Below, piece by piece: positions 1 through 30,764 of a DNA stretch of 30,764 nucleotides (positions within the stretch are counted from its first letter, which is position 1; every line of letters starts with the position of its first letter). The position numbers were made by a program, and so were the translations under genes. The DNA is from a virus (taxonomy: Duplodnaviria; Heunggongvirae; Uroviricota; Caudoviricetes): positions 1 to 30,764 of IMG/VR virus record IMGVR_UViG_3300014893_000002. The stretch is one strand, 5' to 3'. The notes below the pieces were generated by a model. It searched no databases and was not told where the DNA came from. It worked only from the letters and a program-made list of their open reading frames with translations.

Positions 1-22
1 GTTTCCTGCTGTATATCCTGCA

Positions 23-364
23 TCAGTGAGTGACCTCTTCAAAGGTACAGTTAAAATCGGTATACATGGCATTATCCGAAATGCTCCACTCCCTGCAGAC
101 AACCCGGACAGTCCTGTTGTGTTTTGGCGGACGCCACAAAAAAGCACGAACCCCGGCATGACGGGATAAAAAACTGTCCAGCGCGGCACGGGAATATTCA
201 TCCGTGACACGAAATACCGGTTTAAACGTTTTCAGATCTGCATTCAGACCACCAGCCCGTCGCTGTTCATATCCGTCACCGAACTTTACCGTAATAACAG
301 ATGGCTTTCGTGTCGTCTCCATCCCCTCGCGGGGGATCCAGTTAAAAACTTCAGACTCAGGCAC
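23..364 (-). CDS. phage minor tail protein M (lambda gpM-like)
   Basis: Translation carries the gpM-like FGDGYEQR..GLNA.LKT motif and FNW near the N-terminus. Start set at in-frame GTG 364 with GGAGG about 9 nt upstream; the ORF track begins at TTG 409. Lies directly downstream of the tape measure gene. Confidence 0.8.
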   Translation of the reverse strand: MPESEVFNWIPREGMETTRKPSVITVKFGDGYEQRRAGGLNADLKTFKPVFRVTDEYSRAALDSFLSRHAGVRAFLWRPPKHNRTVRVVCREWSISDNAMYTDFNCTFEEVTH

Positions 365-3300
365 TGCATAATCCTCCGTCCCGACGTGATGACTGCATAA
401 TTGACACAACCCTGCTGTCGATCAGATCCACCAGTCCCCTGGCTGAGCGCGCATCTATCTCGCCATTGCTCCCTTGATTCTGAATGCTGATGTGATACAC
501 GGGAGAATAAACAAATCCACCGCCACCATTCACATTTCCAATGGCCCTGACCCCAAGAGAGCCGTCCGCTGCCCGTGTCAGTGGCATGATTGCTTCAGGC
601 CCGGCCTCGCCCATCAGCCCGGCACCTTTCGCAAAAGCAAAATACGTCGGGGTATCCACAATGGTGTTACTGTAAGCACTCAGATTTGCCGATGTATAAA
701 CACCACCTTTTGCGTTTGCCACTGCACCGGAAAGCCAGTCGCCGACTGTACCAAGCCATCCTCCGGCACCGGACATGCTTTTGGAAAGTGACTTCAGCCC
801 GTTAACGATGGCAGCGTTCATCAGAATTTTTGAAACTTCCTGGAGAATTGAACTCCCCCAGTTTCTCCAGTCCACAACATTTCCGGCCAGTGCATCGGAA
901 ATATTTGATACCAGCCCGTCCATAGTGGAAACGACAGCATCTGCCGCCTGCGAAGCATAATCGGTGGCACTGTCTGCCCAGTTCGTCAGTCCCTCCTGGA
1001 GTCCGGCATTCCAGTTACTGCGTAAAGCATCAGCCTTTGCATAATAATCCTGCTGATCGCTGAGACGCTCTTCCAGATATTTTTCATTCAGAGATTTTTC
1101 CTGTTTCCACAGGGCTTCTTCAATTTCTCCGGCCTGATACTGTCTCAGTAGCTCGTTATTTTTCTGCTCAAACTCCTGCCGGATGCTCCACATTTCCTGA
1201 AGTCGTTCACGCATCCGTGAGCCTTCACCATATCCCAGTAACTGAGCCTCATTTGATGCTCTGACACTGGCATTACTGTCCGCCAGACTGCTCTCATACG
1301 CAGCAAGCTGCTCACGAATCTTTTTCTGGTCGATGAGTGCTGCATTCTGCAAAAGCGTTTTTTTCTGCGCTTCTGACAGGGTTGATAATTCGCCCTGGCT
1401 GACCTGATATTTCATCTTAGCCAGTTCAGTATTCTGCCCTGCCAGTGCTATTTGCTCTTTTTGCTGTTTAATCAGTTGCTTATAAGTATCTTCTATTTTT
1501 TCCGCTTCGGTCTTTTTATGCGCTTTGGGTTTATTTGCCTGGTTATTTCGCCATGCATCCAGTGAGTTATTTATATAATTCAGTCTTGCTGTCTGATACG
1601 CCTCTCCCACAAAGCCGAGATCATCCGCAGCATAACCCAGGCGGGCACGCTCACGAGCTTCCCCCTTCAGGCGGGACAGAGCCAGTTCGCGCTCGCTGTT
1701 ATTCAGTGCGGTCTGCTGTTTATCATCCAGGGTTGCCTGTGGTAGCCGTAACGGTACATTCACCAGCCCCTGTCGCTGCTGAAGTAATTCATTACCGAGC
1801 CCGAGAAGGCGATTAAACTCGGTATGCTGCCCATTCATGATCAACAGGGACTGATACGCTTTGTTTTGTTCCGCTGCCTGTTGACGGATCAACGCCACCC
1901 GTCGCTCCTCCAGCCCGGCAAGCACATCCTGAATGGATTGCGCTTTGCCCTGCATTTGAGTGAGGCGAGACTGTTCAACTGCCAGTTGATTTGTTGCTTC
2001 TGCAAGCCCTTCTGTGACAGTTTTTACCGACGTCATGTGGTTAATCATAAAACCGTTATCGGTTGTCCAGCCCGGGTTTGCCAGCACATACTGATAGCCA
2101 GCAATTTTTTCCTGTAAGGATTTAATCTTACTTTTCTGCTCGTCAATTAACCTGTTTTGCTCCTTCAGTGCCTGTCGCGTCTTTTCCTCATTATCTGACG
2201 CTTCAGGAAGCGACATTGCCGACGTTTTCTGGCGAATTTCGTCGATTGTTGCGGCATACTGTCGTGCAGATTCTCTGGCCTGCTCCTGATTCTGATACAT
2301 CGTGTACCAGGCCGCAGCCCCCAGCATGACGAGTCCCGGCACACCACCAACCAGCCCCAGCGCGCCACTTAATAAACGACTCCCCACTGACGTAACATTA
2401 TTCAGCGTTGTCTGTGCCGCTGTTCTGGCCGCAATATTACGGGTAAGTGACACCTGGGCAGCTGTCAGCTTCGCTTCTGCTGCGGCCTGCCTTTCGGTAC
2501 CGCGAGCAGCAACAACCGCCTGTTGCGCACGATAAACCGCCGCACGCGCCCTGGCGGTTGCTATCTGTGTCCCCCGAAGTTGCACTTCAGCAAGAGCCAC
2601 TTCGTTTCTGGCTGCAGTAATTAATCCGGCAGTTGCAGATCCAGCAGACGACGCCATATTGCCAAAATATCGGGCTACCCCGACGGCAACCAGAGCACCA
2701 GCAGCGGTTGCCACGGTGTCAATATTGCCTGCAATACCATTCAGCACACCGGAGAGCGTCTTCGTCACTCCGCTTGCCTCGTTCGCACCACCAACCCAGG
2801 CCATAAAGGCGTTTTCAACTTTGGTTGCAGAGGATGAAACCGTATCAGGCATTGCTGCATATTCATCACGCAACGCCCCAAGCTGACTAATCAGTGCAGG
2901 AACAACCTTATCGGCGGTCAGTTTTCCGTTATCCGCCATGGCCTTCAGATCCTTACGGGCAACCCCCATTCCCGCAGCCAGCGCACGAATAACACGATCG
3001 CCGTTCTCATTCACCGAGTTAAACTCTTCACCGCGCAGCACTCCCTGCGCCAGTGCCTGACTGAACTGCGTGATCACCGAACTGGCTTCTGCTGTACTGG
3101 CACCGGATAATTTCAGGCCCGTGGAGATCGCCTCGGTGACTTTCAGTACCTCCTCAGAACTGTAACCATACTCCCGCATGGAAGCTGCAGAACGGGCAAA
3201 AAGGCTGGCGTTATCAGAAAACGCCGTCCCCGTTCTCTGGCTGATCGCCATTAATTCACGCTGTGATGACTGAAAATCATCACTGGACTGTGAGGCCTGC

Positions 3301-3602
3301 TTCAGACGGGCATTTACTGAATTCCACTCATCGGCGAGAGAAATAAGATGACCGGTAGCAAAAGCCCCGGCAAATGCCCCCGCCATGTTCAGTGCCGAAG
3401 ATTTAGCTGTATTTATCTGATCCGTCACTTCTGCCAGTGCACGCCGCATTTCACGGGATGCAGCAGCGGACTGTCGGCCTCCGTTCTGCATGGTACGGTA
3501 GTAATCCTGCCCCATACGCGAAGCCCGGGAGATCTCTGACTGGAATGACCGGGAATTTGCCGAGATTTTAATAATCAGTTCACGTAATGTCGCCACACTC
3601 AT
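357..3602 (-). CDS. tail tape measure protein
   Basis: 1081 aa ORF with a long coiled-coil and Gly/Ala-rich segments, positioned between the GT chaperone and gpM as in lambda-like tails. Confidence 0.9.
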   Translation of the reverse strand: MSVATLRELIIKISANSRSFQSEISRASRMGQDYYRTMQNGGRQSAAASREMRRALAEVTDQINTAKSSALNMAGAFAGAFATGHLISLADEWNSVNARLKQASQSSDDFQSSQRELMAISQRTGTAFSDNASLFARSAASMREYGYSSEEVLKVTEAISTGLKLSGASTAEASSVITQFSQALAQGVLRGEEFNSVNENGDRVIRALAAGMGVARKDLKAMADNGKLTADKVVPALISQLGALRDEYAAMPDTVSSSATKVENAFMAWVGGANEASGVTKTLSGVLNGIAGNIDTVATAAGALVAVGVARYFGNMASSAGSATAGLITAARNEVALAEVQLRGTQIATARARAAVYRAQQAVVAARGTERQAAAEAKLTAAQVSLTRNIAARTAAQTTLNNVTSVGSRLLSGALGLVGGVPGLVMLGAAAWYTMYQNQEQARESARQYAATIDEIRQKTSAMSLPEASDNEEKTRQALKEQNRLIDEQKSKIKSLQEKIAGYQYVLANPGWTTDNGFMINHMTSVKTVTEGLAEATNQLAVEQSRLTQMQGKAQSIQDVLAGLEERRVALIRQQAAEQNKAYQSLLIMNGQHTEFNRLLGLGNELLQQRQGLVNVPLRLPQATLDDKQQTALNNSERELALSRLKGEARERARLGYAADDLGFVGEAYQTARLNYINNSLDAWRNNQANKPKAHKKTEAEKIEDTYKQLIKQQKEQIALAGQNTELAKMKYQVSQGELSTLSEAQKKTLLQNAALIDQKKIREQLAAYESSLADSNASVRASNEAQLLGYGEGSRMRERLQEMWSIRQEFEQKNNELLRQYQAGEIEEALWKQEKSLNEKYLEERLSDQQDYYAKADALRSNWNAGLQEGLTNWADSATDYASQAADAVVSTMDGLVSNISDALAGNVVDWRNWGSSILQEVSKILMNAAIVNGLKSLSKSMSGAGGWLGTVGDWLSGAVANAKGGVYTSANLSAYSNTIVDTPTYFAFAKGAGLMGEAGPEAIMPLTRAADGSLGVRAIGNVNGGGGFVYSPVYHISIQNQGSNGEIDARSARGLVDLIDSRVVSIMQSSRRDGGLCSA

Positions 3603-3611
3603 TCTCCGGAC

Positions 3612-3634
3612 GAAAAAAAACCGCCGAAGCGGTT
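3612..3634 (-). terminator. intrinsic terminator or attenuator between GT chaperone and tape measure gene
   Basis: Minus strand reads AACCGC-TTCG-GCGGTT followed by a run of 8 U; perfect 6 bp stem with a TTCG tetraloop. Confidence 0.55.
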
Positions 3635-3642
3635 ATGTTGAC

Positions 3643-3933
3643 TCACTGAGACACTATTAAAAGCGCGTTTTCCAGTCCAGCAAATGGATCTGATACGCCT
3701 TCTGTCTGCTCCTTCTCCCACTGAAGAAGCGCATCATTCAGTGGCACTTTGACCCCCTGCGCACCGTAAACAGCTGAAACAATCTGGGCAGCCCGGATAT
3801 CAGCCCGTTCGTCCCCCAGCGTGCTGAACCTGTCAAATTCTGCCCACATCATGATTTCTGATGCGGACATTTCCCGGCGTAACTCTGACAATGTGCGCCC
3901 CATCCTGAGCGCCAGCATCATCAGAAAACGCAT
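3643..3933 (-). CDS. tail assembly chaperone GT, -1 frameshift extension (gpT-like segment)
   Basis: ORF in the -1 frame relative to G, entered from the slippery heptamer at 3948-3954; fused reading gives ..GEVKKKVALPGMRFLMM.. and it ends just upstream of the tape measure gene. Confidence 0.7.
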   Translation of the reverse strand: MRFLMMLALRMGRTLSELRREMSASEIMMWAEFDRFSTLGDERADIRAAQIVSAVYGAQGVKVPLNDALLQWEKEQTEGVSDPFAGLENALLIVSQ

Positions 3934-3944
3934 CCCCGGAAGCG

Positions 3945-4331
3945 CTACTTTTTTTTAACCTCGCCGGCATCACTGATTAGTTCCAGAGACTGCCGAAGAA
4001 GCCGCGCATGCACCGGGCCATACACGGCAATCACCTGTTCACGATCATCCTCTGAAAATACAGGTTGCAGTCCGGTATCACACAGAACATCGATGAACAG
4101 TTCAACATCCGCTTCCAGATTTCGGCGGGCGCGCTCCGCAACGGATAACGGTGTCTCATCATCTTTTGCTTTAACGATCTCCTGCCAGCGCAACCAGGCT
4201 TCTGCAGAAGGTTCCCGTAATACAACCGTTGCCCCTTCCCATTCAGGCACATCAACAGTTTTATGGCGAAACCCCGACATCGTTGCCAGTGCCAGATTAC
4301 GGATATTTTTAGTCATCACATCTATCCTCAT
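3945..4331 (-). CDS. tail assembly chaperone (gpG-like)
   Basis: 128 aa acidic ORF between major tail and tape measure genes, ending in the slippery site. An alternative start at ATG 4316 has a better RBS (GAGGAT). Confidence 0.75.
   Translation of the reverse strand: MRIDVMTKNIRNLALATMSGFRHKTVDVPEWEGATVVLREPSAEAWLRWQEIVKAKDDETPLSVAERARRNLEADVELFIDVLCDTGLQPVFSEDDREQVIAVYGPVHARLLRQSLELISDAGEVKKK
3948..3954 (-). other. programmed -1 ribosomal frameshift slippery site (A AAA AAG)
   Basis: Minus strand reads GTT AAA AAA AAG TAG at the 3' end of G; a -1 slip places the ribosome in the 3643-3933 frame (frame arithmetic checked). Confidence 0.7.
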
Positions 4332-5035
4332 TAACTGACGGTAACAGTGCAGGAAGTAGAGGTCACTTTGTTAACCGGGCTTGCTGAATCAGAAATCTCG
4401 CAGGTATATGCACCCGCATCACCGGATACTGCCGATGCCTTACTGAACGTTGCCGCCGTCTGTCCGGAAACAGGAGAACCACCTTTCTTCCAGACATAAG
4501 AATAAGGCGGCACACCACCCGCAGCCTCAACCGCCATTTCAAGTTTCGATCCGGAAGCAACCCGCAGCGTGCTTTTTAAATCGACCTTCACTTTCAGCGG
4601 CTCTGTCGTCAGCACAGGTTTACCTTTCAGGCGCAGAGAAAACGTTGCAGCCACAACACCATTGGTTCCTGCAGACCAGGTATGCTGACGCACCTCTGCC
4701 ATAAAGGTAAATCCGTTGCCTGACGGAAAAATAACTTTAAAGCCATACGTGGTGTCATTGTCATAGGCACTGCGCAACGCGTTCTGGGCAGCATTGAGGT
4801 AAAAGTTGCCTGACATGGAAATCTCTGAAGCAGCACCAAGGCCGTTAATATTTTCCTGCTCAACAGAACACAGCGTGGTGACATCAATATCCTGCTTTTG
4901 TCCTGCAGTAAACTGCACCTCTTTGATTGTACAGCTCAGGCCAAGATAGCTGGCAGAATCCAGGGTTTCTGCTGTTACCGGTGCAGACGAAATCATAATT
5001 TTCGTCAGTTGCGAACGCTCAAAATTAGAGGACAT
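4331..5035 (-). CDS. major tail protein with C-terminal Ig-like domain
   Basis: Position upstream of G/GT; C-terminal region resembles a Big_2-type Ig-like domain (..GGVPPYSYVWKKGG..AGAYTCE..). Start at ATG 5035 with AGGAG RBS; stop overlaps the G start (TAATG). Confidence 0.8.
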   Translation of the reverse strand: MSSNFERSQLTKIMISSAPVTAETLDSASYLGLSCTIKEVQFTAGQKQDIDVTTLCSVEQENINGLGAASEISMSGNFYLNAAQNALRSAYDNDTTYGFKVIFPSGNGFTFMAEVRQHTWSAGTNGVVAATFSLRLKGKPVLTTEPLKVKVDLKSTLRVASGSKLEMAVEAAGGVPPYSYVWKKGGSPVSGQTAATFSKASAVSGDAGAYTCEISDSASPVNKVTSTSCTVTVS

Positions 5036-5094
5036 ACTCGTCTCCTGAAAATAAAAAACCCGCCAGCGGCGGGTGGGTAAAATCATTAACGACC

Positions 5095-5439
5095 TCAGGC
5101 TATTACCTGAAATTCAAGCGTGGCTCTGCTCAGACGGGAGTCAGGATCATACCCCTGCGTTTTAGAAATAACGGAGGGTGCCAGTTTCCTTACTGCATCA
5201 AGCGCCTGCTCACGAATATCATCTGCGTCATCAGGTACTGTCGCCCAGACATCGATCTGCACGGTAATTCTGGATTCAGCCTGCCCATCAAGCACATCAG
5301 ATGCCGTGTCAGACACCACAGAAAACACCAGCCACGGCGGAGATACCGCAGGCTTTCCCTCCGTCAGCGGGACCACATAAGGATAAACCTGTCCTCCGGC
5401 CAGCTGAGACAACAGGGAATACAGTGTGCCCTCCCTCAT
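5095..5439 (-). CDS. tail component, DUF3168-like (putative tail completion or terminator protein)
   Basis: 114 aa ORF between the gp10-like gene and the major tail gene; family assignment is from position and general resemblance only. Confidence 0.5.
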   Translation of the reverse strand: MREGTLYSLLSQLAGGQVYPYVVPLTEGKPAVSPPWLVFSVVSDTASDVLDGQAESRITVQIDVWATVPDDADDIREQALDAVRKLAPSVISKTQGYDPDSRLSRATLEFQVIA

Positions 5440-5885
5440 TTACTTAAGACCTCATCAATAGCCTGATTCATTCGCTGTATGGCAACCTGCGCCGCCAGCT
5501 CCTCTGTCGTATCGAAAGCCGGGCGAATGAATGGATGCGCGGGCATGTTTATCGTTCCCAGCTCCACAAAGCGCCAGTAAAATGCATTTCGGGGATCGCT
5601 GGCTTTCATGCTGTTATCACTGTTTCCGGTTCGCAGGTTCCGTCCGCGAATGTGGACACCCGAGATAATTTCCCCCCGACGCTTTGAACGCTGAGTGAGA
5701 ACAACCACATTTTTCTTCAGTTTCCCGGTTCGCTCCGGCGCACGTTCAACAACTGCATCCCGCATAACTTCAGCACCGGCACGGGTGGCATCGCGCAGAA
5801 CCTTATTGTTTTCTGCCCTGCTGAGCGTCTCCAAATCCCGTGCAATATCCGCCAGGCCGGAAAAATCAAGACTGAAATCCATCAC
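5436..5885 (-). CDS. HK97 gp10 family phage protein
   Basis: 149 aa with the characteristic ..AFYWRFVELGT..P..PFIRPA.. segment; translationally coupled to both neighbours by overlapping start and stop codons. Confidence 0.65.
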   Translation of the reverse strand: MMDFSLDFSGLADIARDLETLSRAENNKVLRDATRAGAEVMRDAVVERAPERTGKLKKNVVVLTQRSKRRGEIISGVHIRGRNLRTGNSDNSMKASDPRNAFYWRFVELGTINMPAHPFIRPAFDTTEELAAQVAIQRMNQAIDEVLSK

Positions 5886-6220
5886 ACATTCCCCTTCAGG
5901 CTGCAGAGTATTTCAAGCCGGGTAGCGCGCGCATCCGGTATTGGTGGACCTTCTATACCCAGAATGGCCCCTTTAAATGCACCGGTCAGCACTTTCAGAC
6001 GTGAAGTCGCTGTCACATCGCGCCGGAATCTCATCCAGACTCTGACCGTAGCCTGAGCGGTTTCTGCTCCGCCTGAGATTATCTCCCTCCCGCTGATACC
6101 CTTAACTTCTGCCCATACGGTAGCTCCCTCCGTCACCGTCTCCACCGGATGCCCTGACGGAGAGCGGGCGGTGGTGACATTCAGAATAATTACGCGATCA
6201 CGTAATCTGCCCGCCTGCAT
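5882..6220 (-). CDS. head-tail adaptor / head closure protein (SPP1 gp16-like)
   Basis: 112 aa with RDRV.I, VWAEVKGISGRE, TIRVW and SRLKVLTGAF motifs; close paralog of the ORF at 14097-14435. Confidence 0.75.
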   Translation of the reverse strand: MQAGRLRDRVIILNVTTARSPSGHPVETVTEGATVWAEVKGISGREIISGGAETAQATVRVWMRFRRDVTATSRLKVLTGAFKGAILGIEGPPIPDARATRLEILCSLKGNV

Positions 6221-6228
6221 GTCTCCTC

Positions 6229-6546
6229 CTACAAAGGAATAAAACGATAAGGCTCCAGCAGAGAAGAAAAACCAAACGGGACTGGTGCCTTGCTGACATC
6301 TGAGGAATTTTCCCGGTTTTCGTACCAGTGCCCGACCAGCAACATGAGCGCCAGCAAAACATCATCAGCTATAAGCACCCCTTCAGGATCACCTTCCGGC
6401 ACCGTCTCCTCATAAAGCTTACGGTTGATAAAATTTTCTGCCTTGCGGCAGGCAGCCCGGAAATACAGCATCAGTAACTCATCATCAGTTGCATCATCTG
6501 TATCAATACGGCACTGCGCCCTGAGTTTTTCCACTATTGCTGCCAT
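6229..6546 (-). CDS. head-tail connector protein (gp6-like)
   Basis: About 105 aa starting MAAIVEKLRAQCRID..; gp6-like pattern, directly downstream of the major capsid gene. The track ORF extends upstream to 6726 and overlaps the capsid gene, which is unlikely. Confidence 0.65.
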   Translation of the reverse strand: MAAIVEKLRAQCRIDTDDATDDELLMLYFRAACRKAENFINRKLYEETVPEGDPEGVLIADDVLLALMLLVGHWYENRENSSDVSKAPVPFGFSSLLEPYRFIPL

Positions 6547-6580
6547 CAGAAACTCCTGCCCGCAACACTGTGCGGGCATA

Positions 6581-6603
6581 AAAAAACCGCGTCGGCGCGG
6601 TCT
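6581..6603 (-). terminator. intrinsic terminator downstream of major capsid gene 1
   Basis: Minus strand reads ACCGCG-CCGA-CGCGGT followed by a run of 7 U. Confidence 0.6.
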
Positions 6604-6622
6604 GTAACTGAACAACGAGTGG

Positions 6623-7840
6623 TTATTTGCCAGTGAGCGCCTTGATGGCTGCCACATCTTCCAGCACACAGTCAAAACGATGGAAAGCCAGAAATGCCAC
6701 CTGATCAAACTCAGCATAACGCTCAACCAGACGTTTCAGTTCCATATAAGTAACGCGGCGAATGATAAAGCGGTTGAAATCCCCCAGGAAAATGAATTTT
6801 TTTCCGGTACCAATCCCGTCAATAGCCTGATCAATAACATAAGGGATCCCCAGCACAGTAGCCGGCGTACCGCCTGCAATATCCGGCAGCCATAACGGGC
6901 GTTTCTGCCCATCCTCCATCTCTTCAATAGTCTGCAATGTGGCATCATTGAATGCCCAGCGGTATTTCGGCCCACCACGATATGCCGGATCAATGGCATG
7001 TTTCAGGGCATTCATTTCTTTCCAGGTGAAAGCGGCAGAGGCTGCAGTCTGGATGGTTCCCGTCACCGACGCTGCCAGCCCTTTTGGCTGTAACGGTGAT
7101 CCCGTTCCGGTCCCCTGAACCAGATATTTTGCCTCTCCACGACCAATACGCTGGGCAATACGGTTTGCCAGATAAGATTCAATATCCACCCCACTGTCCT
7201 GGAGCAGCTCATTGGACACACGAATTATTTTTGATGACAGCTTTTTAGCCCCCAGAATAGCGGTCCCGAACGTCACATCCTGTTCCGTTGCGGCTGTATT
7301 TTCCGCCAGCAGTTCGCCCTCTTCAGTCGTGCCATCAGACGTTGACCAGGTGATATCCTGCCCGGTTGATGTGGTCAGAAGTTGCGCCACACTGGCAATC
7401 CCGCCATAAGCCTTCATGGTGTCAATGATTTTGTTACGCATCTGCGTGGGCACCGTATATCCGCCCTGAGAATCCGTTGTTACACTCTGAGCCCGCAGTT
7501 CACGCATCAGATTACGCTCTTCAGCATTCAGTTCTGCAAATCCGGCACGCAGAAAACGGTTAAATGCCGCAGCGCGCTTCTCTTCCACCGCCTTTTTCCC
7601 GTTCTCCGCCTCATTATTCTGGCGCTCTTCCGGCCCGGACTCATCCACATATGCCTGATCCTGACGGCGCAACTCTTCTTCACGGGCGATTTGCTCATCC
7701 AGCGCATCCAGCTCAGCTTTCGCCCTGTTCCACTCTGCCCGTTGCTCATCAGTCCATGCGTTATCACCAATTTTTTCATGCAGTGCACGCATATCCTTTG
7801 CAATGGTGTTTCGTTTTTGCTTCATCTCATGAAGTTTCAT
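6623..7840 (-). CDS. major capsid protein, HK97 fold (head module 1)
   Basis: 405 aa with an N-terminal coiled-coil delta-like domain and a QGTGTGSPLQPKGL segment matching the HK97 NGDGTG..L.GL region. Confidence 0.9.
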   Translation of the reverse strand: MKLHEMKQKRNTIAKDMRALHEKIGDNAWTDEQRAEWNRAKAELDALDEQIAREEELRRQDQAYVDESGPEERQNNEAENGKKAVEEKRAAAFNRFLRAGFAELNAEERNLMRELRAQSVTTDSQGGYTVPTQMRNKIIDTMKAYGGIASVAQLLTTSTGQDITWSTSDGTTEEGELLAENTAATEQDVTFGTAILGAKKLSSKIIRVSNELLQDSGVDIESYLANRIAQRIGRGEAKYLVQGTGTGSPLQPKGLAASVTGTIQTAASAAFTWKEMNALKHAIDPAYRGGPKYRWAFNDATLQTIEEMEDGQKRPLWLPDIAGGTPATVLGIPYVIDQAIDGIGTGKKFIFLGDFNRFIIRRVTYMELKRLVERYAEFDQVAFLAFHRFDCVLEDVAAIKALTGK

Positions 7841-7854
7841 CGTCAGTAGTATCC

Positions 7855-8454
7855 TTATGCATTAAGAAGGGTCAAAAGACGCTCACGCGCCATTCGTTCG
7901 TTAACAGCTTTCTTCAGCGCACCACTCGCCCGCGCTTCCTGCCAGGCTTTCATTGAGCGGACACCAGAGTCTGCGTCCTGATAGGCCGGATATGTCACCG
8001 GGCTGACGTCATACAGACGAGAAATGCGCGTGATTTCCCGGATAACAATCCCCTCGTCGTCTTCATACCAGCTCTCTCCGTCACGGGCGACACGAAACGC
8101 GAACGAGGACTGATTAATGTCACCACGCAACATTGGAGACAGCACCAGGTCACAAATAGTCGGAGTATCCGGTGCAACAATGTCATAACGTAAACCGCGT
8201 TCATCCACCGACAATGACAACGTGCCGGCAGAACTTCGTCCGAGAATGAAATTAGGATCATGATTAAACAAGCCACGTACATCATCATTCAGTACATCAT
8301 CAAAAGCCCCCGGCTTGATGATTTCACGAAATCCCCACAGAGGTTCTGAACGACTGTTAAATACCGAGCCATACCCCAGAATGTGGGTCGGGGCATTATC
8401 ATATTGTTCCGCCCGCACCTCCCCGCTGTAACAGCGCGTTTCACGGTCATTCAT
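7855..8454 (-). CDS. prohead protease, HK97 gp4 family (head module 1)
   Basis: 199 aa with ..GYGSVFN.., ..KPGAFDD.. and ..PAY.. pattern typical of caudovirus prohead proteases; sits between portal and capsid genes. Confidence 0.85.
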   Translation of the reverse strand: MNDRETRCYSGEVRAEQYDNAPTHILGYGSVFNSRSEPLWGFREIIKPGAFDDVLNDDVRGLFNHDPNFILGRSSAGTLSLSVDERGLRYDIVAPDTPTICDLVLSPMLRGDINQSSFAFRVARDGESWYEDDEGIVIREITRISRLYDVSPVTYPAYQDADSGVRSMKAWQEARASGALKKAVNERMARERLLTLLNA

Positions 8455-9673
8455 CGTTCTTTTCCTCTTTGCCTTTCGTATCTTTAAAGTTATTCAACGG
8501 ATTTGCTGCATTTACGCTGACCAGCATTTCATCCAGACCGTCAACCGGGTTCATATCCTCAAATGCCCTGGCTTCATTCCGACTCATCCAGCCATCTGTA
8601 ATGGCAAAGTGATAGAACTGCGCACGCTCCTGTGGGGTCCCACGGAGCAACCCCGTGAGGTTGAAACGAACGTAATACCCGGCAGCCCGTTCTGTACGGG
8701 TAAACAGGCGACGGTTAAGCTCCTGCTCCCAGTTCGCAACCCAGGGCATCATCGTGTAGCGAACAAACTGAATCGCCTGCTGCGTAATATTCGAAAATGT
8801 GGCTTTTTCCAGGTCATTAATCATGTGCGCCGGGACATTAAAAATCCCGGCAATCATCGACCGGTTCAGCTTGGTCATATCAATGATCTGAGCATCCACC
8901 GGAGAAACTGTCAGAGCGCGGTAATCCAGTTGCGCAGGCAGCAACATGGTTTTATTTTCCTGGCTGCGAAGCGCTGTCACCGCCCGCTGCCACATATTTT
9001 TAAGCCTGCCCCAGCTTTGTTCGTTCAGTTCATTTTTCACAGAAATAATACCGGCAGGACGGGCATTACCGTTAAAAAAGGCGCTGGTATACTGCTGGCC
9101 ACTCATTCCCATACCAATGGTTTCAGCATGCTGCATGATCGGGCTCAGTCCCATTTTCTGATTGTTTCCCAGCGCCCTGATATGGATCATGTCGTCCGGA
9201 CTTACCGCAAATGCACCCTCTTCGTTATACACCCCGTAAGTATGACGCCCACCGGTGTTAAGTAACGTGGTTTCCCATGGCATACAGCATTCAAGGCTGG
9301 TAACCTCTCCACGACGATTACGTTTTACCCACGTATAACCATTGCCCCACCCCAGCACATGACGCTGCTTCAGTTCCCGCCACTTATAGCTGGTCTGCCA
9401 GGCATTAGGTTCATCATGAACGAGCCAGAACAACGGATGATCGCGTGCCGGCTGAACATGCTCATTCGTTTTTCGCATCACATGCAGGGGCATCTGAGCC
9501 ACACTGGATGAAATAACATAAATACAGGCATAGACAGCAGCCAGCTTCATGGATGTTTCCGGACTGACATACACATCCCGGGCAAAAATATTATCCGTCT
9601 CAGCGGCCTCTCCGGTTACCGGAACCGAGGGATTTTCCAGAGGCTCACTGCGAAACAGAGCATCAAGAAGCAT
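8447..9673 (-). CDS. portal protein, HK97 family (head module 1)
   Basis: 408 aa with typical portal C-terminal motifs (..AGIFNVP.., ..PWVANWEQELNRRL..); GAGGAG RBS 5 nt upstream of the ATG. Confidence 0.9.
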   Translation of the reverse strand: MLLDALFRSEPLENPSVPVTGEAAETDNIFARDVYVSPETSMKLAAVYACIYVISSSVAQMPLHVMRKTNEHVQPARDHPLFWLVHDEPNAWQTSYKWRELKQRHVLGWGNGYTWVKRNRRGEVTSLECCMPWETTLLNTGGRHTYGVYNEEGAFAVSPDDMIHIRALGNNQKMGLSPIMQHAETIGMGMSGQQYTSAFFNGNARPAGIISVKNELNEQSWGRLKNMWQRAVTALRSQENKTMLLPAQLDYRALTVSPVDAQIIDMTKLNRSMIAGIFNVPAHMINDLEKATFSNITQQAIQFVRYTMMPWVANWEQELNRRLFTRTERAAGYYVRFNLTGLLRGTPQERAQFYHFAITDGWMSRNEARAFEDMNPVDGLDEMLVSVNAANPLNNFKDTKGKEEKNDE

Positions 9674-9820
9674 GTTTTCTCCTCATGGACACCACCAGTG
9701 CATAAAGCAGCAACAAACAGCCCGACAGCATCAGAGACGCTGGCAGACCTGCATACAGATAAACGCCAGCAGTGAGCAAACCGAAACCGATCAGCCCGGT
9801 CATATCAGTAATAAGCTGTT

Positions 9821-10584
9821 TCACAGAATTAACAGGTCCTCATCAGGATCAAGCGTGGACAGAAAGTCATTCACGCCCCCTCCATTTACCAGAAAGCGGC
9901 TCATGGCTGTAAAAAGCGCAACAGGGCCGTCGATTTTGGCTTCCGGCGTGGATTTATTCGGGAAGATGTTGTCGTTTTTGTCCGGTTTTACAGTAACGTT
10001 AGACATCATCCAGTTCATGACCGGATGATTGCTGTGATGGAAACGCCCGGCATAAACCAGTGATTCCGTTTCCTTCATGGCCTCTGACAGATTGCGGACC
10101 GTCTGCGGAACCTCCACCAGCGGTATCCCTTCTTCAGCCAGTGCCAGGCTGAACTGCATTGCGCTCCACGGGTCAAATCCCAGTTCCCTGAGGTTTTCAC
10201 CGCCAATCCATTCCAGTAAGTCACTTTTTATCTGAGCATGATCGATAACATCACCATCCGTCAGGATGAGCTTATCCATCTCCGCCCACTTCCGGTAAAG
10301 TTCTGCCTGCTGCCGCGAGCATCGTTCCAGCCGTCCTTCCGGAAGCCAGAATTTAAAATCAGCATGAACATGTCCGTTATCGGTTCGCCAGAGTTTTGCC
10401 GCCGCACAGATATCAATCTTATGAGCAAGGTCGACGCCGACCCACATGGGATATGTTTTCAGCTCATGTTGTGGAGCAATGTATTCGCACTTCTCCCACT
10501 TAATCATATCCATCCAGGCAGATTCGGCAGTGACCCACACATTCATGTGTTTGGTAAGAATATTTCAAGTTTTTTAAAATCACC
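9821..10584 (-). pseudogene. terminase large subunit remnant (C-terminal nuclease-domain portion only)
   Basis: The 241 aa ORF aligns residue-by-residue to the C-terminal part of the intact TerL at 11074-12741, from about residue 330 to its end (e.g. LTKHMNVW vs LTKRFNIW, WVGVDLAHKIDI vs YAGLDLSSTSDI). No N-terminal ATPase domain; upstream frames are broken by stops and a frameshift, but weak homology can be followed to about 10584. Confidence 0.7.
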
Positions 10585-10615
10585 TGTATATCAATCATTT
10601 AACATGAAAAAACAG
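10585..10615 (+). other. candidate Mu-type terminal sequence (element end, putative transposase-binding site)
   Basis: TGTATATCAATCATTTAACATGAAAAAACAG begins with 5'-TG and resembles, from memory, the phage Mu left-end terminus (TGTATTGATTCACTTGAAGTACGAAAAAAAC). It lies exactly where TerL homology stops. Confidence 0.4.
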
Positions 10616-10838
10616 TCTTTATAAATCATCAAGCAATACACAGCGCAATACACGTATCTGTATTGTTTTAATGCTGATACACACCGTTTTTTTGATACAG
10701 TGATTCGACCTACCATCGCGAAGCATTTTTTATTTCTTGTGTGTAACAATCTGACGAGGTGAGCACTCAAAGAGATAAGAGGCAGTAGAAATTTCGATCC
10801 CCCCTGAATGCAATTTTTCGTATATATATACAAAACAG

Positions 10839-10865
10839 CGCGGGTTATGCGGGTTAGCGGGTTAT
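10839..10865 (+). repeat. three tandem 9 bp direct repeats (GCGGGTTAT, GCGGGTTAG, CGGGTTATC)
   Basis: Read directly from the sequence in an AT-rich non-coding region downstream of TerL. Confidence 0.8.
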
Positions 10866-10941
10866 CTTCGCGTGCTAAGTATTTTTTACTCTTTAATATC
10901 AATACGTTAAAAAACAACGTATTTAAATATCAGCCAGAGTG

Positions 10942-10994
10942 TAACCCGCAAGACATTCAAAATAACCCGCAAACACCCCTCAAAAAACCCGCAA
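10942..10994 (+). repeat. three copies of (T)AACCCGCAA at about 22 bp spacing, inverted relative to the GCGGGTTA repeats
   Basis: TAACCCGCAA at 10942 and 10964, AACCCGCAA at 10987; reverse complement of the GCGGGTTA unit about 80 bp upstream. Confidence 0.8.
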
Positions 10995-11073
10995 AAACAT
11001 CCCTGAAAGTGGGTGCCGGTAATACTGAAAATTTATTCCATTAAATGAGCATTGTCCTCTCTCATCCATTCCG

Positions 11074-12741
11074 TTACACACCATCAAACGCCGCAAGCCG
11101 CTCTTTGTGGCTGTCGCTCATATCAAATGCAAATTCCTCATGCTCTGCCTGGAATGTGCCAAACGCCATCAGCGCCGCAACGCTCGGGTCTATCTTGTTG
11201 GATGATTTTTTCTTGTTCGGCTTGATATTGGCGTTCGCGTCACTCTGCATCACAACATTACACATTGACCAGGCCAGCACCGGATCGCCACGATGCACAA
11301 TCACCTTCCGGTTAACAAAAACTTCGAACGATTTCGCCGCCGGACTGAAACGAAGGTATGTTTGCGGGAACGGCTCCACCTCAAATCCTGCCCCCTGTAG
11401 CTGCGTCCTCAGGTGCGTAGCGTTCCATGTATCGAAGCCCACCAGCCTGATATTGAAATTCTCTGCATCCGCCATGATGTCATCACGGATACGGTCATAA
11501 TCAATGCAGTCACCCGGTGTTGTGCGTATCCAGCCCGCCTTTACCCACTGGCGATAGATGGCGCGGTTTTTATTAGCGGGGTTCTGTAGCTGAAATTCCG
11601 GCAGATAGTGACGGGAAACCAGCATAATCTTTTTACCGACCGGAAAGGCATAGCACACGCTGGAAATATCGCTGGTTGATGATAAGTCCAGCCCTGCGTA
11701 GCACTCCTGCCCGTATAAATCCGCCTCCGCGAACGTTCCGGCGCACTCCGCCCATGCACCATTACCCATCCACGGCGTAGCCCCCTGACACCAGATATTG
11801 AATCGCTTGGTGAGCATTTCCACCCACTGCGACGGAATACCCCGCGCTTTCTGGATGGTTGAGGCCAGTTTTTCACGATCGACGGAAACATCGATATTGG
11901 GATTCGCCTTTATCCACATCGCCGGATCGTCAACCTCGCTTTCATCATCCAGCTCGTAAATCAGCACGAACATGGATTCGTTCACCTCTTCACCATCCAG
12001 TATCTGGCAGCAATAGTCGTAGTGTTGTTTACAGGCTGAAACAACGTTGCTCCCCGATGTGGTGATGGCAAATAATAACCCCTCCGGACGCGCCCCCATT
12101 CCCAGTTCAAGCGCGGAATAAACCCCGTTGTCAGGGTGCAGGTGATATTCATCCACAATGGCAAGACTCGGGTTCTTCCCCTCAATGGTTGCCGCTTTTG
12201 CTGCCAGTGGCTTTAACAGGCTGTTGGTTTTCGGGTGTATCACCTTGTTCGCCTGAATATTTACCCGCTTTCGTAACGGTCGGGATAAAAGGCACATCTG
12301 ACGCGCATCATCAAACACGATCCGCGCCTGATCACGACTCACGGCGGCGGTGTAAATATCCTGCTGCCCGTTTTCCATAACCAGAAACCAGTTAGCCAGG
12401 ATAGCGGCGACCGTGGATTTGGCATTTTTTCGCGGTACTTCAATGAATGCGCTGGTGTATTTGCGCCGTCCGGTGGCCTTAACCTTAAAGCCCAGGATGC
12501 ACGCAAAGGCGAACTGCTGCCACGGCTCCAGTTCAATGGGGCTACCGTGCATTGCGCCTTTTACGTGCGGGCACACCCTGGAAAAGGCAATAAACCGCTC
12601 CACGACCTCCGAATCGAACATATAAAGGGGGTTTTCAAGGTCAGAAAAATACCGTTTAACGGTCTGTTTCAGTCGTTTACAGGCCGTAATTTTGCCGTTT
12701 TTTACGCCTTCTGCGTACTCATGCCAGGCGGTCAAGCTCAT
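11074..12741 (-). CDS. terL: terminase large subunit (intact)
   Basis: 555 aa with an N-terminal ATPase region and a C-terminal nuclease-type region (..AGLDLSSTSDISS.., ..VGFDTWNA..); start overlaps the TerS 3' end. Confidence 0.9.
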   Translation of the reverse strand: MSLTAWHEYAEGVKNGKITACKRLKQTVKRYFSDLENPLYMFDSEVVERFIAFSRVCPHVKGAMHGSPIELEPWQQFAFACILGFKVKATGRRKYTSAFIEVPRKNAKSTVAAILANWFLVMENGQQDIYTAAVSRDQARIVFDDARQMCLLSRPLRKRVNIQANKVIHPKTNSLLKPLAAKAATIEGKNPSLAIVDEYHLHPDNGVYSALELGMGARPEGLLFAITTSGSNVVSACKQHYDYCCQILDGEEVNESMFVLIYELDDESEVDDPAMWIKANPNIDVSVDREKLASTIQKARGIPSQWVEMLTKRFNIWCQGATPWMGNGAWAECAGTFAEADLYGQECYAGLDLSSTSDISSVCYAFPVGKKIMLVSRHYLPEFQLQNPANKNRAIYRQWVKAGWIRTTPGDCIDYDRIRDDIMADAENFNIRLVGFDTWNATHLRTQLQGAGFEVEPFPQTYLRFSPAAKSFEVFVNRKVIVHRGDPVLAWSMCNVVMQSDANANIKPNKKKSSNKIDPSVAALMAFGTFQAEHEEFAFDMSDSHKERLAAFDGV

Positions 12742-13075
12742 CCTCTTCCTCTGTTTCCGGTGGATTTCTGCGACGGCTTACCGGGTCAAAACCCAGCAAA
12801 GAAGCCATTTTGATCATTATTCTTTCCGCGTCAGCCTTTGCGCTCAGGGCCGGGTTTCTGCTCTCGCTGCCCTGACTGTTAACAATGCTGAACCCGCGCG
12901 TCGCAAGGTCTTCGACGGCTTTGCGGTATATGGAGTAGTTAACGCAATACAGTTCCAGATTGCTCCAGTCGGCGGGGGTAAGGTCTTCCCGCCCGGAAAG
13001 CTGCCGCGATTTTTCCTTCCACTGCTTTACCGCGATTTCATCCAGGTAAGCGGGGGCTTTTGGTGGTCTTGCCAT
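12719..13075 (-). CDS. terS: terminase small subunit, P27 family
   Basis: Starts MARPPKAPAYL.., the characteristic N-terminus of P27-family small terminases. The track ORF runs from 13216, but that region is more likely non-coding. Confidence 0.8.
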   Translation of the reverse strand: MARPPKAPAYLDEIAVKQWKEKSRQLSGREDLTPADWSNLELYCVNYSIYRKAVEDLATRGFSIVNSQGSESRNPALSAKADAERIMIKMASLLGFDPVSRRRNPPETEEEDELDRLA

Positions 13076-13363
13076 GTTCTTTTTTCGCCCAATTATTTTC
13101 AAAAAAATTCCCGTGCACAAAAATTTGAGGAGGCGGTCGGTGTCCGGCAGGGACGGTTTCGTCCTGAAAACCTCCCCCACCCCCTCTGACGACTTCACCA
13201 GCGATTGCGAAAACATTCCATGACCTCGCGGTCACGGTCGGTTAATCGCTTCGCTGTGGTGCGTTCTGTGCGTCCTATCCTGTTGGCTTTGTGCCCTGTC
13301 TCCTGTGTCTTCCATAAGTCACGCTGCCTTATCAGTCCACGTATCAGCCTGTTTTGCTCCTGT

Positions 13364-13804
13364 TCAGTCATCATCGCCATACATCCAGTCGTTACGATGT
13401 GCCGCCCGTTCTTCCTGCTCGCGATACATGCCCGCCTTACGGTTCGCTTTCGTGGCTGGATCTTCCCGTGTCGTCTTACGGTTGTGGCACGTCTGGCACA
13501 ATGCCTGGTGGTTCCACTCAGGCCAGAAGAGAACATCACCGCCGCCATTGATGGGGATAATGTGATCCACCACAAAGGCTGGCGTATAAATACCCTCAGC
13601 CAGACAACGCACACATAACGGATTTTTTTTCAGGTACAGGGCGCGATATTTGTCCCACTGTCGGGAATACCCGCGCGCGCGGCGGTGTCCCCGTCTGGCA
13701 TCCTCTGCACGCCATGCGGCCCGCCTGTGTTCTTCACACTTGCCGGACTTCACGCGCTTATTACAGCCCGGCTCTGTGCATCGCCTTAATGGTTGCCACG
13801 GCAT
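13364..13804 (-). CDS. HNH endonuclease (packaging-associated)
   Basis: Cys-rich N-terminus and HNH core (..VVDHIIPINGGG..NHQALCQTCHNRKT..); located immediately upstream of TerS as in HK97-type cos phages. Confidence 0.85.
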   Translation of the reverse strand: MPWQPLRRCTEPGCNKRVKSGKCEEHRRAAWRAEDARRGHRRARGYSRQWDKYRALYLKKNPLCVRCLAEGIYTPAFVVDHIIPINGGGDVLFWPEWNHQALCQTCHNRKTTREDPATKANRKAGMYREQEERAAHRNDWMYGDDD

Positions 13805-14100
13805 CAGTACACCCCCACATCACGATAAACCGACCAGAGCGCGGAAATCGTCAGGGGAATTTCTTTTGTATCTGTATCGCCAAGCGTTGTCCGGTACTCG
13901 TACAGTTGCGAGATGTACATCAGGCAGCCAATTTTTATTGCAGGGGTAAATTCCAGGCCATCATCAAAACGCCTACCAATATGTTTCTGACATACCTCCA
14001 GCGCCGCGCTTATGTATGCCTGAATCAGTGTGTCTTCTGTGTTACCGTCTATGCGGCAGTGAAGTTTGGCTTCTTCCAGGGTTATTTTTTCTGCTGTCAT
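13804..14100 (-). CDS. head-tail connector protein (gp6-like), head module 2
   Basis: 98 aa; paralog of 6229-6546 (..L.E.K.H.RID..D.LI..YI.AA..). ATGA overlap with the HNH start. Confidence 0.65.
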   Translation of the reverse strand: MTAEKITLEEAKLHCRIDGNTEDTLIQAYISAALEVCQKHIGRRFDDGLEFTPAIKIGCLMYISQLYEYRTTLGDTDTKEIPLTISALWSVYRDVGVY

Positions 14101-14435
14101 TTTTCTGTACCCACCTTTGCCAGAATTTCCAGCCGGGTTCTTTTCGCATCAGGTAAGGGGATCCCGATGATATTAAGCGTGCTCCCGGCAAAAGCACCGG
14201 TAAGCACTTTCAGTCGACTGGCGGCGGATATGTCGCCACGATAGCGAACCCATACCCGAATCGTTGCAGGTGCGGTTTCTGCGCCTGCGGTCAGTAATTC
14301 CCGTCCGCTGATCCCCTTGACCTCTGCCCAGATGGTTTCCCCTTCCGTCCATATCTGCCGGATCGCTCCTGACGGCAGGCGCTGCGTGATAAATGTCATA
14401 ATCGTCACCCGGTCCCGCATATTTCCGGCTATCAT
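14097..14435 (-). CDS. head-tail adaptor / head closure protein (SPP1 gp16-like), head module 2
   Basis: 112 aa; shares VWAEVKGISGRE, SRLKVLTGAF and TRLEIL with the copy at 5882-6220, roughly 60 percent identity by eye. Confidence 0.75.
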   Translation of the reverse strand: MIAGNMRDRVTIMTFITQRLPSGAIRQIWTEGETIWAEVKGISGRELLTAGAETAPATIRVWVRYRGDISAASRLKVLTGAFAGSTLNIIGIPLPDAKRTRLEILAKVGTEK

Positions 14436-15655
14436 TCGTCACCGCCCTGACTGTTCTTGCTGATTGTCACTTCCTGCTTCCATGCCTGGCTGAACTCGTC
14501 GCCACCTTCACGCGGCGGCATTCCCTCACGCTCACGGGCTTCGTTCGGATTCATGATCCCGTTCTTAATCCCTTTCTCATACGTGGCGTAACGTTCGGTA
14601 GGGGTGGCGCGTAATAAATCAGCTGAATCAAACTCAACCAGATAACGGGTACCGGGTACGGGAGAAGCCACCAGCAAAGCGGCCTTGATTTGCTGTTCGA
14701 AGTTCGCCAGCCACGGGCGCATTGTCATGGTCAGAAACGCGCGGCTTGCCTCGCTGAAATTGCTGTAGGTGCTGTTGCTGTATTCCTGCAGAAAAATAGG
14801 CGATACGTTGAACATCCGGGCGATGTCTTCAATGGAGAAGCGACGGGAGGCCAGCCATTCCGCATCCTGGTTACTCATTCCCAGTTGCTTGTAATCCATG
14901 CCCCCTTCAAGGATTGGCGTTTTTCCGGCATTTTTCGCCCCCTTGTAGCGTTCCAGAGCATCCAATGCCTGTTTACCTTTCACGCCGTCCAGCCATTCGC
15001 CTGACGTGATAATCCCTGCCGCCATCATGCCATCTTTCATAATGCTGGCTCCGTGGCGCTGTTGAGCAAGGCCAAGCCCAAGTGCCTCACGGCAAATCGT
15101 GACAGGGGAGCGCCCCAGAAAGCCATCATCCGAGGCATAGCGGAGATGCAGAACTTCTTCCTGTAAATACGTGCGCACCGTTCCTGTATAGGGTTCGGTG
15201 ATGGTATAGCGGTATTTGTGTGCGCCTGTGCGTTCCGGTACAACACAACCCGGTGCATAAGGATGAAGTGATTTTGGCTGACCGTCCCGCCCCCACTCAA
15301 TAACCGCATAGGCGTTACCGTTCAGCAGGCAGTGACGCATCATTGTGCGTTTAAACTGGTAAGGTGTCTGGCACGAATTAGGCTGCTCATTCAGCAGAAT
15401 ATCTACCGGATGACTGTCCAGCCATTCCCGCGCCTCCCTGCCCTTGTCATTACGTACCAGATACAGATAACAAGGCATCGTGGCCACCGCCTCAGCGATG
15501 ACAGAAACCGCGTTCATCACTGCAGGCAATGATTCAGCCGTCCCGGCAGAAACATATTCTCCGGATCCGGTATTCGGTACGCCGGCCAGCGCCAGAAAAT
15601 CATCAATGGACAGGTTACGTTGCTCACTTTTTTTACGACTAAAAGGCCACCACAT
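14432..15655 (-). CDS. portal protein, HK97 family (head module 2)
   Basis: HK97-type portal motifs (..LLNGNAY.., ..GMSNQDAEWLASRRFSIEDIARMFNVSP.., ..NPNEAREREGMPP..GGDE). Start placed at ATG 15655, just after the protease stop; the track start at 15745 overlaps the protease gene. Confidence 0.85.
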   Translation of the reverse strand: MWWPFSRKKSEQRNLSIDDFLALAGVPNTGSGEYVSAGTAESLPAVMNAVSVIAEAVATMPCYLYLVRNDKGREAREWLDSHPVDILLNEQPNSCQTPYQFKRTMMRHCLLNGNAYAVIEWGRDGQPKSLHPYAPGCVVPERTGAHKYRYTITEPYTGTVRTYLQEEVLHLRYASDDGFLGRSPVTICREALGLGLAQQRHGASIMKDGMMAAGIITSGEWLDGVKGKQALDALERYKGAKNAGKTPILEGGMDYKQLGMSNQDAEWLASRRFSIEDIARMFNVSPIFLQEYSNSTYSNFSEASRAFLTMTMRPWLANFEQQIKAALLVASPVPGTRYLVEFDSADLLRATPTERYATYEKGIKNGIMNPNEAREREGMPPREGGDEFSQAWKQEVTISKNSQGGDE

Positions 15656-15656
15656 A

Positions 15657-16217
15657 TCACAACCCCGCCAGCTCTGCCCAGCGATGACGATTATTTCCTG
15701 CCGGGCGTAATTCAGGGTGCAGTGCAAACAACGAACGGTGGGCAATCTCCACGCCAGATTCTGGATAAGCAGGCATCGACGTTATCGTGATTTCACGGAG
15801 TTCTGCGGCGGTAACAGTGCGCAGATACGGTTTTTGCGCGATATTCCACTCCTCGCATAATGCGCGAAAGCCAAAGCTCATTCCTGTAATGTCGCCCCGC
15901 TCCACCAGCGTAAGCACATCTTTCCCAAGCTGGGTATCCGGCGGTGTCAGTTCAAAACGTAACCCGGTGTTATCCTCAGTCAGTACCAGAGTGCCGGATT
16001 TGGTACGCCCCAGCAGTCGGGTACAGTCATGCTCATACAGGCAGCGCACATCATTACCCGCAGCCAGATAGTCAGCAAAAGCCCCCGGCGTGAACTGTTC
16101 GCGGAACTCATCCCAGATAATTTCTGAAAGGCTGTTCCAGCGAACGGCATACCCCACCAGCTTTTTATTGCTGGCGGTCAGTTCAGATGTGCGGATTTCA
16201 AAATCGGTGTTTTTCAT
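15657..16217 (-). CDS. prohead protease, HK97 gp4 family (head module 2)
   Basis: 186 aa with ..GYAVRWNS.., ..TPGAF.., ..GMSFGF.. and ..MPAYPESG.. pattern; GGAG RBS. Confidence 0.85.
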   Translation of the reverse strand: MKNTDFEIRTSELTASNKKLVGYAVRWNSLSEIIWDEFREQFTPGAFADYLAAGNDVRCLYEHDCTRLLGRTKSGTLVLTEDNTGLRFELTPPDTQLGKDVLTLVERGDITGMSFGFRALCEEWNIAQKPYLRTVTAAELREITITSMPAYPESGVEIAHRSLFALHPELRPAGNNRHRWAELAGL

Positions 16218-16234
16218 CGGTGTACTCCATAAAG

Positions 16235-16260
16235 CTGAAAAAGGAGGCCGCAGCCTCCTC
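16235..16260 (-). terminator. intrinsic terminator or attenuator between capsid gene 2 and protease gene 2
   Basis: Minus strand reads AGGAGGC-TGCG-GCCTCCT followed by UUUUU. Confidence 0.55.
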
Positions 16261-16271
16261 CTTACTCATGA

Positions 16272-17441
16272 CTAGCCAGCTTTCATTTCCAGAATTTTGA
16301 TGGCGTTTGAATCCACCACACCACCGCCCAGATATTTATCCGTGTGGACCTTGTAGAATCCGGGTTCAGTAATGTTGTCCGGTCGGGTGCGAATACCCGT
16401 TACATGATCAACGATGAAATAACCACGACTGAAATCACCAACCGCGAGCGGTGCTTTTCCTGCGCCGATGTCCGGCATGGACTCCAGGCAGTAAACAGGA
16501 CGACCAAGCAACATATCCGGCGCACCTTCTTTAAGGCTGTCGCGCCAGATATAATCGCCGTTCTCGTTTTTCAGCTTCTGTAGTGTCCCTGCCGTGCCCG
16601 AGTTCATCACCCAGACGGCATTTTTGCGGTATTTCGCTTTCAGCTTGTAGAGAATGTCGATCAGTTCGTCCGCTGTAATGGCGGTTCCACTTGCCGCTAC
16701 CATTTTTTCAATGGTGCCAAAAGCGCGGGTTTTGTCACTGGTCGCTGCACGGGTGTAAGCCATGAAGCCTTTCGGCTTGCCGTTACCGTCGCCATTAACA
16801 AAATCATCCTCTTCGGTGCTGGCGAACGTGTCGGCAATTTCGGAGGATAACCAGCCCAGAATATCCACCTCTGAAAAATCCAGAATTTCCTGCGTGGTTT
16901 TCGGGTAGGCGTAGATAGGATTCAACTTGATGGTTACGCGTTCAATTTTCGGGGTGTTGGTTTCGCTGCGCGCGCTGCCTTCTGTGCCTCGTCCTACAGT
17001 TGCGCCGCCAGTGGAAACCAGTTTCTGAAACTCATTTGATTTTGCGGTCTTCACGGTCGCAATCACGCGCATAACACTGTCATCCTGTAGCTGGCGCATG
17101 ACTTCGCGATCAAGCTCAGGAATTACGGTATATCCGCCATCCCTGCCGCTGTCAGTGCTGGTGGACAGTGATCGCACATCTCCGGTTACGATGTAGTTAC
17201 GCAATTCATCAGATGATAATTTCCGGATACCCGTTCCTGGCTTGCTGCGTTCTTCATCATCCACAGATTCGAGGCGGGAGATTTCTGTGTCGAGGGAATC
17301 GGCTTTTGCACGCAGTTCATCAAACTGTTTGCCCTCGTCATCGTTCAGGCTGCGGTTTTCACTGTCGGCTTTTTCCAGCAGAGATCGCATCTGGTTTTTC
17401 AGGGCGGTTTTTTGCTGGCGGAGTTCGATTAATTTCTTCAT
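16272..17441 (-). CDS. major capsid protein, HK97 fold (head module 2)
   Basis: 389 aa with an N-terminal coiled-coil delta-like domain and the ..DFVNGDGNGKPKGF.. segment matching the HK97 NGDGTG motif. Confidence 0.85.
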   Translation of the reverse strand: MKKLIELRQQKTALKNQMRSLLEKADSENRSLNDDEGKQFDELRAKADSLDTEISRLESVDDEERSKPGTGIRKLSSDELRNYIVTGDVRSLSTSTDSGRDGGYTVIPELDREVMRQLQDDSVMRVIATVKTAKSNEFQKLVSTGGATVGRGTEGSARSETNTPKIERVTIKLNPIYAYPKTTQEILDFSEVDILGWLSSEIADTFASTEEDDFVNGDGNGKPKGFMAYTRAATSDKTRAFGTIEKMVAASGTAITADELIDILYKLKAKYRKNAVWVMNSGTAGTLQKLKNENGDYIWRDSLKEGAPDMLLGRPVYCLESMPDIGAGKAPLAVGDFSRGYFIVDHVTGIRTRPDNITEPGFYKVHTDKYLGGGVVDSNAIKILEMKAG

Positions 17442-17727
17442 GAAGGTTTTCTCGTATTGGTTAAGATTCAGGACGTGAAACCAACACGGAGGGAGCGCCG
17501 CCCGACACTCTCGGAATCTCGCAGATCAACCCGGCATCGCGCAGGGGGTCAGGCGGCATTGTGGCGGCTCACGTCTGAGTGCCACGCTCCAACATATACA
17601 TAAAAATCAGTATGTAAACACCTGTCAGTCAGACCGAACAACCACGAAAGAACACGAACAAATAATTTACAAAAGAAGTAAACCATGGCCTATTATTGCT
17701 GTCTCTGACTACAACAAAGGACGCATC

Positions 17728-18234
17728 ATGAATTTAAGCGCAATGGTATACCCTGATACTTTCATAATTAATGGCGAATCATTCAGAGGTAAAAGAAACG
17801 CAAAAGAAAACAAGGTATTAATTCCATATACAAATGAACCGGAAGTAACTATTGGTCAACACATTATCCAGCGTGTCGGTAAAAACGAGATAAATCTAAA
17901 AATTATAGATATGAAGTTGCTTCCCAATGGAACCCTCAGACAGGGAACCAATCATCCAAATATGTTGACTCTCTATATTGAAAATATCACGGGAAATGAA
18001 CATATGACGCCAACTAAAAGTAATACATTTAACATTGGTTCAATTAGTGGTGATCAAGTGCAGATAGGTGAGCATAACCATATGCTGGTAAACATCAGCA
18101 TCACTGAACTGGTTGAAAAAGTCGCTAAATCGGGGGATGTACAAGCCAAATCAGTATTAAAGCAGTTACTGGAAAACAGTACCGTTGCCAGCATTGTTGG
18201 GGCTGGCGCAAGTGCCCTAATAGGCTTACTGTAA
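17728..18234 (+). CDS. hypothetical protein with C-terminal hydrophobic tail, AT-rich cargo gene
   Basis: 168 aa ORF on the opposite strand to the phage operons, with AAAGGA RBS, markedly lower GC than its surroundings, its own terminator, and a C-terminus ..STVASIVGAGASALIGLL. No recognisable family. Confidence 0.6.
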   Translation: MNLSAMVYPDTFIINGESFRGKRNAKENKVLIPYTNEPEVTIGQHIIQRVGKNEINLKIIDMKLLPNGTLRQGTNHPNMLTLYIENITGNEHMTPTKSNTFNIGSISGDQVQIGEHNHMLVNISITELVEKVAKSGDVQAKSVLKQLLENSTVASIVGAGASALIGLL

Positions 18235-18271
18235 AAAAATGGCCTGGATTTTACCAGGCCTTTATTATTTT
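18233..18271. terminator. bidirectional intrinsic terminator
   Basis: GGCCTGG-ATTTTA-CCAGGCC hairpin flanked by an A-run upstream and a T-run downstream; sits between convergent genes. Confidence 0.65.
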
Positions 18272-18518
18272 ACCGTTTCACGGGATCGCGCATTCTGCGC
18301 CTTATTTTCCACAGATATTCGATCATCGCTTCCACCTGTTCACGGTTGGTTGCGAAAATTTCCCCGGTCAGTGAGCTGCGCAGAAAATCATGATGATCCA
18401 CAACAAACAACGCATCGGAAGAAAGCAGACGGCGATATTTTTTTGCTGTCGTGGTTTCCAGATCATCAAAACCATGAAACTTTTTATGTTGCTGAACTTC
18501 TTCAAATGTCACAGGCAT
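18270..18518 (-). CDS. hypothetical protein
   Basis: 82 aa from ATG 18518 with a strong AGGAGG RBS; no recognisable family. Confidence 0.5.
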   Translation of the reverse strand: MPVTFEEVQQHKKFHGFDDLETTTAKKYRRLLSSDALFVVDHHDFLRSSLTGEIFATNREQVEAMIEYLWKIRRRMRDPVKR

Positions 18519-18563
18519 GTTTCCTCCTGCTACCACGATACCAGAAACAGTTAACAACCGTTA

Positions 18564-18767
18564 TCAATTATCCCTTTTTTTCGGGTAGTTCCTGAACATC
18601 TCACCGCCAGGTTTCTGTAAGCCCATCCCGGTATGTGTGCGGTTTATGGCCTCTTTCAGTATTCCGAAATTATCCGGTATGACTGGTTGGCGCGCTGCCT
18701 TACGGATACATTCAGCGCGACGCTTTGCCACCTGTTCGCGCTCCTTGTCAGTGCTCACCAGCCACAT
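18564..18767 (-). CDS. hypothetical protein
   Basis: 67 aa ORF upstream of 18270-18518 on the same strand; weak RBS. Confidence 0.3.
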   Translation of the reverse strand: MWLVSTDKEREQVAKRRAECIRKAARQPVIPDNFGILKEAINRTHTGMGLQKPGGEMFRNYPKKRDN

Positions 18768-18943
18768 AACATCAGCCCAACGTGCCGCTGCTCTCCGGTA
18801 CAGCTGAAGGGACGTAAGATAAATGAATGGTGATTCGTGAGATAATTTCGAACGGGAGTGGGTTAAAACGAATGCTACCGAATAATTTTATGAAATTGTT
18901 TTGCTGTATGTGAAACGGTAGCAGTTCACAAAAAACAGAGAAT

Positions 18944-19144
18944 ATGAGTGGTAAAATTTCTAATCCGTGTTCCGTGAATGGAGAAATATTGCCCATGCCC
19001 GATAAAAATAGCAACCCATCTGACTTTTCTGAAGATATGAAAGGATGCGTTACCTTTGAGTCAGAACGTTATGGACCATCAGGCGACTCATCAGATAACC
19101 GTTCTTCTCAGTCTGATGACGATGCACCGCCACCACGGGACTAA
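18944..19144 (+). CDS. small acidic Ser/Asp-rich hypothetical protein
   Basis: 66 aa ORF (possibly shorter from an internal Met) ending ..DSSDNRSSQSDDDAPPPRD; convergent with the membrane protein gene. Coding status uncertain. Confidence 0.25.
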   Translation: MSGKISNPCSVNGEILPMPDKNSNPSDFSEDMKGCVTFESERYGPSGDSSDNRSSQSDDDAPPPRD

Positions 19145-19785
19145 TCTTTCTGCCGTGCGCTAATGGCTTTATTTCTGGTTCGTCTGATCCTCACCATGGC
19201 AATCTGATCTGCAGGGATATAGGTTGCCATCGCTCCCCAGCTTTTACTTTCAACATCTTTTTCAATCCATTCATCGCGCCCCGGTTTCTTTTCATGAGTG
19301 ACATACATCACTATGTCTTTTTCCACTCCTAACACAAAAGAACCGCTGGCCTGGCCTTCAAATTTCCCCGGATTTTCAGAAAGCAGCACAGTACCATTCT
19401 TCAGATAGACATACGCCTCGCTGATATAGTATCCATGTTGATCAAACATACGCATCCAGGCAGAGGGGGTATCATCAGACCATGATATATCCTTATTTCT
19501 GAGGAATCTGTACATCCATTTACGCCCATATTTTCTCCATAATGCAGCGTATGCAAAAGCGCAAAGAAGTGTTGGAGGTGTCGCCAGCCACGAATTCAGA
19601 CCTGCCCACATAACAGCCTGGTAAACCATCATTGACAGCAAACCAAAAATCAGCGTCGAAAACGTCACCTCAATGGGTTTGTGATGGTTCTTCAGCCCCA
19701 CGTTCGCAATAAAATAGCCGATATAACCACTGGTGAGCGTCACCAGCGTTGCCCATGGCAGATTCAGCAAGGATGCATCAAACAT
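19141..19785 (-). CDS. integral membrane protein of unknown function
   Basis: 214 aa with several predicted N-terminal transmembrane helices and a soluble C-terminal domain; GGAGG RBS. Separated from the Mor-side genes by a terminator. Confidence 0.6.
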   Translation of the reverse strand: MFDASLLNLPWATLVTLTSGYIGYFIANVGLKNHHKPIEVTFSTLIFGLLSMMVYQAVMWAGLNSWLATPPTLLCAFAYAALWRKYGRKWMYRFLRNKDISWSDDTPSAWMRMFDQHGYYISEAYVYLKNGTVLLSENPGKFEGQASGSFVLGVEKDIVMYVTHEKKPGRDEWIEKDVESKSWGAMATYIPADQIAMVRIRRTRNKAISARQKD

Positions 19786-19817
19786 ATTTCCTCCGGTGAT
19801 ATGTTTTTCTGCCAGAA

Positions 19818-19853
19818 TAAAAAAAGCGCAACAGGTTATCCATTGCGCTTTTC
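19818..19853. terminator. bidirectional intrinsic terminator
   Basis: AAAAGCGCAA, an 11 nt loop, then TTGCGCTTTT; perfect 10 bp complement flanked by A and T runs. Confidence 0.5.
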
Positions 19854-19879
19854 ATAAACCGGGAATTTATTGACGTTCG

Positions 19880-20116
19880 TTAACACTTTGGTGGCGGTGG
19901 TGGTGGGTTACGTAAAACTTTCCCGTAATACAAAACACAATTTTCATCAGGCCCGATATGCAGGCGCGAGTTGTCAATCAGCCTGTCGCATTCCCGGAGA
20001 ACATATCTCGCCTCAGCAGAAGTCAGACCGTCAAAAAAATGCCGGATAATTTCCATCGCCATATCTGCATGGTCTGCCTTCTTCAGGGGGGCGCTGTTGG
20101 GGGTTTTATAGCGCAT
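19880..20116 (-). CDS. hypothetical protein (Pro-rich C-terminus)
   Basis: 78 aa from ATG 20116 with GAGG RBS; ends ..RNPPPPPPKC; immediately downstream of mor. Confidence 0.45.
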   Translation of the reverse strand: MRYKTPNSAPLKKADHADMAMEIIRHFFDGLTSAEARYVLRECDRLIDNSRLHIGPDENCVLYYGKVLRNPPPPPPKC

Positions 20117-20133
20117 TATCACCTCGCTTTTGA

Positions 20134-20520
20134 TTAATCCCGGCTGTCATCCGGTTCATCATCGTCTTCGAATAACTGTCCCTGCAACCGGCTGATTTCT
20201 TCCTTTCTTACGCGCTTCACCAGGTTGTAAATCCAGGGAACTGAAACCCTGAATCTGCGGGACAGTTCGTGGTGGTTACGTCCGTTAAACGCCTCATAGA
20301 TTTCACGGTCACGCTGGCTTATCTTCCATCTCATCCCCATAGGAAAATAAACGTTTTGCCCGCCCCAGACCTGCATCATGCGGTTCGCGACGGCCTGACC
20401 AATCTGGTCGGCAATTGCGGGCTCAATATCAATAATCTCGCGAACGGTCTCAGAGGTATGCTGTGCCAGTTCCACCAGGAGTTCCGGCCCTTTACTTCGA
20501 AACTGATTCAGGTCGCTCAT
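20134..20520 (-). CDS. mor: Mor-family transcriptional activator (phage Mu middle operon regulator-like)
   Basis: C-terminal region ..GGQNVYFPMG..REIYEAFNGRNHHELSRRFRVSVPWIYNLVKRVRK matches the Mu Mor/C family pattern (GGQ.VYIP.G .. FNGRN..EL...Y.V). Acidic C-terminal tail. Confidence 0.8.
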   Translation of the reverse strand: MSDLNQFRSKGPELLVELAQHTSETVREIIDIEPAIADQIGQAVANRMMQVWGGQNVYFPMGMRWKISQRDREIYEAFNGRNHHELSRRFRVSVPWIYNLVKRVRKEEISRLQGQLFEDDDEPDDSRD

Positions 20521-20944
20521 GTTTTACTCCCGCAGCTCTGCGCTGCCACTTCTTCAGTTTCTCAATAACACTGCTTGCCTGTTCAGTATTGAGCCAGCGC
20601 AGGGCGCTGATGCCCGTTTCCCGCTTGATCCACCGCGCTAATGCATTTTCTGAACGGTCACGAACAATGCCGGCAGCAGCCATTTCAAGCCATAGCGCAC
20701 GAATTTTCCTGGACTGCGGATGGTTATCCAGCGGTAAACCGGAGCTGGCTTTTCTGGCAGGCTTAACGCGAAAGCCTTTCCTTTTCATGGATTCCAGCAC
20801 GCAGTTTAGTTGTGTGGTATCCATTCCTTTGGTTGAGGCTTTACCGGTCAGCCCCTGTAACATCTGGCGGTAGGTGTCTTCATCCATACCCAGTTCATTA
20901 CGGGCAATATGAATGAGCTGGATAAGACGTTGTTTAGTCATCAT
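20492..20944 (-). CDS. gemA: GemA / Mu gp16-like protein (DUF1018)
   Basis: MTKQRLIQLIHIARNELGMDEDTYRQMLQGLTGKAS.. is typical of Mu gp16/GemA-like proteins; AAGGAG RBS upstream of ATG 20944. Confidence 0.65.
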   Translation of the reverse strand: MMTKQRLIQLIHIARNELGMDEDTYRQMLQGLTGKASTKGMDTTQLNCVLESMKRKGFRVKPARKASSGLPLDNHPQSRKIRALWLEMAAAGIVRDRSENALARWIKRETGISALRWLNTEQASSVIEKLKKWQRRAAGVKHERPESVSK

Positions 20945-21149
20945 CGTTGCTCCTTTTACCTGCGCCACCGATATAATCGACATATAAAGGAAGCGCCACA
21001 GGCCAGCACAGGAACATCACCGACCAGCTAATCCAGTAGCCGGCACCACTGTAACGTGAATAAAACCCTGAACGGCGGTGCAGTTCAGCAGTACACCAAC
21101 CGACAAAACAATACCAGAACAGGGCACATACAACAGATTCAGCCGTCAT
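20934..21149 (-). CDS. small membrane protein
   Basis: About 71 aa from ATG 21149, hydrophobic (..VVCALFWYCFVGW.., ..WSVMFLCWPVALPLY..). Confidence 0.4.
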   Translation of the reverse strand: MTAESVVCALFWYCFVGWCTAELHRRSGFYSRYSGAGYWISWSVMFLCWPVALPLYVDYIGGAGKRSNDDD

Positions 21150-21369
21150 TCTGAATATCCCCCCAACTGATATGAATATTACGGGCAGCAATGACAGGGT
21201 CGTTATTCCACCATGCACCTGACATGTATTTTTCAACCTGTTCGCGTCCGGCAATAACACCAATTGTGATCCCCGGCCTGACGTTCTTAAAAAAGGCGCG
21301 GGCAAAAAGGTATCTGGCAGATATTCGGCAGGCTTTTAATTTCCGGCTGTTACCTGATAGCGTAATCAT
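21139..21369 (-). CDS. hypothetical protein
   Basis: 76 aa; ATG overlaps the stop of the upstream gene (ATGA), consistent with an operon. Confidence 0.4.
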   Translation of the reverse strand: MITLSGNSRKLKACRISARYLFARAFFKNVRPGITIGVIAGREQVEKYMSGAWWNNDPVIAARNIHISWGDIQNDG

Positions 21370-22049
21370 CTGGCCTCCAGTTTCTGTTGTTCCTGCCCAC
21401 TGACCGGGCGGTGCAGTCTGACGTTCTGCCCTTCACGAAACCCCGCATAGCGCGAGGCGTCGCCATTGCGGCTTCTTCCCGGTTTACGCGCCCTGGTGGT
21501 TTGCGTTTGCGGGTATTTATGTTCCAGCCACTGTTGCATCAGTTCACGCTCATCATCGGTCAGGGCAAAGGACTGTATTTCACTGATAACGGCCAGTACC
21601 CAGCCTTCAGCAAACTGGTCTCCACGGCTGGTACGGGTGGCGTTTTTTATTCTTTTGTTCTGTGCGCTGATATACTGCTGACGCGCCTTTTTCAGCTGGC
21701 GGACCAGCACTTCCCAGGTGTACGCAGCCAGTGCCGCTCGTTCCCGGTTACCGTAGAACCCCACAGACGGATGCGTGCCGGGGTGAATGATGGAGTTAAC
21801 ACCAAATGCCTCGCGGATGATGTTCATCAGGCCCAGCATGTAGCGCGGTGGACGGAGACTGCCTGTCGGCCAGTAATGACTGATGGTTTCATCAATATCA
21901 CTCATAGCAATGTCGGAATGTGTGATGCCGTGAACATCCATCAGTTTACGGGCTCGGCGCAGTGCCAGAGCGGCCTCGTGCGGGTTGCCGGATGCGGCCA
22001 GCGCCAGCAACTTTTTCAGTTTCTCAATGTGTTTATTCTGGTCTGTCAT
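21366..22049 (-). CDS. DUF2786-like phage protein
   Basis: N-terminus MTDQNKHIEKLKKLLALAASGNPHEAALALRRA.. resembles DUF2786-type proteins common in prophage early regions; start set at ATG 22049. Confidence 0.5.
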   Translation of the reverse strand: MTDQNKHIEKLKKLLALAASGNPHEAALALRRARKLMDVHGITHSDIAMSDIDETISHYWPTGSLRPPRYMLGLMNIIREAFGVNSIIHPGTHPSVGFYGNRERAALAAYTWEVLVRQLKKARQQYISAQNKRIKNATRTSRGDQFAEGWVLAVISEIQSFALTDDERELMQQWLEHKYPQTQTTRARKPGRSRNGDASRYAGFREGQNVRLHRPVSGQEQQKLEAR

Positions 22050-22261
22050 TGTTCTGTATCTCCGGTATTTTTCTGCCGTTTCCATGCCCGGACAGCGTCG
22101 GACAGCTCTTTCAGGCTGTATGCTGCTTTAAGCTTTTCCCATAACCACTGTGTTGTTATGTGCATCAGCAGGGCAGCCAGGGCTGCCCCCGCACTGAGGC
22201 ATGTCGCCAGGCCAGTAAGAATCAGTGTCCATGCGGTGATTTCCCTGAGTATGTCAGCCAT
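22046..22261 (-). CDS. small membrane protein
   Basis: 71 aa with a central hydrophobic helix (..WTLILTGLATCLSAGAALAALLM..). Confidence 0.4.
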   Translation of the reverse strand: MADILREITAWTLILTGLATCLSAGAALAALLMHITTQWLWEKLKAAYSLKELSDAVRAWKRQKNTGDTEQ

Positions 22262-22275
22262 TGAATGCCTCCCGG

Positions 22276-22572
22276 TTACTCGTTCGTGTAAATCACGCCC
22301 AGTCGTGCAGCCAGACGTTCCAGTTTTTTCTGTTTGTGGAAGTCAATCAGCCGGTCCATCCCCTGAAGGCGCAGTTGCTCTGTCATGATTTCCACGTCTG
22401 CCAGCTCTGCCGCGAGGTCACTTTCGCTGCCCTGTCCGTTCAGGTTGCGGGCGGCACTGGCCGCCAGTTCAGCGGCCTCTTCTGTCAGTTTCAGGGCCTG
22501 TGCGTCCGGCCCGAAACGCTGCAGGGCCAGACGGTAGAGGGCGGTGCGGGTGAGTTCGGTGTTTCGTGTCAT
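22276..22572 (-). CDS. MazG-like nucleotide pyrophosphohydrolase domain protein (putative)
   Basis: 98 aa with ..LTEEAAELAASAA.. and ..AAELADVEIMTEQL.. resembling the EExxE/ELADV helices of small MazG-like proteins. Tentative. Confidence 0.4.
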   Translation of the reverse strand: MTRNTELTRTALYRLALQRFGPDAQALKLTEEAAELAASAARNLNGQGSESDLAAELADVEIMTEQLRLQGMDRLIDFHKQKKLERLAARLGVIYTNE

Positions 22573-22581
22573 GCCGCGCCC

Positions 22582-22854
22582 TCAGTGCTTCCGGCTGACG
22601 GTGATGTGCAGGCCGCCTTCTGCAGTGGTTTCCATCCGGTACGGCACCTCATGCTCTGCCGTGTGGGTGAGTGTGTTCATCAGTACCTGCAGGGCAGCCT
22701 CCTTTCCGTTGGTCGCCACAATGGCCTGTGTGGCCATGCTGATTAGCGCCGTCAGGACGTGCTTCACATCGGTGAGGTCGCGGCATTCACACTCGTTGAC
22801 ATAGTGTTCAACAAGAGTTCGGGTGCGCTGTCGTGCTTCCTGTGGGGTAATCAT
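22582..22854 (-). CDS. hypothetical protein
   Basis: 90 aa ORF within the early operon; no recognisable family. Confidence 0.4.
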   Translation of the reverse strand: MITPQEARQRTRTLVEHYVNECECRDLTDVKHVLTALISMATQAIVATNGKEAALQVLMNTLTHTAEHEVPYRMETTAEGGLHITVSRKH

Positions 22855-23045
22855 TGCGCGTCCTCCCTGTCAGGGCGGGAGAATTCTATGACGGGCACGT
22901 CCGCCGAAAAATGCTGGCTGCAGTACGGGCAGACCAGGGTGACACGTACTGCAGGTATGTGATACTTACCGGACATCACGGCGATGGCGCTGTGAAAACG
23001 CAGGGCTGTTATATCCCTCTCGCACTGAATACATTTAAATATCAT
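22851..23045 (-). CDS. small zinc-ribbon protein
   Basis: 64 aa with paired CxxC motifs (C5/C8 and C39/C42); GAGGAG RBS. Confidence 0.45.
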   Translation of the reverse strand: MIFKCIQCERDITALRFHSAIAVMSGKYHIPAVRVTLVCPYCSQHFSADVPVIEFSRPDREDAQ

Positions 23046-23142
23046 AATTTAATTCTCCTCTGTTTCCGGCGTGCAGAAGCCCACGGCGCTGACGCCGGAA
23101 TAAAAAAGAAAATGTTTTTATTAAATAATTAACGTGGTGTGT

Positions 23143-23673
23143 TTACTGCACATCCTGCTCAAAAGGAATTATTGAAAAATCCTCAATATCACTTTTTATG
23201 GTAATACCGGGAATATTTTTCACAGCCTCTTTTTCATTCAGAATGGCATCTTTATTTATTTCCTCCTTTACACGAATAAAGCGCTCAAGCCCCAGACGTC
23301 TCAGCAGTTCAATGACATTATCCGCCCCGCGAATGCTGACTGACGGCGGACGGTTTCGCCACTGCACCTCGCCGGTGGTGAGGTTAGCGAACTTCACCTT
23401 CCCGTTGCCGGTCAGTTCATCACGGTGCGCCTCACACCATGTCTGGATACCGGACTGCAGTTCGGCCATGCGTTTTTTCAGGCTCTCGGTGAGCGGGGCA
23501 TAACGTGCAGTGATGTCGCCAATGGTGTCATTCATTTCTGTTTCAGCCCTGACCAGTTCACGTTGCGCGTCACCAAGCAGTCTGATTCCCTCAATGACCT
23601 CTTCGCGTGTCCCCGGCACCCAGAGTGCTGCTGCGGCTTTGATACGTTTTGCCCCTTTTGTACTTTTTGCCAT
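23143..23673 (-). CDS. gam: host-nuclease inhibitor protein Gam (phage Mu Gam-like)
   Basis: 176 aa; near-colinear similarity to Mu Gam as recalled (MAK..KRIK.AAA..VP, ..WCEA.RDELT..GKVK.ANL.TG.V.WR.RPPSVSIRG.., ..GIT.KS.IEDFSIIPFEQ). Confidence 0.85.
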   Translation of the reverse strand: MAKSTKGAKRIKAAAALWVPGTREEVIEGIRLLGDAQRELVRAETEMNDTIGDITARYAPLTESLKKRMAELQSGIQTWCEAHRDELTGNGKVKFANLTTGEVQWRNRPPSVSIRGADNVIELLRRLGLERFIRVKEEINKDAILNEKEAVKNIPGITIKSDIEDFSIIPFEQDVQ

Positions 23674-23700
23674 ATTTTATGACTCCTCCTGTTGTGCTGA

Positions 23701-23970
23701 TTACCACAAAGATTCCGGCCACACGACGCGACAGCCGTGCAGTTCGAAAACGCCCTGACGGAAATATCCCCTGTGGTCATGTCCGGTATACAGATAACAG
23801 GCCTTTCCCTGCTCAAGCATGCGCATGCAATGCGCACTCCTGGAAACACGGATGACAGGTTTGTTACCCCTGATGGTGATGCTTTGTACATCCGTGTTCG
23901 TCGCCTTAAGCGCCATAATGGCTGACTGCACTTTACTGATTTGCTGGTTGATACCTGTGGTGGATTTCAT
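23701..23970 (-). CDS. hypothetical protein
   Basis: 89 aa ORF between the B-like ATPase and gam; no recognisable family. Confidence 0.4.
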   Translation of the reverse strand: MKSTTGINQQISKVQSAIMALKATNTDVQSITIRGNKPVIRVSRSAHCMRMLEQGKACYLYTGHDHRGYFRQGVFELHGCRVVWPESLW

Positions 23971-23972
23971 TA

Positions 23973-25139
23973 TTAAACCCCTTTGACAACGTCAGCGTTG
24001 ACCTGTGGAGCCCCGATTTCAGCGGCCAGATTCATGGCGGCTATTACCAGGTTACTGACGGCCAGCGGATACAGCAGGCTGACCATATTTTTACGATGAC
24101 TTCCCGGATTGCTCAGGCGGGGACGTATGGCATCCACTGCGCTGGCGTCCATAATGTCCGTCAGTTGTTTACCGGCCCGTTGCAGTTTGAACGTCAGAAA
24201 CTCTTCAAGGTGATTGTCCAGAGGCAGAAGTTCGACCACCTCACAGCGCTGAACGACTTCGCGGACTTCCATATTGCGTTCAGACAGTTTTGTCGCCAGT
24301 TCCGGCTGGCCAATCAGCACGATGGACAGCAGTTTTTTAAAACCGGACTCCAGCTCAAAAAAGCGTTTGAGGTGTTTCAGTGTCGGAATGGGCAGACTGT
24401 GGGCCTCCTCAATCACCAGAACGTGGCTGAACCCCGCCTGGCTGCTGTCTTTCAGGACGCGATGCAACTGGCGAAAGCGGGCGTCCTGACTGCGTCTGAT
24501 GCTTTCCAGTGGTGCGATGGTACTGATAATGGCTTCGGCAATCGCTGCTGCCTTCAGGGTTTTCCCTTTCACATCGTTGTCTTCCATAGCGATGATGTAT
24601 GGCTCGATAACAATTACCGGCGCATTCTCGCGGTTGATACGTTCAGTCAGGTCGCGGCGCAGCGTGGATTTACCCGCACCGGACTCACCGATGACGGCCA
24701 TAAACCCACCATGACGGGCTGTCTGGTACAACGCCTCACGCACGTAGCGAATGTCCGGGGTGGTGAACACATCATCAGAACCCTGCATGGCTTCGTCGGC
24801 GAACGGGTCACGGAAAAGACCAAACGCTTTTTTGGTTGCTGGAAATAACACCTGTTTTTTGAGTAACATATTCTCTTCCTCACTGAGGCTCGTTTTATCT
24901 GTGGTACCCGCTGTACGGGGCGTGGCCGCGCCCTGTACAGCATCAAAACTCTTCGTTGTATCAATCCCCTGACTTTCCAGCCAGGACGCAAGACGCCGGC
25001 GCACTTCTCCGGGACTGGTGCGGGGCCACGCGTTATGATTCACAATCTGGGCCAGCGTGGCCTCAGAAACATCGACAGCTCTCGCCACCACCGCCTGTGG
25101 AATACGGGCCTCTTTCAGTTGCTGCTTCAGTACCAGCAT
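23973..25139 (-). CDS. transposition ATPase (MuB/TniB-like AAA+ protein)
   Basis: N-terminal HTH-like segment, Walker A GESGAGKST and Walker B ..HVLVIEEAH; immediately downstream of the DDE transposase. Start set at ATG 25139 with GGAGG RBS. Confidence 0.7.
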   Translation of the reverse strand: MLVLKQQLKEARIPQAVVARAVDVSEATLAQIVNHNAWPRTSPGEVRRRLASWLESQGIDTTKSFDAVQGAATPRTAGTTDKTSLSEEENMLLKKQVLFPATKKAFGLFRDPFADEAMQGSDDVFTTPDIRYVREALYQTARHGGFMAVIGESGAGKSTLRRDLTERINRENAPVIVIEPYIIAMEDNDVKGKTLKAAAIAEAIISTIAPLESIRRSQDARFRQLHRVLKDSSQAGFSHVLVIEEAHSLPIPTLKHLKRFFELESGFKKLLSIVLIGQPELATKLSERNMEVREVVQRCEVVELLPLDNHLEEFLTFKLQRAGKQLTDIMDASAVDAIRPRLSNPGSHRKNMVSLLYPLAVSNLVIAAMNLAAEIGAPQVNADVVKGV

Positions 25140-25149
25140 GTATCCCTCC

Positions 25150-26919
25150 TCAGTTGCCGTTAACAATGCTGATAACGCTGCTGCGGGCCGGCGTGGTCAG
25201 CGTGGCCATGACTTCATCCAGTGCGGCTTCCGGTACGCCGTCCGGGTACTGTGCCGTTAACTGGCGGTAATGTTCCGGCGTCCAGGTAAGGCCGTCGGCG
25301 CTGAACTTATCGCGCAGGGCTTTCGCGGCCTCCACATGAGTCATGGGACGTTGTTCAGTGCGCGGCCCGCGTACGTCAGAGGCCTGACCACGCTTCGGCA
25401 TATAGGCCGGAAGTGTGGTGTCGTCGATATGTTTATACGGGTCAAGCCGCCCGCCGAACGGCAGCGCCTTCGCCTTGCGTGCGGCGGCTGCATCTGCAGC
25501 GTTGTCTGTACCGGTAACCAGCGCTTCAGTTTCTTTTGCCGCCATCTGTGCCGAGGTTTCCGGCAGGGCTTTGTAACTTTCGCCAAATACCGCCGCGCCT
25601 TCAGCAAAGCCAAACTCGTTCTTTCTGACCTCTTCGACCAGGAAGAACGTCTCGTGGCCGTCCTCACCGGTCAGAACCACCTGTGCCACATCGCTGCGCC
25701 ACGGGTTACGGGTAATCATCAGTTTTTCACCAACCAGTACGCCCGGTACCGTTGATACGTCAAATTCAGTGCCCCGGAACGAGACACGAAGTTTTGGCGT
25801 GACTTTGCGGAGTTCTGGTGCCGCCACAGCCAGTTCACGACATACCTCAACGGAAGGCGCTTTTTTCAGCTGCTCAGCAGTAATCTTCAGCCAGATATCC
25901 GTGCGGGTTTTACCGTGGCGGCTGTGAACAGCCGTGGCGTTAAAGTGGCTGCGCCATTTCGCGGCCAGCGCGTTGAGTTCTTCCAGACTGTGAACCGGCC
26001 GGAACTTCAGACCCGGCTCCAGCTTGCGTTCGATAATGTCCCGCGCCTTTTCCACCTGTCCGGTGGCGCGGGCGTTATGCGGCTTGTGCGCTATCAGGTC
26101 GATGCCCAGTGAGCGGCACATGTTTTTCGTCATACCCGCGGTGTTTGCCGAGCCGGGGTCGAGATAGAGTATTTTCGGCACACCGTGCAGCACGTCTGCG
26201 CCGCCACGCTCCTGCATGGCGTTGATAAGCACAGAACACAGGTTCTCACCTGATTCCGCGCCCGTCACATACTCAACGTAAATCCAGCCGCTGGCATGGT
26301 CGGTAATCTCGTAACTCCACACGCGGTCACTGGCGATACGGGCAAGGTTAGCGGGCTTGTTCTTGTAGAACTTCGCGCTGTCCATCACCTGCAGCCCTTT
26401 ATGTCCATTGCTCAGGTAGTAAAGCGTGCAGAGTGAGGCGTCAATCTGCCAGACATGATTGGGATGCAGACTGGCCACTTCGGTATGTGGTGCAGGGGCA
26501 TCCAGTTGTTCCGGGTGCAGGCCATAGTTACGCAGGGCACGACTGATGGCATCTTCGGACAACGGGAAAAACTCACCGGTGGTTTCATCTGTTCTGCCTG
26601 CGGTGATAAAGCCGTTAGCCCGCAGGGTTTCCACTGCATCTGCGATGGAATAGAGACGCTTACCGTTCTTGCGGGTGGCCTCACGCAGTGTGGCAGATAT
26701 CAGCGCGGCTTCGTCGCGGGTCAGGGCGCTGCGCCCGGCATCGGCGCGTTTTTTGCGTTTATCAGTCACAGATACCTCCTTCAGCCTGCGCAGCAGAGTG
26801 GCGCGGGACATGCCAAGTTCAGCACAGGCAGCGTCGTATATTGCACCGCGTTTACCATGCCCCGCGTCACGTGCCGCGCGGGCGACATAAACCAGTCGTT
26901 CAGTCAGGGCAGCATTCAT
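25150..26919 (-). CDS. DDE transposase (Mu A-like, rve/integrase core)
   Basis: 589 aa with an N-terminal HTH region and integrase-core motifs (..HVWQIDASL.., ..ILYLDPGSANTAG.., then an E-containing helix); paired with the AAA+ ATPase gene as in Mu A/B. Confidence 0.75.
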   Translation of the reverse strand: MNAALTERLVYVARAARDAGHGKRGAIYDAACAELGMSRATLLRRLKEVSVTDKRKKRADAGRSALTRDEAALISATLREATRKNGKRLYSIADAVETLRANGFITAGRTDETTGEFFPLSEDAISRALRNYGLHPEQLDAPAPHTEVASLHPNHVWQIDASLCTLYYLSNGHKGLQVMDSAKFYKNKPANLARIASDRVWSYEITDHASGWIYVEYVTGAESGENLCSVLINAMQERGGADVLHGVPKILYLDPGSANTAGMTKNMCRSLGIDLIAHKPHNARATGQVEKARDIIERKLEPGLKFRPVHSLEELNALAAKWRSHFNATAVHSRHGKTRTDIWLKITAEQLKKAPSVEVCRELAVAAPELRKVTPKLRVSFRGTEFDVSTVPGVLVGEKLMITRNPWRSDVAQVVLTGEDGHETFFLVEEVRKNEFGFAEGAAVFGESYKALPETSAQMAAKETEALVTGTDNAADAAAARKAKALPFGGRLDPYKHIDDTTLPAYMPKRGQASDVRGPRTEQRPMTHVEAAKALRDKFSADGLTWTPEHYRQLTAQYPDGVPEAALDEVMATLTTPARSSVISIVNGN

Positions 26920-26922
26920 TGG

Positions 26923-27837
26923 TTATGCCTCCAGCCCGTTAATCTGTGGCGTCGGCTCAGTCAGCCATGAAGGCGCTGCATTGCCTGTTGGCTCGTCCGG
27001 CAGGTCAAATGTGGAGCGCAGGCTACGCGCTGTGCTTTCCAGTTGACAGACCAGGCCTGCCATGAAGTCTCTGGGGGTATCAATCATGTTTTCAGCACAA
27101 TATGCGCACAGCGTCTCAAAAGCGCTGGACAGTCGGACGGCGATAGCAGATTCCGCCTCAACCGCTAATGCTGTTACTTCCGCCCGCAGCTTCTTAACCT
27201 CCTCATCAGGCTCAGGCGGCTGAATACGGGATTTCTTCTCCAGTCTGGTGGAGAGTGAATCTATTTTTTCATTTTTGTCGGCGAGTACGCGCTGTTGTGC
27301 TGCGTTGGTTTCGCGCGCTTCGCGCAGGGCCTGACGCAATTCACGTACTGACATGCGATCAACGTCGTCAAGCGTCAGGCCGGCAACTGTGCCGCCGTCG
27401 GCCAATTCATCAAGTTCTTCATTATCCAGAACCATCAGGTCGTACAGTTTGGCTTTCCCCAAAACGCTCAACGTTGAGCGTTTTGTTGGCTCATCACCTT
27501 CTCCCAAAAACTTCATACTGGCTTGCATCATGCGGCGAGCAACTTGTGGTGCAAGTCCGAGTTCATTTTCTAAAATGTTTGTAAAATCACCGTGTGGCTC
27601 ATTTTCTTTTAAGATGATCAGCCGCTTACCCGCTTCCAGCATAGATTCAGCACTCTGCGCCATATAAAAACGTGCTTCGTGAACAATGCGATCACGTTCA
27701 TAAGGCAGTCCATCACCAAACTGCTGCATAATTTCCATGCGATGCTGTGTCATAGCGTTCAAATTGACATTGATGTTATCTGACAGCGGAACCTCAACAT
27801 TCAGTTCAGTGTTAACGGGTGATTTGGTGCGTCCCAT
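26923..27837 (-). CDS. hypothetical protein (coiled-coil rich)
   Basis: 304 aa ORF with AAGGAG RBS lying between the Ner-like gene and the transposase; no confident family. Confidence 0.5.
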   Translation of the reverse strand: MGRTKSPVNTELNVEVPLSDNINVNLNAMTQHRMEIMQQFGDGLPYERDRIVHEARFYMAQSAESMLEAGKRLIILKENEPHGDFTNILENELGLAPQVARRMMQASMKFLGEGDEPTKRSTLSVLGKAKLYDLMVLDNEELDELADGGTVAGLTLDDVDRMSVRELRQALREARETNAAQQRVLADKNEKIDSLSTRLEKKSRIQPPEPDEEVKKLRAEVTALAVEAESAIAVRLSSAFETLCAYCAENMIDTPRDFMAGLVCQLESTARSLRSTFDLPDEPTGNAAPSWLTEPTPQINGLEA

Positions 27838-27847
27838 TGATTACTCC

Positions 27848-28156
27848 TTACAAACGACTACCTGAAATAACTCGTTGGTTGATTTCGTTAATACGATCCT
27901 GTGCACGCGCCATCTCGTGACTGTGAGCCATGGCGATCTGTAGTAACTGGATTCCCGGTGCGAAACGTCCGTTCTCTAATTTCATGGCCAGTCCCTCTTC
28001 AATAAGGGTATTAAGTGCTCGATTGATATTCGCCGGGGACTCCCCCAGGGCTGATGCCAGTTCACCGTTAGAAACACCGTTCAGAGCATGACCGCGTAGA
28101 GCTTTGAGTACACGTAGGATGCGGGTCCCAGAACTGGAAATATTTACTTTACTCAT
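27848..28156 (-). CDS. winged-helix DNA-binding protein (putative transcriptional regulator)
   Basis: About 102 aa from ATG 28156; ..GVSNGELASALGESPANINRALNTLIEEGLA.. is an HTH/winged-helix pattern. Confidence 0.45.
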   Translation of the reverse strand: MSKVNISSSGTRILRVLKALRGHALNGVSNGELASALGESPANINRALNTLIEEGLAMKLENGRFAPGIQLLQIAMAHSHEMARAQDRINEINQRVISGSRL

Positions 28157-28208
28157 GTCACATTTCCATTTTTGCAATATGTGATAACCTGTTGCATATG
28201 TGGAAAAT

Positions 28209-28397
28209 TTATGCCGCATTTGACGTGGGTTTTAATCCCAGTTTTACGGCAATTTCATGGGCTTTGCCGTAACGAGCTTTGGTCTGTCCATTGAGAACAC
28301 GATAGACCTCATTGCGGCTGTAGCCGTGTTCTTCGGCCCAGCGGGTAAACGTGATACCACGCTGACGGAAGAGATTTTTAACTTGTTCGGAAGTCAT
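28209..28397 (-). CDS. ner: Ner/Nlp-family DNA-binding protein (Mu Ner-like early regulator)
   Basis: 62 aa; ..LFRQRGITFTRWAEEHGYSRNEVYRVLNG..GKAHEIAVKLGLKP aligns with the Nlp/Ner pattern (..L..KG.S.A..SR..GLS.STLANAL.R..P.GE.IIA.ALG..P). AAGGAG RBS; first gene of the minus-strand early operon. Confidence 0.7.
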   Translation of the reverse strand: MTSEQVKNLFRQRGITFTRWAEEHGYSRNEVYRVLNGQTKARYGKAHEIAVKLGLKPTSNAA

Positions 28398-28448
28398 TGT
28401 TGTCTCCTTTGTTGATGCAATGATGTTTGTTTTATATGTGATAGATTA

Positions 28449-28466
28449 TGAGAACTATTGTTCTCA
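28449..28466. promoter_or_regulatory. candidate operator: perfect inverted repeat TGAGAAC-N4-GTTCTCA in the divergent promoter region
   Basis: Read directly from the sequence, between the divergent Ner-like and XRE-family genes. Confidence 0.5.
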
Positions 28467-28483
28467 TTGTCAATGAGGTTTGT

Positions 28484-28909
28484 GTGAATTTTGATTCTCT
28501 TTGCGCGTCGCGGTTCAAAGCTGAGCGTTCGCGGTTATCACTCAAGCAGGCTGAAGTAGCAGCCCTTTGTGGCGTTTCAAGAGAAATGTGGGGGAAATAT
28601 GAACGAGGGGTTGCTGTTCCCGGAGGTGAGTTACTTGCAGCCTTTGCAAGAATTGGGGCCAATGTACAGTTCATTCTTACCGGGGAGTCATCAGGTATAA
28701 CTTTATCACGTGATGAAATGGAGTTACTGCAGCACTACCGGCAGGCACCATTACAGGTCAAAGGTTCAGTTTTGTCGGCCTTGACTACTGGCTCCTCCAG
28801 AGAACGGGCGGAACAGGTTATTCATGGAGATGTTCTGGGGAATGTTATCAAAGGTAACGTAACCATAGGAACAGGTGGAATAATGAACAAAAATACCAAG
28901 AGAAGATGA
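28484..28909 (+). CDS. XRE-family HTH transcriptional regulator (candidate prophage repressor)
   Basis: HTH_XRE signature ..LSLKQAEVAALCGVSREMWGKYERGVAVPG..; divergent from the Ner-like gene, as for c versus ner in Mu. Start placed at GTG 28484 (GAGG RBS); the track ORF begins at ATG 28448. No LexA-like S24 peptidase domain seen. Confidence 0.7.
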   Translation: MNFDSLCASRFKAERSRLSLKQAEVAALCGVSREMWGKYERGVAVPGGELLAAFARIGANVQFILTGESSGITLSRDEMELLQHYRQAPLQVKGSVLSALTTGSSRERAEQVIHGDVLGNVIKGNVTIGTGGIMNKNTKRR

Positions 28910-29892
28910 GTAAAGAGAAGCAAACAGTTAACGGGGATGTGGGTAACGTTGTCAGCGGTGATGTTACCATTCATAACTATTCTGCTGACATACTTCCTTC
29001 GGCCCAGCAACCAATTTCGTTGCTGCAAAAACGCGATTTACACAGATTGATGGATGAATTGGTTGATCTGGGGGAAAGTAAGCGCGAGCTATGGATGACG
29101 ATCCACACGAAACTTAATACCAAAACAGTTAATGAAATGACTGCGGCTGATTATCATGGTGCGGTTGAGATCCTTCAGAGATATGCACAACAGATCCAGA
29201 ATATGAAGGACTGTAATCTTCTGGTCAGCAAAATAATGGCGCTTACTGACCCTGGGTATCGTCTTGACCGTGACAGATACTGTCTGAAGCATTTCGGTAC
29301 AACCCATCTTAAAGGCCTAGACAAAGAGCAGTTGCAGGCTGTGTTTGGTTATTTTGATGATCTGCTGAATATTCGTGATGAGAGTAAAACTCTATCACCT
29401 CCATCGGAAAGCGGTGCAAAATCAGTCGCAACTGTACCAACCAGAAGCCGGAAGCCTCATGTAGTAGTGTTGGGGGGAGTGTTAGTTCTTGTAGCAATAT
29501 TTTTCGTGGGAATGATTGTGTTCGCTGGTAAATGGGGAAATGCCAAAGCAGTAGCTTCTACTGAAACCAGCGTTTTTAACATTAAAACCAACGATAAAAT
29601 AATAGAAGATTCCATCCCCGCACTGCGCAGCATGTTTCCAGGGTTAAATAAGTACTCAGATGATTTCCATTCGGTTTCAAGCTACAAGCAAAAAACGGGC
29701 TGGCATACCCTTAAATTTACTGTATCAGCAAAGGCATCCGTCCCCGAAAATTATAGTGTTAAGGGCAAGGTTTGTTACATTAACATAAGCCCTGATGGTA
29801 GTTATGCTCGGGTTTTGACTGCTCCATGTCGTTCACTGCTACTTGATCAGCAAAGCACTCCTGACAGTAAATACCGTTTTATTCTTAAATAG
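28906..29892 (+). CDS. hypothetical single-pass membrane protein (repressor-linked cargo)
   Basis: 328 aa; ATG overlaps the XRE stop (ATGA); one central hydrophobic helix (..PHVVVLGGVLVLVAIFFVGMIVFAG..); AT-rich; no recognisable family. Confidence 0.6.
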   Translation: MSKEKQTVNGDVGNVVSGDVTIHNYSADILPSAQQPISLLQKRDLHRLMDELVDLGESKRELWMTIHTKLNTKTVNEMTAADYHGAVEILQRYAQQIQNMKDCNLLVSKIMALTDPGYRLDRDRYCLKHFGTTHLKGLDKEQLQAVFGYFDDLLNIRDESKTLSPPSESGAKSVATVPTRSRKPHVVVLGGVLVLVAIFFVGMIVFAGKWGNAKAVASTETSVFNIKTNDKIIEDSIPALRSMFPGLNKYSDDFHSVSSYKQKTGWHTLKFTVSAKASVPENYSVKGKVCYINISPDGSYARVLTAPCRSLLLDQQSTPDSKYRFILK

Positions 29893-29982
29893 AAAATAAC
29901 AGCTGAATTACCATGGGATCAGAAAAAAGACAAAGGCGGCATCATGCTGCGTTCTGAAATTTTAATGTAAAAGGTGATGAAC

Positions 29983-30564
29983 ATGGCAGGGATTCAGGTT
30001 ATCGCAGGAAGTTTTCCTAAAGGGTGGGCAAGCATGGGGTTCGGTACCATCGTGTTTGCCAAAAAACCAAAACAAGGCTTTCCTGAAAATATTGTATTAA
30101 ATCTGAAAGAAGAGCTTTTATCGATTGAACTTGCGGATAGTGAAGAGGAAAGCCGTATAGGTAAGGCGGCAGGCGCAGGTTTGCTTGGTGGATTAATCTT
30201 TGGTGGTGCAGGGTTGGTCATTGGAGGTTTGCTTGGTGCGGCGGACAAGACGAAAAAAACTATCACTTTTAAGGCAATGTTTACGGGAAATAGGTTACTT
30301 CTGGCTAAAACAGATTCAAAAACTTTTGTAAAACTTCAGTCAATTGCTGCTGATAATGCCCATAACGCATCTGTAATCAACATGAAGCAAACTAATAGGG
30401 GCGATGTTTCTTCTCGTAAACAACTAACAGAAAATCCACAGCAGCAAGACTTACCTGCGCCCGCTACAACAGTAAAAATGACTGCCAAAGATAAGTTAGA
30501 ATCGGCTCTTGGGCTGGGAATCATCGTTATAGCTGTTTGGGCAATAATACACTTCTTTTTTTAG
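29983..30564 (+). CDS. hypothetical glycine-zipper membrane protein (repressor-linked cargo)
   Basis: Start at ATG 29983 with AAGGTGA RBS; glycine-zipper segment ..AAGAGLLGGLIFGGAGLVIGGLLGAA.. and a C-terminal helix ..LGLGIIVIAVWAIIHFFF; followed by a terminator. Confidence 0.6.
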   Translation: MAGIQVIAGSFPKGWASMGFGTIVFAKKPKQGFPENIVLNLKEELLSIELADSEEESRIGKAAGAGLLGGLIFGGAGLVIGGLLGAADKTKKTITFKAMFTGNRLLLAKTDSKTFVKLQSIAADNAHNASVINMKQTNRGDVSSRKQLTENPQQQDLPAPATTVKMTAKDKLESALGLGIIVIAVWAIIHFFF

Positions 30565-30566
30565 TG

Positions 30567-30590
30567 CAGCCCTTCAGGGCTGTTTCTGTT
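30567..30590 (+). terminator. intrinsic terminator ending the plus-strand repressor-linked operon
   Basis: CAGCCC-TTCA-GGGCTG hairpin followed by a T-rich tract (TTTCTGTT), directly after the stop codon at 30562-30564. Confidence 0.6.
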
Positions 30591-30601
30591 CAGGAGGTAT
30601 C

Positions 30602-30764
30602 TTAAGGATTATCCGGGGCGTTTTCCTGTTTGCCGTACTTCGGAGACGAACAACATTCTGTTGGCTGACCGGTGAGTTTACGTAACTCCTTCATGAGCAG
30701 CTCCTGATCGTAAACTGTCATCAGTGCCGCAATGGTGGCATGCAGTGCATCGGGCAGTATCCAG
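30602..30764 (-). CDS. 3' end of an unidentified gene continuing beyond the window
   Basis: Open minus-strand frame from the window edge to a TAA stop at 30602-30604 (..DALHATIAALMTVYDQELLMKELRKLTGQ..); not in the ORF track because the start is outside the window. Confidence 0.35.
   Translation of the reverse strand, partial: WILPDALHATIAALMTVYDQELLMKELRKLTGQPTECCSSPKYGKQENAPDNP

What the first reader, a model, noticed from the sequence alone, without database searches (positions are those of the whole stretch)
9821..10620. Truncated large terminase abutting a Mu-end-like terminus: probable insertion of the transposable element into the resident prophage's terminase gene
Seen in sequence: the ORF at 9821-10546 is colinear with only the C-terminal part of the intact TerL at 11074-12741 (from about residue 330), and no ATPase domain precedes it. 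TerL-like reading frames, with one frameshift and in-frame stops, can be followed to about 10584. At 10585 the sequence TGTATATCAATCATTTAACATGAAAAAAC resembles the Mu left-end terminus as I recall it. Inference: the low-coordinate end of the element is at 10585 and the insertion split the prophage TerL, whose N-terminal part should lie beyond the other element end. The element's own intact TerS and TerL then sit in the same orientation about 0.5 kb upstream of the remnant.
Basis: partly seen in the sequence, partly recalled or inferred. Interest (0 to 1): 0.75.

Follow-up and report, generated by a model that had tools for sequence, protein, structure and literature searches.

The report
Phage satellite integrated in prophage terminase gene
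The half terminase gene is real and was split by an insertion, but the inserted element is an already catalogued phage satellite (a helper-embedded PICI) that enters prophage terminase genes by site-specific recombination; it is not the Mu-like transposable phage, which lies separately inside the satellite.

Summary
ORF 9821-10546 (minus strand) is the 3' part of a prophage large-terminase gene. It is 100% identical in protein to residues 345-585 of the intact 585-aa TerL of phage Evi, and no ATPase domain precedes it.

The break is not a Mu end at 10585. Homology to intact terL stops at a 7-bp core, TTGGTAA (10551-10557). This is the attR junction of a helper-embedded PICI (HE-PICI, Tommasini, Mageeney and Williams 2023), site group A:Terminase_1:246. 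The 97.5%-identical element in E. coli 042 is listed in that paper's supplement with the same identity block, 'ttaccaa'. There it carries a tyrosine integrase, AlpA and a primase, and the missing 5' terL half plus terS lies just beyond the integrase. The family's doubled arm motif sits at 10633-10652, at the published distance from the core.

The satellite has capsid-forming-PICI gene content: capsid, protease, portal, connectors, HNH, TerS, TerL. The intact TerS/TerL at 11074-13216 therefore belong to the satellite.

The Mu-like prophage is a third, nested element. Its true end is at 18805, inside the satellite's perC gene. The likeness of 10585 to the Mu left end is no better than chance. 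The junction is a known phenomenon; the triple nesting is a minor curiosity.

The parts
1..9824 (-). Late (head and tail) genes of the lambdoid helper prophage downstream of terL: tape measure 357-3602, major capsid 6623-7840, prohead protease 7855-8454, portal 8447-9673, small ORF 9663-9824.
   Evidence: Pfam hits for portal, Peptidase_S78 and Phage_capsid. 97.6% identical and collinear with the E. coli 042 prophage. 98% identical to phage Evi over 6600-10564.
9821..10557 (-). 3' portion of the helper prophage terL (codons about 342-585 of 585). The listed ORF starts at an internal Met codon at 10546. This is a split gene, not a separate protein.
   Evidence: 100% aa identity to Evi TerL 345-585; in-frame ...TKH|MNVWVT, stops upstream. 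PGAP marks the 042 orthologue 'incomplete, missing N-terminus'.
10551..10557 (.). Crossover core / identity block TTGGTAA (ttaccaa on the gene strand) of the attR junction between helper terL and the satellite.
   Evidence: Three-way comparison of window, intact Evi terL and 042 attL. Core positions. The same block 'ttaccaa' is listed for all A_Terminase_1_246 HE-PICIs in the supplement of PMC10111431.
10558..11073 (.). Non-coding right arm of the satellite (attP-derived), between the core and the satellite terL stop.
   Evidence: Window 10551-10609 is the exact reverse complement of the attR arm printed in the paper's supplement for an off-target family member inserted at a chromosomal site. 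The stretch is conserved in 042. No TerL coding. No Rfam family. No terminator-like site.
10633..10652 (-). Doubled HE-PICI arm motif (GCAATACACAGCGCAATACA on the + strand, the reverse complement of tgTGTATTGCantgTGTATTGCa). Probable integrase arm-type or AlpA binding site.
   Evidence: two GCAATACA copies 12 nt apart, starting 79-82 bp from the core. The paper gives 81 +/- 2 bp upstream of the attP centre. In 042 the second copy lies 133 bp from the core at attL, against the published 132 +/- 2.
11074..13216 (-). The satellite's own large terminase (11074-12741, ATPase plus nuclease domains) and P27-family small terminase (within 12719-13216).
   Evidence: Pfam. Annotated the same way in the 042 element.
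13364..17441 (-). Satellite head module: HNH 13364-13804, head-tail connector 13804-14100, head completion 14097-14435, portal 14432-15745, prohead protease 15657-16217, major capsid 16272-17441.
   Evidence: Pfam. The gene order capsid-protease-portal-connectors-hnh-terS-terL is the one described for proteobacterial cf-PICIs.
17728..18804 (.). Satellite accessory ORF of unknown function (17728-18234, +) and the 3' part of the satellite's PerC-family regulator gene (about 18564-18804, -). The perC gene is cut 41 nt after its start by the Mu-like prophage.
   Evidence: Collinear with 042 up to 18804, which equals L001 21621, inside PerC 21366-21662. phrog_5789, unknown function.
18805..30764 (-). 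One end and the early region of a separate Mu-like (BcepMu-like layout) transposable prophage that runs off the window: terminus TGAAGGGACG..., Mor 20134-20520, GemA 20492-20983, Gam 23143-23673, AAA+ MuB-like 23973-25166, DDE transposase 25150-26919, repressor region about 28.4-28.9 kb.
   Evidence: Pfam and PHROG hits. In at least 10 E. coli genomes the same end, starting at window 18803-18805, abuts different chromosomal genes. The full prophage in strain SCU-105 is TG...CA with a 6-bp flanking repeat GCAAAC.

Best explanation
The window shows three nested mobile elements.

1. A lambdoid prophage with HK97-type head genes.
2. A roughly 15-kb phage satellite of the helper-embedded PICI kind, with capsid-forming-PICI gene content. 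It is integrated in the prophage's large-terminase gene, co-oriented with the late operon. Integration was by tyrosine-integrase site-specific recombination at the 7-bp core TTGGTAA, after codon about 341 of 585.
3. A Mu-like transposable prophage that later transposed into the satellite's perC gene at 18804/18805.

The 'truncated TerL' is the 3' half of the interrupted helper gene, and 10551-10557 is the satellite's attR.

Inferred from the published model of this family, not shown here: while integrated, the satellite keeps helper terL split. It is replicated and transcribed passively with the helper's late operon. Its excision by Int/AlpA rejoins terL exactly. The satellite packages itself with its own HNH-TerS-TerL into its own small capsids and takes only tails from the helper.

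In this particular copy, the roughly 38-kb Mu-like insertion between the replication and late zones has probably disabled the satellite as a packageable unit. This last point is also inference.
For: - Break point: window equals intact Evi terL up to 10557. The 042 attL equals Evi from TTGGTAA onward, so a 7-bp identity block is shared by both junctions and the empty site.
- Remnant protein is 100% identical to Evi TerL residues 345-585.
- Window 1-14007 and 14474-18804 are collinear with E. coli 042 at 97.5%.
- In 042 the element carries an integrase (Arm-DNA-bind_3 plus Phage_integrase), two AlpA proteins, a DUF927 primase, SSB, PerC, then the same head and terminase genes. The terL 5' half (Pfam ATPase plus nuclease positions 2-53), terS and HNH lie directly beyond int.
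- Published catalogue: 'HE-PICI Eco33.15.A_Terminase_1_246, FN554766.1/2250958-2235714, helper Eco33.57.zinT|mtfA, ttaccaa'. These are exactly the 042 coordinates and the core that I derived independently.
- The family-specific doubled motif lies at the published spacing.
- An off-target family member keeps window 10558-10609 next to the core at a chromosomal site.
- Occupied versus empty sites: 34 of 930 E. coli genomes carry the junction. In the rows sampled across the remaining 896, the match stops at 10564 (10552 in one row) inside an annotated intact terminase gene. Eleven phage genomes match up to 10552-10564 inside an annotated terminase gene.
- Mu-like end at 18805: flanks differ in 10 genomes.
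Against: - The integrase, AlpA, primase, attL and the terL 5' half of this particular copy lie outside the window, beyond about 38 kb of Mu-like prophage, and could not be retrieved. Their presence is inferred from the 97.5%-identical 042 element.
- No experiment here shows excision, packaging or helper dependence.
- Assignment to the cf-PICI type rests on gene content and order only.
Confidence: 0.93

Rival explanations
1. One reading: the Mu-like transposable element ends at 10585 with a Mu-type terminus. It transposed into the prophage terL, made a 5-bp TCACC duplication, and owns the intact TerS/TerL.
For: A Mu-like early region is present in the window. The 30-mer at 10585 is the best match to the real Mu left end among 4555 TG-starting 30-mers in the window.
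Against: - The match is within chance: 7 of 40 shuffled windows do as well.
- Homology with empty sites ends at 10557, not 10584.
- 10558-10609, including TCACC and the 'terminus', is internal to the satellite and is kept in an off-target copy.
- 042 has the identical junction but no Mu-like element at all; it has an integrase instead.
- The real Mu-like end is at 18805. It has variable flanks elsewhere and unrelated terminal sequence with GATAAATG repeats.
- No inverted copy of the 10585 sequence occurs in the window.
Confidence: 0.01
2. Mosaic module replacement: homologous or illegitimate recombination swapped a foreign TerS-TerL-head module into one phage genome and left a terL scar. On this reading there is no discrete mobile element.
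For: Two HNH-TerS-TerL/HK97-type head modules lie in tandem in the same orientation. Phage mosaicism is common (general knowledge).
Against: - Discrete boundaries with a 7-bp identity block at both junctions.
- An adjacent tyrosine integrase and AlpA in the relative.
- Exact complementarity of the two terL halves (1-341 and 342-585).
- An empty site in about 900 genomes.
- The same element found at an off-target chromosomal site.
Confidence: 0.03
3. The satellite is a decayed remnant. The junction is a fossil HE-PICI attR whose partner parts (int, attL, terL 5' half) have been deleted or rearranged in this strain, possibly by Mu-like transposition events.
For: The other flank cannot be seen. 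Transposable phages cause adjacent deletions and rearrangements (general knowledge). Tommasini et al. note many truncated helpers.
Against: Everything visible up to 18804 is intact and collinear with 042, with open reading frames throughout. The Mu-like end is a clean simple-insertion junction at the exact terminal TG.
Confidence: 0.1

Closest known systems
Helper-embedded PICIs (HE-PICIs), site group A:Terminase_1:246 (Tommasini, Mageeney and Williams, NAR Genom Bioinform 2023, PMC10111431). Catalogued member: Eco33.15.A_Terminase_1_246 of E. coli 042.
   Same: Same target gene and codon position. Same 7-bp identity block (ttaccaa). Same attR arm sequence. Same doubled TGTATTGC motif at the published spacing. 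Co-oriented with the helper late operon. 97.5% nucleotide identity to the catalogued 042 element over all visible parts.
   Different: This copy carries a Mu-like prophage inserted in its perC gene at 18805, and an extra head-completion gene (14097-14435) that 042 lacks. Its integration and replication zones lie outside the window.
Capsid-forming PICIs (cf-PICIs; prototype EcCIEDL933; Alqurainy et al., bioRxiv 10.1101/2022.09.08.507074).
   Same: Gene content and order are capsid, protease, portal, head-tail connectors, HNH, TerS, TerL. There are no tail or lysis genes. The 042 relative is about 15 kb and has int, AlpA and a primase.
   Different: That paper's identification criteria required attachment sites never occupied by prophages and reported six E. 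coli attB sites, whereas this element sits inside a prophage late gene. Direct sequence relatedness to EcCIEDL933 was not tested here.
Phage Mu / BcepMu-like transposable prophages.
   Same: The element starting at 18805 has a DDE transposase, a MuB-like AAA+ protein, Gam, GemA and Mor. It has TG...CA ends, a short target duplication and many different insertion sites.
   Different: It has nothing to do with the terL junction. The 10585 sequence is not one of its ends. Its early region is inverted relative to Mu, as I recall for BcepMu (from memory, not tested).

Membership tests
HE-PICI (helper-embedded PICI), group A:Terminase_1:246 | Integrated inside a prophage late gene, splitting it, with no replacement sequence supplied. 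| tested here: met
   The terL remnant equals Evi TerL 345-585. Homology ends at 10557 and stops follow in frame. The empty site is present in the sampled majority of 930 genomes with this terL, and 11 phages match as far as the break.
HE-PICI (helper-embedded PICI), group A:Terminase_1:246 | Co-orientation of the satellite genes with the interrupted late gene. | tested here: met
   All satellite head and terminase genes and the helper late genes are on the minus strand. int, AlpA and the primase are also co-oriented in 042.
HE-PICI (helper-embedded PICI), group A:Terminase_1:246 | Group-specific attL/attR identity block 'ttaccaa' at TerL profile position about 246. | tested here: met
   TTGGTAA at 10551-10557 is shared with 042 attL and the Evi attB. 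The supplement lists ttaccaa for this group. The remnant starts at position 64 of the current nuclease-domain profile, which is consistent with position about 246 of the older whole-TerL profile. That conversion is my estimate.
HE-PICI (helper-embedded PICI), group A:Terminase_1:246 | Doubled motif tgTGTATTGCantgTGTATTGCa, 81 +/- 2 bp upstream and 132 +/- 2 bp downstream of the attP centre. | tested here: met
   The upstream copy is at 10633-10652, 79-82 bp from the core. The downstream copy is seen in 042, 133 bp from the core; in the window's own element it lies outside the window.
HE-PICI (helper-embedded PICI), group A:Terminase_1:246 | Integrase of the HE-PICI clade, plus AlpA and a primase (integration, Bro and replication zones). 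| not testable with these tools
   These lie outside the window, beyond the Mu-like prophage, and the source genome was not retrievable. They are present in the 97.5%-identical 042 element, which the paper lists as a member.
cf-PICI (capsid-forming PICI) | Encodes capsid, protease, portal, head-tail connectors, HNH, TerS and TerL in that order, and no tail or lysis genes. | tested here: met
   Pfam assignments for 11074-17441. Order as described. No tail or lysis genes in the 15.2-kb 042 element.
cf-PICI (capsid-forming PICI) | Builds its own small capsids, packages itself, and uses only helper tails. | not testable with these tools
   Needs induction, electron microscopy and transfer experiments.
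   The boundary is 10557 (BLAST extension to 10564), 27 bp before the proposed terminus. 10558-10609 stays with the satellite at an off-target site.
An inverted copy at the other end. | tested here: not met
   Alignment score 9 against the Mu L end; 7 of 40 shuffles do as well. Scores of -7 and -11 against the real ends of the resident element. No inverted copy in the window.
   In 042 the other junction carries TTGGTAA next to terL, not TCACC. At the corresponding position 042 reads TTGAC instead of TCACC, so it is a variable base stretch inside the element.
Mu-like transposable prophage (element starting at 18805) | DDE transposase with a MuB-like ATPase, Gam, GemA and Mor. The same terminus abuts many different host sites. 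TG...CA ends with a short duplication. | tested here: met
   (phrog_310 transposase). (10 genomes, different flanks, all starting at 18803-18805). (SCU-105 copy TG...CA with GCAAAC repeated). The other end of the window's own copy lies outside the window.

The most novel reading that the evidence does not exclude
The only unusual feature is the three-level nesting: a transposable phage inside a satellite inside that satellite's helper prophage. I found no description of this in the HE-PICI paper and did not search the literature for it.

The most novel reading not excluded is that the composite is still active. Int/AlpA could excise the roughly 53-kb satellite::Mu composite and restore helper terL. 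On that reading the Mu-like phage's fate would be coupled to helper induction and satellite excision.

A second possibility was raised speculatively by Tommasini et al. for captured late genes: the satellite's own HNH-TerS-TerL, sitting exactly where helper terL is broken, could functionally substitute for it before excision.
Probability: 0.1. Interest if true: 0.45.

Novelty: already known. Interest (0 to 1): 0.2.

Why it matters
It matters mainly as a correction. A split terminase gene next to a second, intact terminase in E. coli prophage regions is the signature of a helper-embedded satellite, not of transposition or decay. Annotation pipelines and readers should treat the two halves as one regulated gene that excision restores.

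The case also shows how a short recalled 'terminus' motif in AT-rich DNA can mislead. The real transposable-phage end was 8 kb away.

The nested Mu-like insertion is a small natural example of mobile elements preying on each other. It probably inactivated the satellite.

Tried and rejected
- Searched for an inverted copy of the 10585 sequence in 10400-30764: none, only chance-level pairs.
- Tried to recover the source genome to see the other flank. Two genome-contig scans found nothing, one with the PICI/Mu junction 41-mer and one with the predicted opposite junction.
- The metagenome scan found contig OBZP01000097.1, but the stored piece equals only window 9702-20435, at 100% identity. No complete E. 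coli genome has the PICI::Mu junction.
- Rfam on 9500-19500: no family.
- Promoter and terminator scan of 9700-11200: nothing above the shuffled expectation, and no terminator.
- PADLOC on the unknown ORFs of the satellite and the Mu-like region: no defence-system hit apart from weak HTH matches for the repressor.
- Considered that the Mu-like early region plus the cf-PICI head module might be one hybrid 'transposable satellite'. Rejected because the two parts have independent distributions, with a sharp junction at 18804/18805 and variable flanks elsewhere.
- Looked for a mapped cos site of cf-PICIs in two papers to interpret the GCGGGTTA repeats: no location is given.

Full report
**What is at the coordinates**

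Nearly all genes of the window are on the minus strand. ORF 9821-10546 translates to 241 aa. It matches only the endonuclease domain of large terminases (PF20441, profile positions 64-283 of 286, E 7e-37). It aligns with residues 314-530 of the intact 555-aa TerL at 11074-12741 at 29% identity. It is 100% identical to residues 345-585 of the 585-aa TerL of Escherichia phage Evi.

Downstream lie a portal, an S78 prohead protease, an HK97-type capsid and lambda-like tail genes.

The claim that TerL-like frames continue to about 10584 is not correct. Nucleotide identity to intact terL ends at 10557, with sporadic matches to 10564. In frame, only ...TKH precedes the internal Met before stops appear. 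tblastn of either TerL N-terminal half against 10547-11073 gives only scattered hits with E >= 0.03.

**What interrupted the gene**

Upstream of the 516-bp spacer are an intact TerL and a P27-family TerS. Next come HNH, a gp6-like connector, a head completion protein, a portal, a prohead protease and a major capsid. This is the gene order described for proteobacterial capsid-forming PICIs.

Window 1-14007 and 14474-18804 are collinear with E. coli 042 at 97.5% identity. In 042 the same head and terminase module continues into PerC, SSB, a DUF927 primase, a BRO-N protein, two AlpA-family proteins and a tyrosine integrase with an arm-binding domain. Directly beyond the integrase lie a terL fragment 'missing C-terminus' (ATPase domain plus nuclease profile positions 2-53), terS, HNH and the lysis genes of the lambdoid prophage.

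I compared the window, the intact Evi terL and the 042 integrase-side junction. All three share the 7-bp block TTGGTAA (window 10551-10557). To one side the window equals Evi; to the other side the 042 attL equals Evi. This is the pattern of tyrosine-recombinase integration, not of transposition.

**Comparison with the literature**

Tommasini, Mageeney and Williams (PMC10111431) described helper-embedded PICIs (HE-PICIs). These satellites integrate, co-oriented, into one of 14 sites in prophage late genes, including sites in the lambda A (TerL) cognate.

- Their supplement lists 'HE-PICI Eco33.15.A_Terminase_1_246, FN554766.1/2250958-2235714, helper Eco33.57.zinT|mtfA, ttaccaa'. The genome is E. 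coli 042. The coordinates are the two cores I located (L001 13712 and 28957). The block is the reverse complement of TTGGTAA.
- The paper reports a family-specific doubled motif, tgTGTATTGCantgTGTATTGCa, 81 +/- 2 bp upstream and 132 +/- 2 bp downstream of the attP centre. The window has it at 10633-10652, 79-82 bp from the core. 042 has the second copy 133 bp from the core at attL.
- The supplement's attR alignment for an off-target member, inserted between chromosomal genes, reads tttcatgttaaatgattgatatacaggtgattttaaaaaacttgaaatattcttaccaa. This is the exact reverse complement of window 10551-10609.

**Frequency**

A 321-bp probe across the junction matches 930 of 5426 complete E. coli genomes. 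In 34 of them it covers the junction. The other 896 do not reach that coverage. In the 38 such rows sampled evenly down the ranking, the match stops at window 10564 (10552 in one row) inside a gene annotated as an intact large terminase. Eleven sequenced phages match as far as 10552-10564 inside an annotated terminase gene. The full-length terL was checked directly in Evi.

**The Mu-like element**

The window does contain a Mu-like early region: Mor, GemA, Gam, a MuB-like AAA+ protein and a DDE transposase. It is a separate element.

A probe across 17400-21000 splits sharply. Positions up to 18804 match the 042 satellite, ending 41 nt into its PerC gene. Positions from 18803-18805 onward match a prophage that abuts different chromosomal genes in at least ten other genomes: a sulfatase-like gene, ycbJ, yieE, nlpA and others.

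In strain SCU-105 this is a complete myovirus-type transposable prophage. It has divergent early and late regions, TG...CA ends and a 6-bp flanking repeat GCAAAC. Its ends carry GATAAATG repeats and do not resemble the 10585 sequence.

Against the real Mu left end, fetched, the 10585 30-mer is the best TG-starting 30-mer in the window. However, 7 of 40 block-shuffled windows do as well. The resemblance is chance in AT-rich DNA.

**How it most likely works**

Shown here:
- The anatomy of a satellite attR inside helper terL.
- Co-orientation of satellite and helper late genes.
- The exact complementarity of the two terL halves in a close relative.
- The empty site.

Taken from the published model, not tested here:
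- The integrated satellite keeps the helper late gene split.
- It is replicated and late-transcribed passively with the helper.
- Its excision restores the gene.

No terminator-like site lies between the satellite terL and the helper portal gene. This is compatible with read-through but is weak evidence.

From the cf-PICI work, a satellite with this gene set builds its own small capsids, packages with its own HNH-TerS-TerL and takes only tails from the helper.

My inference for this copy: a roughly 38-kb Mu-like insertion between the replication and late zones makes the satellite far too large for its own capsid, so it is probably disabled. Integrase-mediated excision could still restore helper terL.

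**Limits**

The integrase side of this particular copy is outside the window. Attempts to retrieve the source failed or returned only window 9702-20435. The presence of attL and the terL 5' half in this strain is therefore inferred from relatives.

**Verdict**

The finding is a real split terminase gene, correctly sensed as an insertion. It is an instance of an already described and catalogued phenomenon: HE-PICI site A:Terminase_1:246. The only new feature is the third level of nesting.

Noticed in passing
window 18799-18810 (junction at 18804/18805) and 18805-30764: A Mu-like transposable prophage (early region inverted relative to Mu, myovirus late genes in the SCU-105 copy) is inserted 41 nt into the satellite's PerC-family gene. 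This gives three nested mobile elements. The expected duplication at the unseen other end is TACAGC or ACAGC.
   Followed up: partly
window 10840-10865 and 10942-10994: Three tandem GCGGGTTA(T/G) repeats and, in inverted orientation, three (T/A)AACCCGCAA repeats spaced 21-22 bp apart. They flank an AT-rich stretch with small palindromes (10896-10928), just downstream of the satellite terL. The cluster is conserved in E. coli 042. It may be a TerS-binding/cos region or an origin. I found no published mapping.
   Followed up: partly
window 14008-14473 versus L001 (E. coli 042) 17168-17288: The window's satellite has a head-completion gene (14097-14435, PF05521). The otherwise 97.5%-identical 042 element lacks it: 466 bp here against 121 bp there.
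   Followed up: no
window 25412-30612 versus L002 (SCU-105): The Mu-like prophage is 98% identical to the SCU-105 copy from its end to 25411. It then shows no BLAST match down to 30612, a stretch covering the transposase, upstream regulators, the repressor and two + strand ORFs of unknown function (28906-29892, 29974-30564). This suggests an immunity/transposition module swap between otherwise similar phages.
   Followed up: no
window 17728-18234 (+) and 18239-18595 (+): Two opposite-strand ORFs lie between the satellite capsid gene and perC. The first belongs to phrog_5789 (unknown function) and is conserved in 042. The second has no family hit and overlaps the perC region, so it may not be a gene. 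No PADLOC defence hit.
   Followed up: partly
window 12719-13216: The mechanical ORF for the satellite TerS (165 aa) is longer than the PGAP call in 042 (118 aa, starting at the internal MARPPKAP...). The Pfam match covers residues 63-157, so the upstream 46 codons are probably not translated.
   Followed up: no

What the first reader, a model, noticed from the sequence alone, without database searches (positions are those of the whole stretch)
10621..11073. AT-rich intergenic region downstream of TerL with two families of short repeats
Seen in sequence: about 490 bp of AT-rich non-coding DNA contains CAATACA twice direct (10634, 10646) and once inverted as TGTATTG (10659), GATACA twice (10675, 10693), three tandem GCGGGTTA units (10839-10865), and three inverted (T)AACCCGCAA copies at about 22 bp spacing (10942-10994). 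Inference: the end-proximal CAATACA/TGTATTG set could be transposase-binding sites; the GCGGGTTA/AACCCGC array has the geometry of iterons, a terminase recognition site or a regulator-binding array.
Basis: partly seen in the sequence, partly recalled or inferred. Interest (0 to 1): 0.5.

Follow-up and report, generated by a model that had tools for sequence, protein, structure and literature searches.

The report
Satellite end: integrase sites plus origin-like repeats
This AT-rich stretch is the outer end of a phage satellite (a capsid-forming, helper-embedded PICI) inserted in its helper prophage's terminase gene; one repeat family is the already published attachment-site motif, and the other is a second, displaced copy of the satellite's replication-origin repeats.

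Summary
The repeats are real and at the stated coordinates. The window is a nested set of E. coli elements. An HK97/lambda-like prophage (1-10550) has its TerL gene split by a satellite (about 10551 onward), and that satellite is itself interrupted at 18804/18805 by a Mu-like prophage.

The finding region (10551-11073) is the satellite's attR-side end.

Family 1, GCAATACA x2 with a 12-bp period, is the published HE-PICI "doubled motif" TGTATTGC..TGTGTATTGC. It lies 79 bp from the 7-bp crossover core TTGGTAA (10551-10557). A second copy sits in front of int in E. coli 042. It is most likely a pair of integrase arm-type sites, not transposase sites.

Family 2, GCGGGTTA x3 tandem, a 77-bp AT-rich spacer and TAACCCGCAA x3 at 21-22 bp, has the PICI/SaPI origin layout. 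It uses the same iteron as the array next to the DUF927 (SaPI-Rep-like) primase-helicase gene of sister elements.

Ten of 11 sampled DUF927 islands carry both arrays, either adjacent or 8-11 kb apart. Rosenbergiella and Proteus satellites show the same pairing with different iterons. The closest analogue is phage P4 ori/crr.

The terminase-site and transposase readings are rejected. Function as a second origin or crr-like site is inferred, not shown. Three islands with other Rep types carry it as an orphan.

The parts
9821..10546 (-). C-terminal fragment (241 aa) of the helper prophage's large terminase, cut off by the satellite insertion
   Evidence: Pfam TerL_nuclease positions 64-283 only. 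It is 96-99% identical to intact TerL genes of E. coli phages up to window 10564. It is annotated as 'missing N-terminus' in E. coli 042.
10551..10564 (.). att identity block. TTGGTAA (10551-10557) is the 7-bp segment shared by attB, attL and attR and is the likely crossover core.
   Evidence: Alignment of the intact TerL of phage PhiR49_2 with both junctions in E. coli 042 and with the window junction.
10589..10601 (+). IHF-consensus-like site (TATCAATCATTTA) between the core and the arm doublet
   Evidence: Pattern WATCAANNNNTTR. Binding is inferred only.
10632..10654 (-). HE-PICI attP 'doubled motif' (cgTGTATTGCgctgTGTATTGCt). These are probable integrase arm-type sites with a 12-bp period.
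   Evidence: Matches the published tgTGTATTGCantgTGTATTGCa motif and its distance of 81+/-2 bp from the attP centre (79 bp measured here). A second co-oriented copy lies about 20 bp upstream of the likely int start in 042. The same motif is found at both arm positions in 120 IMG/VR loci.
10659..10699 (.). One inverted TGTATTG half-site and two TGATACA copies; significance not established
   Evidence: Present only in this lineage. Other HE-PICI distal arms with the same doubled motif lack them. TGATACA is not locally significant.
10709..10839 (.). Conserved ~130-bp module of unknown role that always accompanies the distal iteron array. It ends in a (TA)n tract at 10822-10833.
   Evidence: Alignment of nine distal copies from islands with six different integration sites. 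No Rfam match. No convincing conserved RNA fold. No consensus promoter or terminator.
10840..10864 (+). Three tandem iterons GCGGGTTA (periods of 9 and 8 bp)
   Evidence: Invariant in seven homologous arrays.
10865..10941 (.). 77-bp AT-rich spacer (70% A+T) with an IHF-like site at 10897-10909 and a short inverted repeat at 10896-10928. It is the candidate unwinding region.
   Evidence: The IHF consensus is kept in 6 of 7 homologous arrays although the spacer diverges.
10942..10994 (-). Three iterons TTGCGGGTTA spaced 21 and 22 bp apart, about two helical turns. The third copy (10985) carries a T-to-A change unique to this window.
   Evidence: In register with the three 21-bp-spaced iterons of the primase-adjacent origin of E. 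coli 042.
11074..12741 (-). The satellite's own intact large terminase, the last gene of the satellite before its end
   Evidence: Pfam TerL_ATPase plus TerL_nuclease. Same position in 042, CEA106S and other cf-PICIs.

Best explanation
The region is the attR-proximal 520 bp of a capsid-forming, helper-embedded PICI satellite. A P4-type tyrosine integrase inserted the satellite into the TerL gene of an HK97/lambda-like helper prophage. The region holds two functionally separate repeat systems.

(1) Next to the 7-bp crossover core TTGGTAA lies the HE-PICI doubled motif, TGTATTGC x2 with a 12-bp period. Together with a second copy just upstream of int, it most likely binds the N-terminal arm domains of the integrase tetramer. 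This would assemble the attP/attR intasome, probably helped by an IHF bend at 10589. The motif and its geometry are shown. The binding protein is inferred.

(2) Further in lies an origin-type iteron array: three tandem GCGGGTTA, a 77-bp AT-rich IHF-site-containing spacer, and three inverted copies on one helical face. It uses the same iteron and the same architecture, in inverted orientation, as the array immediately downstream of the satellite's DUF927 primase-helicase gene. That protein is a homologue of the SaPI Rep self-loading helicase.

I propose that the initiator binds both arrays. The distal array would then act as a second cis-replication element, either a second origin or a crr-like partner of the primase-adjacent one, as in phage P4, where alpha protein binds identical iterons at ori and at crr. 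Shared iterons, conservation and covariation are shown. Initiator binding and a role in replication are inferred.
For: Junction and element identity:
- Homology to intact phage TerL genes stops at 10564.
- E. coli 042 has the identical junction. The other TerL half lies 15 kb away, next to a tyrosine integrase. Between them lie regulators, a DUF927 primase, SSB, PerC, capsid, protease, portal, connector, HNH, TerS and TerL.
- HE-PICIs at the site A:Terminase_1:245/246 are described in PMC10111431.

Doubled motif:
- Its sequence and distance match the published motif.
- The second copy is present in 042.
- The 042 integrase has Arm-DNA-bind_3 plus Phage_integrase domains.
- The P4 RefSeq annotation shows the same layout: 12-bp-period arm doublets on both sides of the core, one just upstream of int, with crr next to the other.

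Iterons:
- 5 exact GCGGGTTA against 0.79 expected.
- 042 has a second array of the same 8-mer directly after the DUF927 stop codon. Its iterons align in register with the window array while the spacers are unrelated.
- In EcCIEDL933, CH4784 and MS20653 both arrays lie side by side after the primase gene. The EDL933 copy is 79% identical to the window array including the spacer.
- Iteron columns are invariant in 42 of 44 cases against 41 of 89 for spacer columns (Fisher p = 3.7e-9).
- 10 of 11 sampled DUF927 islands have both arrays. The exception has lost its distal end to IS1.
- The primase-adjacent array occurs in 252 E. coli genomes, and in the listed hits it lies at the 3' end of, or directly beside, a DUF927 gene.

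Covariation in other genera:
- Rosenbergiella has AAGTGCGGCA arrays after its rep gene, and an inverted copy after terL that looks roughly 90% identical by eye.
- Proteus has GGTGCACAG/CTGTTCACC arrays next to a P4-alpha homologue (40% identity) and again after terL.

Initiator and origin type:
- DUF927 protein matches the PDB entries 8tch 'Pathogenicity island protein' (E = 4.5e-14) and 5dgk 'Active helicase' (E = 0.0022). Reading these as staphylococcal SaPI-Rep/Cch-type helicases is from my own knowledge.
Against: - The window does not contain the primase gene or the primase-adjacent array, because the Mu-like insertion pushes them beyond the window. The pairing is inferred from near-identical relatives.
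- Three of 11 sampled islands with a distal GCGGGTTA array have a different Rep allele and different primase-adjacent iterons: CEA106S has TGTTCACC-type, BH100 has GTAGACAG-type, and PEC148 has a RepA-type Rep. The distal array can therefore persist without its presumed cognate initiator. That fits a recombination relic or a function independent of Rep.
- Most TerL relatives in other genera have no second array, so it is not a general requirement of cf-PICIs.
- There is no experimental evidence for binding or for origin firing.
- The doubled motif could be bound by AlpA rather than the integrase; its discoverers left this open.
Confidence: 0.68

Rival explanations
1. The distal GCGGGTTA array is a non-functional or dispensable relic. 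It would be a half of a composite origin, as seen intact in EcCIEDL933, that was separated from the primase when late-gene or cargo modules were inserted. It would now simply travel with a conserved terminal module during PICI mosaic recombination.
For: - Both arrays are adjacent in EDL933, CH4784 and MS20653.
- Orphan distal arrays occur in islands with unrelated Rep alleles.
- The array always comes with the same ~130-bp flanking module.
Against: - The iterons are invariant while the spacers diverge by 15-30% across copies, including the orphan copies.
- 10 of 11 DUF927 islands keep the array.
- Independent lineages with other iterons also keep a matching second array after terL.
Confidence: 0.17
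2. The array is bound by some other protein common to E. coli PICIs, or by a host factor. It would act in regulation, for example by controlling int expression from the circular form, where this region lies directly upstream of int. Another possibility is that it couples excision to replication, rather than acting in replication initiation.
For: - The array persists with several Rep alleles and is always near the attR end when it is not next to the primase.
- All E. coli PICI Rep alleles share a ~135-aa N-terminal domain that could be the common binder.
- In the circular form the region lies between terL and int.
Against: - The same iteron forms the canonical origin next to the DUF927 gene.
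- In EDL933-type islands the array lies 5 kb from int and not near att.
- It is absent from 25 of 35 distinct HE-PICI distal arms that share the integrase clade.
- No consensus promoter was found.
Confidence: 0.1
3. The array is a terminase recognition site, a cosB-like set of TerS binding sites for the satellite's own P27-type TerS, HNH and TerL.
For: - It lies immediately downstream of terL.
- Three sites, a bend site and three inverted sites resemble lambda cosB R sites with the I1 IHF site.
Against: - The array is present in classical PICIs without this terminase module: BH100, ExPEC XM, MB06102, PSS-15 and CH4784.
- In the prototype cf-PICI EcCIEDL933 it is not near terL.
- It is absent after terL in most of 80 TerL relatives at 68-92% identity.
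- In CH4784 an exact lambda cosN lies 2.7 kb away, not adjacent.
Confidence: 0.03
4. The CAATACA/TGTATTG set consists of transposase binding sites at the end of a Mu-like transposable element.
For: A DDE transposase (rve) and an AAA+ partner are encoded in the window at 23973-26919.
Against: - Those genes belong to a PhiKM-like transposable prophage whose end is at 18804/18805. It starts with TG, and the same end abuts unrelated genes in other genomes.
- E. coli 042 has the identical finding region but no such prophage.
- The motif equals the published HE-PICI attP motif.
Confidence: 0.01

Closest known systems
HE-PICI (helper-embedded PICI) attP doubled motif, Mageeney et al. 2023, NAR Genom Bioinform (PMC10111431)
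   Same: - The same sequence: TGTATTGC twice with a 12-bp period.
- The same distance from the crossover region.
- A second co-oriented copy in front of int.
[quoted passage not shown] The terminase site A:Terminase_1:245/246 is listed there.
   Different: Nothing essential. This lineage has one extra inverted half-site and two TGATACA copies that other HE-PICIs lack. The satellite is also of the capsid-forming type and carries a full head and packaging module.
[quoted passage not shown] 2018, PMC6092414; SaPI origin from my own knowledge, Ubeda et al. 2007)
   Same: - Two sets of iterons in opposite orientation around an AT-rich spacer.
- The identical 8-mer to the array next to the DUF927/SaPI-Rep-like gene in sister islands.
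- 79% identity to part of the EcCIEDL933 primase-adjacent origin.
   Different: This copy lies about 8 kb from the primase gene, at the far end of the island next to attR. It is an additional array, not the only one. Its orientation is inverted relative to the primase-adjacent array.
Phage P4 ori/crr two-site replicon (annotation of NC_001609; literature from my own knowledge: Flensburg and Calendar 1987, Ziegelin and Lanka 1995)
   Same: - A satellite with one initiator and two separated arrays of the same iteron.
- One array lies just beyond the integrase arm doublet of attP: 117 bp away in P4 and 186 bp here.
- The overall order is last gene, iteron array, arm doublet, core, arm doublet, int.
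- Proteus relatives use a true alpha homologue with TGTTCACC-like iterons in both arrays.
   Different: The initiator here is DUF927/SaPI-Rep-like, not alpha. The iteron sequence differs. In P4 the att-proximal array (crr) is also the one next to the initiator gene, whereas here cargo genes separate them. A cis requirement has not been tested.
Lambda cosB (R3-I1-R2-R1)
   Same: Short repeated sites in both orientations around an IHF-type bend site, close to terminase genes.
   Different: The array is downstream of terL rather than upstream of terS, has no adjacent nicking site, and does not co-occur with the terminase type.

Membership tests
HE-PICI attP/attR arm (doubled motif) | Motif tgTGTATTGCantgTGTATTGCa | tested here: met
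   Window 10632-10654 on the minus strand reads cgTGTATTGCgctgTGTATTGCt.
HE-PICI attP/attR arm (doubled motif) | One copy 81+/-2 bp from the attP centre | tested here: met
   The motif edge at 10633 lies 79 bp from the centre (10554) of the TTGGTAA core at 10551-10557.
HE-PICI attP/attR arm (doubled motif) | Second co-oriented copy 132+/-2 bp on the int side | tested here: inconclusive
   That end is outside the window. In the near-identical E. coli 042 island the copy is at L001 35245-35265, 134-136 bp from the core centre and about 20 bp upstream of the likely int start.
HE-PICI attP/attR arm (doubled motif) | [quoted passage not shown] | tested here: met
   TerL is split. The C-terminal fragment at 9821-10546 and all satellite genes are on the minus strand.
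PICI/SaPI-type replication origin | [quoted passage not shown] | tested here: met
   Three plus three GCGGGTTA copies around a 77-bp spacer of 70% A+T.
PICI/SaPI-type replication origin | Located immediately downstream of the pri-rep gene | tested here: not met
   This copy follows terL. The primase-adjacent array is a separate copy in 042 (L001 28604-28731), about 8 kb away.
PICI/SaPI-type replication origin | Iterons match those next to the cognate initiator gene | tested here: met
   The same 8-mer occurs in both arrays in 10 of 11 DUF927 islands. It is not met in 3 islands with other Rep alleles.
PICI/SaPI-type replication origin | Supports initiator-dependent replication | not testable with these tools
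   This needs plasmid replication assays or binding assays.
P4 crr-like cis replication region | Second array of the origin's iterons, kilobases away on the same replicon | tested here: met
   042, ExPEC XM, MB06102, 23CRST027, WP8, PEC178 and PSS-15 have the arrays 8-11 kb apart.
P4 crr-like cis replication region | Alpha-type initiator and TGTTCACC type I iterons | tested here: not met
   The initiator in sister islands is DUF927 and the iteron is GCGGGTTA. Both features are met only in the Proteus relatives.
P4 crr-like cis replication region | Required in cis for replication | not testable with these tools
   A genetic test is needed.
Terminase recognition site (cos/cosB) | Co-occurs with the terminase type and lies next to the cleavage site | tested here: not met
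   The array is found in PICIs without this terminase, is absent after terL in most relatives, and is not next to a cosN-like sequence.
Mu-type transposon end | Sites at the terminus of the transposable element | tested here: not met
   The Mu-like end is at 18804/18805. 042 has the finding region without the transposable prophage.

The most novel reading that the evidence does not exclude
PICI satellites whose initiator is the DUF927/SaPI-Rep-like helicase may use a bipartite replicon. Two iteron arrays would both be needed. They can sit side by side, or 8-11 kb apart with one parked next to attP/attR. This would be functionally analogous to P4 ori/crr but evolved with an unrelated initiator, and it recurs with other iterons in Rosenbergiella and Proteus cf-PICIs. 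The att-proximal array might be the true unwinding origin, since it has a (TA)n tract, an AT-rich spacer and an IHF site. In a helper-embedded island it could also fire in situ into the helper's morphogenesis genes.
Probability: 0.35. Interest if true: 0.55.

Novelty: new variant of a known kind. Interest (0 to 1): 0.4.

Why it matters
PICI and cf-PICI replication is currently described with a single origin downstream of pri-rep. A conserved second iteron array would suggest a P4-like two-site control of satellite replication. Two observations point that way: it is kept in 10 of 11 DUF927-type islands, and it is mirrored in other genera with different iterons. The idea can be tested directly with existing EcCI plasmid and transfer assays. 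The orphan arrays in islands with other Rep alleles also give a marker for module exchange among PICIs. The other half of the finding, the CAATACA doublet, is already published. The transposase idea came from a nested, unrelated Mu-like prophage.

Tried and rejected
- Rfam at gathering threshold on the whole window, and at E<=1 on 10450-11150, gave no match. ARAGORN found no tRNA or tmRNA.
- The consensus promoter/terminator scan of 10400-11200 gave nothing above shuffles.
- The small ORFs 10591-10917 (minus strand) and 10808-11044 (plus strand) have no Pfam hit. Indels of 2 and 3 nt in relatives break their frames, so I rejected them as genes.
- RNAalifold on the conserved 130-bp module, both strands, gave a covariation term near 0 and no convincing structure.
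- The cos-site hypothesis was rejected. The cf-PICI papers do not locate cos.
- The integrase-arm hypothesis for the GCGGGTTA array was rejected. The array occurs with at least six different att sites and is absent from most HE-PICI arms.
- A full-text search for the iteron sequence returned only unrelated primer hits.
- No supplementary tables of the cf-PICI preprint are held. The P4 primary papers are not held, so I used the P4 RefSeq annotation instead.
- The first 8-mer screen of 80 TerL relatives showed that most have no array after terL.

Full report
**Observation.**
- GCAATACAC lies at 10633 and 10645, with a 12-bp period.
- TGTATTG lies at 10659.
- TGATACA lies at 10675 and 10693.
- GCGGGTTA lies at 10840, 10849 and 10857.
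- TAACCCGCAA lies at 10942 and 10963, and AAACCCGCAA at 10985, with 21- and 22-bp spacing.

GCGGGTTA occurs five times in the window, all in this region, against 0.79 expected; 0 of 100 shuffles reached five. CAATACA is not enriched window-wide (4 against 4.06 expected), but three of the four copies lie within 32 bp. The TGATACA pair is not distinguishable from chance. The segment 10565-11073 is 63% A+T against 49% for the window.

**Context: three nested elements.** The ORF to the right (11074-12741, minus strand) is a complete large terminase. The ORF to the left (9821-10546, minus strand) is a second terminase that lacks its N-terminal 340 residues and is only 29% identical to the first.

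Intact TerL genes of E. coli siphophages match the window at 96-99% identity, but only up to 10564. In E. coli 042 the same junction (98% identity over 10400-11200) is the right end of a 15-kb island. The left end of that island abuts the missing N-terminal TerL half.

The 042 island runs in this order: tyrosine integrase, HTH regulators, BRO, Icd-like protein, DUF4222, DUF927 primase-helicase, SSB, PerC, major capsid, protease, portal, connector, HNH, TerS, TerL. That is the gene set of a capsid-forming PICI (cf-PICI; preprint 10.1101/2022.09.08.507074).

Aligning an intact TerL (phage PhiR49_2) with both junctions gives an identity block TTGGTAA(A/G)AA(A/T)AT. Its 7-bp segment TTGGTAA (window 10551-10557) is shared by all att sites.

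The window matches the 042 locus only up to 18804. From 18805 onward it is a PhiKM-like transposable prophage. This carries an rve transposase at 25150-26919 and an AAA+ partner at 23973-25166. Its end starts with TG and abuts unrelated chromosomal genes in other genomes.

The order is therefore: helper prophage, then satellite inside its TerL gene, then Mu-like prophage inside the satellite. By coordinate mapping onto 042, the Mu-like insertion point falls in the 5' end of the PerC-family gene. The finding region is the satellite's attR-side end, 8 kb from the transposable element.

**Repeat family 1 (CAATACA).** Mageeney et al. 2023 (PMC10111431) described helper-embedded PICIs, whose integrase clade targets prophage late genes. 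The terminase site A:Terminase_1:245/246 is among their sites, including a 16-kb E. coli example. They report an attP "doubled motif", tgTGTATTGCantgTGTATTGCa. One copy lies 81+/-2 bp from the attP centre. A co-oriented copy lies 132+/-2 bp on the other side.

The minus strand of window 10632-10654 reads cgTGTATTGCgctgTGTATTGCt, 79 bp from the centre of TTGGTAA. In 042 the second copy is at L001 35245-35265, 134-136 bp from the core. It lies about 20 bp upstream of an ATG that opens MALNKLSDKKLR.

The same N-terminus follows the motif in 11 of 63 int-proximal occurrences in IMG/VR. The annotated int start in 042 is therefore probably 37 codons too long. From that ATG the protein has Arm-DNA-bind_3 plus Phage_integrase domains.

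The P4 RefSeq record annotates the same geometry. Twelve-bp-period "attP arm sequence repeat" doublets lie on both sides of the core, and one of them is 16 bp upstream of the int start.

Family 1 is therefore a known motif, and integrase arm-type sites are the best reading. Its discoverers left AlpA open as an alternative binder. An IHF-consensus site at 10589 lies between the core and the doublet. The extra inverted half-site and the TGATACA pair are absent from other HE-PICI distal arms, so I do not claim them as functional.

**Repeat family 2 (GCGGGTTA).** In 042 the same 8-mer forms a second array directly after the stop codon of the DUF927 gene (L001 28604-28731). That is the canonical PICI origin position. 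[quoted passage not shown]

Reverse-complemented, the window array has the same build as the 042 array:
- Three TTGCGGGTTA copies are spaced 21-22 bp apart, in register with the three in 042.
- An AT-rich spacer follows.
- Tandem TAACCCGC copies come last.
- The sequence between the iterons is unrelated.

In the prototype cf-PICI EcCIEDL933, and in CH4784 and MS20653, both arrays lie side by side after the primase gene. The EDL933 copy is 79% identical to the window array, spacer included. EDL933 has no array after its terL.

Across seven homologous copies, 42 of 44 iteron columns are invariant against 41 of 89 spacer columns (Fisher p = 3.7e-9). The IHF-like site in the spacer (10897) is kept in six of the seven.

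**Association with the initiator.** The primase-adjacent array occurs in 252 E. coli genomes; in the listed hits it lies at the 3' end of, or directly beside, a DUF927 gene. The distal-type array occurs in 356 genomes.

Of 11 DUF927 islands examined:
- Seven have the two arrays 8-11 kb apart: 042, ExPEC XM, MB06102, 23CRST027, WP8, PEC178 and PSS-15.
- Three have them adjacent: EDL933, CH4784 and MS20653.
- One, STEC388, has lost its distal end to IS1.

The DUF927 protein matches PDB 8tch "Pathogenicity island protein" (E = 4.5e-14) and 5dgk "Active helicase" (E = 0.0022). From my own knowledge these are the staphylococcal SaPI Rep/Cch self-loading helicases, which recognise iteron origins.

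Among 80 TerL relatives from other genera, most have no second array. Two lineages do, and each uses its own iteron:
- Rosenbergiella has AAGTGCGGCA arrays after its AAA_25 rep gene. An inverted copy after terL looks roughly 90% identical by eye.
- Proteus has GGTGCACAG/CTGTTCACC arrays after a P4-alpha homologue (40% identity over 775 aa) and again after terL.

This covariation of the distal array with the origin iteron is the strongest argument that the initiator is the binder.

**Counter-evidence.** Three islands carry an intact distal GCGGGTTA array but a different Rep allele with different primase-adjacent iterons:
- CEA106S has a D5_N/Pox_D5 Rep with GGTGAACAGT iterons, which contain the P4 type I sequence.
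- BH100 has a D5_N Rep with GTAGACAG iterons.
- PEC148 has an AAA_25 RepA-type Rep.

The array therefore survives module exchange. This fits recent recombination, or a function that does not depend on the cis-encoded Rep. I keep both as rivals.

All E. coli Rep alleles share a ~135-aa N-terminal domain. I did not follow this up.

The distal array always travels with a conserved ~130-bp module (window 10709-10839), for which I found no RNA family, no fold and no promoter.

**Rejected readings.**
- Terminase site. The array is present in classical PICIs without the P27-TerS/HNH/TerL module. It is absent after terL in EDL933 and in most relatives. It is not next to a cosN-like sequence.
- Integrase or Xis sites. 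The array occurs with at least six att sites and is absent from 25 of 35 distinct HE-PICI distal arms.
- Transposase sites. The element-end argument above excludes them.
- Small ORFs. They have no family match, and indels in relatives break their frames.

**Mechanism proposed.** In the excised circle the order on the coding strand is:
- terL;
- three phased iterons;
- AT-rich spacer with an IHF site;
- three tandem iterons and a (TA)n tract;
- the 130-bp module;
- the arm doublet;
- an IHF site;
- the core;
- the second arm doublet;
- int.

This is the P4 order (alpha, crr, arm doublet, core, arm doublet, int), with cargo genes inserted between the initiator gene and the array.

I propose two things. 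The integrase arm domains bridge the two doublets to the core. The Rep helicase binds the distal array as well as the primase-adjacent one, so that the distal array serves as a second origin or a crr-like partner.

- Shown: sequence identity of the iterons, their architecture, their conservation and covariation, the element borders, and identity with the published motif.
- Inferred: which proteins bind, and any effect on replication.

In this particular genome the Mu-like insertion has probably crippled the satellite. The one iteron change unique to the window (10985, T to A) may reflect that.

**Verdict.** Family 1 is already known. Family 2 is an origin-type array in a non-canonical, displaced and duplicated arrangement. 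To my knowledge, and in the papers searched, this arrangement has not been described for PICIs. I rate it a new variant of a known kind, of moderate interest.

Noticed in passing
window 18805-30764: A Mu-like transposable prophage is inserted into the satellite. It is 94.8% identical to Escherichia phage PhiKM over 68% of this stretch, with an rve transposase at 25150-26919 and an AAA+ partner at 23973-25166. By coordinate mapping onto the 042 locus, the insertion point falls inside the 5' end of the PerC-family regulator gene. The insertion separates the satellite's head and packaging module from its replication and integration modules. The end starts with TG, and the same end abuts unrelated genes in other E. 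coli genomes.
   Followed up: partly
window 9821-10546 and 1-9673: The helper prophage (HK97-type portal, protease and capsid with lambda-type tail genes) has its large terminase gene split by the satellite. It cannot package DNA unless the satellite excises precisely. The same arrangement occurs in at least 34 complete E. coli genomes.
   Followed up: yes
window 10709-10839: A conserved ~130-bp non-coding module always lies between the distal iteron array and the island end. This holds in nine islands with six different integration sites. It contains an invariant TGAATGCAATTTTTCG and a (TA)n tract. It has no Rfam match, no convincing fold and no consensus promoter, and its function is unknown.
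   Followed up: partly
window 10985: The sixth iteron reads AAACCCGCAA here but TAACCCGCAA in the four other distal copies that retain a sixth iteron (the two primase-adjacent copies lack it). This may reflect relaxed selection in a satellite already broken by the Mu-like insertion.
   Followed up: no
L002 (E. coli CEA106S) 18140-18292 and 26320-26560; L086 (BH100) 12041-12193 and 17019-17245; L088 (PEC148) 14044-14194: Islands with non-DUF927 Rep alleles keep a perfect GCGGGTTA distal array. In CEA106S and BH100 the primase-adjacent origin uses other iterons: GGTGAACAGT, which contains the P4 type I sequence, and GTAGACAG. These look like orphan arrays left by module exchange.
   Followed up: partly
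L001 30380-30874, L084 18995-19489, L002 27893-28387, L086 18519-19013, L088 24478-24972: All E. coli PICI Rep alleles (DUF927, D5_N/Pox_D5, AAA_25) share a homologous ~135-aa N-terminal domain starting MKLAPNVK. It is 40-65% identical to the 042 copy and matches no Pfam family. Its variants do not track the iteron type.
   Followed up: no
L001 (E. coli 042) 35225-35338: The RefSeq integrase CDS (445 aa) probably starts 37 codons too early. The likely start, MALNKLSDKKLR, lies about 20 bp downstream of the doubled motif, as in 11 IMG/VR HE-PICI loci.
   Followed up: partly
L005 (Rosenbergiella nectarea) 3880-4075 and 11700-11900: The whole ~190-bp origin next to the rep gene is present again after terL as an inverted copy that looks roughly 90% identical by eye, 7.6 kb away. 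Repeats this long could recombine and invert the segment between them.
   Followed up: partly
L084 (E. coli EDL933, EcCIEDL933) 17020-17333: The origin region of the prototype cf-PICI is composite. Two iteron/AT-rich/iteron units in opposite orientation lie back to back, giving 11 GCGGGTTA copies in 314 bp.
   Followed up: partly
L071, L073, L078, L081, L033 (Pasteurellaceae, Gilliamella, Haemophilus, Xenorhabdus relatives): Other short repeats occur in two clusters 9-16 kb apart. One example is ATGTTATA x4 directly upstream of the int start plus x2 at the far end in L078. They look like lineage-specific arm-type site pairs at both island ends.
   Followed up: no

What the first reader, a model, noticed from the sequence alone, without database searches (positions are those of the whole stretch)
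14097..14435. Tail-proximal adaptor is strongly conserved between the two head modules while the other head proteins have diverged
Seen in sequence: the 112 aa adaptor at 14097-14435 and its counterpart at 5882-6220 share long identical stretches (VWAEVKGISGRE, SRLKVLTGAF, TRLEIL), whereas the two capsids, portals, proteases and gp6-like connectors are far less similar. Inference: the adaptor is the head component that docks onto the tail, so this pattern fits selection on module 2 capsids to join the tail type encoded at 23-5439, supporting the tail-piracy hypothesis.
Basis: partly seen in the sequence, partly recalled or inferred. Interest (0 to 1): 0.55.

Follow-up and report, generated by a model that had tools for sequence, protein, structure and literature searches.

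The report
Satellite head-closure protein matches helper tail
A phage satellite that builds its own capsids but has no tail genes sits inside a prophage's terminase gene, and the one head protein it shares closely with that prophage is the small ring that plugs the filled head and docks it to the tail; this fits the published tail-stealing lifestyle, so it is a clear example rather than a new mechanism.

Summary
The two 112-aa proteins (14097-14435 and 5882-6220, both on the minus strand) are 61% identical. The gp6-like, capsid, portal and protease pairs are 24, 25, 30 and 38% identical.

Both proteins are HK97 gp7 / SPP1 gp16-type head-closure proteins (Pfam PF05521). Module 2 is the packaging operon of a capsid-forming PICI. 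It is embedded in the terL gene of the HK97-like prophage that carries module 1 and the tail. Its att flank matches the published A_Terminase_1_246 helper-embedded PICI group exactly.

The conservation is not specific to this pair. The shared motifs are invariant across the family. Across phages, the head-closure gene is inherited with the tail-end genes and not with the head:
- HK97 and HK022 have 98-100% identical heads but 27% identical head-closure proteins and different tails.
- Module 1 and HK97 have 22-28% identical heads but 65% identical head-closure proteins and similar tails.

Among satellites, the gene is a single-gene cassette with three states: gp7-type, a type about 40% identical, or absent. 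Synonymous sites are saturated, so recent gene conversion is excluded.

The tail-matching reading is supported, but it was already shown experimentally (He et al. 2025). In this window the satellite is also disrupted by a Mu-like prophage.

The parts
14097..14435 (-). Island (module 2) head-closure protein Hc1, HK97 gp7 / SPP1 gp16 family, 112 aa. Its start overlaps the portal stop and its stop overlaps the gp6-like start (ATGA in both cases).
   Evidence: Translation. Pfam PF05521, 65 bits. 2KZ4 (SF1141), E 1.7e-34. AF2 model with TM 0.78 to SPP1 gp16 in 7Z4W. Junction sequences.
5882..6220 (-). Helper prophage (module 1) head-closure protein Hc1, 112 aa, 61% identical to the island copy.
   Evidence: RefSeq annotates the identical gene as 'phage head closure protein' WP_001147814.
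13804..14100 (-). Island gp6-like head-tail connector (Ad1). It lies after Hc1, which is the reverse of the phage gene order.
   Evidence: Pfam PF05135. 24% identical to the module 1 counterpart.
14432..17441 (-). Island capsid (16272-17441), HK97-type prohead protease (15657-16217) and portal (14432-15655).
   Evidence: Annotation of the 97-98% identical island in E. coli strain 10.
11074..13804 (-). Island HNH endonuclease (13364-13804), P27-family TerS (12719-13075/13216) and TerL (11074-12741). These complete the canonical cf-PICI packaging order.
   Evidence: Published gene order as quoted.
10551..10609 (-). Island end and att flank. The core TTACCAA (10551-10557) joins the island to the helper terL.
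   Evidence: Homology to an intact terL breaks at about 10557-10564. A 14-bp overlap links the two terL halves in L003. Exact 59-nt match to the att flank of the HE-PICI group A_Terminase_1_246.
9821..10564 (-). C-terminal (nuclease-domain) fragment of the helper prophage terL, split by the island.
   Evidence: Pfam TerL_nuclease, profile positions 64-283 only. The gene is intact in E. coli FY26 (585 aa). RefSeq annotates it as a partial pseudogene in strains 10, O177:H21 and 042.
6229..9673 (-). Helper head module: portal (8447-9673), protease (7855-8454), capsid (6623-7840), gp6-like Ad1 (6229-6546).
   Evidence: This whole block is replaced by an unrelated head module in E. coli O177:H21, with the breakpoint at window 6231.
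23..5885 (-). Helper neck and tail module: HK97-gp10-like Ne1 (5436-5885), gp17-like tail terminator/completion Tc1 (5095-5439), Ig-domain major tail protein (4331-5086), chaperones (3643-4331), tape measure (357-3602), gpM-like minor tail protein (23-409).
   Evidence: Pfam. RefSeq annotation. 80%, 51% and 72% identical to the HK97 counterparts.
18806..30764 (.). Mu-like transposable prophage (end plus early region: mor, gam, MuB-like ExeA ATPase, DDE transposase, DUF3102, ner-like and repressor-side genes). It is inserted in the island's PerC-like gene and separates the packaging module from the island's integrase and replication half.
   Evidence: Homology to intact islands stops at 18804/18805. 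The sequence from 18806 starts TGAAG.... The same end lies next to many different chromosomal genes in other E. coli. Early-gene annotation.

Best explanation
The 112-aa protein at 14097-14435 is the head-closure (stopper) protein of a capsid-forming phage satellite (cf-PICI). The satellite is embedded in the terL gene of an HK97-like lambdoid prophage.

In SPP1- and HK97-type necks this protein forms the ring below the gp6-like adaptor. It plugs the DNA-filled head and presents the surface onto which the tail's terminator ring docks. The satellite has no tail genes, so its heads must join helper-made tails. It therefore carries a head-closure gene of the same family (HK97 gp7 type) that phages with this tail module carry.

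In evolutionary terms, the head-closure gene belongs to the neck/tail module and not to the head module. It is exchanged as a unit or as a single-gene cassette. So the satellite copy shares a much closer ancestry with the helper's copy (61%) than the capsid, portal, protease and gp6-like genes do (24-38%). Continued need to fit the tail-end proteins keeps it within that family.

Shown here: the identities, the family and fold, the satellite identity and integration site, the co-inheritance with tail genes, and the cassette behaviour.

Inferred: physical docking of this protein on the gp17-like terminator encoded at 5095-5439, and actual use of this prophage's tails.
For: - Identities and dN.
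- Family and fold.
[quoted passage not shown] Relatives 97-98% identical carry integrase, Bro-N, Icd, DUF927 primase, SSB and PerC genes and no tail or lysis genes, inside a split terL. The att flank matches HE-PICI group A_Terminase_1_246 exactly.
- Co-inheritance with the tail, across loci: in 25 phage loci from different genera the adaptor (45-72% to module 1) is always followed by gp10-like (54-79%), gp17-like (43-59%) and major tail (42-79%) genes, while the portal is 25-31% in 22 of the 23 loci where one was detected and the capsid is mostly undetectable. Spearman correlation of adaptor identity with gp10-like is 0.71, with gp17-like 0.61, with portal -0.01.
- Co-inheritance with the tail, named phages: module 1 against HK97 gives heads 22-31% but Hc1 65%, Ne1 80%, Tc1 51%, MTP 72%. 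HK97 against HK022 gives heads 98-100% but Hc1 27%, Ne1 29%, Tc1 20%, MTP 25%, and HK022 keeps a 78-aa remnant (64 aa aligned at 97%) of the HK97-type gene.
- A natural head swap in the helper breaks exactly at the gp6/Hc1 boundary, window 6231.
- Cassette behaviour: satellite backbones 92-99% identical in nucleotides drop to 49-72% only across the adaptor gene. Two adaptor classes, plus loci with no detected adaptor, occur on one backbone.
- Not an intrinsically slow protein: within satellites it is among the least conserved packaging genes (69-73% against 81-88% for portal and gp6-like). It also has the highest pN/pS among close relatives (0.18-0.35 against 0-0.11).
- Experiment in the literature: swapping cf-PICI adaptor plus connector genes changes which phage tails are used (He et al. 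2025 preprint).
Against: - Module 1 is not the closest phage relative of the island protein. Klebsiella phages reach 66-68%, and module 1 ranks about sixth of 26. Nothing points to adaptation to this particular helper.
- A related island with the other adaptor class is embedded in the terL of a prophage whose own Phage_HCP protein is only about 28% identical to the island's. Resident helper and satellite adaptor therefore need not match.
- The most conserved motif (KGISGRE...) lies at the start of the low-confidence loop of the model. From memory of SPP1 gp16, this loop corresponds to the channel plug. Part of the conservation may therefore reflect DNA gating rather than tail docking.
- Synonymous saturation prevents dating the split.
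- No complex structure or joining assay was available.
- In this genome the island is split by a Mu-like prophage, so present-day function is doubtful.
Confidence: 0.8

Rival explanations
1. The head-closure family simply evolves slowly everywhere, for example because of its DNA-gating plug. On this view the high identity says nothing about tails.
For: 25 invariant and 18 nearly invariant columns across 31 homologues, including the quoted motifs. Phage-phage and phage-satellite mean identities are alike, at 67% and 65%. The conserved GISGRE segment borders the flexible loop of the model.
Against: HK97 and HK022 have 98-100% identical heads but only 27% identical functional Hc1 proteins. Satellites with 92-99% identical flanks carry adaptors that are about 40% identical. 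Within satellites the adaptor is among the least conserved packaging genes and has the highest pN/pS.
Confidence: 0.08
2. Recent gene conversion or homologous recombination between the resident helper prophage and the embedded island homogenised the two adaptor genes.
For: The two genes lie 8 kb apart in the same orientation in one composite element. blastn finds a 188-bp stretch of 68.6% identity.
Against: Nucleotide identity is only 60%, third-position identity 38% and pS 0.68, so synonymous sites are saturated. There is no high-identity patch. Other phages are closer than module 1.
Confidence: 0.02
3. Specific co-adaptation: the island's adaptor has been tuned to the tail of exactly this prophage lineage, because the island lives inside it.
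For: The helper-embedded arrangement recurs with the same tail module in strains 10, O177:H21 and 042. This holds even where the helper's head module differs.
Against: Module 1 is not the nearest homologue. The same island backbone occurs without any adaptor in the same kind of helper. Islands L186 and L194 sit in a prophage with an unrelated Hc1. He et al. report that inducing helpers often do not supply compatible tails (section heading quoted).
Confidence: 0.15

Closest known systems
Capsid-forming PICIs (cf-PICIs such as EcCIEDL933, EcCIGN02175, KpCIDSM30104), as described in He et al. 2025 (bioRxiv 10.1101/2025.02.11.637232) and Moura de Sousa et al. 2023 (PMC10085698)
   Same: [quoted passage not shown] The island has no tail or lysis genes. 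Its relatives carry integrase, regulation and replication zones. The adaptor region is the variable cassette, and it is shown experimentally to set tail specificity.
   Different: Here the island is embedded in the helper's terL rather than at a chromosomal site, and it is cut by a Mu-like prophage. In my sample the cassette is the adaptor gene alone, whereas the paper treats adaptor plus connector. Adaptor-less variants outnumber adaptor-bearing ones.
Helper-embedded PICIs, site group A:Terminase_1:246 (Tommasini, Mageeney and Williams 2023, PMC10111431)
   Same: The island is integrated in, and co-oriented with, the terL late gene of a lambdoid helper. The 59-nt att flank with core TTACCAA is identical. 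Size in relatives is about 15 kb.
   Different: That paper does not discuss head-closure or adaptor similarity to the helper. Only the distal (late-zone) part of the island is in the window.
HK97 gp7 / SPP1 gp16 head-closure (stopper, Hc1) proteins; NMR structure 2KZ4 (Shigella flexneri SF1141)
   Same: Pfam PF05521. 58% identical to HK97 gp7. Hit to 2KZ4 at E 1.7e-34. The beta-barrel fold superposes on gp16 within the SPP1 connector complex 7Z4W (TM 0.78).
   Different: It is encoded by a satellite without a tail, and its gene lies between portal and gp6-like rather than between gp6-like and gp10-like.
The HK97 / HK022 mosaic joint at gene 7
   Same: It shows the same modular rule: heads are 98-100% identical, the Hc1, Ne1, Tc1 and tail genes differ, and a remnant of the old gp7 is left at the joint.
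   Different: That is a phage-phage exchange, not satellite-helper. That this joint is a classic example of lambdoid mosaicism is from my own memory and was not checked in the literature.

Membership tests
Phage_HCP (PF05521) / HK97 gp7 - SPP1 gp16 head-closure proteins | Sequence match above the Pfam gathering score over the full domain | tested here: met
   65 bits (island) and 76.6 bits (helper) against a cut-off of 25, covering profile positions 1-105 of 106. 58% identical to HK97 gp7.
Phage_HCP (PF05521) / HK97 gp7 - SPP1 gp16 head-closure proteins | gp16-type beta-barrel fold | tested here: met
   AF2 model with mean pLDDT 84.7. Foldseek: 2KZ4 TM 0.83; SPP1 gp16 in 7Z4W TM 0.78; several other phage neck complexes.
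Phage_HCP (PF05521) / HK97 gp7 - SPP1 gp16 head-closure proteins | Forms the ring between the gp6/gp15-type adaptor and the tail terminator, and plugs the channel | not testable with these tools
   Inferred from homology to SPP1 gp16. No multimer modelling or particle structure was available.
Capsid-forming PICI (cf-PICI) | [quoted passage not shown] | tested here: met
   Window 17441 down to 11074 on the minus strand. Published definition quoted.
Capsid-forming PICI (cf-PICI) | Integrase plus regulation and replication modules; size about 10-18 kb | tested here: inconclusive
   These are absent from the window because Mu-like DNA starts at 18806. They are present in islands 97-98% identical in E. 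coli strains 10, O177:H21 and 042, where the island spans about 15 kb between the terL halves.
Capsid-forming PICI (cf-PICI) | No tail module and no lysis genes inside the element | tested here: met
   None between the att site and the capsid gene in the window. None in the complete relatives.
Capsid-forming PICI (cf-PICI) | Makes its own small capsids and transfers using helper tails | not testable with these tools
   Requires induction and transfer experiments.
Helper-embedded PICI, group A:Terminase_1:246 | [quoted passage not shown] | tested here: met
   terL is intact in FY26 and split in the window and in strains 10, O177:H21 and 042. All genes are on the minus strand.
Helper-embedded PICI, group A:Terminase_1:246 | att sequence of the group | tested here: met
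   The 59-nt att flank taken from an off-target member of the A_246 group (off-A_246.Eco2384.15), ending in the TTACCAA core listed for on-target A_Terminase_1_246 islands in the paper's supplement, matches window 10551-10609 with 0 mismatches.
Helper-embedded PICI, group A:Terminase_1:246 | Integrase in the HE-PICI integrase clade | not tested
   The integrase lies outside the window. No phylogeny was made for the relatives' integrases.

The most novel reading that the evidence does not exclude
The head-closure slot of these satellites is a freely exchangeable single-gene cassette with three states: HK97-gp7 type, a type about 40% identical, or empty.

The empty state is the commonest in E. 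coli. The adaptor-less junction occurs in 143 complete genomes and the adaptor-bearing junction in 24. The flanking genes of adaptor-less islands are still under purifying selection.

Adaptor-less satellites would then have to recruit the helper's own head-closure protein. If so, the boundary of what is stolen is not 'tails only' but 'tail plus head-closure ring', and the satellite's and helper's head-closure proteins are functionally interchangeable on a foreign gp6-like adaptor.
Probability: 0.35. Interest if true: 0.5.

Novelty: already known. Interest (0 to 1): 0.27.

Why it matters
This locus is a compact natural illustration of how a capsid-forming satellite stays compatible with stolen tails. 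Everything in its head has diverged from the helper except the one ring that meets the tail.

The practical value is predictive. The family of the satellite's head-closure gene (HK97 gp7 type here, 61% to module 1 and 58% to HK97, but 34% to HK022) should indicate which tail types, and therefore which host ranges, the satellite can use.

The mechanism itself is already published, so the finding mainly confirms it and adds the helper-side comparison. The adaptor-less variants are the only part that could extend current understanding.

Tried and rejected
- Dating the adaptor split against the other head genes by dS failed, because all pairs are saturated.
- A profile search of PDB sequences found only 2KZ4, with no neck complex at the sequence level. 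Residue-level mapping of conserved positions onto the tail-facing surface was therefore not possible. The fold search gives complexes but no coordinates.
- I tried to test whether the island adaptor class matches the resident helper's Hc1/Tc1 class, using IMG/VR contigs anchored on the island TerL with 10-kb flanks. Most contigs end 1.5-3 kb after TerL. Only L186 and L194 were informative, and they showed a mismatch.
- Recent gene conversion was considered and rejected.
- 'Slow-evolving family' was considered and rejected as the main cause.
- No complete E. coli genome in the collection carries the island/Mu junction of the window, so the source genome and the fate of the other island half could not be determined.
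- Pfam gave nothing for the accessory ORFs at 17728-18234, 18270-18557 and 18944-19144.

Full report
**1. The observation**

All relevant genes are on the minus strand.

Pairwise local alignments of the five paralogue pairs give these identities:

| Pair | Identity |
|---|---|
| adaptor | 61.1% |
| gp6-like | 23.7% |
| capsid | 25.0% |
| portal | 29.8% |
| protease | 38.2% |

A sixth pair, the helper terL fragment against the island TerL, is 30% identical.

- Nei-Gojobori counts give dN 0.38 for the adaptor and 0.66-0.89 for the other pairs.
- pS is 0.62-0.79 in every pair. The adaptor pair has 60% nucleotide identity and 38% third-position identity.
It reflects protein-level conservation over an old divergence, not a recent DNA exchange.

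**2. What the two modules are**

*The prophage.*
- Window 1-10564 is 100% identical to a lambdoid prophage with HK97-type heads that is found in many E. coli.
- In strain FY26 this prophage runs HNH, TerS, an intact 585-aa TerL, portal, protease, capsid, connector, head closure, HK97-gp10-like, gp17-like, major tail and so on.
- In the window its terL is cut. Only the C-terminal nuclease part remains at 9821-10564.

*The island.*
- Window 10500-18805 is 97% identical to a segment of E. coli strain 10. There, a roughly 15-kb island lies between the two halves of the same terL.
- That island carries integrase, two HTH regulators, Bro-N, Icd-like, DUF927 primase, SSB and PerC genes. These are followed by capsid, protease, portal, head closure, connector, HNH, TerS and TerL.
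- The same arrangement occurs in strains O177:H21 and 042.
- This gene order is the published definition of a capsid-forming PICI packaging module (He et al. 2025).
- The arrangement inside a helper late gene is the helper-embedded PICI configuration of Tommasini et al. 2023.
- A 59-nt att flank from that paper's supplement, ending in the core TTACCAA given there for group A_Terminase_1_246, matches window 10551-10609 exactly.
- Module 2 is therefore a tail-less satellite nested in the prophage that encodes module 1 and the tail.

**3. What the protein is**

- Both 112-aa proteins match Pfam Phage_HCP (PF05521). The neighbouring genes are gp6-like connectors. The helper genes downstream are HK97-gp10-like and gp17-type tail completion proteins.
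- The island protein is 58% identical to HK97 gp7.
- It matches the NMR structure 2KZ4 (Shigella SF1141) at E 1.7e-34.
- An AlphaFold model built from 31 homologues (mean pLDDT 84.7) superposes on SPP1 gp16 within the gp6/gp15/gp16 connector complex 7Z4W (TM 0.78). It also matches neck components of several other phages and of SaPI1.
- By homology it is the head-closure or stopper ring, the last head-side component of the neck. The step from there to 'contacts the tail terminator' rests on established knowledge of SPP1 necks. It was not tested here.

**4. Why it is conserved when the rest is not**

Four lines of evidence show that this gene is inherited with the tail end and not with the head.

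*(i) Survey of representative genomes.*
- Thirty-four loci from representative genomes were found with a profile of the family, and 31 could be classified as phage-type or island-type.
- The 25 phage-type loci always have the adaptor followed by gp10-like (54-79% to module 1), gp17-like (43-59%) and major tail (42-79%) genes.
- In those loci the adaptor is 45-72% identical to module 1. The portal is 25-31% in all but one of the loci where it was detected, and the capsid is usually undetectable.
- Adaptor identity correlates with gp10-like identity (rho 0.71) and gp17-like identity (rho 0.61), but not with portal identity (rho -0.01). These points are not phylogenetically independent.

*(ii) Named phages give clean natural experiments.*

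| Comparison | Head proteins | Hc1 | Ne1 | Tc1 | MTP |
|---|---|---|---|---|---|
| Module 1 vs HK97 | 22-31% | 65% | 80% | 51% | 72% |
| HK97 vs HK022 | 98-100% (including gp6) | 27% | 29% | 20% | 25% |

- HK022 still carries a 78-aa remnant of the HK97-type gene, 97% identical over the 64 aa that align.
- The island protein is 61%, 58% and 34% identical to the module 1, HK97 and HK022 proteins respectively. This predicts use of HK97-type tails.

*(iii) A head swap in the helper.* In E. coli O177:H21 the helper matches window 1747-6231 at 96% and again from 9879. The gp6-like, capsid, protease and portal block between these points is replaced. The breakpoint therefore lies exactly at the gp6/head-closure boundary.

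*(iv) Cassette behaviour in satellites.*
- Satellite backbones that are 92-99% identical in nucleotides drop to 49-72% only across the 339-bp adaptor gene.
- Two adaptor classes occur on backbones whose TerL is at least 97% identical: 36 loci with an adaptor 69-72% identical to the island's and 30 loci with one 36-44% identical.

**5. Alternatives**

*A generally slow-evolving family.*
- This is contradicted by the HK97/HK022 comparison and by the cassette data.
- Within satellites the adaptor is among the least conserved packaging genes (69-73%, against 81-88% for portal and gp6-like).
- It also has the highest pN/pS among close relatives (0.18-0.35 against 0-0.11). The counts are small.

*Recent gene conversion.* This is excluded by the saturation of synonymous sites.

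*Fine co-adaptation to this specific helper.*
- The quoted motifs are invariant across the whole family.
- Klebsiella phages are closer to the island protein (66-68%).
- In an NJ tree the satellite adaptors form one clade nested among phage adaptors. The phage-satellite mean identity (65%) is about the same as the phage-phage mean (67%).
- In L186 and L194, an island with the other adaptor class sits in the terL of a prophage whose own Phage_HCP is only about 28% identical to the island's.
- This agrees with the report by He et al. that inducing helpers often do not supply the tails.

**6. Relation to the literature**

- He et al. 2025 showed by swapping genes that cf-PICI adaptor and connector proteins determine which phage tails are used. 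They also showed that near-identical islands carry different versions of these genes.
- Moura de Sousa et al. 2023 treat the adaptor and connector as the components for attachment to hijacked tails.
- Tommasini et al. 2023 described islands embedded in terL.
- What I did not find in those texts:
  - an explicit comparison with the helper's own head-closure protein;
  - the demonstration that this gene co-segregates with Ne1/Tc1 across phages;
  - the observation that the cassette can be the adaptor gene alone.

**7. Things seen on the way**

*Adaptor-less islands.*
- The E. coli 042 island lacks the adaptor gene. Window 14007-14474 is replaced by 122 bp, and the portal stop overlaps the gp6-like start.
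- That adaptor-less junction occurs in 143 of 5,426 complete E. coli genomes. The adaptor-bearing junction occurs in 24.
- It also occurs in 40 of 80 IMG/VR loci.
- The packaging genes of these islands remain under purifying selection, with pN/pS 0-0.24 and no internal stops.
- These islands may recruit the helper's head-closure protein. That is an untested inference.

*A Mu-like prophage in the island.*
- Homology to intact islands stops at window 18804/18805, inside the PerC-like gene.
- From 18806 (TGAAG...) a Mu-like transposable prophage begins.
- The same end abuts many different chromosomal genes in other E. coli.
- The window is therefore a triple nest: a Mu-like prophage inside a satellite inside a prophage. 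The satellite is probably no longer mobile in this genome.

**8. Verdict**

The mechanism is known. Interest is modest, and the adaptor-less variants are the only lead that might extend current understanding.

Noticed in passing
window 18805/18806 to 30764: A Mu-like transposable prophage (end TGAAG..., then a 66-aa ORF, a 214-aa membrane ORF, mor, gam, MuB-like ATPase, DDE transposase, DUF3102, ner-like and repressor-side genes) is inserted in the island's PerC-like gene. This makes a prophage inside a satellite inside a prophage. The same end lies next to many unrelated chromosomal genes in other E. coli, and no complete genome in the collection has this junction.
   Followed up: partly
window 14007-14474; L040 12507-12629: The E. 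coli 042 island is the same satellite without the head-closure gene: the portal stop overlaps the gp6-like start. This adaptor-less junction is in 143 complete E. coli genomes against 24 for the adaptor-bearing one, and in 40 of 80 IMG/VR loci. Its packaging genes are still under purifying selection.
   Followed up: partly
L092, L090, L087 positions 8233-8571: Satellite backbones 92-99% identical in nucleotides differ only in the 339-bp adaptor gene (49-72% identity). This is a single-gene cassette with two classes that are about 40% identical in protein. On backbones with TerL at least 97% identical, there are 36 loci of class i, 30 of class ii and 10 with no adaptor detected (some of those loci are truncated).
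   Followed up: yes
window 6231-9879 compared with L039: In E. coli O177:H21 the helper prophage has an unrelated gp6-like/capsid/protease/portal block but the same head closure, tail and terL fragment (96-97% identity). The recombination breakpoint falls exactly at the gp6/head-closure boundary.
   Followed up: yes
L194 11700-19706 (also L186): An island with the class ii adaptor is followed by a 278-aa ORF with no Pfam match and a C-terminal TerL fragment. It therefore again appears to be embedded in a terL. That prophage's own Phage_HCP is only about 28% identical to the island adaptor, and its neck gene order differs.
   Followed up: partly
window 17674-18254 (ORF 17728-18234, plus strand): A 168-aa ORF with no Pfam match lies between the capsid gene and the PerC-like gene, on the opposite strand. 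The segment is absent from the otherwise 97% identical island of strain O177:H21. It looks like a variable accessory-gene slot of the kind proposed to hold defence genes.
   Followed up: partly
window 13804-14435 compared with 5882-6546: Gene order is inverted between satellite and phage. In the island the head-closure gene precedes the gp6-like gene and is translationally coupled to the portal. In phages the order is gp6-like, head closure, gp10-like.
   Followed up: no
L122 (HK022) 5545-6309: HK022 carries a 78-aa remnant of the HK97-type gp7 (97% identical over the 64 aa that align), then gp8, then a complete but unrelated head-closure gene that comes with its own tail module.
   Followed up: yes
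L001 (E. coli ST131 strain 2822) 18716-49105: In the related Mu-like prophage, the early operon (ner-like to mor) and the late operon (holin, heads, contractile tail) point away from each other, on either side of the repressor region. This is unlike Mu, where they are co-directional.
   Followed up: no

What the first reader, a model, noticed from the sequence alone, without database searches (positions are those of the whole stretch)
17442..19150. AT-rich cargo island between the Mu-type early region and the head genes
Seen in sequence: a clearly lower-GC block carries a 168 aa plus-strand gene with its own RBS and a bidirectional terminator, opposite in orientation to the phage operons; its product has a C-terminal hydrophobic tail and no family I recognise. 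Two small minus-strand ORFs and a small acidic Ser/Asp-rich ORF lie alongside. Inference: this is a moron-type insertion; such positions frequently hold defence, anti-defence or lysogenic-conversion genes.
Basis: partly seen in the sequence, partly recalled or inferred. Interest (0 to 1): 0.6.

Follow-up and report, generated by a model that had tools for sequence, protein, structure and literature searches.

The report
Satellite cargo gene beside Mu-phage end
The low-GC "island" is really the place where a Mu-like transposable prophage has jumped into a capsid-forming phage satellite, and its main gene is a 579-bp single-gene cargo cassette of an uncharacterised, modular protein family that is a reasonable candidate for a new anti-phage gene.

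Summary
They do not belong to one phage. Window 1-18804 is a lambdoid prophage that carries a capsid-forming PICI (cf-PICI) satellite inside its terL gene. At 18804/18805 the left end of a BcepMu-like transposable prophage (5'-TGAAGGGACG...) interrupts the satellite's perC-family regulator after codon 14.

- **168-aa gene (17728-18234):** it lies in a clean 579-bp cassette (about 17675-18253, GC 0.38 against 0.53). The cassette is absent from otherwise near-identical E. coli satellites. It occupies the variable slot just upstream of the packaging operon.
- **168-aa protein:** it has a beta-barrel N-domain and a conserved C-module, which is a RHIM-like phi-Q-phi-G-x-x-N motif, amphipathic helices and a Gly/Ala-rich hydrophobic tail. 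The same C-module is fused to at least 17 unrelated N-domains. Relatives sit in cargo hotspots and defence-type neighbourhoods. I read it as a stand-alone anti-phage effector. This is inferred, not shown.
- **Two minus-strand ORFs:** one is a satellite backbone gene (82 aa). The other is the truncated perC.
- **Acidic ORF:** it is a conserved small gene. It pairs with a DUF6338 membrane protein in the Mu-like phage's own terminal cargo slot.

The parts
16272..17441 (-). Major capsid gene of the cf-PICI-type satellite (context; first gene of its packaging operon)
   Evidence: Pfam Phage_capsid E=2e-71. It is followed by S78 protease, portal, HCP, connector, HNH, TerS and TerL. The same order is seen in intact copies L001 and L009.
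17442..17674 (-). Satellite backbone intergenic region: promoter-like site and structured leader of the capsid operon
   Evidence: 95% identical in the empty-site satellite L013. Sigma-70-like site at 17618->17591 on the minus strand. The 149-nt leader folds at -60.6 kcal/mol, z = -3.1.
17675..18253 (+). 579-bp low-GC single-gene cargo cassette (moron) in the pre-packaging variable slot
   Evidence: Boundaries come from alignment with empty-site locus L013, where about 24 bp replace it. GC is 0.382 against 0.528 for the satellite. 49 of 157 E. coli genomes with this satellite region hold the full cassette.
17728..18234 (+). 168-aa gene: N-terminal beta-barrel (aa 1-90), RHIM-like motif FNIGSISGDQVQIGEHNHM (aa 102-119), helices and a Gly/Ala-rich hydrophobic tail (aa 125-168)
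   Evidence: phrog_5789, unknown function. 98 homologues, all named hypothetical. 264 cluster representatives. AF2 mean pLDDT 79. Invariant I103, Q112, G114, N117. Sub-threshold Pfam RHIM match.
18241..18260 (.). Bidirectional intrinsic terminator shared by the 168-aa gene and the convergent 82-aa gene
   Evidence: A 7-bp stem with 6 GC pairs is detected on both strands. A related hairpin persists in the empty site.
18270..18518 (-). 82-aa satellite backbone gene of unknown function
   Evidence: phrog_1957. It is present in intact E. coli satellites with or without the cassette. Homologues occur in the Serratia cf-PICI L011 (47% identity) and in L014. It is absent from non-satellite loci that carry the 168-aa family.
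18564..18804 (-). 5'-truncated perC-family regulator gene of the satellite (codons 15 to the end; first 14 codons and upstream operon are displaced beyond the Mu-like prophage)
   Evidence: Pfam PerC E=1e-18, matching profile positions 27-89 of 90. Base-by-base comparison with the intact 98-aa PerC of E. coli 042.
18805..18943 (.). Left terminus of a BcepMu-like transposable prophage, starting 5'-TG, with repeated (C)GTGAGATAA transposase-site-like motifs
   Evidence: The same terminal sequence abuts ycbJ, a prophage gene, potG and other host DNA in other genomes. The transposase is 68% identical to BcepMu gp09.
18944..19144 (+). 66-aa acidic Ser/Asp/Pro-rich small gene, convergent partner of the DUF6338 gene
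   Evidence: Positional and motif conservation (D[FY]SE...VT[FV]...Ser/Pro-rich) in diverged E. coli, Salmonella and Klebsiella Mu-like ends. It is annotated in RefSeq as WP_001571575.1 in one of them.
19141..19785 (-). 214-aa DUF6338-like membrane protein (three TM helices plus a C-terminal Sm-like barrel): accessory gene in the variable slot between mor and the phage end
19821..19853 (-). Intrinsic terminator between the 80-aa ORF and the DUF6338 gene
   Evidence: 14-pair stem followed by a T-run.
20134..20520 (-). mor (middle operon regulator) of the Mu-like prophage: last conserved gene before the terminal cargo slot
   Evidence: Pfam Mor E=5e-41; GemA lies upstream.

Best explanation
The finding spans the junction of two independent mobile elements, each with its own cargo slot.

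**(1) Shown.**
- Window about 10.6-18.8 kb is the packaging half of a cf-PICI-type phage satellite.
- Between its backbone 82-aa gene and its capsid operon sits a 579-bp low-GC cassette. The cassette carries one gene, its RBS and part of a bidirectional terminator.

**(2) Shown.**
- A BcepMu-like transposable prophage inserted at 18804/18805 into the satellite's perC-family regulator.
- This splits the satellite.
- It brings in the phage's own terminal accessory pair: a DUF6338 membrane protein plus the small acidic protein.

**(3) Inferred.** The 168-aa protein is a stand-alone conflict (anti-phage) effector, made from its own signals while the satellite is resident.
- Its exchangeable N-terminal domain recognises a phage-derived cue.
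- The conserved C-module then self-associates through the RHIM-like phi-Q-phi-G-x-x-N beta-motif.
- The amphipathic helices and the Gly/Ala-rich hydrophobic tail then act on the inner membrane.
- The outcome is abortive infection or exclusion.

My confidence in the anatomy (1-2) is about 0.9. That the 168-aa gene has an anti-phage role is about 0.4. The specific motif-driven oligomerisation step is about 0.15-0.2. The single figure given for this explanation (0.55) blends the near-certain anatomy with the uncertain function.
For: **Anatomy**
- No E. coli genome holds 17300-20200 in one piece. The two halves break at 18804/18805.
- The left half matches satellites with the full cf-PICI gene set and no tail or lysis genes, about 14.8 kb long. 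That set is int, two AlpA, DUF927 primase, SSB, PerC, capsid, protease, portal, HCP, connector, HNH, TerS and TerL.
- The right half matches Mu-like prophage ends that abut different host genes.
- The transposase is 68% identical to BcepMu gp09.
- The exact junction and the perC truncation were read base by base.

**Cassette**
- An empty site exists in L013.
- Composition contrasts with the satellite.
- The cassette has its own terminator.

**Function**
- The family is conserved in 264 cluster representatives.
- The C-module is the most conserved part, with invariant I103, Q112, G114 and N117.
- The C-module is joined to at least 17 unrelated N-domains.
- The same slot in Serratia and other enterobacterial cf-PICIs holds family members, one of them with a different N-domain.
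- Other members lie in a P2-like prophage cargo region beside HEPN and S8 genes. Others lie between lysis and terminase genes of a lambdoid phage, or next to BstA and YefM/YoeB.
- There is no conserved partner gene.
- The cf-PICI literature expects immune systems in this slot.
- RHIM is the commonest Pfam hit, in 7 of 38 members, best E 0.0039.
- One locus has two adjacent genes sharing the motif, and only one of them has the hydrophobic tail.
- A precedent for amyloid-motif signalling in an E. coli prophage Abi system exists: Bab/Agp.
Against: - No hit in PADLOC, NCBIfam or any named Pfam family. There is no experimental report.
- The RHIM match never reaches Pfam's gathering score. The upstream Gly of the G-phi-Q-phi-G signature is displaced by two residues.
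- AF2 confidence in the motif region is low, pLDDT 46-59.
- The tail has only 17-18 hydrophobic residues. AF2 models it as two short helices packed in a small helical domain, so it may not be a membrane anchor. In the distant lambdoid homologue the tail is less hydrophobic.
- Association with hotspots is circumstantial. Such slots also carry anti-defence, regulatory and virulence genes.
Confidence: 0.55

Rival explanations
1. One reading: a single moron island inserted within one Mu-type phage, between its early region and its own head genes.
For: Mor and GemA lie to the right and a capsid gene lies to the left, all on the minus strand.
Against: - The Mu-like element ends at 18805, with conserved TG-terminal repeats. 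These are found next to unrelated host genes elsewhere.
- In relatives its late genes lie on the other side of the repressor and run in the opposite direction.
- The capsid gene belongs to a 14.8-kb satellite that exists intact without any Mu-like element.
Confidence: 0.02
2. The 168-aa protein serves the satellite's own life cycle. Its N-domain would act as a neck/stopper-like mimic. It would cap helper-phage heads or manage tail capture, so that helper tails go to satellite capsids.
For: - The gene lies directly next to the capsid operon in cf-PICIs of Escherichia, Serratia and another enterobacterium.
Against: - Near-identical satellites lack the gene.
- Family members occur in non-satellite contexts.
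- The N-domain is exchangeable while the C-module is constant.
- There is no profile similarity to the head-closure proteins of the same elements: hhalign probability 0.1.
- PilZ and other small barrels score almost as well.
- The gene is on the opposite strand and insulated by a terminator.
Confidence: 0.12
3. The 168-aa protein is a tail-anchored inner-membrane superinfection-exclusion factor that blocks DNA entry, in the manner of prophage exclusion morons. It would involve no cell death and no motif-driven polymerisation.
For: - Own promoter/terminator layout, opposite strand and hydrophobic C-terminus.
- Location in MGE cargo slots.
Against: - The bulk of the protein would be cytoplasmic: there is no signal peptide and only a C-terminal anchor. 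That is an odd topology for blocking entry from the periplasmic side.
- The highly conserved beta-motif and the variable N-domains are not explained.
Confidence: 0.15
4. The cassette gene has a non-defence role, for example anti-defence, a regulator of host physiology, or a lysis or release aid for a satellite that lacks holins.
For: - Cargo slots carry many gene types.
- cf-PICIs lack lysis genes.
- The product has a membrane-active-looking tail.
Against: - It is not co-oriented with, or co-regulated with, the late operon.
- It is present in phages that have their own holin, endolysin and spanin.
- Its neighbours include BstA, HEPN and toxin-antitoxin genes.
Confidence: 0.2

Closest known systems
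Variable (immune) regions flanking the packaging module of capsid-forming PICIs (cf-PICIs, e.g. EcCIEDL933; SatelliteFinder cfPICI model)
   Same: - The element has the cf-PICI core set and size.
- The cassette lies in the variable region just before the packaging operon. Authors state that this region is expected to encode immune systems.
   Different: - The occupant here matches no catalogued defence system.
- This satellite copy is itself disrupted by a transposable prophage, and it sits inside a prophage terL gene.
Bab/Agp amyloid-signalling abortive-infection system of E. coli (BASS11), and Bell/NLR BASS pairs including RHIM-like BASS3
   Same: - It is a small MGE-hotspot protein that combines a short Gly/Asn/Gln-rich beta-motif with a helical region bearing a hydrophobic helix.
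- The motif resembles the RHIM core phi-Q-phi-G-x-x-N.
- One locus has two adjacent genes sharing the motif.
   Different: - The order is reversed: the motif is internal and the hydrophobic helix is C-terminal, not N-terminal.
- There is usually no partner gene and no NLR or TPR sensor.
- There is no Bell or BB domain.
- The motif score is below Pfam's threshold.
- Amyloid formation is untested.
Prophage/satellite morons upstream of packaging genes that block competitors (e.g. Tai of phi80 and PICIs)
   Same: Same kind of genomic position, upstream of the packaging module, and the same single-gene cassette logic.
   Different: - No sequence relationship was detected. tblastn of the 168-aa protein against 50,697 phage records finds only three records, none of them phi80.
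- The mechanism is unknown.
BcepMu-like transposable phages (BcepMu, phiE255, Escherichia phage PhiKM)
   Same: - The transposase is 68% identical to BcepMu gp09 and 98.8% identical to the PhiKM transposase.
- The early operon (ExeA-type ATPase, Gam, GemA, Mor) runs outward to a TG-terminated end.
- Insertion sites are random.
   Different: This variant carries an extra terminal cassette between mor and the end (80-aa ORF, DUF6338 protein, small acidic protein). Some close relatives lack it.
PerC/Pch family transcriptional activators (Pfam PF06069)
   Same: The minus-strand ORF at 18564-18804 matches PerC at E=1e-18.
   Different: - It is 5'-truncated and separated from its promoter.
- In the satellite it lies where a Serratia relative has a PrtN-type activator. 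That suggests a role in satellite late-gene control rather than virulence regulation (inference).

Membership tests
cf-PICI (capsid-forming phage-inducible chromosomal island) | Integrase, AlpA-type regulator and primase-replicase module | tested here: met
   The intact copy L009 has a tyrosine integrase, two Phage_AlpA proteins and a DUF927 primase. These parts lie outside the window because of the Mu-like insertion.
cf-PICI (capsid-forming phage-inducible chromosomal island) | Own capsid, prohead protease, portal, head-tail connector/adaptor, HNH, TerS and TerL | tested here: met
   Window 11074-17441 gives Pfam Phage_capsid, HCP, Phage_connect_1, HNH, Terminase_4 and TerL. RefSeq names portal and protease in L009.
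cf-PICI (capsid-forming phage-inducible chromosomal island) | No tail or lysis genes; size near 14 kb | tested here: met
   From int to terL is 14.8 kb in L009, with no tail or holin gene inside. The tails next to it belong to the surrounding prophage, whose terL is split.
cf-PICI (capsid-forming phage-inducible chromosomal island) | Induction by, and transfer with tails of, a helper phage | not testable with these tools
   Needs induction and transduction assays.
Moron (autonomous cargo cassette in a phage-like element) | Presence/absence between otherwise collinear relatives, deviant composition, own expression signals | tested here: met
   Empty site in L013. GC 0.38 against 0.53. RBS and bidirectional terminator present. 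The promoter is only a near-consensus -35/-10 pair with a 19-nt spacer, read by eye in the sequence, and the scan did not detect it.
RHIM / RHIM-like amyloid signalling motifs (Pfam PF12721; BASS3) | Sequence match at or above Pfam's gathering score | tested here: not met
   15.4 bits against a cut-off of 20. 7 of 38 members give sub-threshold hits, best E 0.0039.
RHIM / RHIM-like amyloid signalling motifs (Pfam PF12721; BASS3) | Core G-phi-Q-phi-G signature | tested here: inconclusive
   phi-Q-phi-G-x-x-N is invariant or nearly invariant (Q112, G114, N117). The upstream Gly is two residues further away: SG-DQ-VQIG.
RHIM / RHIM-like amyloid signalling motifs (Pfam PF12721; BASS3) | Motif shared between a sensor and an effector encoded by adjacent genes | tested here: inconclusive
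   Seen in one locus type (L014: 254-aa tail-less protein plus 169-aa tailed protein). It is absent in all other loci examined.
RHIM / RHIM-like amyloid signalling motifs (Pfam PF12721; BASS3) | Formation of cross-beta fibrils / prion-like templating | not testable with these tools
   Needs ThT or EM on peptides, foci assays and beta-breaker mutants.
Known anti-phage defence systems (PADLOC-DB v2) | Profile match to any catalogued defence protein | tested here: not met
   No family at E<=1 for any of the six ORFs.
Tai (tail assembly inhibition) systems | Homology to TaiEcA (phi80 orf63) and relatives | tested here: not met
   tblastn against the phage collection returns three records, none of them phi80. 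Only the genomic position is analogous.
PerC family (PF06069) | Profile match above the gathering score | tested here: met
   67.8 bits against a cut-off of 22.6. However, only profile positions 27-89 are covered, because the gene is truncated.
BcepMu-like transposable phage | DDE transposase related to BcepMu gp09; Mor/GemA/Gam early genes; TG-terminal ends abutting variable host DNA | tested here: met
   The target-site duplication could not be checked because the other end lies outside the window.
DUF6338 (PF19865) | Profile match above the gathering score | tested here: inconclusive
   The window protein scores 16.3 bits against a cut-off of 26.5. Several homologues at 44-61% identity carry a precomputed PF19865 hit.

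The most novel reading that the evidence does not exclude
The 168-aa family would be a previously unrecognised class of single-chain immune effectors carried by satellites and prophages of Gammaproteobacteria.

- An exchangeable sensor domain triggers RHIM-type (phi-Q-phi-G-x-x-N) cross-beta or prion-like self-templating.
- That templating arms a C-terminal membrane-disrupting tail.
- This would be necroptosis-style amyloid signalling built into one small protein in unicellular bacteria.
- Occasional two-gene versions (tail-less sensor plus tailed effector) would show how sensor/effector pairs arise.
Probability: 0.15. Interest if true: 0.85.

Novelty: new variant of a known kind. Interest (0 to 1): 0.55.

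Why it matters
- **If the 168-aa protein is an anti-phage effector:** it would add an uncatalogued, very compact defence family, 264 clusters across Gammaproteobacteria. Its swappable sensor domains on a constant effector module would make it easy to test and to re-target.
- **If the RHIM-like motif polymerises:** it would extend RHIM-type signalling to unicellular bacteria and to phage satellites. That bears on the long-standing question of how old necroptosis-type amyloid signalling is.
- **Independently of function:** the locus is a clear example of three-deep nesting of mobile elements (prophage, satellite, transposable phage). It shows how one element can disable another's regulator. It also warns that apparent "islands" in raw sequence can be element junctions.

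Tried and rejected
- **Family libraries.** NCBIfam and PADLOC gave nothing for any of the six ORFs. PHROGs gave only unknown-function families.
- **Phage DNA.** Megablast of 17300-20200 against 50,697 phage records found no match.
- **PDB by sequence.** A profile search found only a chance hit at E=0.12.
- **Rfam.** A lenient search over 17300-20200 found nothing.
- **Fold libraries.** The AFDB50 fold library was unavailable. BFVD viral folds gave nothing convincing: best E 9e-4 with TM 0.35.
- **Neck-protein relationship.** I tested whether the N-domain is a diverged head-closure protein, using a profile-profile comparison with the HCPs of these same elements. The probability was 0.1, so any relationship is at fold level only.
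- **The 82-aa gene as partner.** I considered it as a toxin-antitoxin-like partner of the 168-aa gene. I rejected this because the 82-aa gene stays in satellites that lack the cassette, and it is absent wherever the 168-aa family occurs outside satellites.
- **The acidic ORF as a chance ORF.** I considered that it might be a chance ORF in the transposase-binding end. I rejected this because a positionally equivalent small ORF with a shared D[FY]SE...VT[FV] motif occurs in four diverged Mu-like ends.
- **Tai homology.** Considered and not found.
- **Literature.** A search for the protein accession and the PHROG number found no paper.
- **The 82-aa homologue search.** It returned only close relatives, so no useful structure prediction was attempted for it.
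Full report
**1. The observation**

The composition profile shows a real dip. Windows 17501-18250 have GC 0.38-0.41 against about 0.50-0.54 on either side, and values stay at 0.43-0.47 until about 20000.

The ORF list and the sequence confirm each described feature:
- A 168-aa plus-strand ORF at 17728..18234, with AAAGGA six bases before the ATG.
- A hairpin GGCCTGG-N6-CCAGGCC at 18241-18260 that scores as a terminator on both strands.
- A hydrophobic C-terminus, STVASIVGAGASALIGLL, with mean hydropathy 1.76.
- Two minus-strand ORFs, at 18270..18518 and 18564..18767.
- An acidic Ser/Asp-rich 66-aa ORF at 18944..19144.

The strongly low-GC part is specifically the 168-aa gene: GC 0.38 and GC3 0.355, against 0.51 and 0.56 for the capsid gene.

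**2. The region is a junction of mobile elements, not one island**

Megablast of 17300-20200 against 5,426 complete E. coli genomes found 287 genomes with part of it and none with the whole. All matches break at window 18804/18805.

*The left part.* It matches elements such as those in E. coli 042 and Evo1.
- In the intact copies the gene order is integrase, two AlpA-family regulators, BRO-N, Icd-like, DUF4222, DUF927 primase, SSB, PerC, an 82-aa gene, the 168-aa gene (opposite strand), major capsid, S78 protease, portal, head-completion protein, connector, HNH, TerS, TerL.
- The element is 14.8 kb and has no tail or lysis genes.
- That is the gene set and size used to define capsid-forming PICIs.
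- In Evo1 and in the window, this satellite sits inside the terL gene of a lambdoid prophage. Window 9821..10546 encodes only the TerL nuclease domain. A second portal/protease/capsid/tail set follows to the left.

*The right part.* It matches the end of Mu-like prophages that abut unrelated host genes in different strains, including ycbJ, yeiE, nlpA and potG.
- Aligning four such ends shows a conserved terminus that starts 5'-TGA and carries repeated (C)GTGAGATAA motifs. In the window it begins at 18805, TGAAGGGACGTAAGATAAATGA....
- The transposase (25150..26919) is 68% identical to BcepMu gp09 and 98.8% identical to that of Escherichia phage PhiKM.
- In relatives the early operon (transposase, ExeA-type ATPase, Gam, GemA, Mor) runs outward to this end. 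The lysis and head genes lie beyond the repressor and run in the other direction.
- The head genes left of the finding are therefore not those of the Mu-type phage.

*The junction.* A base-by-base comparison with E. coli 042 places the insertion inside perC.
- The intact protein is 98 aa (MIKDSKAEELEAKGLYRRAAARW...).
- The window keeps it only from L15 onward. The sequence reads ...GGTACAGC|TGAAGG....
- This explains why Pfam matches only positions 27-89 of the PerC profile.

**3. The 168-aa gene is a discrete cargo cassette**

I searched 16700-18560 against the E. coli genomes and found 157 genomes with this satellite region.
- 49 genomes have the whole stretch.
- Many others match in two pieces spanning about 555 bp less.
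- One of these, strain O177:H21, has the capsid gene followed directly by the 82-aa gene.
- The alignment shows 95% identity up to window 17674 and again from 18254. About 24 bp stand in place of the 579-bp cassette.

[quoted passage not shown] The cassette sits in the first of these.

**4. What the 168-aa protein looks like**

- *Homologues.* All 98 homologues found are unnamed. An exhaustive profile search found 264 cluster representatives. No Pfam, NCBIfam or PADLOC family applies, and PHROGs gives phrog_5789 with unknown function.
- *Model.* The AF2 model has mean pLDDT 79:
  - a confident beta-barrel at residues 1-90 (pLDDT 82-92 in 10-residue blocks);
  - a disordered linker;
  - three short strands at residues 103-122 (low confidence);
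  - a helical region at residues 125-167 (pLDDT 73-88).
- *C-module.* Its consensus is FNIGS(V/I)SGxQVQ(I/V)GxxN...(I/V)xELVEKVAxSxDxxAKSxLKxLLENSTVASIVGAGASALLGLL. The invariant positions of the whole family lie here: I103, Q112, G114 and N117.
- *RHIM resemblance.* The only recurrent Pfam signal is RHIM. It is sub-threshold in 7 of 38 members (best E 0.0039; 15.4 bits against a cut-off of 20 for the window protein). The phi-Q-phi-G-x-x-N core matches what the RHIM/PP/BASS3 literature calls the shared signature. The upstream glycine is offset by two residues.
- *Modularity.* The same C-module is attached to at least 17 mutually unrelated N-domains among 166 full-length relatives. These include a zinc-ribbon-like domain and several helical domains, and none is in Pfam.

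**5. Where the family lives**

- The same slot, upstream of capsid and on the opposite strand, in a Serratia cf-PICI and in another enterobacterial cf-PICI. The second has a different N-domain.
- The cargo region of a P2-like Pseudomonas prophage, beside HEPN and S8-peptidase genes.
- Small chromosomal islets in Shewanella and Xanthomonas.
- Between Rz and the HNH/terminase genes of a lambdoid E. coli phage. This is a distant 27%-identical homologue.
- A relative with another N-domain lies next to BstA (KilA-N + BstA_C), a GNAT gene and YefM/YoeB.
- No neighbour is conserved across these loci.

**6. Most likely mechanism**

*What the evidence shows:*
- the gene is an autonomous, horizontally mobile, single-gene cassette in recognised MGE cargo slots;
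- the architecture is modular, with a variable N-domain on a constant C-module;
- the strongest constraint is on a short Gly/Asn/Gln beta-motif followed by amphipathic helices and a Gly/Ala-rich hydrophobic end.

*What I infer:* a conflict function, most probably anti-phage.
- The N-domain senses a phage product.
- The C-module self-associates and acts on the membrane.
- The outcome is abortive infection or exclusion.

The closest documented concept is the Bab/Agp system of E. coli prophage hotspots. There a short amyloid motif shared by two adjacent proteins activates a small helical membrane-targeting protein.

The differences are substantial:
- the motif is internal, not terminal;
- the hydrophobic helix is C-terminal;
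- there is usually no partner;
- the motif similarity is below threshold;
- the tail may simply pack into a small helical domain.

I put about 0.4 on an anti-phage role and about 0.15 on motif-driven amyloid-like signalling. The rivals are a satellite life-cycle factor that mimics a neck protein, a plain exclusion protein, and a non-defence cargo function. They are listed separately with the tests that would separate them.

**7. The other ORFs of the finding**

- *perC.* The minus-strand ORF at 18564-18804 is the truncated PerC-family gene. In the Serratia satellite a PrtN-type activator lies at the same place. I therefore suspect perC is the satellite's late activator. On that reading the Mu-like insertion both splits and silences the satellite. 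This is inference.
- *The acidic ORF.* It belongs to the Mu-like phage.
  - Between mor and the phage end there is a variable slot. It is empty in strain MS 21-1, and it is filled in the window and in strain R9 by an 80-aa ORF, a 214-aa membrane protein and the acidic ORF.
  - An ST131 strain has a diverged version: a 210-aa protein at 68% identity, and a RefSeq-annotated 53-aa protein at 38% identity.
  - Salmonella and Klebsiella Mu-like prophages show the same layout, mor then DUF6338 gene then small convergent ORF. The small ORFs share a D[FY]SE...VT[FV]...Ser/Pro-rich pattern.
  - The small ORF is therefore very probably a real gene, and the partner of the membrane protein.

**8. Verdict**

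There is a genuine moron, but it belongs to a satellite. The "island" is a composite of satellite cargo, satellite backbone genes and the end of a separate transposable prophage.
- Nothing found makes these genes ordinary structural or lysis genes.
- The element architecture is known biology (cf-PICI, BcepMu-like phage, PerC).
- The 168-aa family is uncharacterised and has an unusual, testable architecture. I rate interest at 0.55 and novelty as a new variant of a known kind (hotspot cargo gene).

Noticed in passing
window 9821-11074 (and L009 21257-22507, 37503-38531): The cf-PICI-type satellite is integrated inside the terL gene of a lambdoid prophage. Window 9821..10546 encodes only the TerL nuclease domain. 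In E. coli Evo1 the 5' terL fragment lies beyond the satellite integrase. The junction coincides with a GC dip to 0.37 at about 10500-11000. Together with the Mu-like insertion, this gives three nested mobile elements.
   Followed up: partly
window 18804/18805: The BcepMu-like prophage is inserted in the satellite perC gene after codon 14 (GGTACAGC|TGAAGGGACG). The satellite's integrase, replication module and perC 5' end must lie beyond the other end of the prophage, outside the window. The satellite is probably immobilised.
   Followed up: yes
window 17442-17618, minus strand: The leader of the satellite capsid operon is conserved in the empty-site satellite. It folds unusually well (149 nt, -60.6 kcal/mol, z = -3.1), downstream of a promoter-like site at 17618->17591. 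It may be a regulatory RNA structure for late-gene control.
   Followed up: partly
window 19141-19785 (-), with 18944-19144 (+): The DUF6338-like protein models as three TM helices plus an Sm-like barrel. It is always the gene after mor at the end of enterobacterial BcepMu-like prophages. It is paired with a small convergent Ser/Pro-rich ORF whose stop overlaps its own. This is an uncharacterised two-gene terminal cassette.
   Followed up: partly
[not shown]
   Followed up: partly
L011 9142-9393 (Serratia cf-PICI): A PrtN/PyocinActivator-family gene lies where the E. coli satellite has perC. This suggests both act as the satellite's late-operon activator.
   Followed up: no
L021 724-2383: A relative with the same C-module on a different N-domain (P0140) lies directly upstream of a BstA-type gene (KilA-N + BstA_C). 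A GNAT gene, a DUF6602 gene and YefM/YoeB are nearby, a defence-island-like neighbourhood.
   Followed up: no
window 19880-20122 (-): An 80-aa ORF lies between mor and the DUF6338 gene and is followed by a strong terminator (19853-19821). It has no family in any library. It is present in strain R9 but not in the ST131 or MS 21-1 variants of the phage end.
   Followed up: no
window 18564-18590: The 3' end of the truncated perC differs from the E. coli 042 allele (...YPKKRDN* against ...YPKKKGIIDNGC*). This indicates a frameshift or allelic difference near the stop.
   Followed up: no

What the first reader, a model, noticed from the sequence alone, without database searches (positions are those of the whole stretch)
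19141..19860. Membrane protein gene insulated by a terminator from the Mor-side operon
Seen in sequence: a perfect 10 bp stem with flanking A and T runs (19818-19853) lies between the ORF after mor and a 214 aa polytopic membrane protein gene with a GGAGG RBS, which therefore probably has its own promoter. Inference: an independently expressed membrane protein at the early/late boundary could be a superinfection-exclusion or lysis-control function; no holin or endolysin was recognised anywhere in the window.
Basis: partly seen in the sequence, partly recalled or inferred. Interest (0 to 1): 0.45.

Follow-up and report, generated by a model that had tools for sequence, protein, structure and literature searches.

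The report
Accessory membrane-protein cassette at Mu-like prophage end
The gene is a real but uncharacterised inner-membrane protein (DUF6338 family) that, together with a tiny gene on the opposite strand, forms an optional cassette placed after a conserved transcription terminator at the very end of a Mu-like transposable prophage, so it does not lie at an early/late boundary and is unlikely to be a lysis gene.

Summary
The 214-aa ORF (19141-19785, minus strand), its GGAGG ribosome-binding site and the hairpin plus T-run (19853-19814) are all present. The hairpin is kept across relatives through compensatory changes.

Window position 18805 is the left end of a Bcepmuvirus-like transposable prophage, which has inserted into the perC gene of an unrelated element. 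The capsid genes further left therefore belong to other elements, and the phage's lysis cassette lies beyond the right edge of the window.

In BcepMu and in most E. coli relatives, Mor is the last gene before this end. The membrane gene is an add-on, found in about 134 of the 640 genomes that carry this backbone.

The protein is a divergent DUF6338 member. It has three transmembrane helices (N-out, C-in) and a cytoplasmic Sm-like beta-barrel.

One new feature emerged. Relatives down to 27% identity, inside and outside Mu contexts, carry a convergent 40-60-aa gene ending in a polyproline-basic tail that abuts the stop codon. It shows the substitution pattern of a coding gene.

No sigma-70 or Mor-type promoter was found. 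Only a weak candidate promoter nested inside the terminator was seen.

The function is not shown. My best inference is a membrane-acting accessory (exclusion, defence or addiction) pair, not lysis control.

The parts
19141..19785 (-). DUF6338-family inner-membrane protein gene, 214 aa. It has three transmembrane helices (N-out, C-in) and a cytoplasmic Sm-like beta-barrel spanning about residues 105-205.
19790..19794 (-). Shine-Dalgarno sequence GGAGG, 4 nt upstream of the ATG.
   Evidence: Read directly from the sequence. It is identical in the 73%-identity allele.
19814..19853 (-). Intrinsic terminator of the leftward early (Mor-side) operon: hairpin 19853-19821, then TTTTTTTATTCT.
   Evidence: Pattern scan. 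Hairpin energy -16.8 kcal/mol. Compensatory changes in 5 of 13 pairs across relatives. Unrelated hairpins with T-runs at the same place in Klebsiella, Salmonella and other lineages.
19814..19842 (-). Candidate weak sigma-70 promoter nested in the terminator: -35-like TGGATA (19842-19837, in the hairpin loop), a 17-nt spacer, and -10-like TATTCT (19819-19814). This is an inference only.
   Evidence: It matches 8 of 12 consensus positions, below the scan threshold. The loop positions T-G-A and the TATxCT element are conserved in four of the hairpin variants, while the stem varies.
18995..19144 (+). Convergent microprotein gene of 49 aa (the longer open frame starts at 18944). The product is hydrophilic and acidic, with the C-terminal tail ...DDDAPPPRD. 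Its stop codon overlaps the DUF6338 stop codon by 4 nt.
   Evidence: ORF. Conserved partner ORF in the loci examined. Strict criteria were met at 16 of 32 distinct loci against 1 of 408 control gene ends. Substitutions concentrate at third codon positions. Annotated publicly as a 49-aa hypothetical protein.
19880..20122 (-). ORF80, the last gene before the terminator. Function unknown. It ends in NPPPPPPKC.
   Evidence: ORF. No Pfam, PHROG, PADLOC or NCBIfam hit. A 37%-identity allele ending in SPPPRD sits at the same place.
20134..20520 (-). Mor-family transcription activator gene.
   Evidence: Pfam Mor E 5e-41; PHROG 532, late transcriptional activator.
18805..18850 (.). Left end of the transposable prophage: terminal 5'-TG on the plus strand (...CCCTTCA-3' on the gene strand), and two direct repeats CGTRAGATAA at 18813-18822 and 18836-18845, which are probable transposase-binding sites.
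   Evidence: Similarity to other genomes stops here, and the flanking host genes differ between genomes. The repeats TTATCTCACG / TTATCTTACG recur at the ends of all lineages examined.
18564..18804 (-). 5'-truncated perC gene of a different element. This is the insertion target and marks the outer boundary of the prophage.
   Evidence: Pfam PerC matches only profile positions 27-89. The intact 98-aa gene in E. coli 042 extends 41 nt beyond the point where similarity to the window ends.

Best explanation
Shown here:
- The 214-aa ORF encodes a divergent DUF6338-family inner-membrane protein. It has three transmembrane helices, with the N-terminus outside and a roughly 120-aa Sm-like beta-barrel in the cytoplasm.
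- With a convergent 49-aa microprotein gene (18995-19144) it forms an optional cassette. The cassette sits between the terminator that ends the leftward early operon (after Mor and ORF80) and the left transposon end (18805) of a Bcepmuvirus-like prophage.

Inferred:
- The hairpin is the early-operon terminator. It keeps strong lytic transcription out of the cassette.
- The membrane gene is then expressed at a low level, either from a weak promoter nested in the hairpin (loop TGGATA, 17 nt, TATTCT) or by residual read-through.
- The cassette is a moron-type accessory function acting at the inner membrane. Candidate roles are superinfection exclusion, abortive defence, or addiction.
- The microprotein is its partner or regulator, possibly docking its polyproline-basic tail on the barrel.
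- It is not part of the lysis machinery.
For: Position and accessory nature:
- The prophage end at 18805 is shown by 98-100% identical copies that abut different host genes.
- In a full-length sister prophage, the late operon (holin, SLT, terminase, tail genes) lies on the other side.
- BcepMu and the ST131-type E. coli prophage have Mor as their last gene, 140-360 nt from the end.
- The GemA-Mor backbone is in 640 of 5426 complete E. coli genomes, but the cassette is in only 134.
- The region around the gene (windows spanning 19050-19949) is 44-47% GC, against 50-56% in the early-operon windows from about 19950 to 22350.
- In every enterobacterial homologue examined, the gene is the last one after Mor, although Mor identity ranges from 30 to 100%.

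Terminator: conservation with compensatory changes, plus unrelated hairpins at the same site.

Protein.

Partner gene:
- A convergent small ORF is found down to 27% identity, including loci with no Mu genes.
- Strict criteria gave 16 of 32 loci against 1 of 408 controls, Fisher p about 1e-19.
- Substitutions are biased towards synonymous, third-position changes.

Not lysis:
- Relatives have a complete holin-SLT-Rz cassette elsewhere.
- Family members occur next to a resolvase, a terminase or a tail gene, without lysis genes nearby.
Against: - There is no functional evidence of any kind. PADLOC has no hit even at E up to 1, and no paper in the held library (open-access PubMed Central and bioRxiv) mentions a function for DUF6338.
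- No promoter of 9/12 or better lies between the terminator and the ATG. If the gene is expressed only by read-through from the repressed early promoter, it would be silent in lysogens, and an exclusion role would be unlikely.
- In two lineages (L047, L048) another ORF abuts the gene, so it is plainly co-transcribed with something there.
- No terminator follows the gene on its own strand, so it is not a textbook moron.
- The tail-barrel interaction is purely an idea. The tail is PPPRD in the window, not a strict PxxP motif, and a few lineages lack the proline tail.
- The distinct loci used for the statistics are related to one another, so the p-value overstates independence.
Confidence: 0.5

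Rival explanations
1. It is an ordinary early lytic gene. It is transcribed from the early promoter by partial read-through of the terminator, so the hairpin acts as an attenuator that sets a low dose. It would serve the phage's own lytic development at the membrane, for example replication or transposition, DNA handling, or host takeover, and it would be silent in the lysogen.
For: - The gene is on the same strand as the early operon and immediately downstream of it.
- Only 35 nt separate the hairpin from the ATG, and no good promoter is present there.
- In some relatives another ORF abuts the gene.
- Its position after Mor is strictly conserved across divergent enterobacterial phages.
Against: - Most phages with this backbone, and BcepMu itself, lack the gene, so it is dispensable for the lytic cycle.
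- The family and its small partner gene also occur in non-Mu elements.
- The hairpins are strong (-14 to -18 kcal/mol) with long U-tracts.
- In read-through transcripts the ribosome-binding site is predicted to pair with upstream sequence.
Confidence: 0.2
2. It is a selfish addiction (toxin-antitoxin-like) pair. The membrane protein is toxic, and the convergent microprotein, or its antisense transcript, neutralises it. The pair would stabilise whichever mobile element carries it.
For: - The pair is a conserved two-gene unit with 3' ends that abut or overlap, found in unrelated mobile-element contexts.
- Both genes show signs of tight control of translation. In lineage d the ribosome-binding site of the membrane gene lies in a hairpin. 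In the L002 type, the ribosome-binding site and start codon of the microprotein gene lie in a 16-bp stem with z-score -2.6.
- The upstream terminator limits the dose of the membrane protein.
Against: - No toxin or antitoxin family matches either protein.
- The net charge of the microprotein is not conserved: it is acidic in the window and basic in alpha-proteobacteria.
- Some lineages lack a detectable partner ORF.
Confidence: 0.15
3. It has a lysis-control function (holin, antiholin or pinholin-like).
For: The N-terminal three-helix bundle gives weak Foldseek matches to LydA and other three-TM holins (E 0.02-0.7).
Against: - Those matches are not significant, and any three-helix membrane hairpin could produce them.
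- The protein carries a 120-aa folded cytoplasmic domain.
- Relatives already have a holin, SLT and Rz cassette about 12 kb away.
- Most sister phages lyse without this gene.
- Family members occur in loci without lysis genes.
Confidence: 0.06

Closest known systems
Pfam DUF6338 (PF19865) / PHROG 12870
   Same: Same length class (about 200-215 aa) and same architecture. The PHROG match covers the full length (E 7e-92). Homologues of 59-61% identity carry PF19865.
   Different: The window protein itself scores below Pfam's gathering cut-off (16.3 against 26.5 bits). Neither family has any assigned function, so membership explains nothing about mechanism.
Phage morons (HK97/lambda sense: autonomously expressed accessory genes present in some relatives only)
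   Same: - The cassette is present in some relatives and absent in others with the same backbone.
- Its GC content is lower than that of its neighbours.
- It sits at a genome edge, outside the operon terminator.
   Different: No clear promoter of its own and no terminator downstream on its strand. It comes as a convergent gene pair, not as a single gene.
Prophage inner-membrane superinfection-exclusion proteins, for example P22 SieA (PMC10883804)
   Same: A small polytopic inner-membrane protein encoded by a temperate phage outside the structural and lysis modules.
   Different: No sequence or profile similarity was found to any defence or exclusion model. [quoted passage not shown] Expression from the prophage and exclusion have not been tested.
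Phage Mu early operon ending at mor (from my own knowledge of Mu, not checked here), and BcepMu gp01
   Same: Mor is the last regulator of the early operon, and transcription stops after it. In BcepMu, gp01 (Mor) is the leftmost gene.
   Different: In Mu, a Mor-dependent promoter and the C gene follow mor. Here the motif shared by the four late promoters of the sister prophage is absent upstream of the membrane gene.
MscS-type mechanosensitive channels (three TM helices followed by an Sm-like beta domain, forming a heptamer)
   Same: Same gross architecture and topology: N-out, three TM helices, then an Sm-like barrel in the cytoplasm.
   Different: - The profile comparison with E. coli MscS gave 0.2% probability.
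- No MS_channel Pfam hit.
- The MscS C-terminal alpha/beta domain is absent.
Sm/LSm/Hfq fold
   Different: There is no sequence similarity. The barrel has extra strands, and the domain is fused to a membrane anchor. RNA binding and ring formation are untested.

Membership tests
Pfam DUF6338 (PF19865) | Score at or above the curated gathering cut-off (26.5 bits). | tested here: not met
   16.3 bits, E 0.0075, covering residues 72-202.
Pfam DUF6338 (PF19865) | Transitive homology: full-length homologues that are themselves members. | tested here: met
   30 of 49 aligned homologues hit DUF6338 (best E 1.4e-6). Homologues of 59-61% identity carry a precomputed PF19865 assignment.
PHROG 12870 | Significant full-length profile match. 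| tested here: met
   E 6.9e-92; residues 1-205 against profile positions 1-206 of 210.
Intrinsic (Rho-independent) terminator | GC-rich hairpin immediately followed by a U-tract on the transcribed strand. | tested here: met
   14 pairs, -16.8 kcal/mol, 7 T.
Intrinsic (Rho-independent) terminator | The structure is conserved in relatives even though the sequence changes. | tested here: met
   5 of 13 pairs show compensatory changes, and 93% of cells are paired against 38-63% in slid controls. Unrelated hairpins with T-runs occupy the same site in L011, L047 and L051.
Intrinsic (Rho-independent) terminator | It stops transcription in vivo. | not testable with these tools
   This needs RNA 3'-end mapping or a reporter read-through assay.
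Moron | Present in some members of a phage lineage and absent from otherwise similar relatives. | tested here: met
   134 against 640 of 5426 E. coli genomes. Absent from the ST131-type prophage and from BcepMu.
Moron | Base composition different from the neighbouring genes. | tested here: met
   44-47% GC in the windows around the gene (19050-19949), against 50-56% in the early-operon windows from about 19950 to 22350.
Moron | Its own promoter. | tested here: inconclusive
   No match of 9/12 or better. An 8/12 arrangement is nested in the hairpin and conserved in 4 variants. No Mor-type late promoter motif.
Moron | Its own downstream terminator. | tested here: not met
   No minus-strand terminator-like site between 19141 and 18805.
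Holin / lysis-control protein | A small membrane protein encoded in a lysis cassette next to an endolysin. | tested here: not met
   In a sister prophage and in BcepMu, the lysis cassette is at the start of the rightward late operon. This gene lies at the opposite end of the early arm and has a 120-aa cytoplasmic domain.
Superinfection-exclusion or anti-phage defence protein | Similarity to a known defence or exclusion family. | tested here: not met
   PADLOC-DB 2.0.0 gave no hit at E up to 1. NCBIfam gave nothing meaningful.
Superinfection-exclusion or anti-phage defence protein | Expressed from the prophage and reduces infection by a challenging phage. | not testable with these tools
   This needs lysogen transcriptomics and plaque assays.
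MscS family | Sequence or profile homology to the MS_channel core (TM3 plus beta domain). | tested here: not met
   hhalign probability 0.2%. No PF00924 hit.
Sm/LSm fold | A five-stranded, strongly bent beta-barrel that superposes on Sm proteins. | tested here: met
Sm/LSm fold | Forms a hexameric or heptameric ring and binds RNA. | not testable with these tools
   Only single-chain prediction was available.

The most novel reading that the evidence does not exclude
DUF6338 together with its convergent polyproline-tailed microprotein is an undescribed two-component module of mobile elements. In this reading, a membrane-anchored Sm-like barrel, possibly forming a ring as Sm proteins and MscS do, has an activity at the inner membrane that is held in check or triggered by the microprotein. 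The cassette would act as an anti-phage exclusion system or as an addiction system.
Probability: 0.3. Interest if true: 0.75.

Novelty: new variant of a known kind. Interest (0 to 1): 0.5.

Why it matters
About one in forty complete E. coli genomes carries this cassette, and relatives occur in Salmonella, Klebsiella, Proteus, Serratia, insect symbionts, rhizobia and a cyanophage. Yet neither gene has a known role, and the pairing appears not to have been noted before.

If the pair is a defence, exclusion or addiction system, two things follow. It would add a membrane-anchored Sm-like protein with a microprotein partner to the known repertoire. It would also identify the slot after Mor at the end of Bcepmuvirus-like prophages as a cargo site.

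For annotation, the case shows how nested mobile elements can make a terminal cargo gene look as if it sits at an early/late boundary.

Tried and rejected
- MscS homology: same architecture, but hhalign gave 0.2% probability and there was no Pfam hit.
- Holin: only non-significant fold matches to the three-TM part, and the genomic context is wrong.
- Known defence families: no PADLOC hit.
- Sequence relatives with solved structures: none; the best E-value was 0.3.
- Mor-dependent promoter: I derived a motif from four late promoters of a sister prophage (TTAA-N6-TTTAAWATC-N20-AWRCTG). It has no match in the window with up to 2 mismatches. The sequence upstream of the hairpin resembles the upstream half of the motif, but the spacing is 4-5 bp too long.
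- Rfam: no match in 18500-20600 at E up to 1.
- Plus-strand hairpin at 19152-19167, just after the microprotein stop codon: weak (-6.8 kcal/mol), so I do not claim it as a terminator.
- Pairing of the ribosome-binding site with sequence upstream of the hairpin: present in some lineages in different forms, but not consistent enough to claim.
- The AlphaFold-database fold library was unavailable.
- Literature searches for DUF6338, PF19865, Bcepmuvirus in E. coli, and membrane Sm-like defence proteins gave nothing on function.

Full report
**1. Observation**

The ORF at 19141-19785 (minus strand, 214 aa, ATG start) is present, with GGAGG at 19794-19790. Upstream on the same strand lies 5'-GAAAAGCGCAATGGATAACCTGTTGCGCTTTTT-3' (19853-19821), followed by TTATTCTG. 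It forms 14 pairs at -16.8 kcal/mol and is followed by seven T. It sits between ORF80 (19880-20122), which follows mor (20134-20520; Pfam Mor E 5e-41), and the membrane gene.

Pattern hits of this kind are common here: 7 were found against 4.5 +/- 2.2 expected. The case for a real terminator therefore rests on comparison with relatives, described in section 3.

**2. Where the gene really sits**

Megablast of 17400-20600 against 5426 complete E. coli genomes splits cleanly at window position 18804/18805.
- The stretch 18805-20600 recurs at 98-99.5% identity next to different host genes: a sulfatase gene, ycbJ, yeiE, nlpA, an L-ribulose-5-phosphate epimerase gene, and others.
- The stretch 17400-18804 recurs elsewhere together with a PerC regulator gene and an HK97-type capsid gene.
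- The window and strain SCU-105 diverge exactly after ...CCCTTCA, which is TGAAGGG... at 18805 on the plus strand. The preceding bases carry two repeats of TTATCT(C/T)ACG.

This is the end of a transposable phage. The SCU-105 copy is a complete prophage of about 38 kb. From its left end it reads:
- the 214-aa gene, a 78-aa gene, Mor, GemA, further early genes, Gam, an AAA+ B-like protein and a DDE transposase, all transcribed leftward;
- a regulatory region;
- holin, SLT transglycosylase, terminase, portal, contractile-tail genes and an invertible tail-fibre segment, all transcribed rightward.

This is the BcepMu layout. A related phage record, PhiKM, is classified as Bcepmuvirus. In BcepMu itself, gp01 (Mor) is the leftmost gene and gp21-24 form the lysis cassette.

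In the window, the phage has inserted 41 nt into the perC gene of another element; the gene is intact in E. coli 042. Everything left of 18805 therefore belongs to other elements. That includes two separate sets of HK97-type head genes. The early/late boundary and the 'missing' lysis genes were artefacts of reading nested elements as a single phage.

**3. The terminator**

In every enterobacterial locus that holds a homologue (55-100% identity), the order is GemA, Mor, zero or one small ORF, the membrane gene, about 330 nt, then the phage end. Mor identity across these loci ranges from 30 to 100%.

A hairpin with a T-run follows the Mor-side genes in almost all of them, but its sequence differs between lineages:
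- AAAGCGCAA/TTGCGCTTT (the window);
- GGGCAGA/TCTGCCC (Klebsiella);
- AAAGCACG/CGTGCTTT (Salmonella and Citrobacter);
- AAAAGCACGGTA/TACCGTGCTTTT;
- CACAGTGG/CCACTGTG;
- GATGAGCA/TGCTCATC.

These are documented. Hairpin energies for the five variants folded (the GATGAGCA/TGCTCATC variant was not) range from -13.6 to -17.7 kcal/mol.

In an ungapped alignment of ten variants, 5 of 13 pairs change on both sides. 93% of cells are paired, against 38-63% when the 3' partners are slid by 1-3 columns. I conclude that this is the functional terminator of the early operon.

**4. How the gene might be expressed**

- Only 35 nt separate the hairpin from the ATG, and the scan finds no sigma-70 site there.
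- Four late promoters of the SCU-105 prophage share TTAA-N6-TTTAAWATC-N20-AWRCTG. The window has no match to this motif.
- A weaker arrangement is nested in the terminator: TGGATA in the hairpin loop, 17 nt, then TATTCT at the end of the T-run, matching 8 of 12 consensus positions. In four of the hairpin variants (a, c, d and e) the loop bases T-G-A are invariant and TAT(T/G)CT is kept in most sequences, while the stem changes.
- This is suggestive, but shared ancestry cannot be excluded as the reason.
- In read-through transcripts, the ribosome-binding site is predicted to pair with sequence upstream of the hairpin in the window. In another lineage it lies in a separate compensated hairpin.
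- Whether the promoter or read-through operates remains open.

**5. The protein**

- There are 85 homologues at E of 1e-3 or better, all labelled hypothetical. They come from Enterobacterales, insect symbionts and alpha-proteobacteria.
- An exhaustive profile search finds 528 cluster representatives; the 150 listed are nearly all about 200-215 aa.
- The window protein matches PHROG 12870 (E 7e-92). It falls below Pfam's DUF6338 cut-off, but 30 of 49 relatives hit that family.
- Hydropathy and charge distribution give three TM segments with the N-terminus outside and the C-terminus inside.
- The AlphaFold2 model (pLDDT 84.9) shows three helices and a beta-rich domain at residues 120-203.
- Invariant residues cluster in three places: TM1 (GYxxYxxAxxG), a cytoplasmic HHK loop, and an SWSD...AW stretch ahead of the barrel.
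- Three TM helices followed by an Sm-like barrel recalls MscS.
- There are no matches in PADLOC, in NCBIfam, or by sequence in the PDB.

**6. A partner gene**

Downstream of the membrane gene, on the opposite strand, nearly every locus carries a 40-60-codon ORF whose stop codon abuts or overlaps the membrane gene's stop codon. In the window this is 18995-19144, 49 aa, with GGAG 11 nt upstream of the start.

- The products are hydrophilic.
- They share an aromatic motif: D[YF]SE[ND]PKG in enterobacteria, and repeated N[YF]xP in alpha-proteobacteria.
- They usually end in a polyproline-basic tail. Examples are ...DAPPPRD...TPPAPLGKK...STPPPSPKKK and ...KPPAPKKK.
- The ORF is present in loci with no Mu genes at all, down to 27% identity of the membrane protein.
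- Under strict criteria (36-110 aa, hydrophilic, proline motif in the last 10 residues, stop codon within -15 to +10 nt), 16 of 32 distinct loci qualify against 1 of 408 control gene ends.
- Substitutions concentrate at third codon positions. For example, one pair shows 19 synonymous changes against 1 non-synonymous, and another shows 10 against 3. This is the signature of a translated gene under purifying selection.
- Public annotation already lists it as a 49-aa hypothetical protein.
- ORF80, just upstream of the terminator, ends in NPPPPPPKC, and its 37%-identity allele ends in SPPPRD.
- That the tails might dock on the Sm/SH3-like barrel is my inference. I could not test it.

**7. Accessory nature and likely role**

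- The GemA-Mor backbone is in 640 of 5426 genomes, and the cassette is in 134.
- The common ST131-type prophage ends about 140 nt after Mor, as BcepMu ends after gp01.
- PhiKM carries a different 114-aa gene in this slot.
- The GC content of the cassette is lower than that of the operon.
- Outside enterobacteria, the pair sits beside a resolvase, a terminase and portal, a tail-associated SGNH esterase or a DUF4145 protein. In a Synechococcus phage it lies at the genome end.

A dispensable, mobile, tightly dosed membrane protein with a small partner is the profile of exclusion, defence or addiction cargo. I rate that reading at about 0.5. The rivals are read-through expression as an early lytic gene (0.2), a purely selfish addiction pair (0.15) and lysis control (0.06).

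**8. Verdict**

The context and part of the interpretation were wrong. The function remains unknown.

The new and testable result is the conserved pairing of a DUF6338 membrane protein with a convergent microprotein, placed behind the early-operon terminator at the left end of Bcepmuvirus-like prophages.

Noticed in passing
window 1-18804 against 18805-30764: The window is a nest of mobile elements. A Bcepmuvirus-like prophage arm (18805 onwards) is inserted into the perC gene of an element that carries an HK97-type capsid (16272-17441), a protease, a portal, an HNH endonuclease and TerL (11074-12741). In E. coli 042 that element also has SSB and a DUF927 primase next to perC, so it resembles a capsid-forming satellite. 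Further left lies a second head set: a TerL nuclease-only fragment (9821-10546), a portal, a protease, a capsid (6623-7840) and a tape measure (357-3602).
   Followed up: partly
L064 (E. coli SCU-105 prophage) 3540-3580, 10940-10985, 16850-16895, 23450-23490: Four late-operon intergenic regions share TTAA-N6-TTTAAWATC, followed exactly 23 nt later by CTG(T/C)C (within AWRCTG). These are probably the Mor-dependent late promoters of this phage group, matching the number of late promoters in Mu.
   Followed up: partly
window 19880-20122 (minus strand): ORF80, the last gene before the terminator, ends in NPPPPPPKC. Its 37%-identity allele in L002 ends in SPPPRD. This is the same kind of tail as on the convergent microprotein, so the membrane gene is flanked by two proline-tailed small proteins.
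   Followed up: partly
window 18885-18914 (minus strand): The best sigma-70-like match in the region (TTCACA, 18 nt, TAAAAT; 10 of 12) faces outward within the last 110 bp of the prophage. The motif TTTCACATACTG at this place is conserved in most lineages examined, including prophages that lack the cassette. It could be an outward promoter or a transposase or IHF binding site.
   Followed up: no
L002 8780-8900 (minus strand), and the equivalent in L033, L011, L017 and L014: In several lineages, the Shine-Dalgarno sequence and start codon of the microprotein gene lie in the 3' arm of a 16-bp inverted repeat (CATTGAAATCATCCTT ... AAGGATGATTCCAATG). In L002 the fold has a z-score of -2.6, which suggests translational control. 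The window lineage lacks a convincing equivalent (z-score -0.8).
   Followed up: partly
L031, L033 and L038, 40 nt upstream of the DUF6338 start codon: In one lineage the membrane gene's ribosome-binding site (GGGAGA) is paired in a hairpin that begins right after the terminator T-run (CTCTCTCTGTA ... TACAGGGAGA). The variants show compensating differences. A transcript starting inside this hairpin would free the site.
   Followed up: no
window 17728-18234 (plus strand) and 18241-18260: A lone plus-strand gene (168 aa, PHROG 5789, unknown function, 36-39% GC) sits in the PerC element. It is followed by a bidirectional terminator-like hairpin (GGCCTGG...CCAGGCC). It looks like a separate moron in the other element.
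   Followed up: no
window 20934-21305 (minus strand): A 123-aa ORF between the GemA gene and the DUF2786 gene has a hydrophobic C-terminal half and matches PHROG 6436 (unknown function). It is a second small membrane protein in the early operon.
   Followed up: no

What the first reader, a model, noticed from the sequence alone, without database searches (positions are those of the whole stretch)
26923..28219. Two extra genes between the Ner-like regulator and the transposase
Seen in sequence: a roughly 102 aa winged-helix protein and a 304 aa coiled-coil protein sit between the Ner-like gene and the transposase. Established knowledge: in Mu, ner is followed directly by A. Inference: these may be additional regulators or accessory transposition factors specific to this lineage.
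Basis: partly seen in the sequence, partly recalled or inferred. Interest (0 to 1): 0.4.

Follow-up and report, generated by a model that had tools for sequence, protein, structure and literature searches.

The report
Conserved DNA-binding pair upstream of transposase
The two "extra" genes are not peculiar to this prophage: they are a conserved pair in all B3/BcepMu-type transposable phages. The larger gene carries a perfect 26-bp palindrome in its own coding sequence that its protein very probably binds.

Summary
Both ORFs are real. They are a 102-aa IclR-type winged-helix protein (28156..27848, minus strand) and a 304-aa DUF3102 protein (27837..26923). They lie between a Ner-like gene and an rve transposase plus AAA+ ATPase.

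They are not lineage-specific. The proteins are 100% identical to annotated E. coli proteins.

A new feature emerged. The DUF3102 gene contains a perfect 26-bp palindrome (27460-27485), which is the only copy of that site in the complete B3 and BcepMu genomes.
- Across 44 distinct homologues the palindrome persists through compensatory changes, including the two central pairs, which an RNA hairpin could not form.
- Residues 98, 101 and 102 of an adjacent helix-turn-helix-like helix co-vary with half-site bases. Residue 101 is R with G in 16/16, Q with C in 17/17, and V/A/S with T in 11/11.
- Some symbiont prophages fuse this domain, with matching specificity, to the immunity repressor.

Most likely the protein binds a site in its own gene just upstream of the transposase gene. 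It would then act as an operator or enhancer-like adaptor. The biochemical role is untested.

The parts
27848..28156 (-). 102-aa stand-alone IclR-type winged-helix protein, the orthologue of B3 ORF14, BcepMu gp12 and phiE255 gp42. The recognition helix is residues 41-53, and a long C-terminal helix (69-100) probably mediates dimerisation.
   Evidence: phrog_1368 at 3e-44 and Pfam HTH_IclR at 1.5e-6. AlphaFold2 pLDDT 91.9. Foldseek matches to IclR DNA-binding domains at E 7e-5 to 1e-3. The protein is 92-95% identical in loci whose immunity regions are unrelated.
26923..27837 (-). 304-aa DUF3102 protein, the orthologue of B3 ORF13, BcepMu gp10 and phiE255 gp41. It has an N-terminal helical DNA-binding domain, a short coiled coil and a conserved C-terminal domain.
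   Evidence: phrog_1748 matches full length at 8e-141. Pfam DUF3102 scores 28.5 bits against a cut-off of 24.4. There are 1650 representative clusters at E<=1e-3. Proteins 100% identical are annotated in E. coli.
27505..27585 (-). Codons 85-111, encoding a helix-turn-helix-like pair of helices (85-92 and 97-111). Helix 97-111 is the putative recognition helix. The hypervariable specificity segment extends over residues 84-137.
   Evidence: Secondary structure comes from the AlphaFold2 model, with local pLDDT 62-75. At least 13 alleles occur among enterobacterial loci whose transposases are about 95% identical. Residues 98, 101 and 102 co-vary with half-site bases.
27460..27485 (.). Perfect 26-bp palindrome CAAAACGCTCAAC|GTTGAGCGTTTTG inside the DUF3102 gene (codons 118-126), about 540 bp upstream of the transposase start. 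It is the proposed cognate binding site of the DUF3102 protein.
   Evidence: It is unique in the window and absent from 100 shuffles. It is the only perfect close inverted repeat in 20000-30764. A palindrome at the homologous position is maintained by compensatory change in 44 distinct sequences. It is single-copy in the complete B3 and BcepMu genomes. Among 119 distinct DUF3102 genes 45% contain a palindrome with at least 13 of 14 pairs, against 0% of transposase, ATPase or codon-shuffled genes.
27232..27348 (-). Codons 164-202, a heptad-repeat (coiled-coil-like) helix that probably mediates dimerisation.
   Evidence: The heptad register was read from the sequence. The model predicts a long helix at 164-203. 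There are weak hits to coiled-coil families.
26926..27225 (-). Codons 205-304, a conserved C-terminal helical domain with an acidic tail and an invariant Trp291. It is the proposed partner-binding (effector) domain.
   Evidence: This domain is shared even with JBD25-type proteins whose N-terminal domain differs. Its pairwise distances track those of the transposase (r=0.93) and the ATPase (r=0.92), whereas segment 84-137 gives r=0.55.
28209..28397 (-). Ner-like early regulator of 62 aa, a member of the BcepMu gp16 family and first gene of the early operon (context).
   Evidence: NCBIfam TIGR04111 scores 94.4 bits against a cut-off of 34. phrog_925 matches at 1e-32. The Pfam Ner family HTH_35 matches only at E 0.034.
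28445..28473 (-). Sigma-70-like early promoter (TTGACA, 17 nt, CATAAT) that would drive the Ner-like gene, the winged-helix gene, the DUF3102 gene and the transposase and ATPase genes (context).
   Evidence: It matches the consensus at 11 of 12 positions. No promoter-like or minus-strand terminator-like site lies between ner and the transposase.
25150..26919 (-). rve-type DDE transposase of the B3/BcepMu class, 589 aa (context).
   Evidence: Pfam rve and phrog_310 at 8e-148. No MuA-specific domains are present.
23973..25166 (-). ExeA/AAA_22-type transposition ATPase, the counterpart of the B protein (context).
   Evidence: Pfam AAA_22 at 4e-20 and phrog_296 at 2e-92.

Best explanation
The two genes are core members of a five-gene early cassette that defines B3/BcepMu-type transposable phages. 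The cassette is a Ner-type gene, a winged-helix gene, a DUF3102 gene, an rve transposase and an AAA+ ATPase. In this window it appears to be transcribed from one early promoter, with the genes tightly spaced.

The 102-aa protein is a free-standing IclR-type winged-helix DNA-binding domain with a helix that probably mediates dimerisation.

The 304-aa DUF3102 protein is most likely a dimeric, sequence-specific DNA-binding protein. Its helix 97-111 would read a two-fold symmetric site that lies in its own coding sequence (27460-27485). That site is the only copy in the complete B3 and BcepMu genomes and sits about 540 bp upstream of the transposase gene. The protein and its site evolve together as a hypervariable specificity cassette, while the C-terminal domain stays constant and co-diverges with the transposase and ATPase.

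I infer that the protein acts as an adaptor. It would anchor at this unique site and, through its C-terminal domain, act on the transposition machinery in an enhancer-like way. It could also gate transcription into the transposase and ATPase genes as an intragenic operator or roadblock. In some prophages the repressor has acquired the same DNA-binding domain and would occupy the same site, much as the Mu repressor and MuA share the operator/enhancer.

Status of each step:
- Shown: conservation, synteny, the palindrome, its covariation, the amino-acid/base covariation, and the repressor fusions.
- Inferred: actual binding (about 0.8).
- Inferred more weakly: an adaptor or enhancer role (about 0.45) against a pure roadblock autoregulator (about 0.3).
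For: - Orthologues at the same position.
- Synteny: a transposase lies within 450 nt downstream in 134 of 136 loci, and the winged-helix gene within 450 nt upstream in 139 of 141. Typical gaps are 3 nt and 9-12 nt.
- The immunity module is swapped between loci while the winged-helix protein stays 92-95% identical.
- The repressor's distance correlations with the other cassette genes are 0.35-0.46, against 0.70-0.91 among the four cassette genes.
- The palindrome is unique and perfect.
- In 44 distinct homologues 94% of positions pair, against 70.5% in shuffles (0 of 500 shuffles reach the observed value) and 34-43% when the partners are slid. Ten of 14 pairs show changes on both sides, in 142 cells.
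- In the nine inner pairs there are 141 double changes but only 4 G-T-type single changes. The two central pairs, which could not form in an RNA hairpin, are complementary in 43 of 44 sequences and co-vary.
- Control genes never reach 13 of 14 pairs.
- Residue 101 against half-site column 11: R with G in 16/16, Q with C in 17/17, V/A/S with T in 11/11. Residue 98 against column 12: R with G in 29/29. Residue 102 against column 14 also co-varies. These associations recur independently in enterobacterial-type and BcepMu-type protein backgrounds, whereas a base that merely marks a clade (column 15) correlates with many residues.
- The site is single-copy in B3 and BcepMu.
- Repressor chimeras occur in Arsenophonus, Symbiopectobacterium, Candidatus Pantoea and an IMG/VR contig. 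Their specificity segment is 98-100% identical to that of the early protein of the same phage but only 43-62% identical to those of the other phages with a different allele (two of the five loci carry the same allele).
- The C-terminal domain tracks the transposase and ATPase at r = 0.93 and 0.92.
Against: - No biochemical evidence exists, and no homologue has a known function.
- The structural model of the 304-aa protein is of low confidence, so the helix-turn-helix assignment rests on secondary structure and covariation.
- The recognition helix and the palindrome are only about 60 bp apart, so part of their association reflects linkage.
- The 44 sequences were chosen for at least 11 of 14 Watson-Crick matches, which biases the pairing statistics.
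- About a quarter of distinct genes lack a good palindrome at loop 0. Some have spaced or imperfect versions.
- One chimeric phage, L155 (S101 with G), breaks the rule for residue 101.
- Specificity alleles do not correlate with the type of immunity region or with the transposase. That fits a self-contained cassette but says nothing about the downstream function.
- The correlation of the C-terminal domain with the transposase could be simple physical linkage.
- Neither protein family shows sequence similarity to the N-terminal domains of MuA.
Confidence: 0.6

Rival explanations
1. Roadblock autoregulator only. The DUF3102 protein binds its intragenic palindrome purely to stop RNA polymerase from reading into the rest of its own gene and into the transposase and ATPase genes. 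This would be negative feedback on transposase supply, with no direct part in assembling the transposition complex. The chimeric repressors would use the same site as a fail-safe operator in lysogens.
For: The single site lies inside the early transcription unit, just upstream of the transposase gene. The chimeric repressor genes carry the same site, which would give them autoregulation. Escape from such repressors would explain why so many specificities exist.
Against: A roadblock needs only a DNA-binding domain and a dimerisation element. It does not explain the conserved 100-residue C-terminal domain. That domain is kept even in JBD25-type proteins that have a different N-terminal domain and no palindrome, and it co-diverges with the transposase and ATPase.
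Confidence: 0.3
2. The palindrome is an RNA element, such as a hairpin, attenuator, intrinsic terminator or processing site in the early mRNA. The variable protein segment would then be a passive consequence of selection on RNA pairing.
For: The element has an A-tract, a stem and a T-tract, like a bidirectional terminator. Its stem co-varies. It lies in a low-confidence linker of the protein.
Against: The two central pairs, which would have to form the loop of any RNA hairpin, are complementary in 43 of 44 sequences and co-vary, with 24 double and no single changes. G-U-type intermediates are almost absent from the inner pairs: 4 against 141. Residues 98, 101 and 102, which lie 17-28 codons upstream and are not encoded by the palindrome, co-vary with specific bases. 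The terminator scan did not flag the element.
Confidence: 0.07
3. An origin-like or partition-like module. The DUF3102 protein and its intragenic site would work like lambda O with its origin inside the O gene, or like ParB with parS inside the parB gene. They would mark the phage genome for replisome loading, positioning or end pairing rather than for transposase regulation.
For: The architecture matches those systems: the site lies inside the gene of the protein that binds it, the N-terminal domain is type-specific, the C-terminal domain is conserved, and there are many specificities. The properties of lambda O and ParB are from my own knowledge.
Against: There is one palindrome, not iterons or multiple parS sites. 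No ParA-like or helicase-loader gene is adjacent. There is no homology to ParB or to O. Transposable phages are believed to replicate by transposition without an origin of their own (my own knowledge; PMC5977238).
Confidence: 0.08
4. One reading: the two genes are lineage-specific additions (morons or local regulators) to a Mu-like early region.
For: Mu itself has nothing between ner and A. Mu and D3112 lack homologues at this position.
Against: Orthologues occupy the same position throughout B3/BcepMu-type phages of Pseudomonas, Burkholderia, Stenotrophomonas and Enterobacterales. The region occurs in 641 of 5426 complete E. coli genomes.
Confidence: 0.02

Closest known systems
B3 ORF14/ORF13, BcepMu gp12/gp10, phiE255 gp42/gp41 and KS10 gp15 (conserved hypothetical early genes of B3/BcepMu-type transposable phages)
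   Same: These are orthologues at 33-57% identity for the winged-helix protein and 38-54% for the DUF3102 protein. They have the same order, the same tight spacing and the same position directly upstream of the rve transposase and ExeA-type ATPase. The intragenic palindrome is at the same codon position.
   Different: B3 and BcepMu have about 1 kb of further ORFs between the Ner-type gene and the pair. BcepMu has a small extra gene (gp11) between the two genes. KS10 lacks the winged-helix gene. Each has its own palindrome sequence and its own recognition-helix allele.
Mu repressor c, MuA domain I-alpha, and the operator/enhancer (IAS)
   Same: The logic is shared. A transposition-associated protein and, in the chimeric prophages, the immunity repressor carry the same DNA-binding domain with the same specificity, so they would compete for the same cis site. 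The Mu side of the comparison is from my own knowledge and PMC5977238.
   Different: There is no sequence similarity. Here the domain is on a separate polypeptide rather than on the transposase. The site is a single palindrome inside a coding region rather than operators in the intergenic region. In this window the repressor is an ordinary XRE-type protein without the domain.
Lambda O protein with the lambda origin inside the O gene, and ParB with parS inside the parB/spo0J gene
   Same: The cognate site lies in the binding protein's own gene. The DNA-binding part is type-specific while the C-terminal partner-binding part is conserved. Protein and site move together as one cassette. The properties of the comparators are from my own knowledge.
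   Different: There is a single palindrome rather than four iterons or several parS sites. There is no homology, no associated P/DnaB-loader or ParA gene, and no evidence of origin or partition activity.
IclR-family transcription regulators
   Same: The 102-aa protein has the IclR-type winged helix and the following linker helix.
   Different: It lacks the roughly 170-residue effector-binding domain altogether, so it cannot be a ligand-responsive IclR regulator.

Membership tests
BcepMu gp10 / B3 ORF13 family (phrog_1748; Pfam DUF3102) | Full-length similarity to the family profile, and a Pfam DUF3102 score above the gathering cut-off | tested here: met
   phrog_1748 at 8e-141 covers residues 1-302 of 304. 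DUF3102 scores 28.5 bits against 24.4. Of 120 representatives, 104 match DUF3102.
BcepMu gp10 / B3 ORF13 family (phrog_1748; Pfam DUF3102) | Position immediately upstream of an rve transposase and an AAA_22 ATPase in a transposable-phage early operon | tested here: met
   The window has a 3-nt gap. The arrangement holds in 134 of 136 related loci.
BcepMu gp12 / B3 ORF14 family (phrog_1368) | A protein of about 100 aa with a winged helix, lying directly upstream of the DUF3102 gene | tested here: met
   phrog_1368 at 3e-44. The fold is confirmed. The arrangement holds in 139 of 141 loci.
IclR family of transcription regulators | N-terminal IclR-type winged helix-turn-helix | tested here: met
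   Pfam HTH_IclR scores 28.3 bits against a cut-off of 22. Foldseek's top hits are IclR, PcaR and TtgV.
IclR family of transcription regulators | C-terminal effector-binding (IclR/GAF-like) domain | tested here: not met
   The protein is only 102 aa. After the wing there is a single helix. Matches cover 66-85 columns of targets about 250 residues long.
Mu-type early region (ner directly followed by a MuA-family transposase) | A transposase with the MuA domains HTH_Tnp_Mu_1, DDE_2 and Mu-transpos_C | tested here: not met
   The window transposase matches only rve and, weakly, HTH_8. MuA and D3112 A match the Mu domains. BLASTP against MuA is not significant.
Ner family (Pfam HTH_35), for the neighbouring gene | A score above the family cut-off | tested here: not met
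   HTH_35 scores 14.6 bits against 25. The gene instead belongs to the BcepMu gp16 family TIGR04111, at 94.4 bits against 34.
Site-specific helix-turn-helix DNA-binding proteins with a cognate palindromic operator | A two-fold symmetric DNA site maintained by selection | tested here: met
Site-specific helix-turn-helix DNA-binding proteins with a cognate palindromic operator | Physical binding of the protein to the site | not testable with these tools
   Only indirect evidence is available: covariation of residues 98, 101 and 102 with half-site bases.
ParB/parS or lambda O/origin type modules | Homology to ParB (with its CTPase N-terminal domain) or to O, together with partner genes (ParA, or the P helicase loader) | tested here: not met
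   No such Pfam, NCBIfam or PDB hits were found. The neighbouring genes are the transposase and ATPase.

The most novel reading that the evidence does not exclude
The DUF3102 protein and its intragenic palindrome are the transposition-enhancer system of B3/BcepMu-type phages. This would be a separately encoded, hypervariable enhancer-binding adaptor that replaces domain I-alpha of MuA. It would give each phage a private cis signal for assembling its transposition complex. Chimeric repressors would target it directly to silence transposition, in parallel to the Mu repressor and MuA at the Mu enhancer.
Probability: 0.3. Interest if true: 0.7.

Novelty: new variant of a known kind. Interest (0 to 1): 0.55.

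Why it matters
B3/BcepMu-type transposable prophages are very common. This region alone occurs in 12% of complete E. coli genomes. Yet apart from the transposase and ATPase, their transposition cassette is annotated only as hypothetical or DUF proteins.

The analysis gives DUF3102, a family with about 1650 clusters at 50% identity, a testable function: sequence-specific DNA binding. It also provides an explicit recognition code (residues 98, 101 and 102 against three half-site bases) and a defined 26-bp target. It identifies a single cis site next to the transposase gene that may control transposase supply or assembly of the transposition complex.

The many interchangeable specificities, and the repressors that have captured the domain, suggest a second layer of immunity or self-recognition that has not been described in this phage class.

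All of this can be checked with simple binding assays and allele swaps.

Tried and rejected
- **Split-MuA idea.** I tested whether the two proteins are detached N-terminal domains of MuA. Profile-profile comparison of both families with the N-termini of MuA and D3112 A gave nothing (probability 0.1%). I rejected homology. Functional analogy remains open.
- **Structure route for the 304-aa protein.** Only homologues of at least 77% identity were allowed as input, and the model was poor (pLDDT 51.6), so I ran no fold search on it.
- **PDB sequence and profile searches.** These returned only coiled-coil noise and a weak MafG resemblance (E 0.03), which I judged to be chance.
- **Fold search of the winged-helix model against viral structures.** Only generic winged-helix hits were returned.
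- **Domain fusions with N-terminal extensions.** The cysteine-rich extensions had no Pfam match and told me nothing.
- **TTATCACATAT motif.** I considered this motif, which lies between ner and the winged-helix gene, as a possible binding site for the winged-helix protein. I rejected that because the motif follows the BcepMu gp16-type ner gene and is absent where ner is of another type, although the winged-helix protein is unchanged.
- **Co-variation with the immunity region.** DUF3102 specificity alleles do not follow the type of immunity region; they reassort freely.
- **Extra copies of the palindrome.** I found no further copies or half-sites in the window or in the complete B3 and BcepMu genomes.
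- **Literature.** Searches for DUF3102, for BcepMu interaction data and for palindromes in transposable phages found no functional study. The B3 genome paper was not available.
- **Failed database scans.** One genome-collection scan with a divergent alignment failed for lack of conserved stretches. One viral scan found nothing.
Full report
**1. What is there**

On the minus strand the window reads as follows:
- a Ner-like gene (28397..28209, 62 aa);
- a 52-nt spacer;
- a 102-aa ORF (28156..27848);
- 10 nt containing a GGAG ribosome-binding site;
- a 304-aa ORF (27837..26923);
- 3 nt;
- a 589-aa rve transposase (26919..25150);
- an overlapping AAA_22/ExeA-type ATPase (longest ORF 25166..23973).

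An XRE-type repressor gene diverges on the plus strand (28448-28909).

A near-consensus sigma-70 promoter (28473..28445, 11 of 12 positions) points into the Ner-like gene. No promoter-like or minus-strand terminator-like site lies between ner and the transposase. The genes therefore appear to form one tightly spaced early operon.

The finding's upper coordinate, 28219, is the start of the longest ORF (123 aa). Three lines of evidence support the 102-aa form:
- the profile alignment;
- the homologues;
- PGAP annotation of an E. coli genome whose homologous region is about 98.7-99.6% identical to the window.

**2. Identity of the proteins**

The 102-aa protein matches phrog_1368 (3e-44) and Pfam HTH_IclR. 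With a 55-sequence alignment AlphaFold2 gives pLDDT 91.9: three helices, a beta-wing and a 32-residue C-terminal helix. The best PDB matches are the DNA-binding domains of IclR, PcaR and TtgV. The IclR effector domain is absent, so this is a bare DNA-binding module.

The 304-aa protein matches phrog_1748 over its full length (8e-141) and Pfam DUF3102 above the cut-off. It has 1650 representative clusters at E<=1e-3. Neither homology nor the literature gives any functional annotation.

Its model is poor (pLDDT 51.6) because only close homologues could be used as input. It is all-helical. The best-supported part is helix 47-79 followed by a helix-turn-helix-like pair (85-92 and 97-111). Long helices follow at 164-203, 212-250 and 255-276. 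Residues 164-202 read as about six heptads.

**3. Not lineage-specific**

tblastn finds the 304-aa protein in 67 phage records and the 102-aa protein in 24. Annotated records show the pair directly upstream of the transposase in these phages:
- B3 (ORF14, ORF13);
- phiE255 (gp42, gp41);
- BcepMu (gp12, gp10, with a small gp11 between them);
- JBD25;
- the E. coli phage PhiKM.

KS10 has the gp10-like gene between its Ner-like gene and its transposase (PMC2628397).

I analysed about 150 loci from IMG/VR and phage records, some of them redundant between searches. These include lineages whose DUF3102 protein is only about 35% identical to the window's. A transposase homologue starts within 450 nt downstream of the DUF3102 gene in 134 of 136 loci. 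The winged-helix gene ends within 450 nt upstream in 139 of 141. The modal gaps are 3 nt and 9-10 nt.

Mu has ner directly followed by A. D3112 has three unrelated small ORFs there. Both carry MuA-type transposases, with domains that the window's transposase lacks. B3-like phages are known to encode different transposition proteins from Mu (PMC5977238).

The region occurs in 641 of 5426 complete E. coli genomes, almost always on the chromosome. [quoted passage not shown] Adjacent gene products with these names, and a nearby Gam protein, were detected and co-regulated in an E. coli proteome (PMC9927464). I did not check their identity to the window's proteins.

**4. The pair belongs to the transposition module, not the immunity module**

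In many enterobacterial loci the repressor and the Ner-type gene are replaced by unrelated versions, for example a true 76-aa Ner. The winged-helix protein nevertheless stays 92-95% identical, with an unchanged recognition helix.

I compared pairwise-distance matrices over 81 non-redundant loci:

| Comparison | Correlation r |
|---|---|
| DUF3102 with transposase / ATPase | 0.87 / 0.88 |
| Winged-helix protein with transposase / ATPase | 0.70 / 0.82 |
| Repressor with any of them | 0.35-0.46 |

**5. A palindrome inside the DUF3102 gene**

Among close relatives the DUF3102 protein is the most variable of the four cassette proteins. The variation concentrates in residues 84-137. At least 13 alleles occur among loci whose transposases are about 95% identical. 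These alleles reassort freely with the type of immunity region.

The DNA of this segment contains a perfect 26-bp palindrome at 27460-27485, CAAAACGCTCAAC|GTTGAGCGTTTTG. It covers codons 118-126, which encode a low-confidence linker. It is unique in the window and is the only perfect close inverted repeat in the Mu-like part.

The homologous position carries a palindrome in B3, phiE255, BcepMu (30 bp) and most other lineages. The outer CAAA...TTTG is conserved and the inner bases differ between alleles.

The covariation count on 44 distinct sequences gave these results:
- 94% of positions pair, against 70.5% in shuffles (0 of 500 reach the observed value) and 34-43% with slid partners;
- ten of 14 pairs change on both sides, in 142 cells;
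- in the nine inner pairs there are 141 double changes against 4 G-T-type single changes;
- the two central pairs, which could not form in an RNA hairpin, are complementary in 43 of 44 sequences and co-vary.

This points to a two-fold symmetric double-stranded DNA site rather than an RNA structure.

There is a caveat. The sequences were selected for at least 11 of 14 matches, and the centre was chosen by complementarity. As an unbiased control I scanned all distinct genes:

| Gene set | Number of genes | With a zero-spacer palindrome of at least 13 of 14 pairs |
|---|---|---|
| DUF3102 | 119 | 45% |
| Transposase | 122 | 0% |
| ATPase | 107 | 0% |
| Codon-shuffled DUF3102 | 119 | 0% |

About a quarter of the DUF3102 genes have no good palindrome. 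Some have spaced or imperfect ones. In the complete B3 and BcepMu genomes the site is single-copy.

**6. A recognition code**

I aligned the 44 proteins and asked which residue in 60-112 best predicts each half-site base:

| Residue (window numbering) | Half-site column | Association | MI/H (mutual information ÷ base entropy) |
|---|---|---|---|
| 101 | 11 | R with G 16/16; Q with C 17/17; V/A/S with T 11/11 | 1.00 |
| 98 | 12 | R with G 29/29; Q/S/K/G with C 12; S/T with T 3 | 0.92 |
| 102 | 14 | R with C 33; V/L/M/K with A 7; K with C 4 | 0.87 |

Residues 98, 101 and 102 lie on one face of predicted helix 97-111, and they pair with neighbouring bases. The three classes of residue 101 occur with the same bases in both the enterobacterial-type and the BcepMu-type protein backgrounds, so the association has arisen repeatedly.

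By contrast, column 15 marks the split between these two backgrounds and correlates about equally with many residues. That is what pure phylogenetic signal looks like.

The window's allele (Q98, R101, R102; half-site ACGCTCAAC) obeys all three rules. I take this as strong indirect evidence that the DUF3102 helix-turn-helix reads the palindrome in its own gene.

One sequence outside the test set, L155 (S101 with G), does not fit.

**7. Repressor chimeras**

In one IMG/VR contig and in prophages of Arsenophonus nasoniae, Candidatus Arsenophonus nilaparvatae, Symbiopectobacterium and Candidatus Pantoea bathycoeliae, the divergent gene in the repressor position is a chimera. Degraded copies occur in Sodalis. 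The chimera consists of a DUF3102 N-terminal domain, a coiled-coil linker and a complete XRE-type repressor homologous to the window's repressor.

The five loci carry four alleles; two loci share one. The chimera's specificity segment is 98-100% identical to that of the early DUF3102 protein of the same phage. It is only 43-62% identical to those of phages with a different allele. The flanks are 82-97% identical everywhere and keep their chimera-type or early-type character. Both copies carry the same, partly decayed, palindrome about 1.5 kb apart.

Either matched specificity is selected or a central tract is repeatedly homogenised by gene conversion. Either way the repressor has been given the same DNA-binding specificity as the early protein. 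This is the relationship known between the Mu repressor and MuA domain I-alpha at the operator/enhancer.

**8. Mechanism**

The following are shown: the conserved cassette, the tight gene spacing under a single predicted early promoter, the winged-helix fold, the selected palindrome, the residue/base covariation, the single-copy site, and the domain capture by repressors.

The following are inferred:
- The DUF3102 protein binds the palindrome as a dimer (about 0.8).
- Through its conserved C-terminal domain it acts on the transposase or ATPase as an enhancer-like adaptor (about 0.45). That domain co-diverges with the transposase and ATPase at r = 0.93 and 0.92, whereas the specificity segment gives r = 0.55. 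JBD25-type proteins with a different N-terminus retain it.
- Alternatively it simply blocks transcription into the transposase and ATPase genes (about 0.3).
- The target of the winged-helix protein is unknown. It does not co-vary with either the immunity region or the palindrome.

**9. Verdict**

As genes, these are already known conserved hypotheticals. The intragenic palindrome, the recognition code and the repressor chimeras appear to be undescribed in the literature I could search. They turn a DUF into a directly testable site-specific DNA-binding system next to a transposase.

Noticed in passing
window 28177-28186 and 28434-28443 (minus strand TATCACATAT): An exact 10-mer occurs about 22 nt after the ner stop codon and again at about +1 of the early promoter. 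In related enterobacterial loci TTATCACATAT always follows a BcepMu gp16-type ner gene. This holds even where an extra ORF separates ner from the winged-helix gene. The motif is absent where ner is of another type. It is probably an operator for the Ner-type protein.
   Followed up: yes
window 28445-28473 (minus strand): A near-consensus sigma-70 promoter (TTGACA, 17 nt, CATAAT) overlaps the first codons of the divergent repressor ORF. Only 50 bp separate the two start codons.
   Followed up: partly
window 1-20200: The window is a composite of several elements. Bases 1-10564 are 99.9% identical to the late region of lambdoid siphophages such as PhiR49_2. Bases 11.1-17.5 kb resemble another element (vB_KppS-Ant, 77%). 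There are therefore two portal genes (8447-9673 and 14432-15745) and two major-capsid genes (6623-7840 and 16272-17441). Only about 20197-30764 belongs to the Mu-like prophage, and its Mor-proximal end differs from that in E. coli AR_0015.
   Followed up: partly
window 17000-20000: GC content dips to 0.44-0.46. The region contains plus-strand ORFs 17728-18234 and 18239-18595 and minus-strand ORF 19141-19785 (phrog_5789 and phrog_12870, function unknown). It lies at the junction between the Mu-like prophage and the neighbouring element.
   Followed up: no
L069 4198-5115; L153 5812-6942; L154 3016-3996; L155 5962-6942; L157 6010-6927: These are chimeric repressors made of a DUF3102 domain fused to an XRE-type repressor, found in Mu-like prophages of insect-symbiont Enterobacterales. 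Just upstream of each lies a 41-codon small ORF containing a poly-G tract whose uninterrupted G run ranges from 10 to 15 across the five loci. In three loci (L069, L153, L157) the stop codon of this small ORF overlaps the chimera's ATG (TGATG). This could be phase-variable translational coupling, or it could be homopolymer sequencing noise.
   Followed up: partly
protein P0299 (339 aa): This protein has the N-terminus of the early DUF3102 protein joined to the repressor C-terminus. That is the product expected if the two inverted DUF3102 copies recombined and inverted the roughly 1.3-kb early control segment. An invertible switch is possible.
   Followed up: no
L003 5921-6238 and loci L027-L032, L042, L054; L055, L056, L061; L004 4634-4846: Small variable ORFs are inserted within the cassette in some lineages. 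PhiKM-type phages have a 105-aa ORF between the DUF3102 gene and the transposase. Three loci (L055, L056, L061) have an extra ORF between ner and the winged-helix gene. BcepMu has gp11 between the winged-helix and DUF3102 genes.
   Followed up: partly
protein P0173 (159 aa, one metagenome contig): A deletion variant fuses residues 1-47 of the Ner-like protein in frame to the upstream extension of the winged-helix ORF. It is probably a rare deletion or an assembly artefact.
   Followed up: partly
proteins P0373, P0403, P0416, P0436 (434-537 aa): Some DUF3102 homologues carry N-terminal extensions of 150-280 residues that are rich in cysteine and histidine and look like zinc fingers. They have no Pfam match.
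   Followed up: partly
window residues 153-175 of the 304-aa protein (about 27313-27381): The conserved motif LTLDD(V/I)DRMSVRELRxALR weakly resembles the extended homology region of MafG bZIP proteins (profile against PDB, E 0.03). I judged this to be chance or coiled-coil bias.
   Followed up: partly
ATPase genes of related loci: Seventeen of 107 distinct ATPase genes contain a zero-spacer inverted repeat with 12 of 14 pairs. This is more than in transposase genes or codon-shuffled controls. I did not examine its position or conservation.
   Followed up: no

What the first reader, a model, noticed from the sequence alone, without database searches (positions are those of the whole stretch)
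28398..28483. Perfect 18 bp palindrome in the divergent promoter region
Seen in sequence: TGAGAAC-TATT-GTTCTCA at 28449-28466 lies in the roughly 90 bp between the divergently transcribed Ner-like and XRE genes, overlapping the probable leader of the XRE gene. This is the geometry expected for an operator of a dimeric HTH protein controlling the lysogeny/lysis switch.
Basis: partly seen in the sequence, partly recalled or inferred. Interest (0 to 1): 0.4.

Follow-up and report, generated by a model that had tools for sequence, protein, structure and literature searches.

The report
Prophage repressor operator inside early promoter
The palindrome is almost certainly the main DNA site where this Mu-like (BcepMu-type) E. 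coli prophage's own repressor binds, inside the promoter of the transposition genes, to keep the virus silent; this is an ordinary kind of genetic switch, but the comparative evidence for it is unusually clear.

Summary
TGAGAAC-TATT-GTTCTCA is at 28449-28466 as reported. It has perfect 7-bp arms (8 bp counting 28448/28467) around a non-symmetric centre. Alone it is not beyond chance in 30 kb. Position and conservation make it real.

It fills the 17-bp spacer of a near-consensus minus-strand promoter (TTGACA-17-CATAAT) that faces the Ner-like gene and the transposase.

In 46 diverged relatives (repressor 36-75% identical; Gamma- and Betaproteobacteria), TGAGAAC-N4-GTTCTC and both promoter hexamers sit in the same register, while the flanks are not conserved.

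The motif tracks the XRE repressor's recognition helix (SREMWGKYERG). Three other immunity types in E. coli/enterobacterial relatives carry different helices and different palindromes in the same slot, although the Ner-like protein is 81-87% identical to the window's and identical in two of those types.

A weaker second site, O2 (28483-28500), lies 34 bp to the right and overlaps the repressor's GTG start. It is conserved at the DNA level.

Verdict: this is the primary operator of a P22-C2/434-like repressor that blocks the early promoter. It is a new, uncharacterised member of a known kind. No binding or transcript data exist, and the repressor's own promoter is unresolved.

The parts
28449..28466 (.). 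O1, the primary operator: TGAGAAC-TATT-GTTCTCA (8-bp arms if 28448/28467 are included).
   Evidence: Searches show the sequence. It is the top PWM hit at 28.4 bits. It is conserved with at most 3 arm mismatches in 46 diverged loci, 33-36 bp (most often) before the repressor start. Positions 2, 5 and 6 of each half-site are invariant in 46/46 loci, and the centre is 96% A/T.
28483..28500 (.). O2, a weaker second operator: TGTGAAT-TTTG-ATTCTCT. It overlaps the GTG start codon (28484) and codons 2-6 of the repressor gene, with its centre 34 bp from the centre of O1.
   Evidence: It is the second-best PWM hit at 12.9 bits, with 0.06 such hits expected per window. An equivalent site lies 32-35 bp from O1 in 44/46 loci. 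Codon 4 ends in T in 37/38 loci across 7 different amino acids, and Ser5 is TCT in 28 of 31 Ser codons.
28468..28473 (-). -35 hexamer TTGACA of the leftward early promoter (Pe).
   Evidence: The promoter scan matches 11/12 positions. The hexamer is an exact TTGACA in 36/46 diverged loci and at least 5/6 in 44.
28445..28450 (-). -10 hexamer CATAAT of Pe. Its first two bases are the outermost bases of O1.
   Evidence: Found. It reads CATAAT in 35/46 loci, and the spacer is 17 bp in 42/46. ATTA is almost invariant in the stacked alignment.
28484..28909 (+). Repressor gene: a 141-aa protein with an XRE/HTH_3 N-terminal domain (recognition helix SREMWGKYERG, residues 32-42) and a C-terminal domain with no family match.
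   Evidence: Pfam HTH_31 and HTH_3 pass their cut-offs. The nearest solved structure is the P22 C2 N-domain, E 9e-5. Relatives align from residue 1 of the GTG-started protein. The recognition helix covaries with the operator.
28475..28478 (+). Shine-Dalgarno GAGG of the repressor gene, 5 nt before the GTG.
   Evidence: Read directly. AAGG(G/A)G follows the -35 hexamer in the family consensus.
28209..28397 (-). First early gene: a Ner-like small HTH protein of the BcepMu gp16 family, transcribed from Pe.
   Evidence: NCBIfam TIGR04111 scores 94.4 bits against a cut-off of 34. PHROG 925 matches at 1e-32. The protein is 81-87% identical across the four immunity types.
28398..28448 (-). Conserved leader of the early transcript. 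It contains the GGAGA ribosome-binding site (28403-28407), the inferred Pe start near 28437-28439, and the probable binding region for the conserved Ner-like protein.
   Evidence: It is 92-94% identical among immunity types, against 81.5% for the adjacent Ner-like CDS. In alignment A1, 51 of the 55 columns from the Ner-like start codon (28395) to 28449 are invariant, and identity collapses at the palindrome.
28439..28447 (+). Weak candidate for the repressor promoter: an extended -10, TGaTAGATT. The transcript would start inside O1.
   Evidence: Found. It is present in the window and 7/46 relatives at -12..-3, where about 0.4 are expected. It is not general for the family, and no -35 was found. 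This is inference only.

Best explanation
O1 (28449-28466) is the high-affinity operator of the prophage's own 141-aa XRE-type repressor (gene 28484-28909). A repressor dimer places one helix-turn-helix on each GAGAAC half-site across an A/T-rich centre that is probably not contacted. This is the 18-bp, 7+4+7 geometry known for the P22 C2 repressor. O1 occupies the whole 17-bp spacer and the first two bases of the -10 of the leftward early promoter (TTGACA 28473-28468, CATAAT 28450-28445). Bound repressor therefore excludes RNA polymerase and silences the operon: Ner-like gene, IclR-like gene, DUF3102 gene, transposase, and the ATPase downstream of it. That maintains lysogeny and gives immunity to superinfection. 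A weaker site, O2 (28483-28500), lies 34 bp (about three helical turns) to the right and overlaps the repressor's GTG start codon. It probably stabilises binding cooperatively and/or limits repressor synthesis. What is shown: the sequence, the promoter consensus, the conservation, and the covariation between protein and site. What is inferred: binding itself, dimer stoichiometry, cooperativity, autoregulation and the transcription start points.
For: (1) Geometry. The only sigma-70-like promoter in 28100-28700 is on the minus strand, matches 11/12, and has O1 as its spacer. (2) Conservation. In 46 non-redundant diverged loci (repressor 36-75% identical; Serratia, Orbaceae, Neisseria, Actinobacillus, Glaesserella, Francisella, Azonexus, Burkholderiaceae and others), TGAGAAC-N4-GTTCTC has 0-3 arm mismatches. 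TTGACA is exact in 36 loci, CATAAT in 35, and the spacer is 17 bp in 42, while the flanks carry no information. (3) Covariation with the repressor. Every locus with the motif has the helix (V/I)[S/T]REMWGKYER. Loci with VRREMWGKYE have xGAG(C/T)A-type half-sites. The type with KRETWSRYESG has TGTGAT-N6-ATCACA, although its C-terminal domain is 88% identical to the window's. Types B and C have other helices, and have TGCTCATAATTATGAGCA or GTGCAGATTACCTCAC in the same slot. (4) Not the Ner-like protein. WP_000123378.1 is identical in types B and C, and some loci with the motif have a non-Ner divergent gene. (5) Association. Of 24 exact TGAGAACN4GTTCTCNNTGTCAA matches in IMG/VR, all 23 testable ones lie directly upstream of a repressor of this family. 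(6) The mosaic junction falls exactly at the palindrome. (7) The conservation profile matches P22 C2 contacts. Positions 2-7 and 12-17 are conserved, and positions 1/18 and the central 4 bp are variable with a 96% A/T centre. For P22, PMC4267663 reports an 18-bp site with a non-contacted central 4 bp that prefers A/T. (8) The N-domain is closest to P22 C2 and the 434 repressor among solved structures.
Against: There is no binding, footprint or transcript-start evidence; everything rests on comparative sequence analysis. The palindrome alone is at chance level for a 30-kb window. No conserved sigma-70 promoter for the repressor gene was found on the plus strand, so the autoregulatory part of the model is open. 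O2 lies in coding sequence, so some of its conservation could come from the protein. The third-position and Ser-codon pattern argues against that but does not exclude it. The O1-O2 spacing of 32-35 bp is not an exact multiple of the helical repeat. Related loci share ancestry, so locus counts are not independent events.
Confidence: 0.9

Rival explanations
1. The palindrome is the operator of the Ner-like (BcepMu gp16) protein, or of the downstream IclR-like winged-helix protein. It would act as a Cro-like site shared with or separate from the repressor.
For: The site lies next to the Ner-like gene. In lambdoid phages Cro and repressor share operators. Both candidate proteins carry HTH domains.
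Against: The Ner-like protein is identical (WP_000123378.1) in immunity types B and C, whose palindromes are unrelated, and 81-87% identical to the window's across all types. The IclR-like protein is 91-92% identical in E. coli types B and C and the closest type D relative (L038). Loci L044, L045, L080, L084 and L087 keep O1 and the repressor but have an unrelated divergent gene. The motif tracks the XRE recognition helix instead.
Confidence: 0.03
2. The inverted repeat acts as an RNA hairpin in the 5' leader of the repressor mRNA, affecting stability, translation or attenuation, rather than as a protein-binding DNA site.
For: If transcribed, it folds into an 8-bp stem with a 4-nt loop. The 61-nt region has an MFE of -14.7 kcal/mol and a z-score of -2.06.
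Against: Conservation is of base identity, not of pairing. Across 46 loci there are only 2 compensatory pair changes against 53 broken pairs, and three pairs are invariant. O2 repeats the same half-site sequence with poor self-complementarity. No U-tract follows and no terminator was called. No Rfam family matches. The other immunity types replace the sequence together with the repressor's DNA-binding helix.
Confidence: 0.03
3. The palindrome is a site for a host factor, for example a global regulator or a LexA-like protein. Its GAAC-N4-GTTC core resembles the Gram-positive SOS box (from memory).
For: There is a formal resemblance of the core to the GAAC-N4-GTTC boxes of Gram-positive LexA (recalled, not tested). 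The site overlaps a promoter.
Against: Within the same host species (E. coli), sister prophages carry three other palindromes in the same slot, each with a different phage repressor. The motif is kept across hosts from Pasteurellaceae to Burkholderiaceae only where the phage repressor helix is kept. E. coli LexA recognises CTG-N10-CAG (established knowledge), which is absent here.
Confidence: 0.02
4. It is a chance inverted repeat with no function.
For: The window contains about as many 8-bp-arm inverted repeats as Markov simulations predict.
Against: The site is conserved in register in 46 diverged loci, with about 5e-4 chance matches expected per locus. It scores 28.4 bits against a null maximum of 18.4. 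It covaries with the repressor helix.
Confidence: 0.01

Closest known systems
Bacteriophage P22 C2 repressor and its 18-bp operators (also 434 repressor/operators)
   Same: The N-terminal HTH_3 domain is the closest match among solved structures (1adr, E 9e-5; 434 repressor, E 0.02). The site is 18 bp and rotationally symmetric. The outer positions 2-7 and 12-17 are conserved, and the central four base pairs are variable but A/T-rich, matching the contacted and non-contacted pattern described for P22R (PMC4267663). There are several operators of graded quality, and the primary operator overlaps the lytic promoter.
   Different: The half-site sequence differs: GAGAAC here, against P22's TTAAG-type (P22 sequence from memory). 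No S24 peptidase/LexA-like C-terminal domain was detected. The antagonist gene product (Ner-like) does not share the operator. Operator centres are 32-35 bp apart rather than adjacent. O2 lies on the repressor's own start codon. The element is a transposable (Mu-like) phage, not a lambdoid one.
Bacteriophage Mu immunity region (c repressor, O1-O3, Pe/Pc, Ner)
   Same: The gene order and logic are the same: the repressor is transcribed divergently from an early operon that begins with a small Ner-type regulator and continues to the transposase; the repressor operator overlaps Pe; and the Ner-type protein apparently uses a separate site. The Mu details are from established knowledge.
   Different: The repressor here is an XRE/HTH_3 protein. 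No Mu-type (MuA-like winged-helix) repressor domain was detected in Pfam. The operators are simple palindromes rather than Mu's extended O1-O3 arrays with an IHF site. The Ner-like protein belongs to the BcepMu gp16 family and gave no hit to a Mu Ner family in Pfam.
BcepMu / B3-like transposable phages (Bcepmuvirus; e.g. Escherichia phage PhiKM)
   Same: The early region is the same: transposase 99% identical, IclR-like protein 92%, Ner-like protein 87%. The leader is the same, and the operator slot between the -10 and -35 of the early promoter is the same.
   Different: PhiKM carries a different immunity cassette: the palindrome TGCTCATAATTATGAGCA and a repressor only 35% identical. I found no published operator or repressor analysis for this phage group.

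Membership tests
Operator of a P22 C2/434-type (XRE, HTH_3) phage repressor | A rotationally symmetric site of about 14-18 bp made of two half-sites | tested here: met
   The site has perfect 7-bp arms, a 4-bp centre and an 18-bp span. The family consensus TGAGAACTATAGTTCTCA is fully symmetric.
Operator of a P22 C2/434-type (XRE, HTH_3) phage repressor | An adjacent gene encodes an HTH_3-family protein related to C2/434 N-domains | tested here: met
   HTH_31 scores 30.7 bits (cut-off 27) and HTH_3 23.2 (cut-off 23). P22 C2 matches at E 9e-5 and 434 repressor at E 0.02.
Operator of a P22 C2/434-type (XRE, HTH_3) phage repressor | Outer positions conserved (contacted) and central bases variable but A/T-rich (non-contacted, indirect readout) | tested here: met
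   Pairs 2/17, 5/14 and 6/13 are invariant in 46/46 loci. The spacer takes 15 different sequences and is 96% A/T. The P22 pattern is taken from PMC4267663.
Operator of a P22 C2/434-type (XRE, HTH_3) phage repressor | Site specificity covaries with the recognition helix | tested here: met
   Helix SREMWGKYERG goes with GAGAAC, VRREMWGKYE with GAG(C/T)A, and KRETWSRYESG with TGTGAT. Types B and C differ in both helix and site.
Operator of a P22 C2/434-type (XRE, HTH_3) phage repressor | The site overlaps the core promoter of the lytic/early operon | tested here: met
   This is met by promoter consensus (11/12) and by conservation of both hexamers and the 17-bp spacer. The transcription start is not mapped.
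Operator of a P22 C2/434-type (XRE, HTH_3) phage repressor | Direct, sequence-specific binding by a repressor dimer | not testable with these tools
   This needs EMSA or footprinting with purified protein.
Lambdoid bistable switch (CI/C2 and Cro compete for the same operators; RecA-stimulated S24 autocleavage) | The antagonist (Cro-like) protein recognises the same operators | tested here: not met
   The Ner-like protein is identical in immunity types B and C, which have unrelated palindromes.
Lambdoid bistable switch (CI/C2 and Cro compete for the same operators; RecA-stimulated S24 autocleavage) | The repressor has a C-terminal S24 peptidase domain | tested here: not met
   Pfam finds only HTH_31 and HTH_3 in the 141-aa protein. 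NCBIfam gives no specific family above its cut-off.
Mu-type c repressor/operator system | A repressor with the Mu c/MuA-type DNA-binding domain, binding extended operator arrays | tested here: not met
   The repressor is HTH_3-type with no Mu-type domain hit. The operators are two discrete 18-bp sites.
Intrinsic terminator / structured RNA leader | A G+C-rich stem followed by a U-tract, or base pairs maintained by compensatory change | tested here: not met
   No terminators were called. There are 2 compensatory against 53 broken pairs. There is no Rfam hit.

The most novel reading that the evidence does not exclude
The immunity determinant of BcepMu-like transposable phages may be a compact, exchangeable cassette. 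Its left junction would be the -10 hexamer of the early promoter, so the repressor's DNA-binding domain and both operators are swapped together while the promoter hexamers, leader and Ner-like gene stay constant. Within the cassette, the second operator is written into the repressor's own first six codons. That would force codon choice (third base of codon 4, Ser5 = TCT) and favour a GTG start codon (24 of 38 relatives), and it would provide autoregulation at the translation start. Neither feature appears to have been described for this phage group.
Probability: 0.45. Interest if true: 0.45.

Novelty: new member of a known kind. Interest (0 to 1): 0.35.

Why it matters
The result gives a concrete, testable operator/repressor pair for a prophage family found in about 10% of complete E. 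coli genomes (573 of 5,426; 126 with this immunity type). Relatives occur in Pasteurellaceae, Neisseria, Serratia and Betaproteobacteria. It defines at least four hetero-immunity types by sequence and corrects the annotated repressor start codon. It also provides a natural series linking recognition-helix changes to half-site changes (Ser32 to Arg with A5 to C/T; KRETWSRY with TGTGAT), which could be used to study or engineer HTH specificity. Conceptually it is a standard repressor-on-promoter switch, so the gain is annotation and experimental tractability, not a new mechanism.

Tried and rejected
The PWM scan finds nothing near 17442-17727 or just upstream of 19785. The hit at 19093-19110 (7.2 bits) is within the null range.
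- **A third site at 26231-26248 in the transposase gene (11.3 bits).** The same sequence is present in phages of immunity types B and C, so it is not immunity-specific and is probably chance or coding.
- **The TGAGAAC half-site at 28292 inside the Ner-like gene.** It is likewise present in other immunity types, so it reflects coding conservation.
- **A conserved sigma-70 or extended -10 promoter for the repressor gene on the plus strand.** No position is shared across the family. Only a weak TGaTAGATT is present in the enterobacterial subgroup.
- **RNA family and RNA structure readings.** There is no Rfam match, and the pair counts argue against a structural RNA.
- **Literature searches for a published operator of BcepMu/B3/SuMu/PluMu-type repressors, or for the motif itself.** Nothing relevant was found in the searchable library. 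This is not proof of absence, because subscription journals are largely missing.
- **A LexA-box reading.** The GAAC-N4-GTTC core resembles Gram-positive SOS boxes (from memory). I rejected it because the motif changes with the phage repressor within one host species.

Full report
**Observation**

The sequence TGAGAAC TATT GTTCTCA is at 28449-28466, exactly as reported. The arms are perfect 7-mers, and A28448/T28467 extend them to 8 bp. The central TATT is not self-complementary, so "perfect 18-bp palindrome" is slightly overstated. A 99%-identical E. coli variant and many relatives carry TATA there, which is fully symmetric.

The site lies in the 86-bp gap between a 62-aa Ner-like gene (28209-28397, minus strand) and an XRE-type gene on the plus strand.

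Taken alone, the repeat is unremarkable. The window has 6 distinct places with perfect arms of at least 8 bp and spacers of 0-10. Markov simulations give 5.4 +/- 2.8 instances, and the comparable real count is 11, six of them nested in one 26-bp palindrome. Its significance has to come from position and conservation.

**Context**

The window is a BcepMu/B3-like transposable (Mu-like) prophage of E. coli.

- Leftward from the gap lie the Ner-like gene (BcepMu gp16 family, TIGR04111, 94 bits), an IclR-like winged-helix gene, a DUF3102 gene and a 589-aa DDE transposase, followed by an ExeA-family ATPase in an identical E. coli copy.
- Rightward lies a 141-aa XRE protein. HTH_31 and HTH_3 pass their cut-offs.
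- The XRE N-domain is closest, among solved structures, to the P22 C2 repressor (E 9e-5) and the 434 repressor.
- 573 of 5,426 complete E. coli genomes match 28100-29000. Only 126 match across the whole stretch. The other 446 match only up to 28449-28450, so homology stops at the palindrome.

**Promoter geometry**

The only sigma-70-like promoter found in 28100-28700 is on the minus strand. It reads TTGACA (28473-28468), a 17-bp spacer, then CATAAT (28450-28445), matching 11 of 12 positions.

O1 is that spacer plus the first two bases of the -10. A protein bound there would exclude RNA polymerase from the promoter facing the Ner-like gene and the transposase.

I found no conserved plus-strand promoter. 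The only candidate is a weak extended -10 (TGaTAGATT, 28439-28447), and it is limited to the enterobacterial subgroup.

**Conservation**

I searched for relatives of the XRE protein in GTDB genomes and IMG/VR. After removing duplicates and near-identical E. coli copies, 46 loci with repressors 36-75% identical remained. They come from Serratia, Orbaceae, Microbulbifer, Azonexus, Neisseria, Francisella, Actinobacillus, Glaesserella, Burkholderiaceae and others.

Results across these 46 loci:

- All carry TGAGAAC-N4-GTTCTC with 0-3 arm mismatches, most often 33-36 bp before the repressor start.
- The stacked alignment gives the consensus ATTA-TGAGAAC-tatA-GTTCTCa-TTGTCAAGG. Information content outside this block is essentially zero.
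- The minus-strand -35 is an exact TTGACA in 36 loci, the -10 is CATAAT in 35, and the spacer is 17 bp in 42.
- A PWM built only from these loci scores the window's site at 28.4 bits. The null maximum is 6.7 +/- 3.4, and the largest null value is 18.4.

**Which protein binds**

The motif tracks the XRE recognition helix.

| Recognition helix | Loci | Site found in the same slot |
|---|---|---|
| (V/I)[S/T]REMWGKYER | every locus with the motif | TGAGAAC-N4-GTTCTC |
| VRREMWGKYE | four loci | xGAG(C/T)A-type half-sites |
| KRETWSRYESG | Serratia sp. (L006) and unnamed IMG/VR relatives (type D) | TGTGAT-N6-ATCACA |
| a different helix | E. coli type B (PhiKM-like) | TGCTCATAATTATGAGCA |
| a different helix | E. 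coli type C | GTGCAGATTACCTCAC |

- The type D repressor is 88% identical to the window's in the C-terminal half but only 54% in the N-terminal half.
- In types B and C the palindrome again sits between ATTA and TCAA.
- The Ner-like protein is the same accession (WP_000123378.1) in types B and C, and 81-87% identical to the window's across all types.
- The IclR-like protein is 91-92% identical in E. coli types B and C and the closest type D relative (L038).
- Several loci keep the motif and the repressor but have an unrelated divergent gene.
- Of 24 exact matches to TGAGAACN4GTTCTCNNTGTCAA in IMG/VR, all 23 that could be tested lie directly upstream of a repressor of this family.

The palindrome therefore belongs to the XRE repressor, not to the Ner-like or IclR-like proteins.

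**Second operator (O2)**

The second-best PWM hit in the window is TGTGAAT-TTTG-ATTCTCT at 28483-28500. It scores 12.9 bits, with 0.06 such hits expected per window. Its centre is 34 bp from that of O1, and it overlaps the GTG at 28484.

- An equivalent site lies 32-35 bp from O1 in 44 of 46 loci.
- It sits in the first six codons of the repressor gene, yet the constraint is on the DNA. Codon 4 encodes seven different amino acids but ends in T in 37 of 38 loci. Ser5 is TCT in 28 of 31 Ser codons. The start codon is GTG in 24 of 38 loci, which improves the match to the half-site.
- O2 is always weaker than O1: 2-6 arm mismatches where a site is recognisable, against 0-3.
- Types B, C and D also have a second, weaker copy of their own operator about 30-33 bp to the right, at or overlapping the repressor start (sequences, read by eye).
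- Four relatives also have a third site 32-34 bp to the left of O1.

**Start codon**

PGAP starts the XRE gene at ATG 28448, inside O1. That ATG is a by-product of the conserved ATTATGAGAAC. Because the O1-O2 distance varies between 32 and 35 bp, this ATG is out of frame in most relatives.

Relatives align from residue 1 of the GTG-started protein, and a GAGG ribosome-binding site lies 5 nt upstream of the GTG. GTG 28484 is the likely start.

**Mechanism**

Positions 2-7 and 12-17 are conserved, with three base pairs invariant in 46/46 loci. Positions 1/18 and the central four base pairs vary, but the centre is 96% A/T. This matches the P22 repressor. Its dimer binds an 18-bp symmetric site, contacts positions 2-7 and 12-17, leaves the central four unread, and prefers A/T there (PMC4267663).

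I infer the following, none of which is tested:

- A repressor dimer on O1 blocks the early promoter.
- O2 assists cooperatively and/or throttles repressor synthesis.

**Rivals**

- **RNA hairpin.** It is disfavoured. The fold is only modestly stable (z = -2.06). Pairs are conserved by identity, with 2 compensatory against 53 broken changes. No U-tract or terminator is present, and no Rfam family matches.
- **Host factor.** It is disfavoured because sister prophages in the same species carry different palindromes in the same slot.
- **Chance.** It is excluded by the conservation.

**Comparison with known systems**

The element works like a P22 C2/434-type operator placed in a Mu-like genome layout.

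- It differs from lambdoid switches in three ways. The antagonist does not share the operator. No S24 peptidase domain is present. The operators are about three helical turns apart, and one sits on the start codon.
- It is not a Mu-type c/operator system.
- I found no published analysis of this operator.

**Verdict**

This is a new, well-supported member of a known kind, and its interest is modest.

Noticed in passing
window 27460-27485 (inside the DUF3102 gene, 26923-27837, minus strand): A perfect 26-bp palindrome, CAAAACGCTCAACGTTGAGCGTTTTG, about 5e-4 expected per window. Relatives keep a palindrome or stem-loop at the same place with different sequence. L001/L002 have two compensating changes. 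L003/L004 have AAAAGCGACAACGTTGTCGCTTTT, nine changes and still perfect. L043 has AAAACTGCTGAC-C-GTCAGCAGTTTT (12-bp arms around one central C). The A4-stem-T4 shape suggests a conserved hairpin (attenuator or bidirectional terminator) or a protein site inside the early operon. The simple terminator scan did not call it.
   Followed up: partly
window 28177-28186 and 28434-28443; imperfect inverted repeat 28163-28206: An exact 10-nt repeat, ATATGTGATA, occurs once just left of O1 near the inferred Pe start, and once in the 52-bp gap between the Ner-like and IclR-like genes. That gap also holds a 20-nt imperfect inverted repeat. Both copies lie in sequence conserved across immunity types, and PhiKM has near-identical copies. 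They are candidate sites for the conserved Ner-like or IclR-like protein.
   Followed up: partly
window 28398-28448: The early-transcript leader is more conserved among the four immunity types (92-94% identity) than the adjacent Ner-like coding sequence (81.5%). This implies regulatory constraint beyond the ribosome-binding site.
   Followed up: partly
window 28448 vs 28484: RefSeq/PGAP annotates the repressor from ATG 28448 (WP_001571568.1, 153 aa), which lies inside the operator. Comparative evidence favours GTG 28484 (141 aa). In immunity type C, PGAP extends the repressor ORF even into the Ner-like gene (L003 2778-3236).
   Followed up: yes
window 26231-26248 (transposase gene): ACAGAACACAGGTTCTCA resembles the operator (11.3 bits, the third-best hit). 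It is identical in phages with other immunity types, so it is probably coincidental or coding-driven.
   Followed up: yes
loci L010, L054, L056, L058 (32-34 bp left of O1): Some Betaproteobacterial and metagenomic relatives carry a third operator-like site, for example TGAGAATTTAAGTTCGTT, at the same roughly 34-bp spacing to the left of O1. The window has none.
   Followed up: no
loci L026, L027, L028, L078 vs the rest: A Ser-to-Arg change at the first residue of the recognition helix (VSREMWGKYE to VRREMWGKYE) coincides with half-sites of the type GAG(C/T)A instead of GAGAAC. This may be a single-residue specificity switch.
   Followed up: partly
window 28906-29892 and 29974-30564: A 328-aa gene overlaps the repressor stop codon (ATGA at 28906-28909). 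A 196-aa gene follows. Both have no functional annotation (PHROG families of unknown function). The 328-aa protein co-occurs with the repressor in immunity types A and D (59-100% identical).
   Followed up: no
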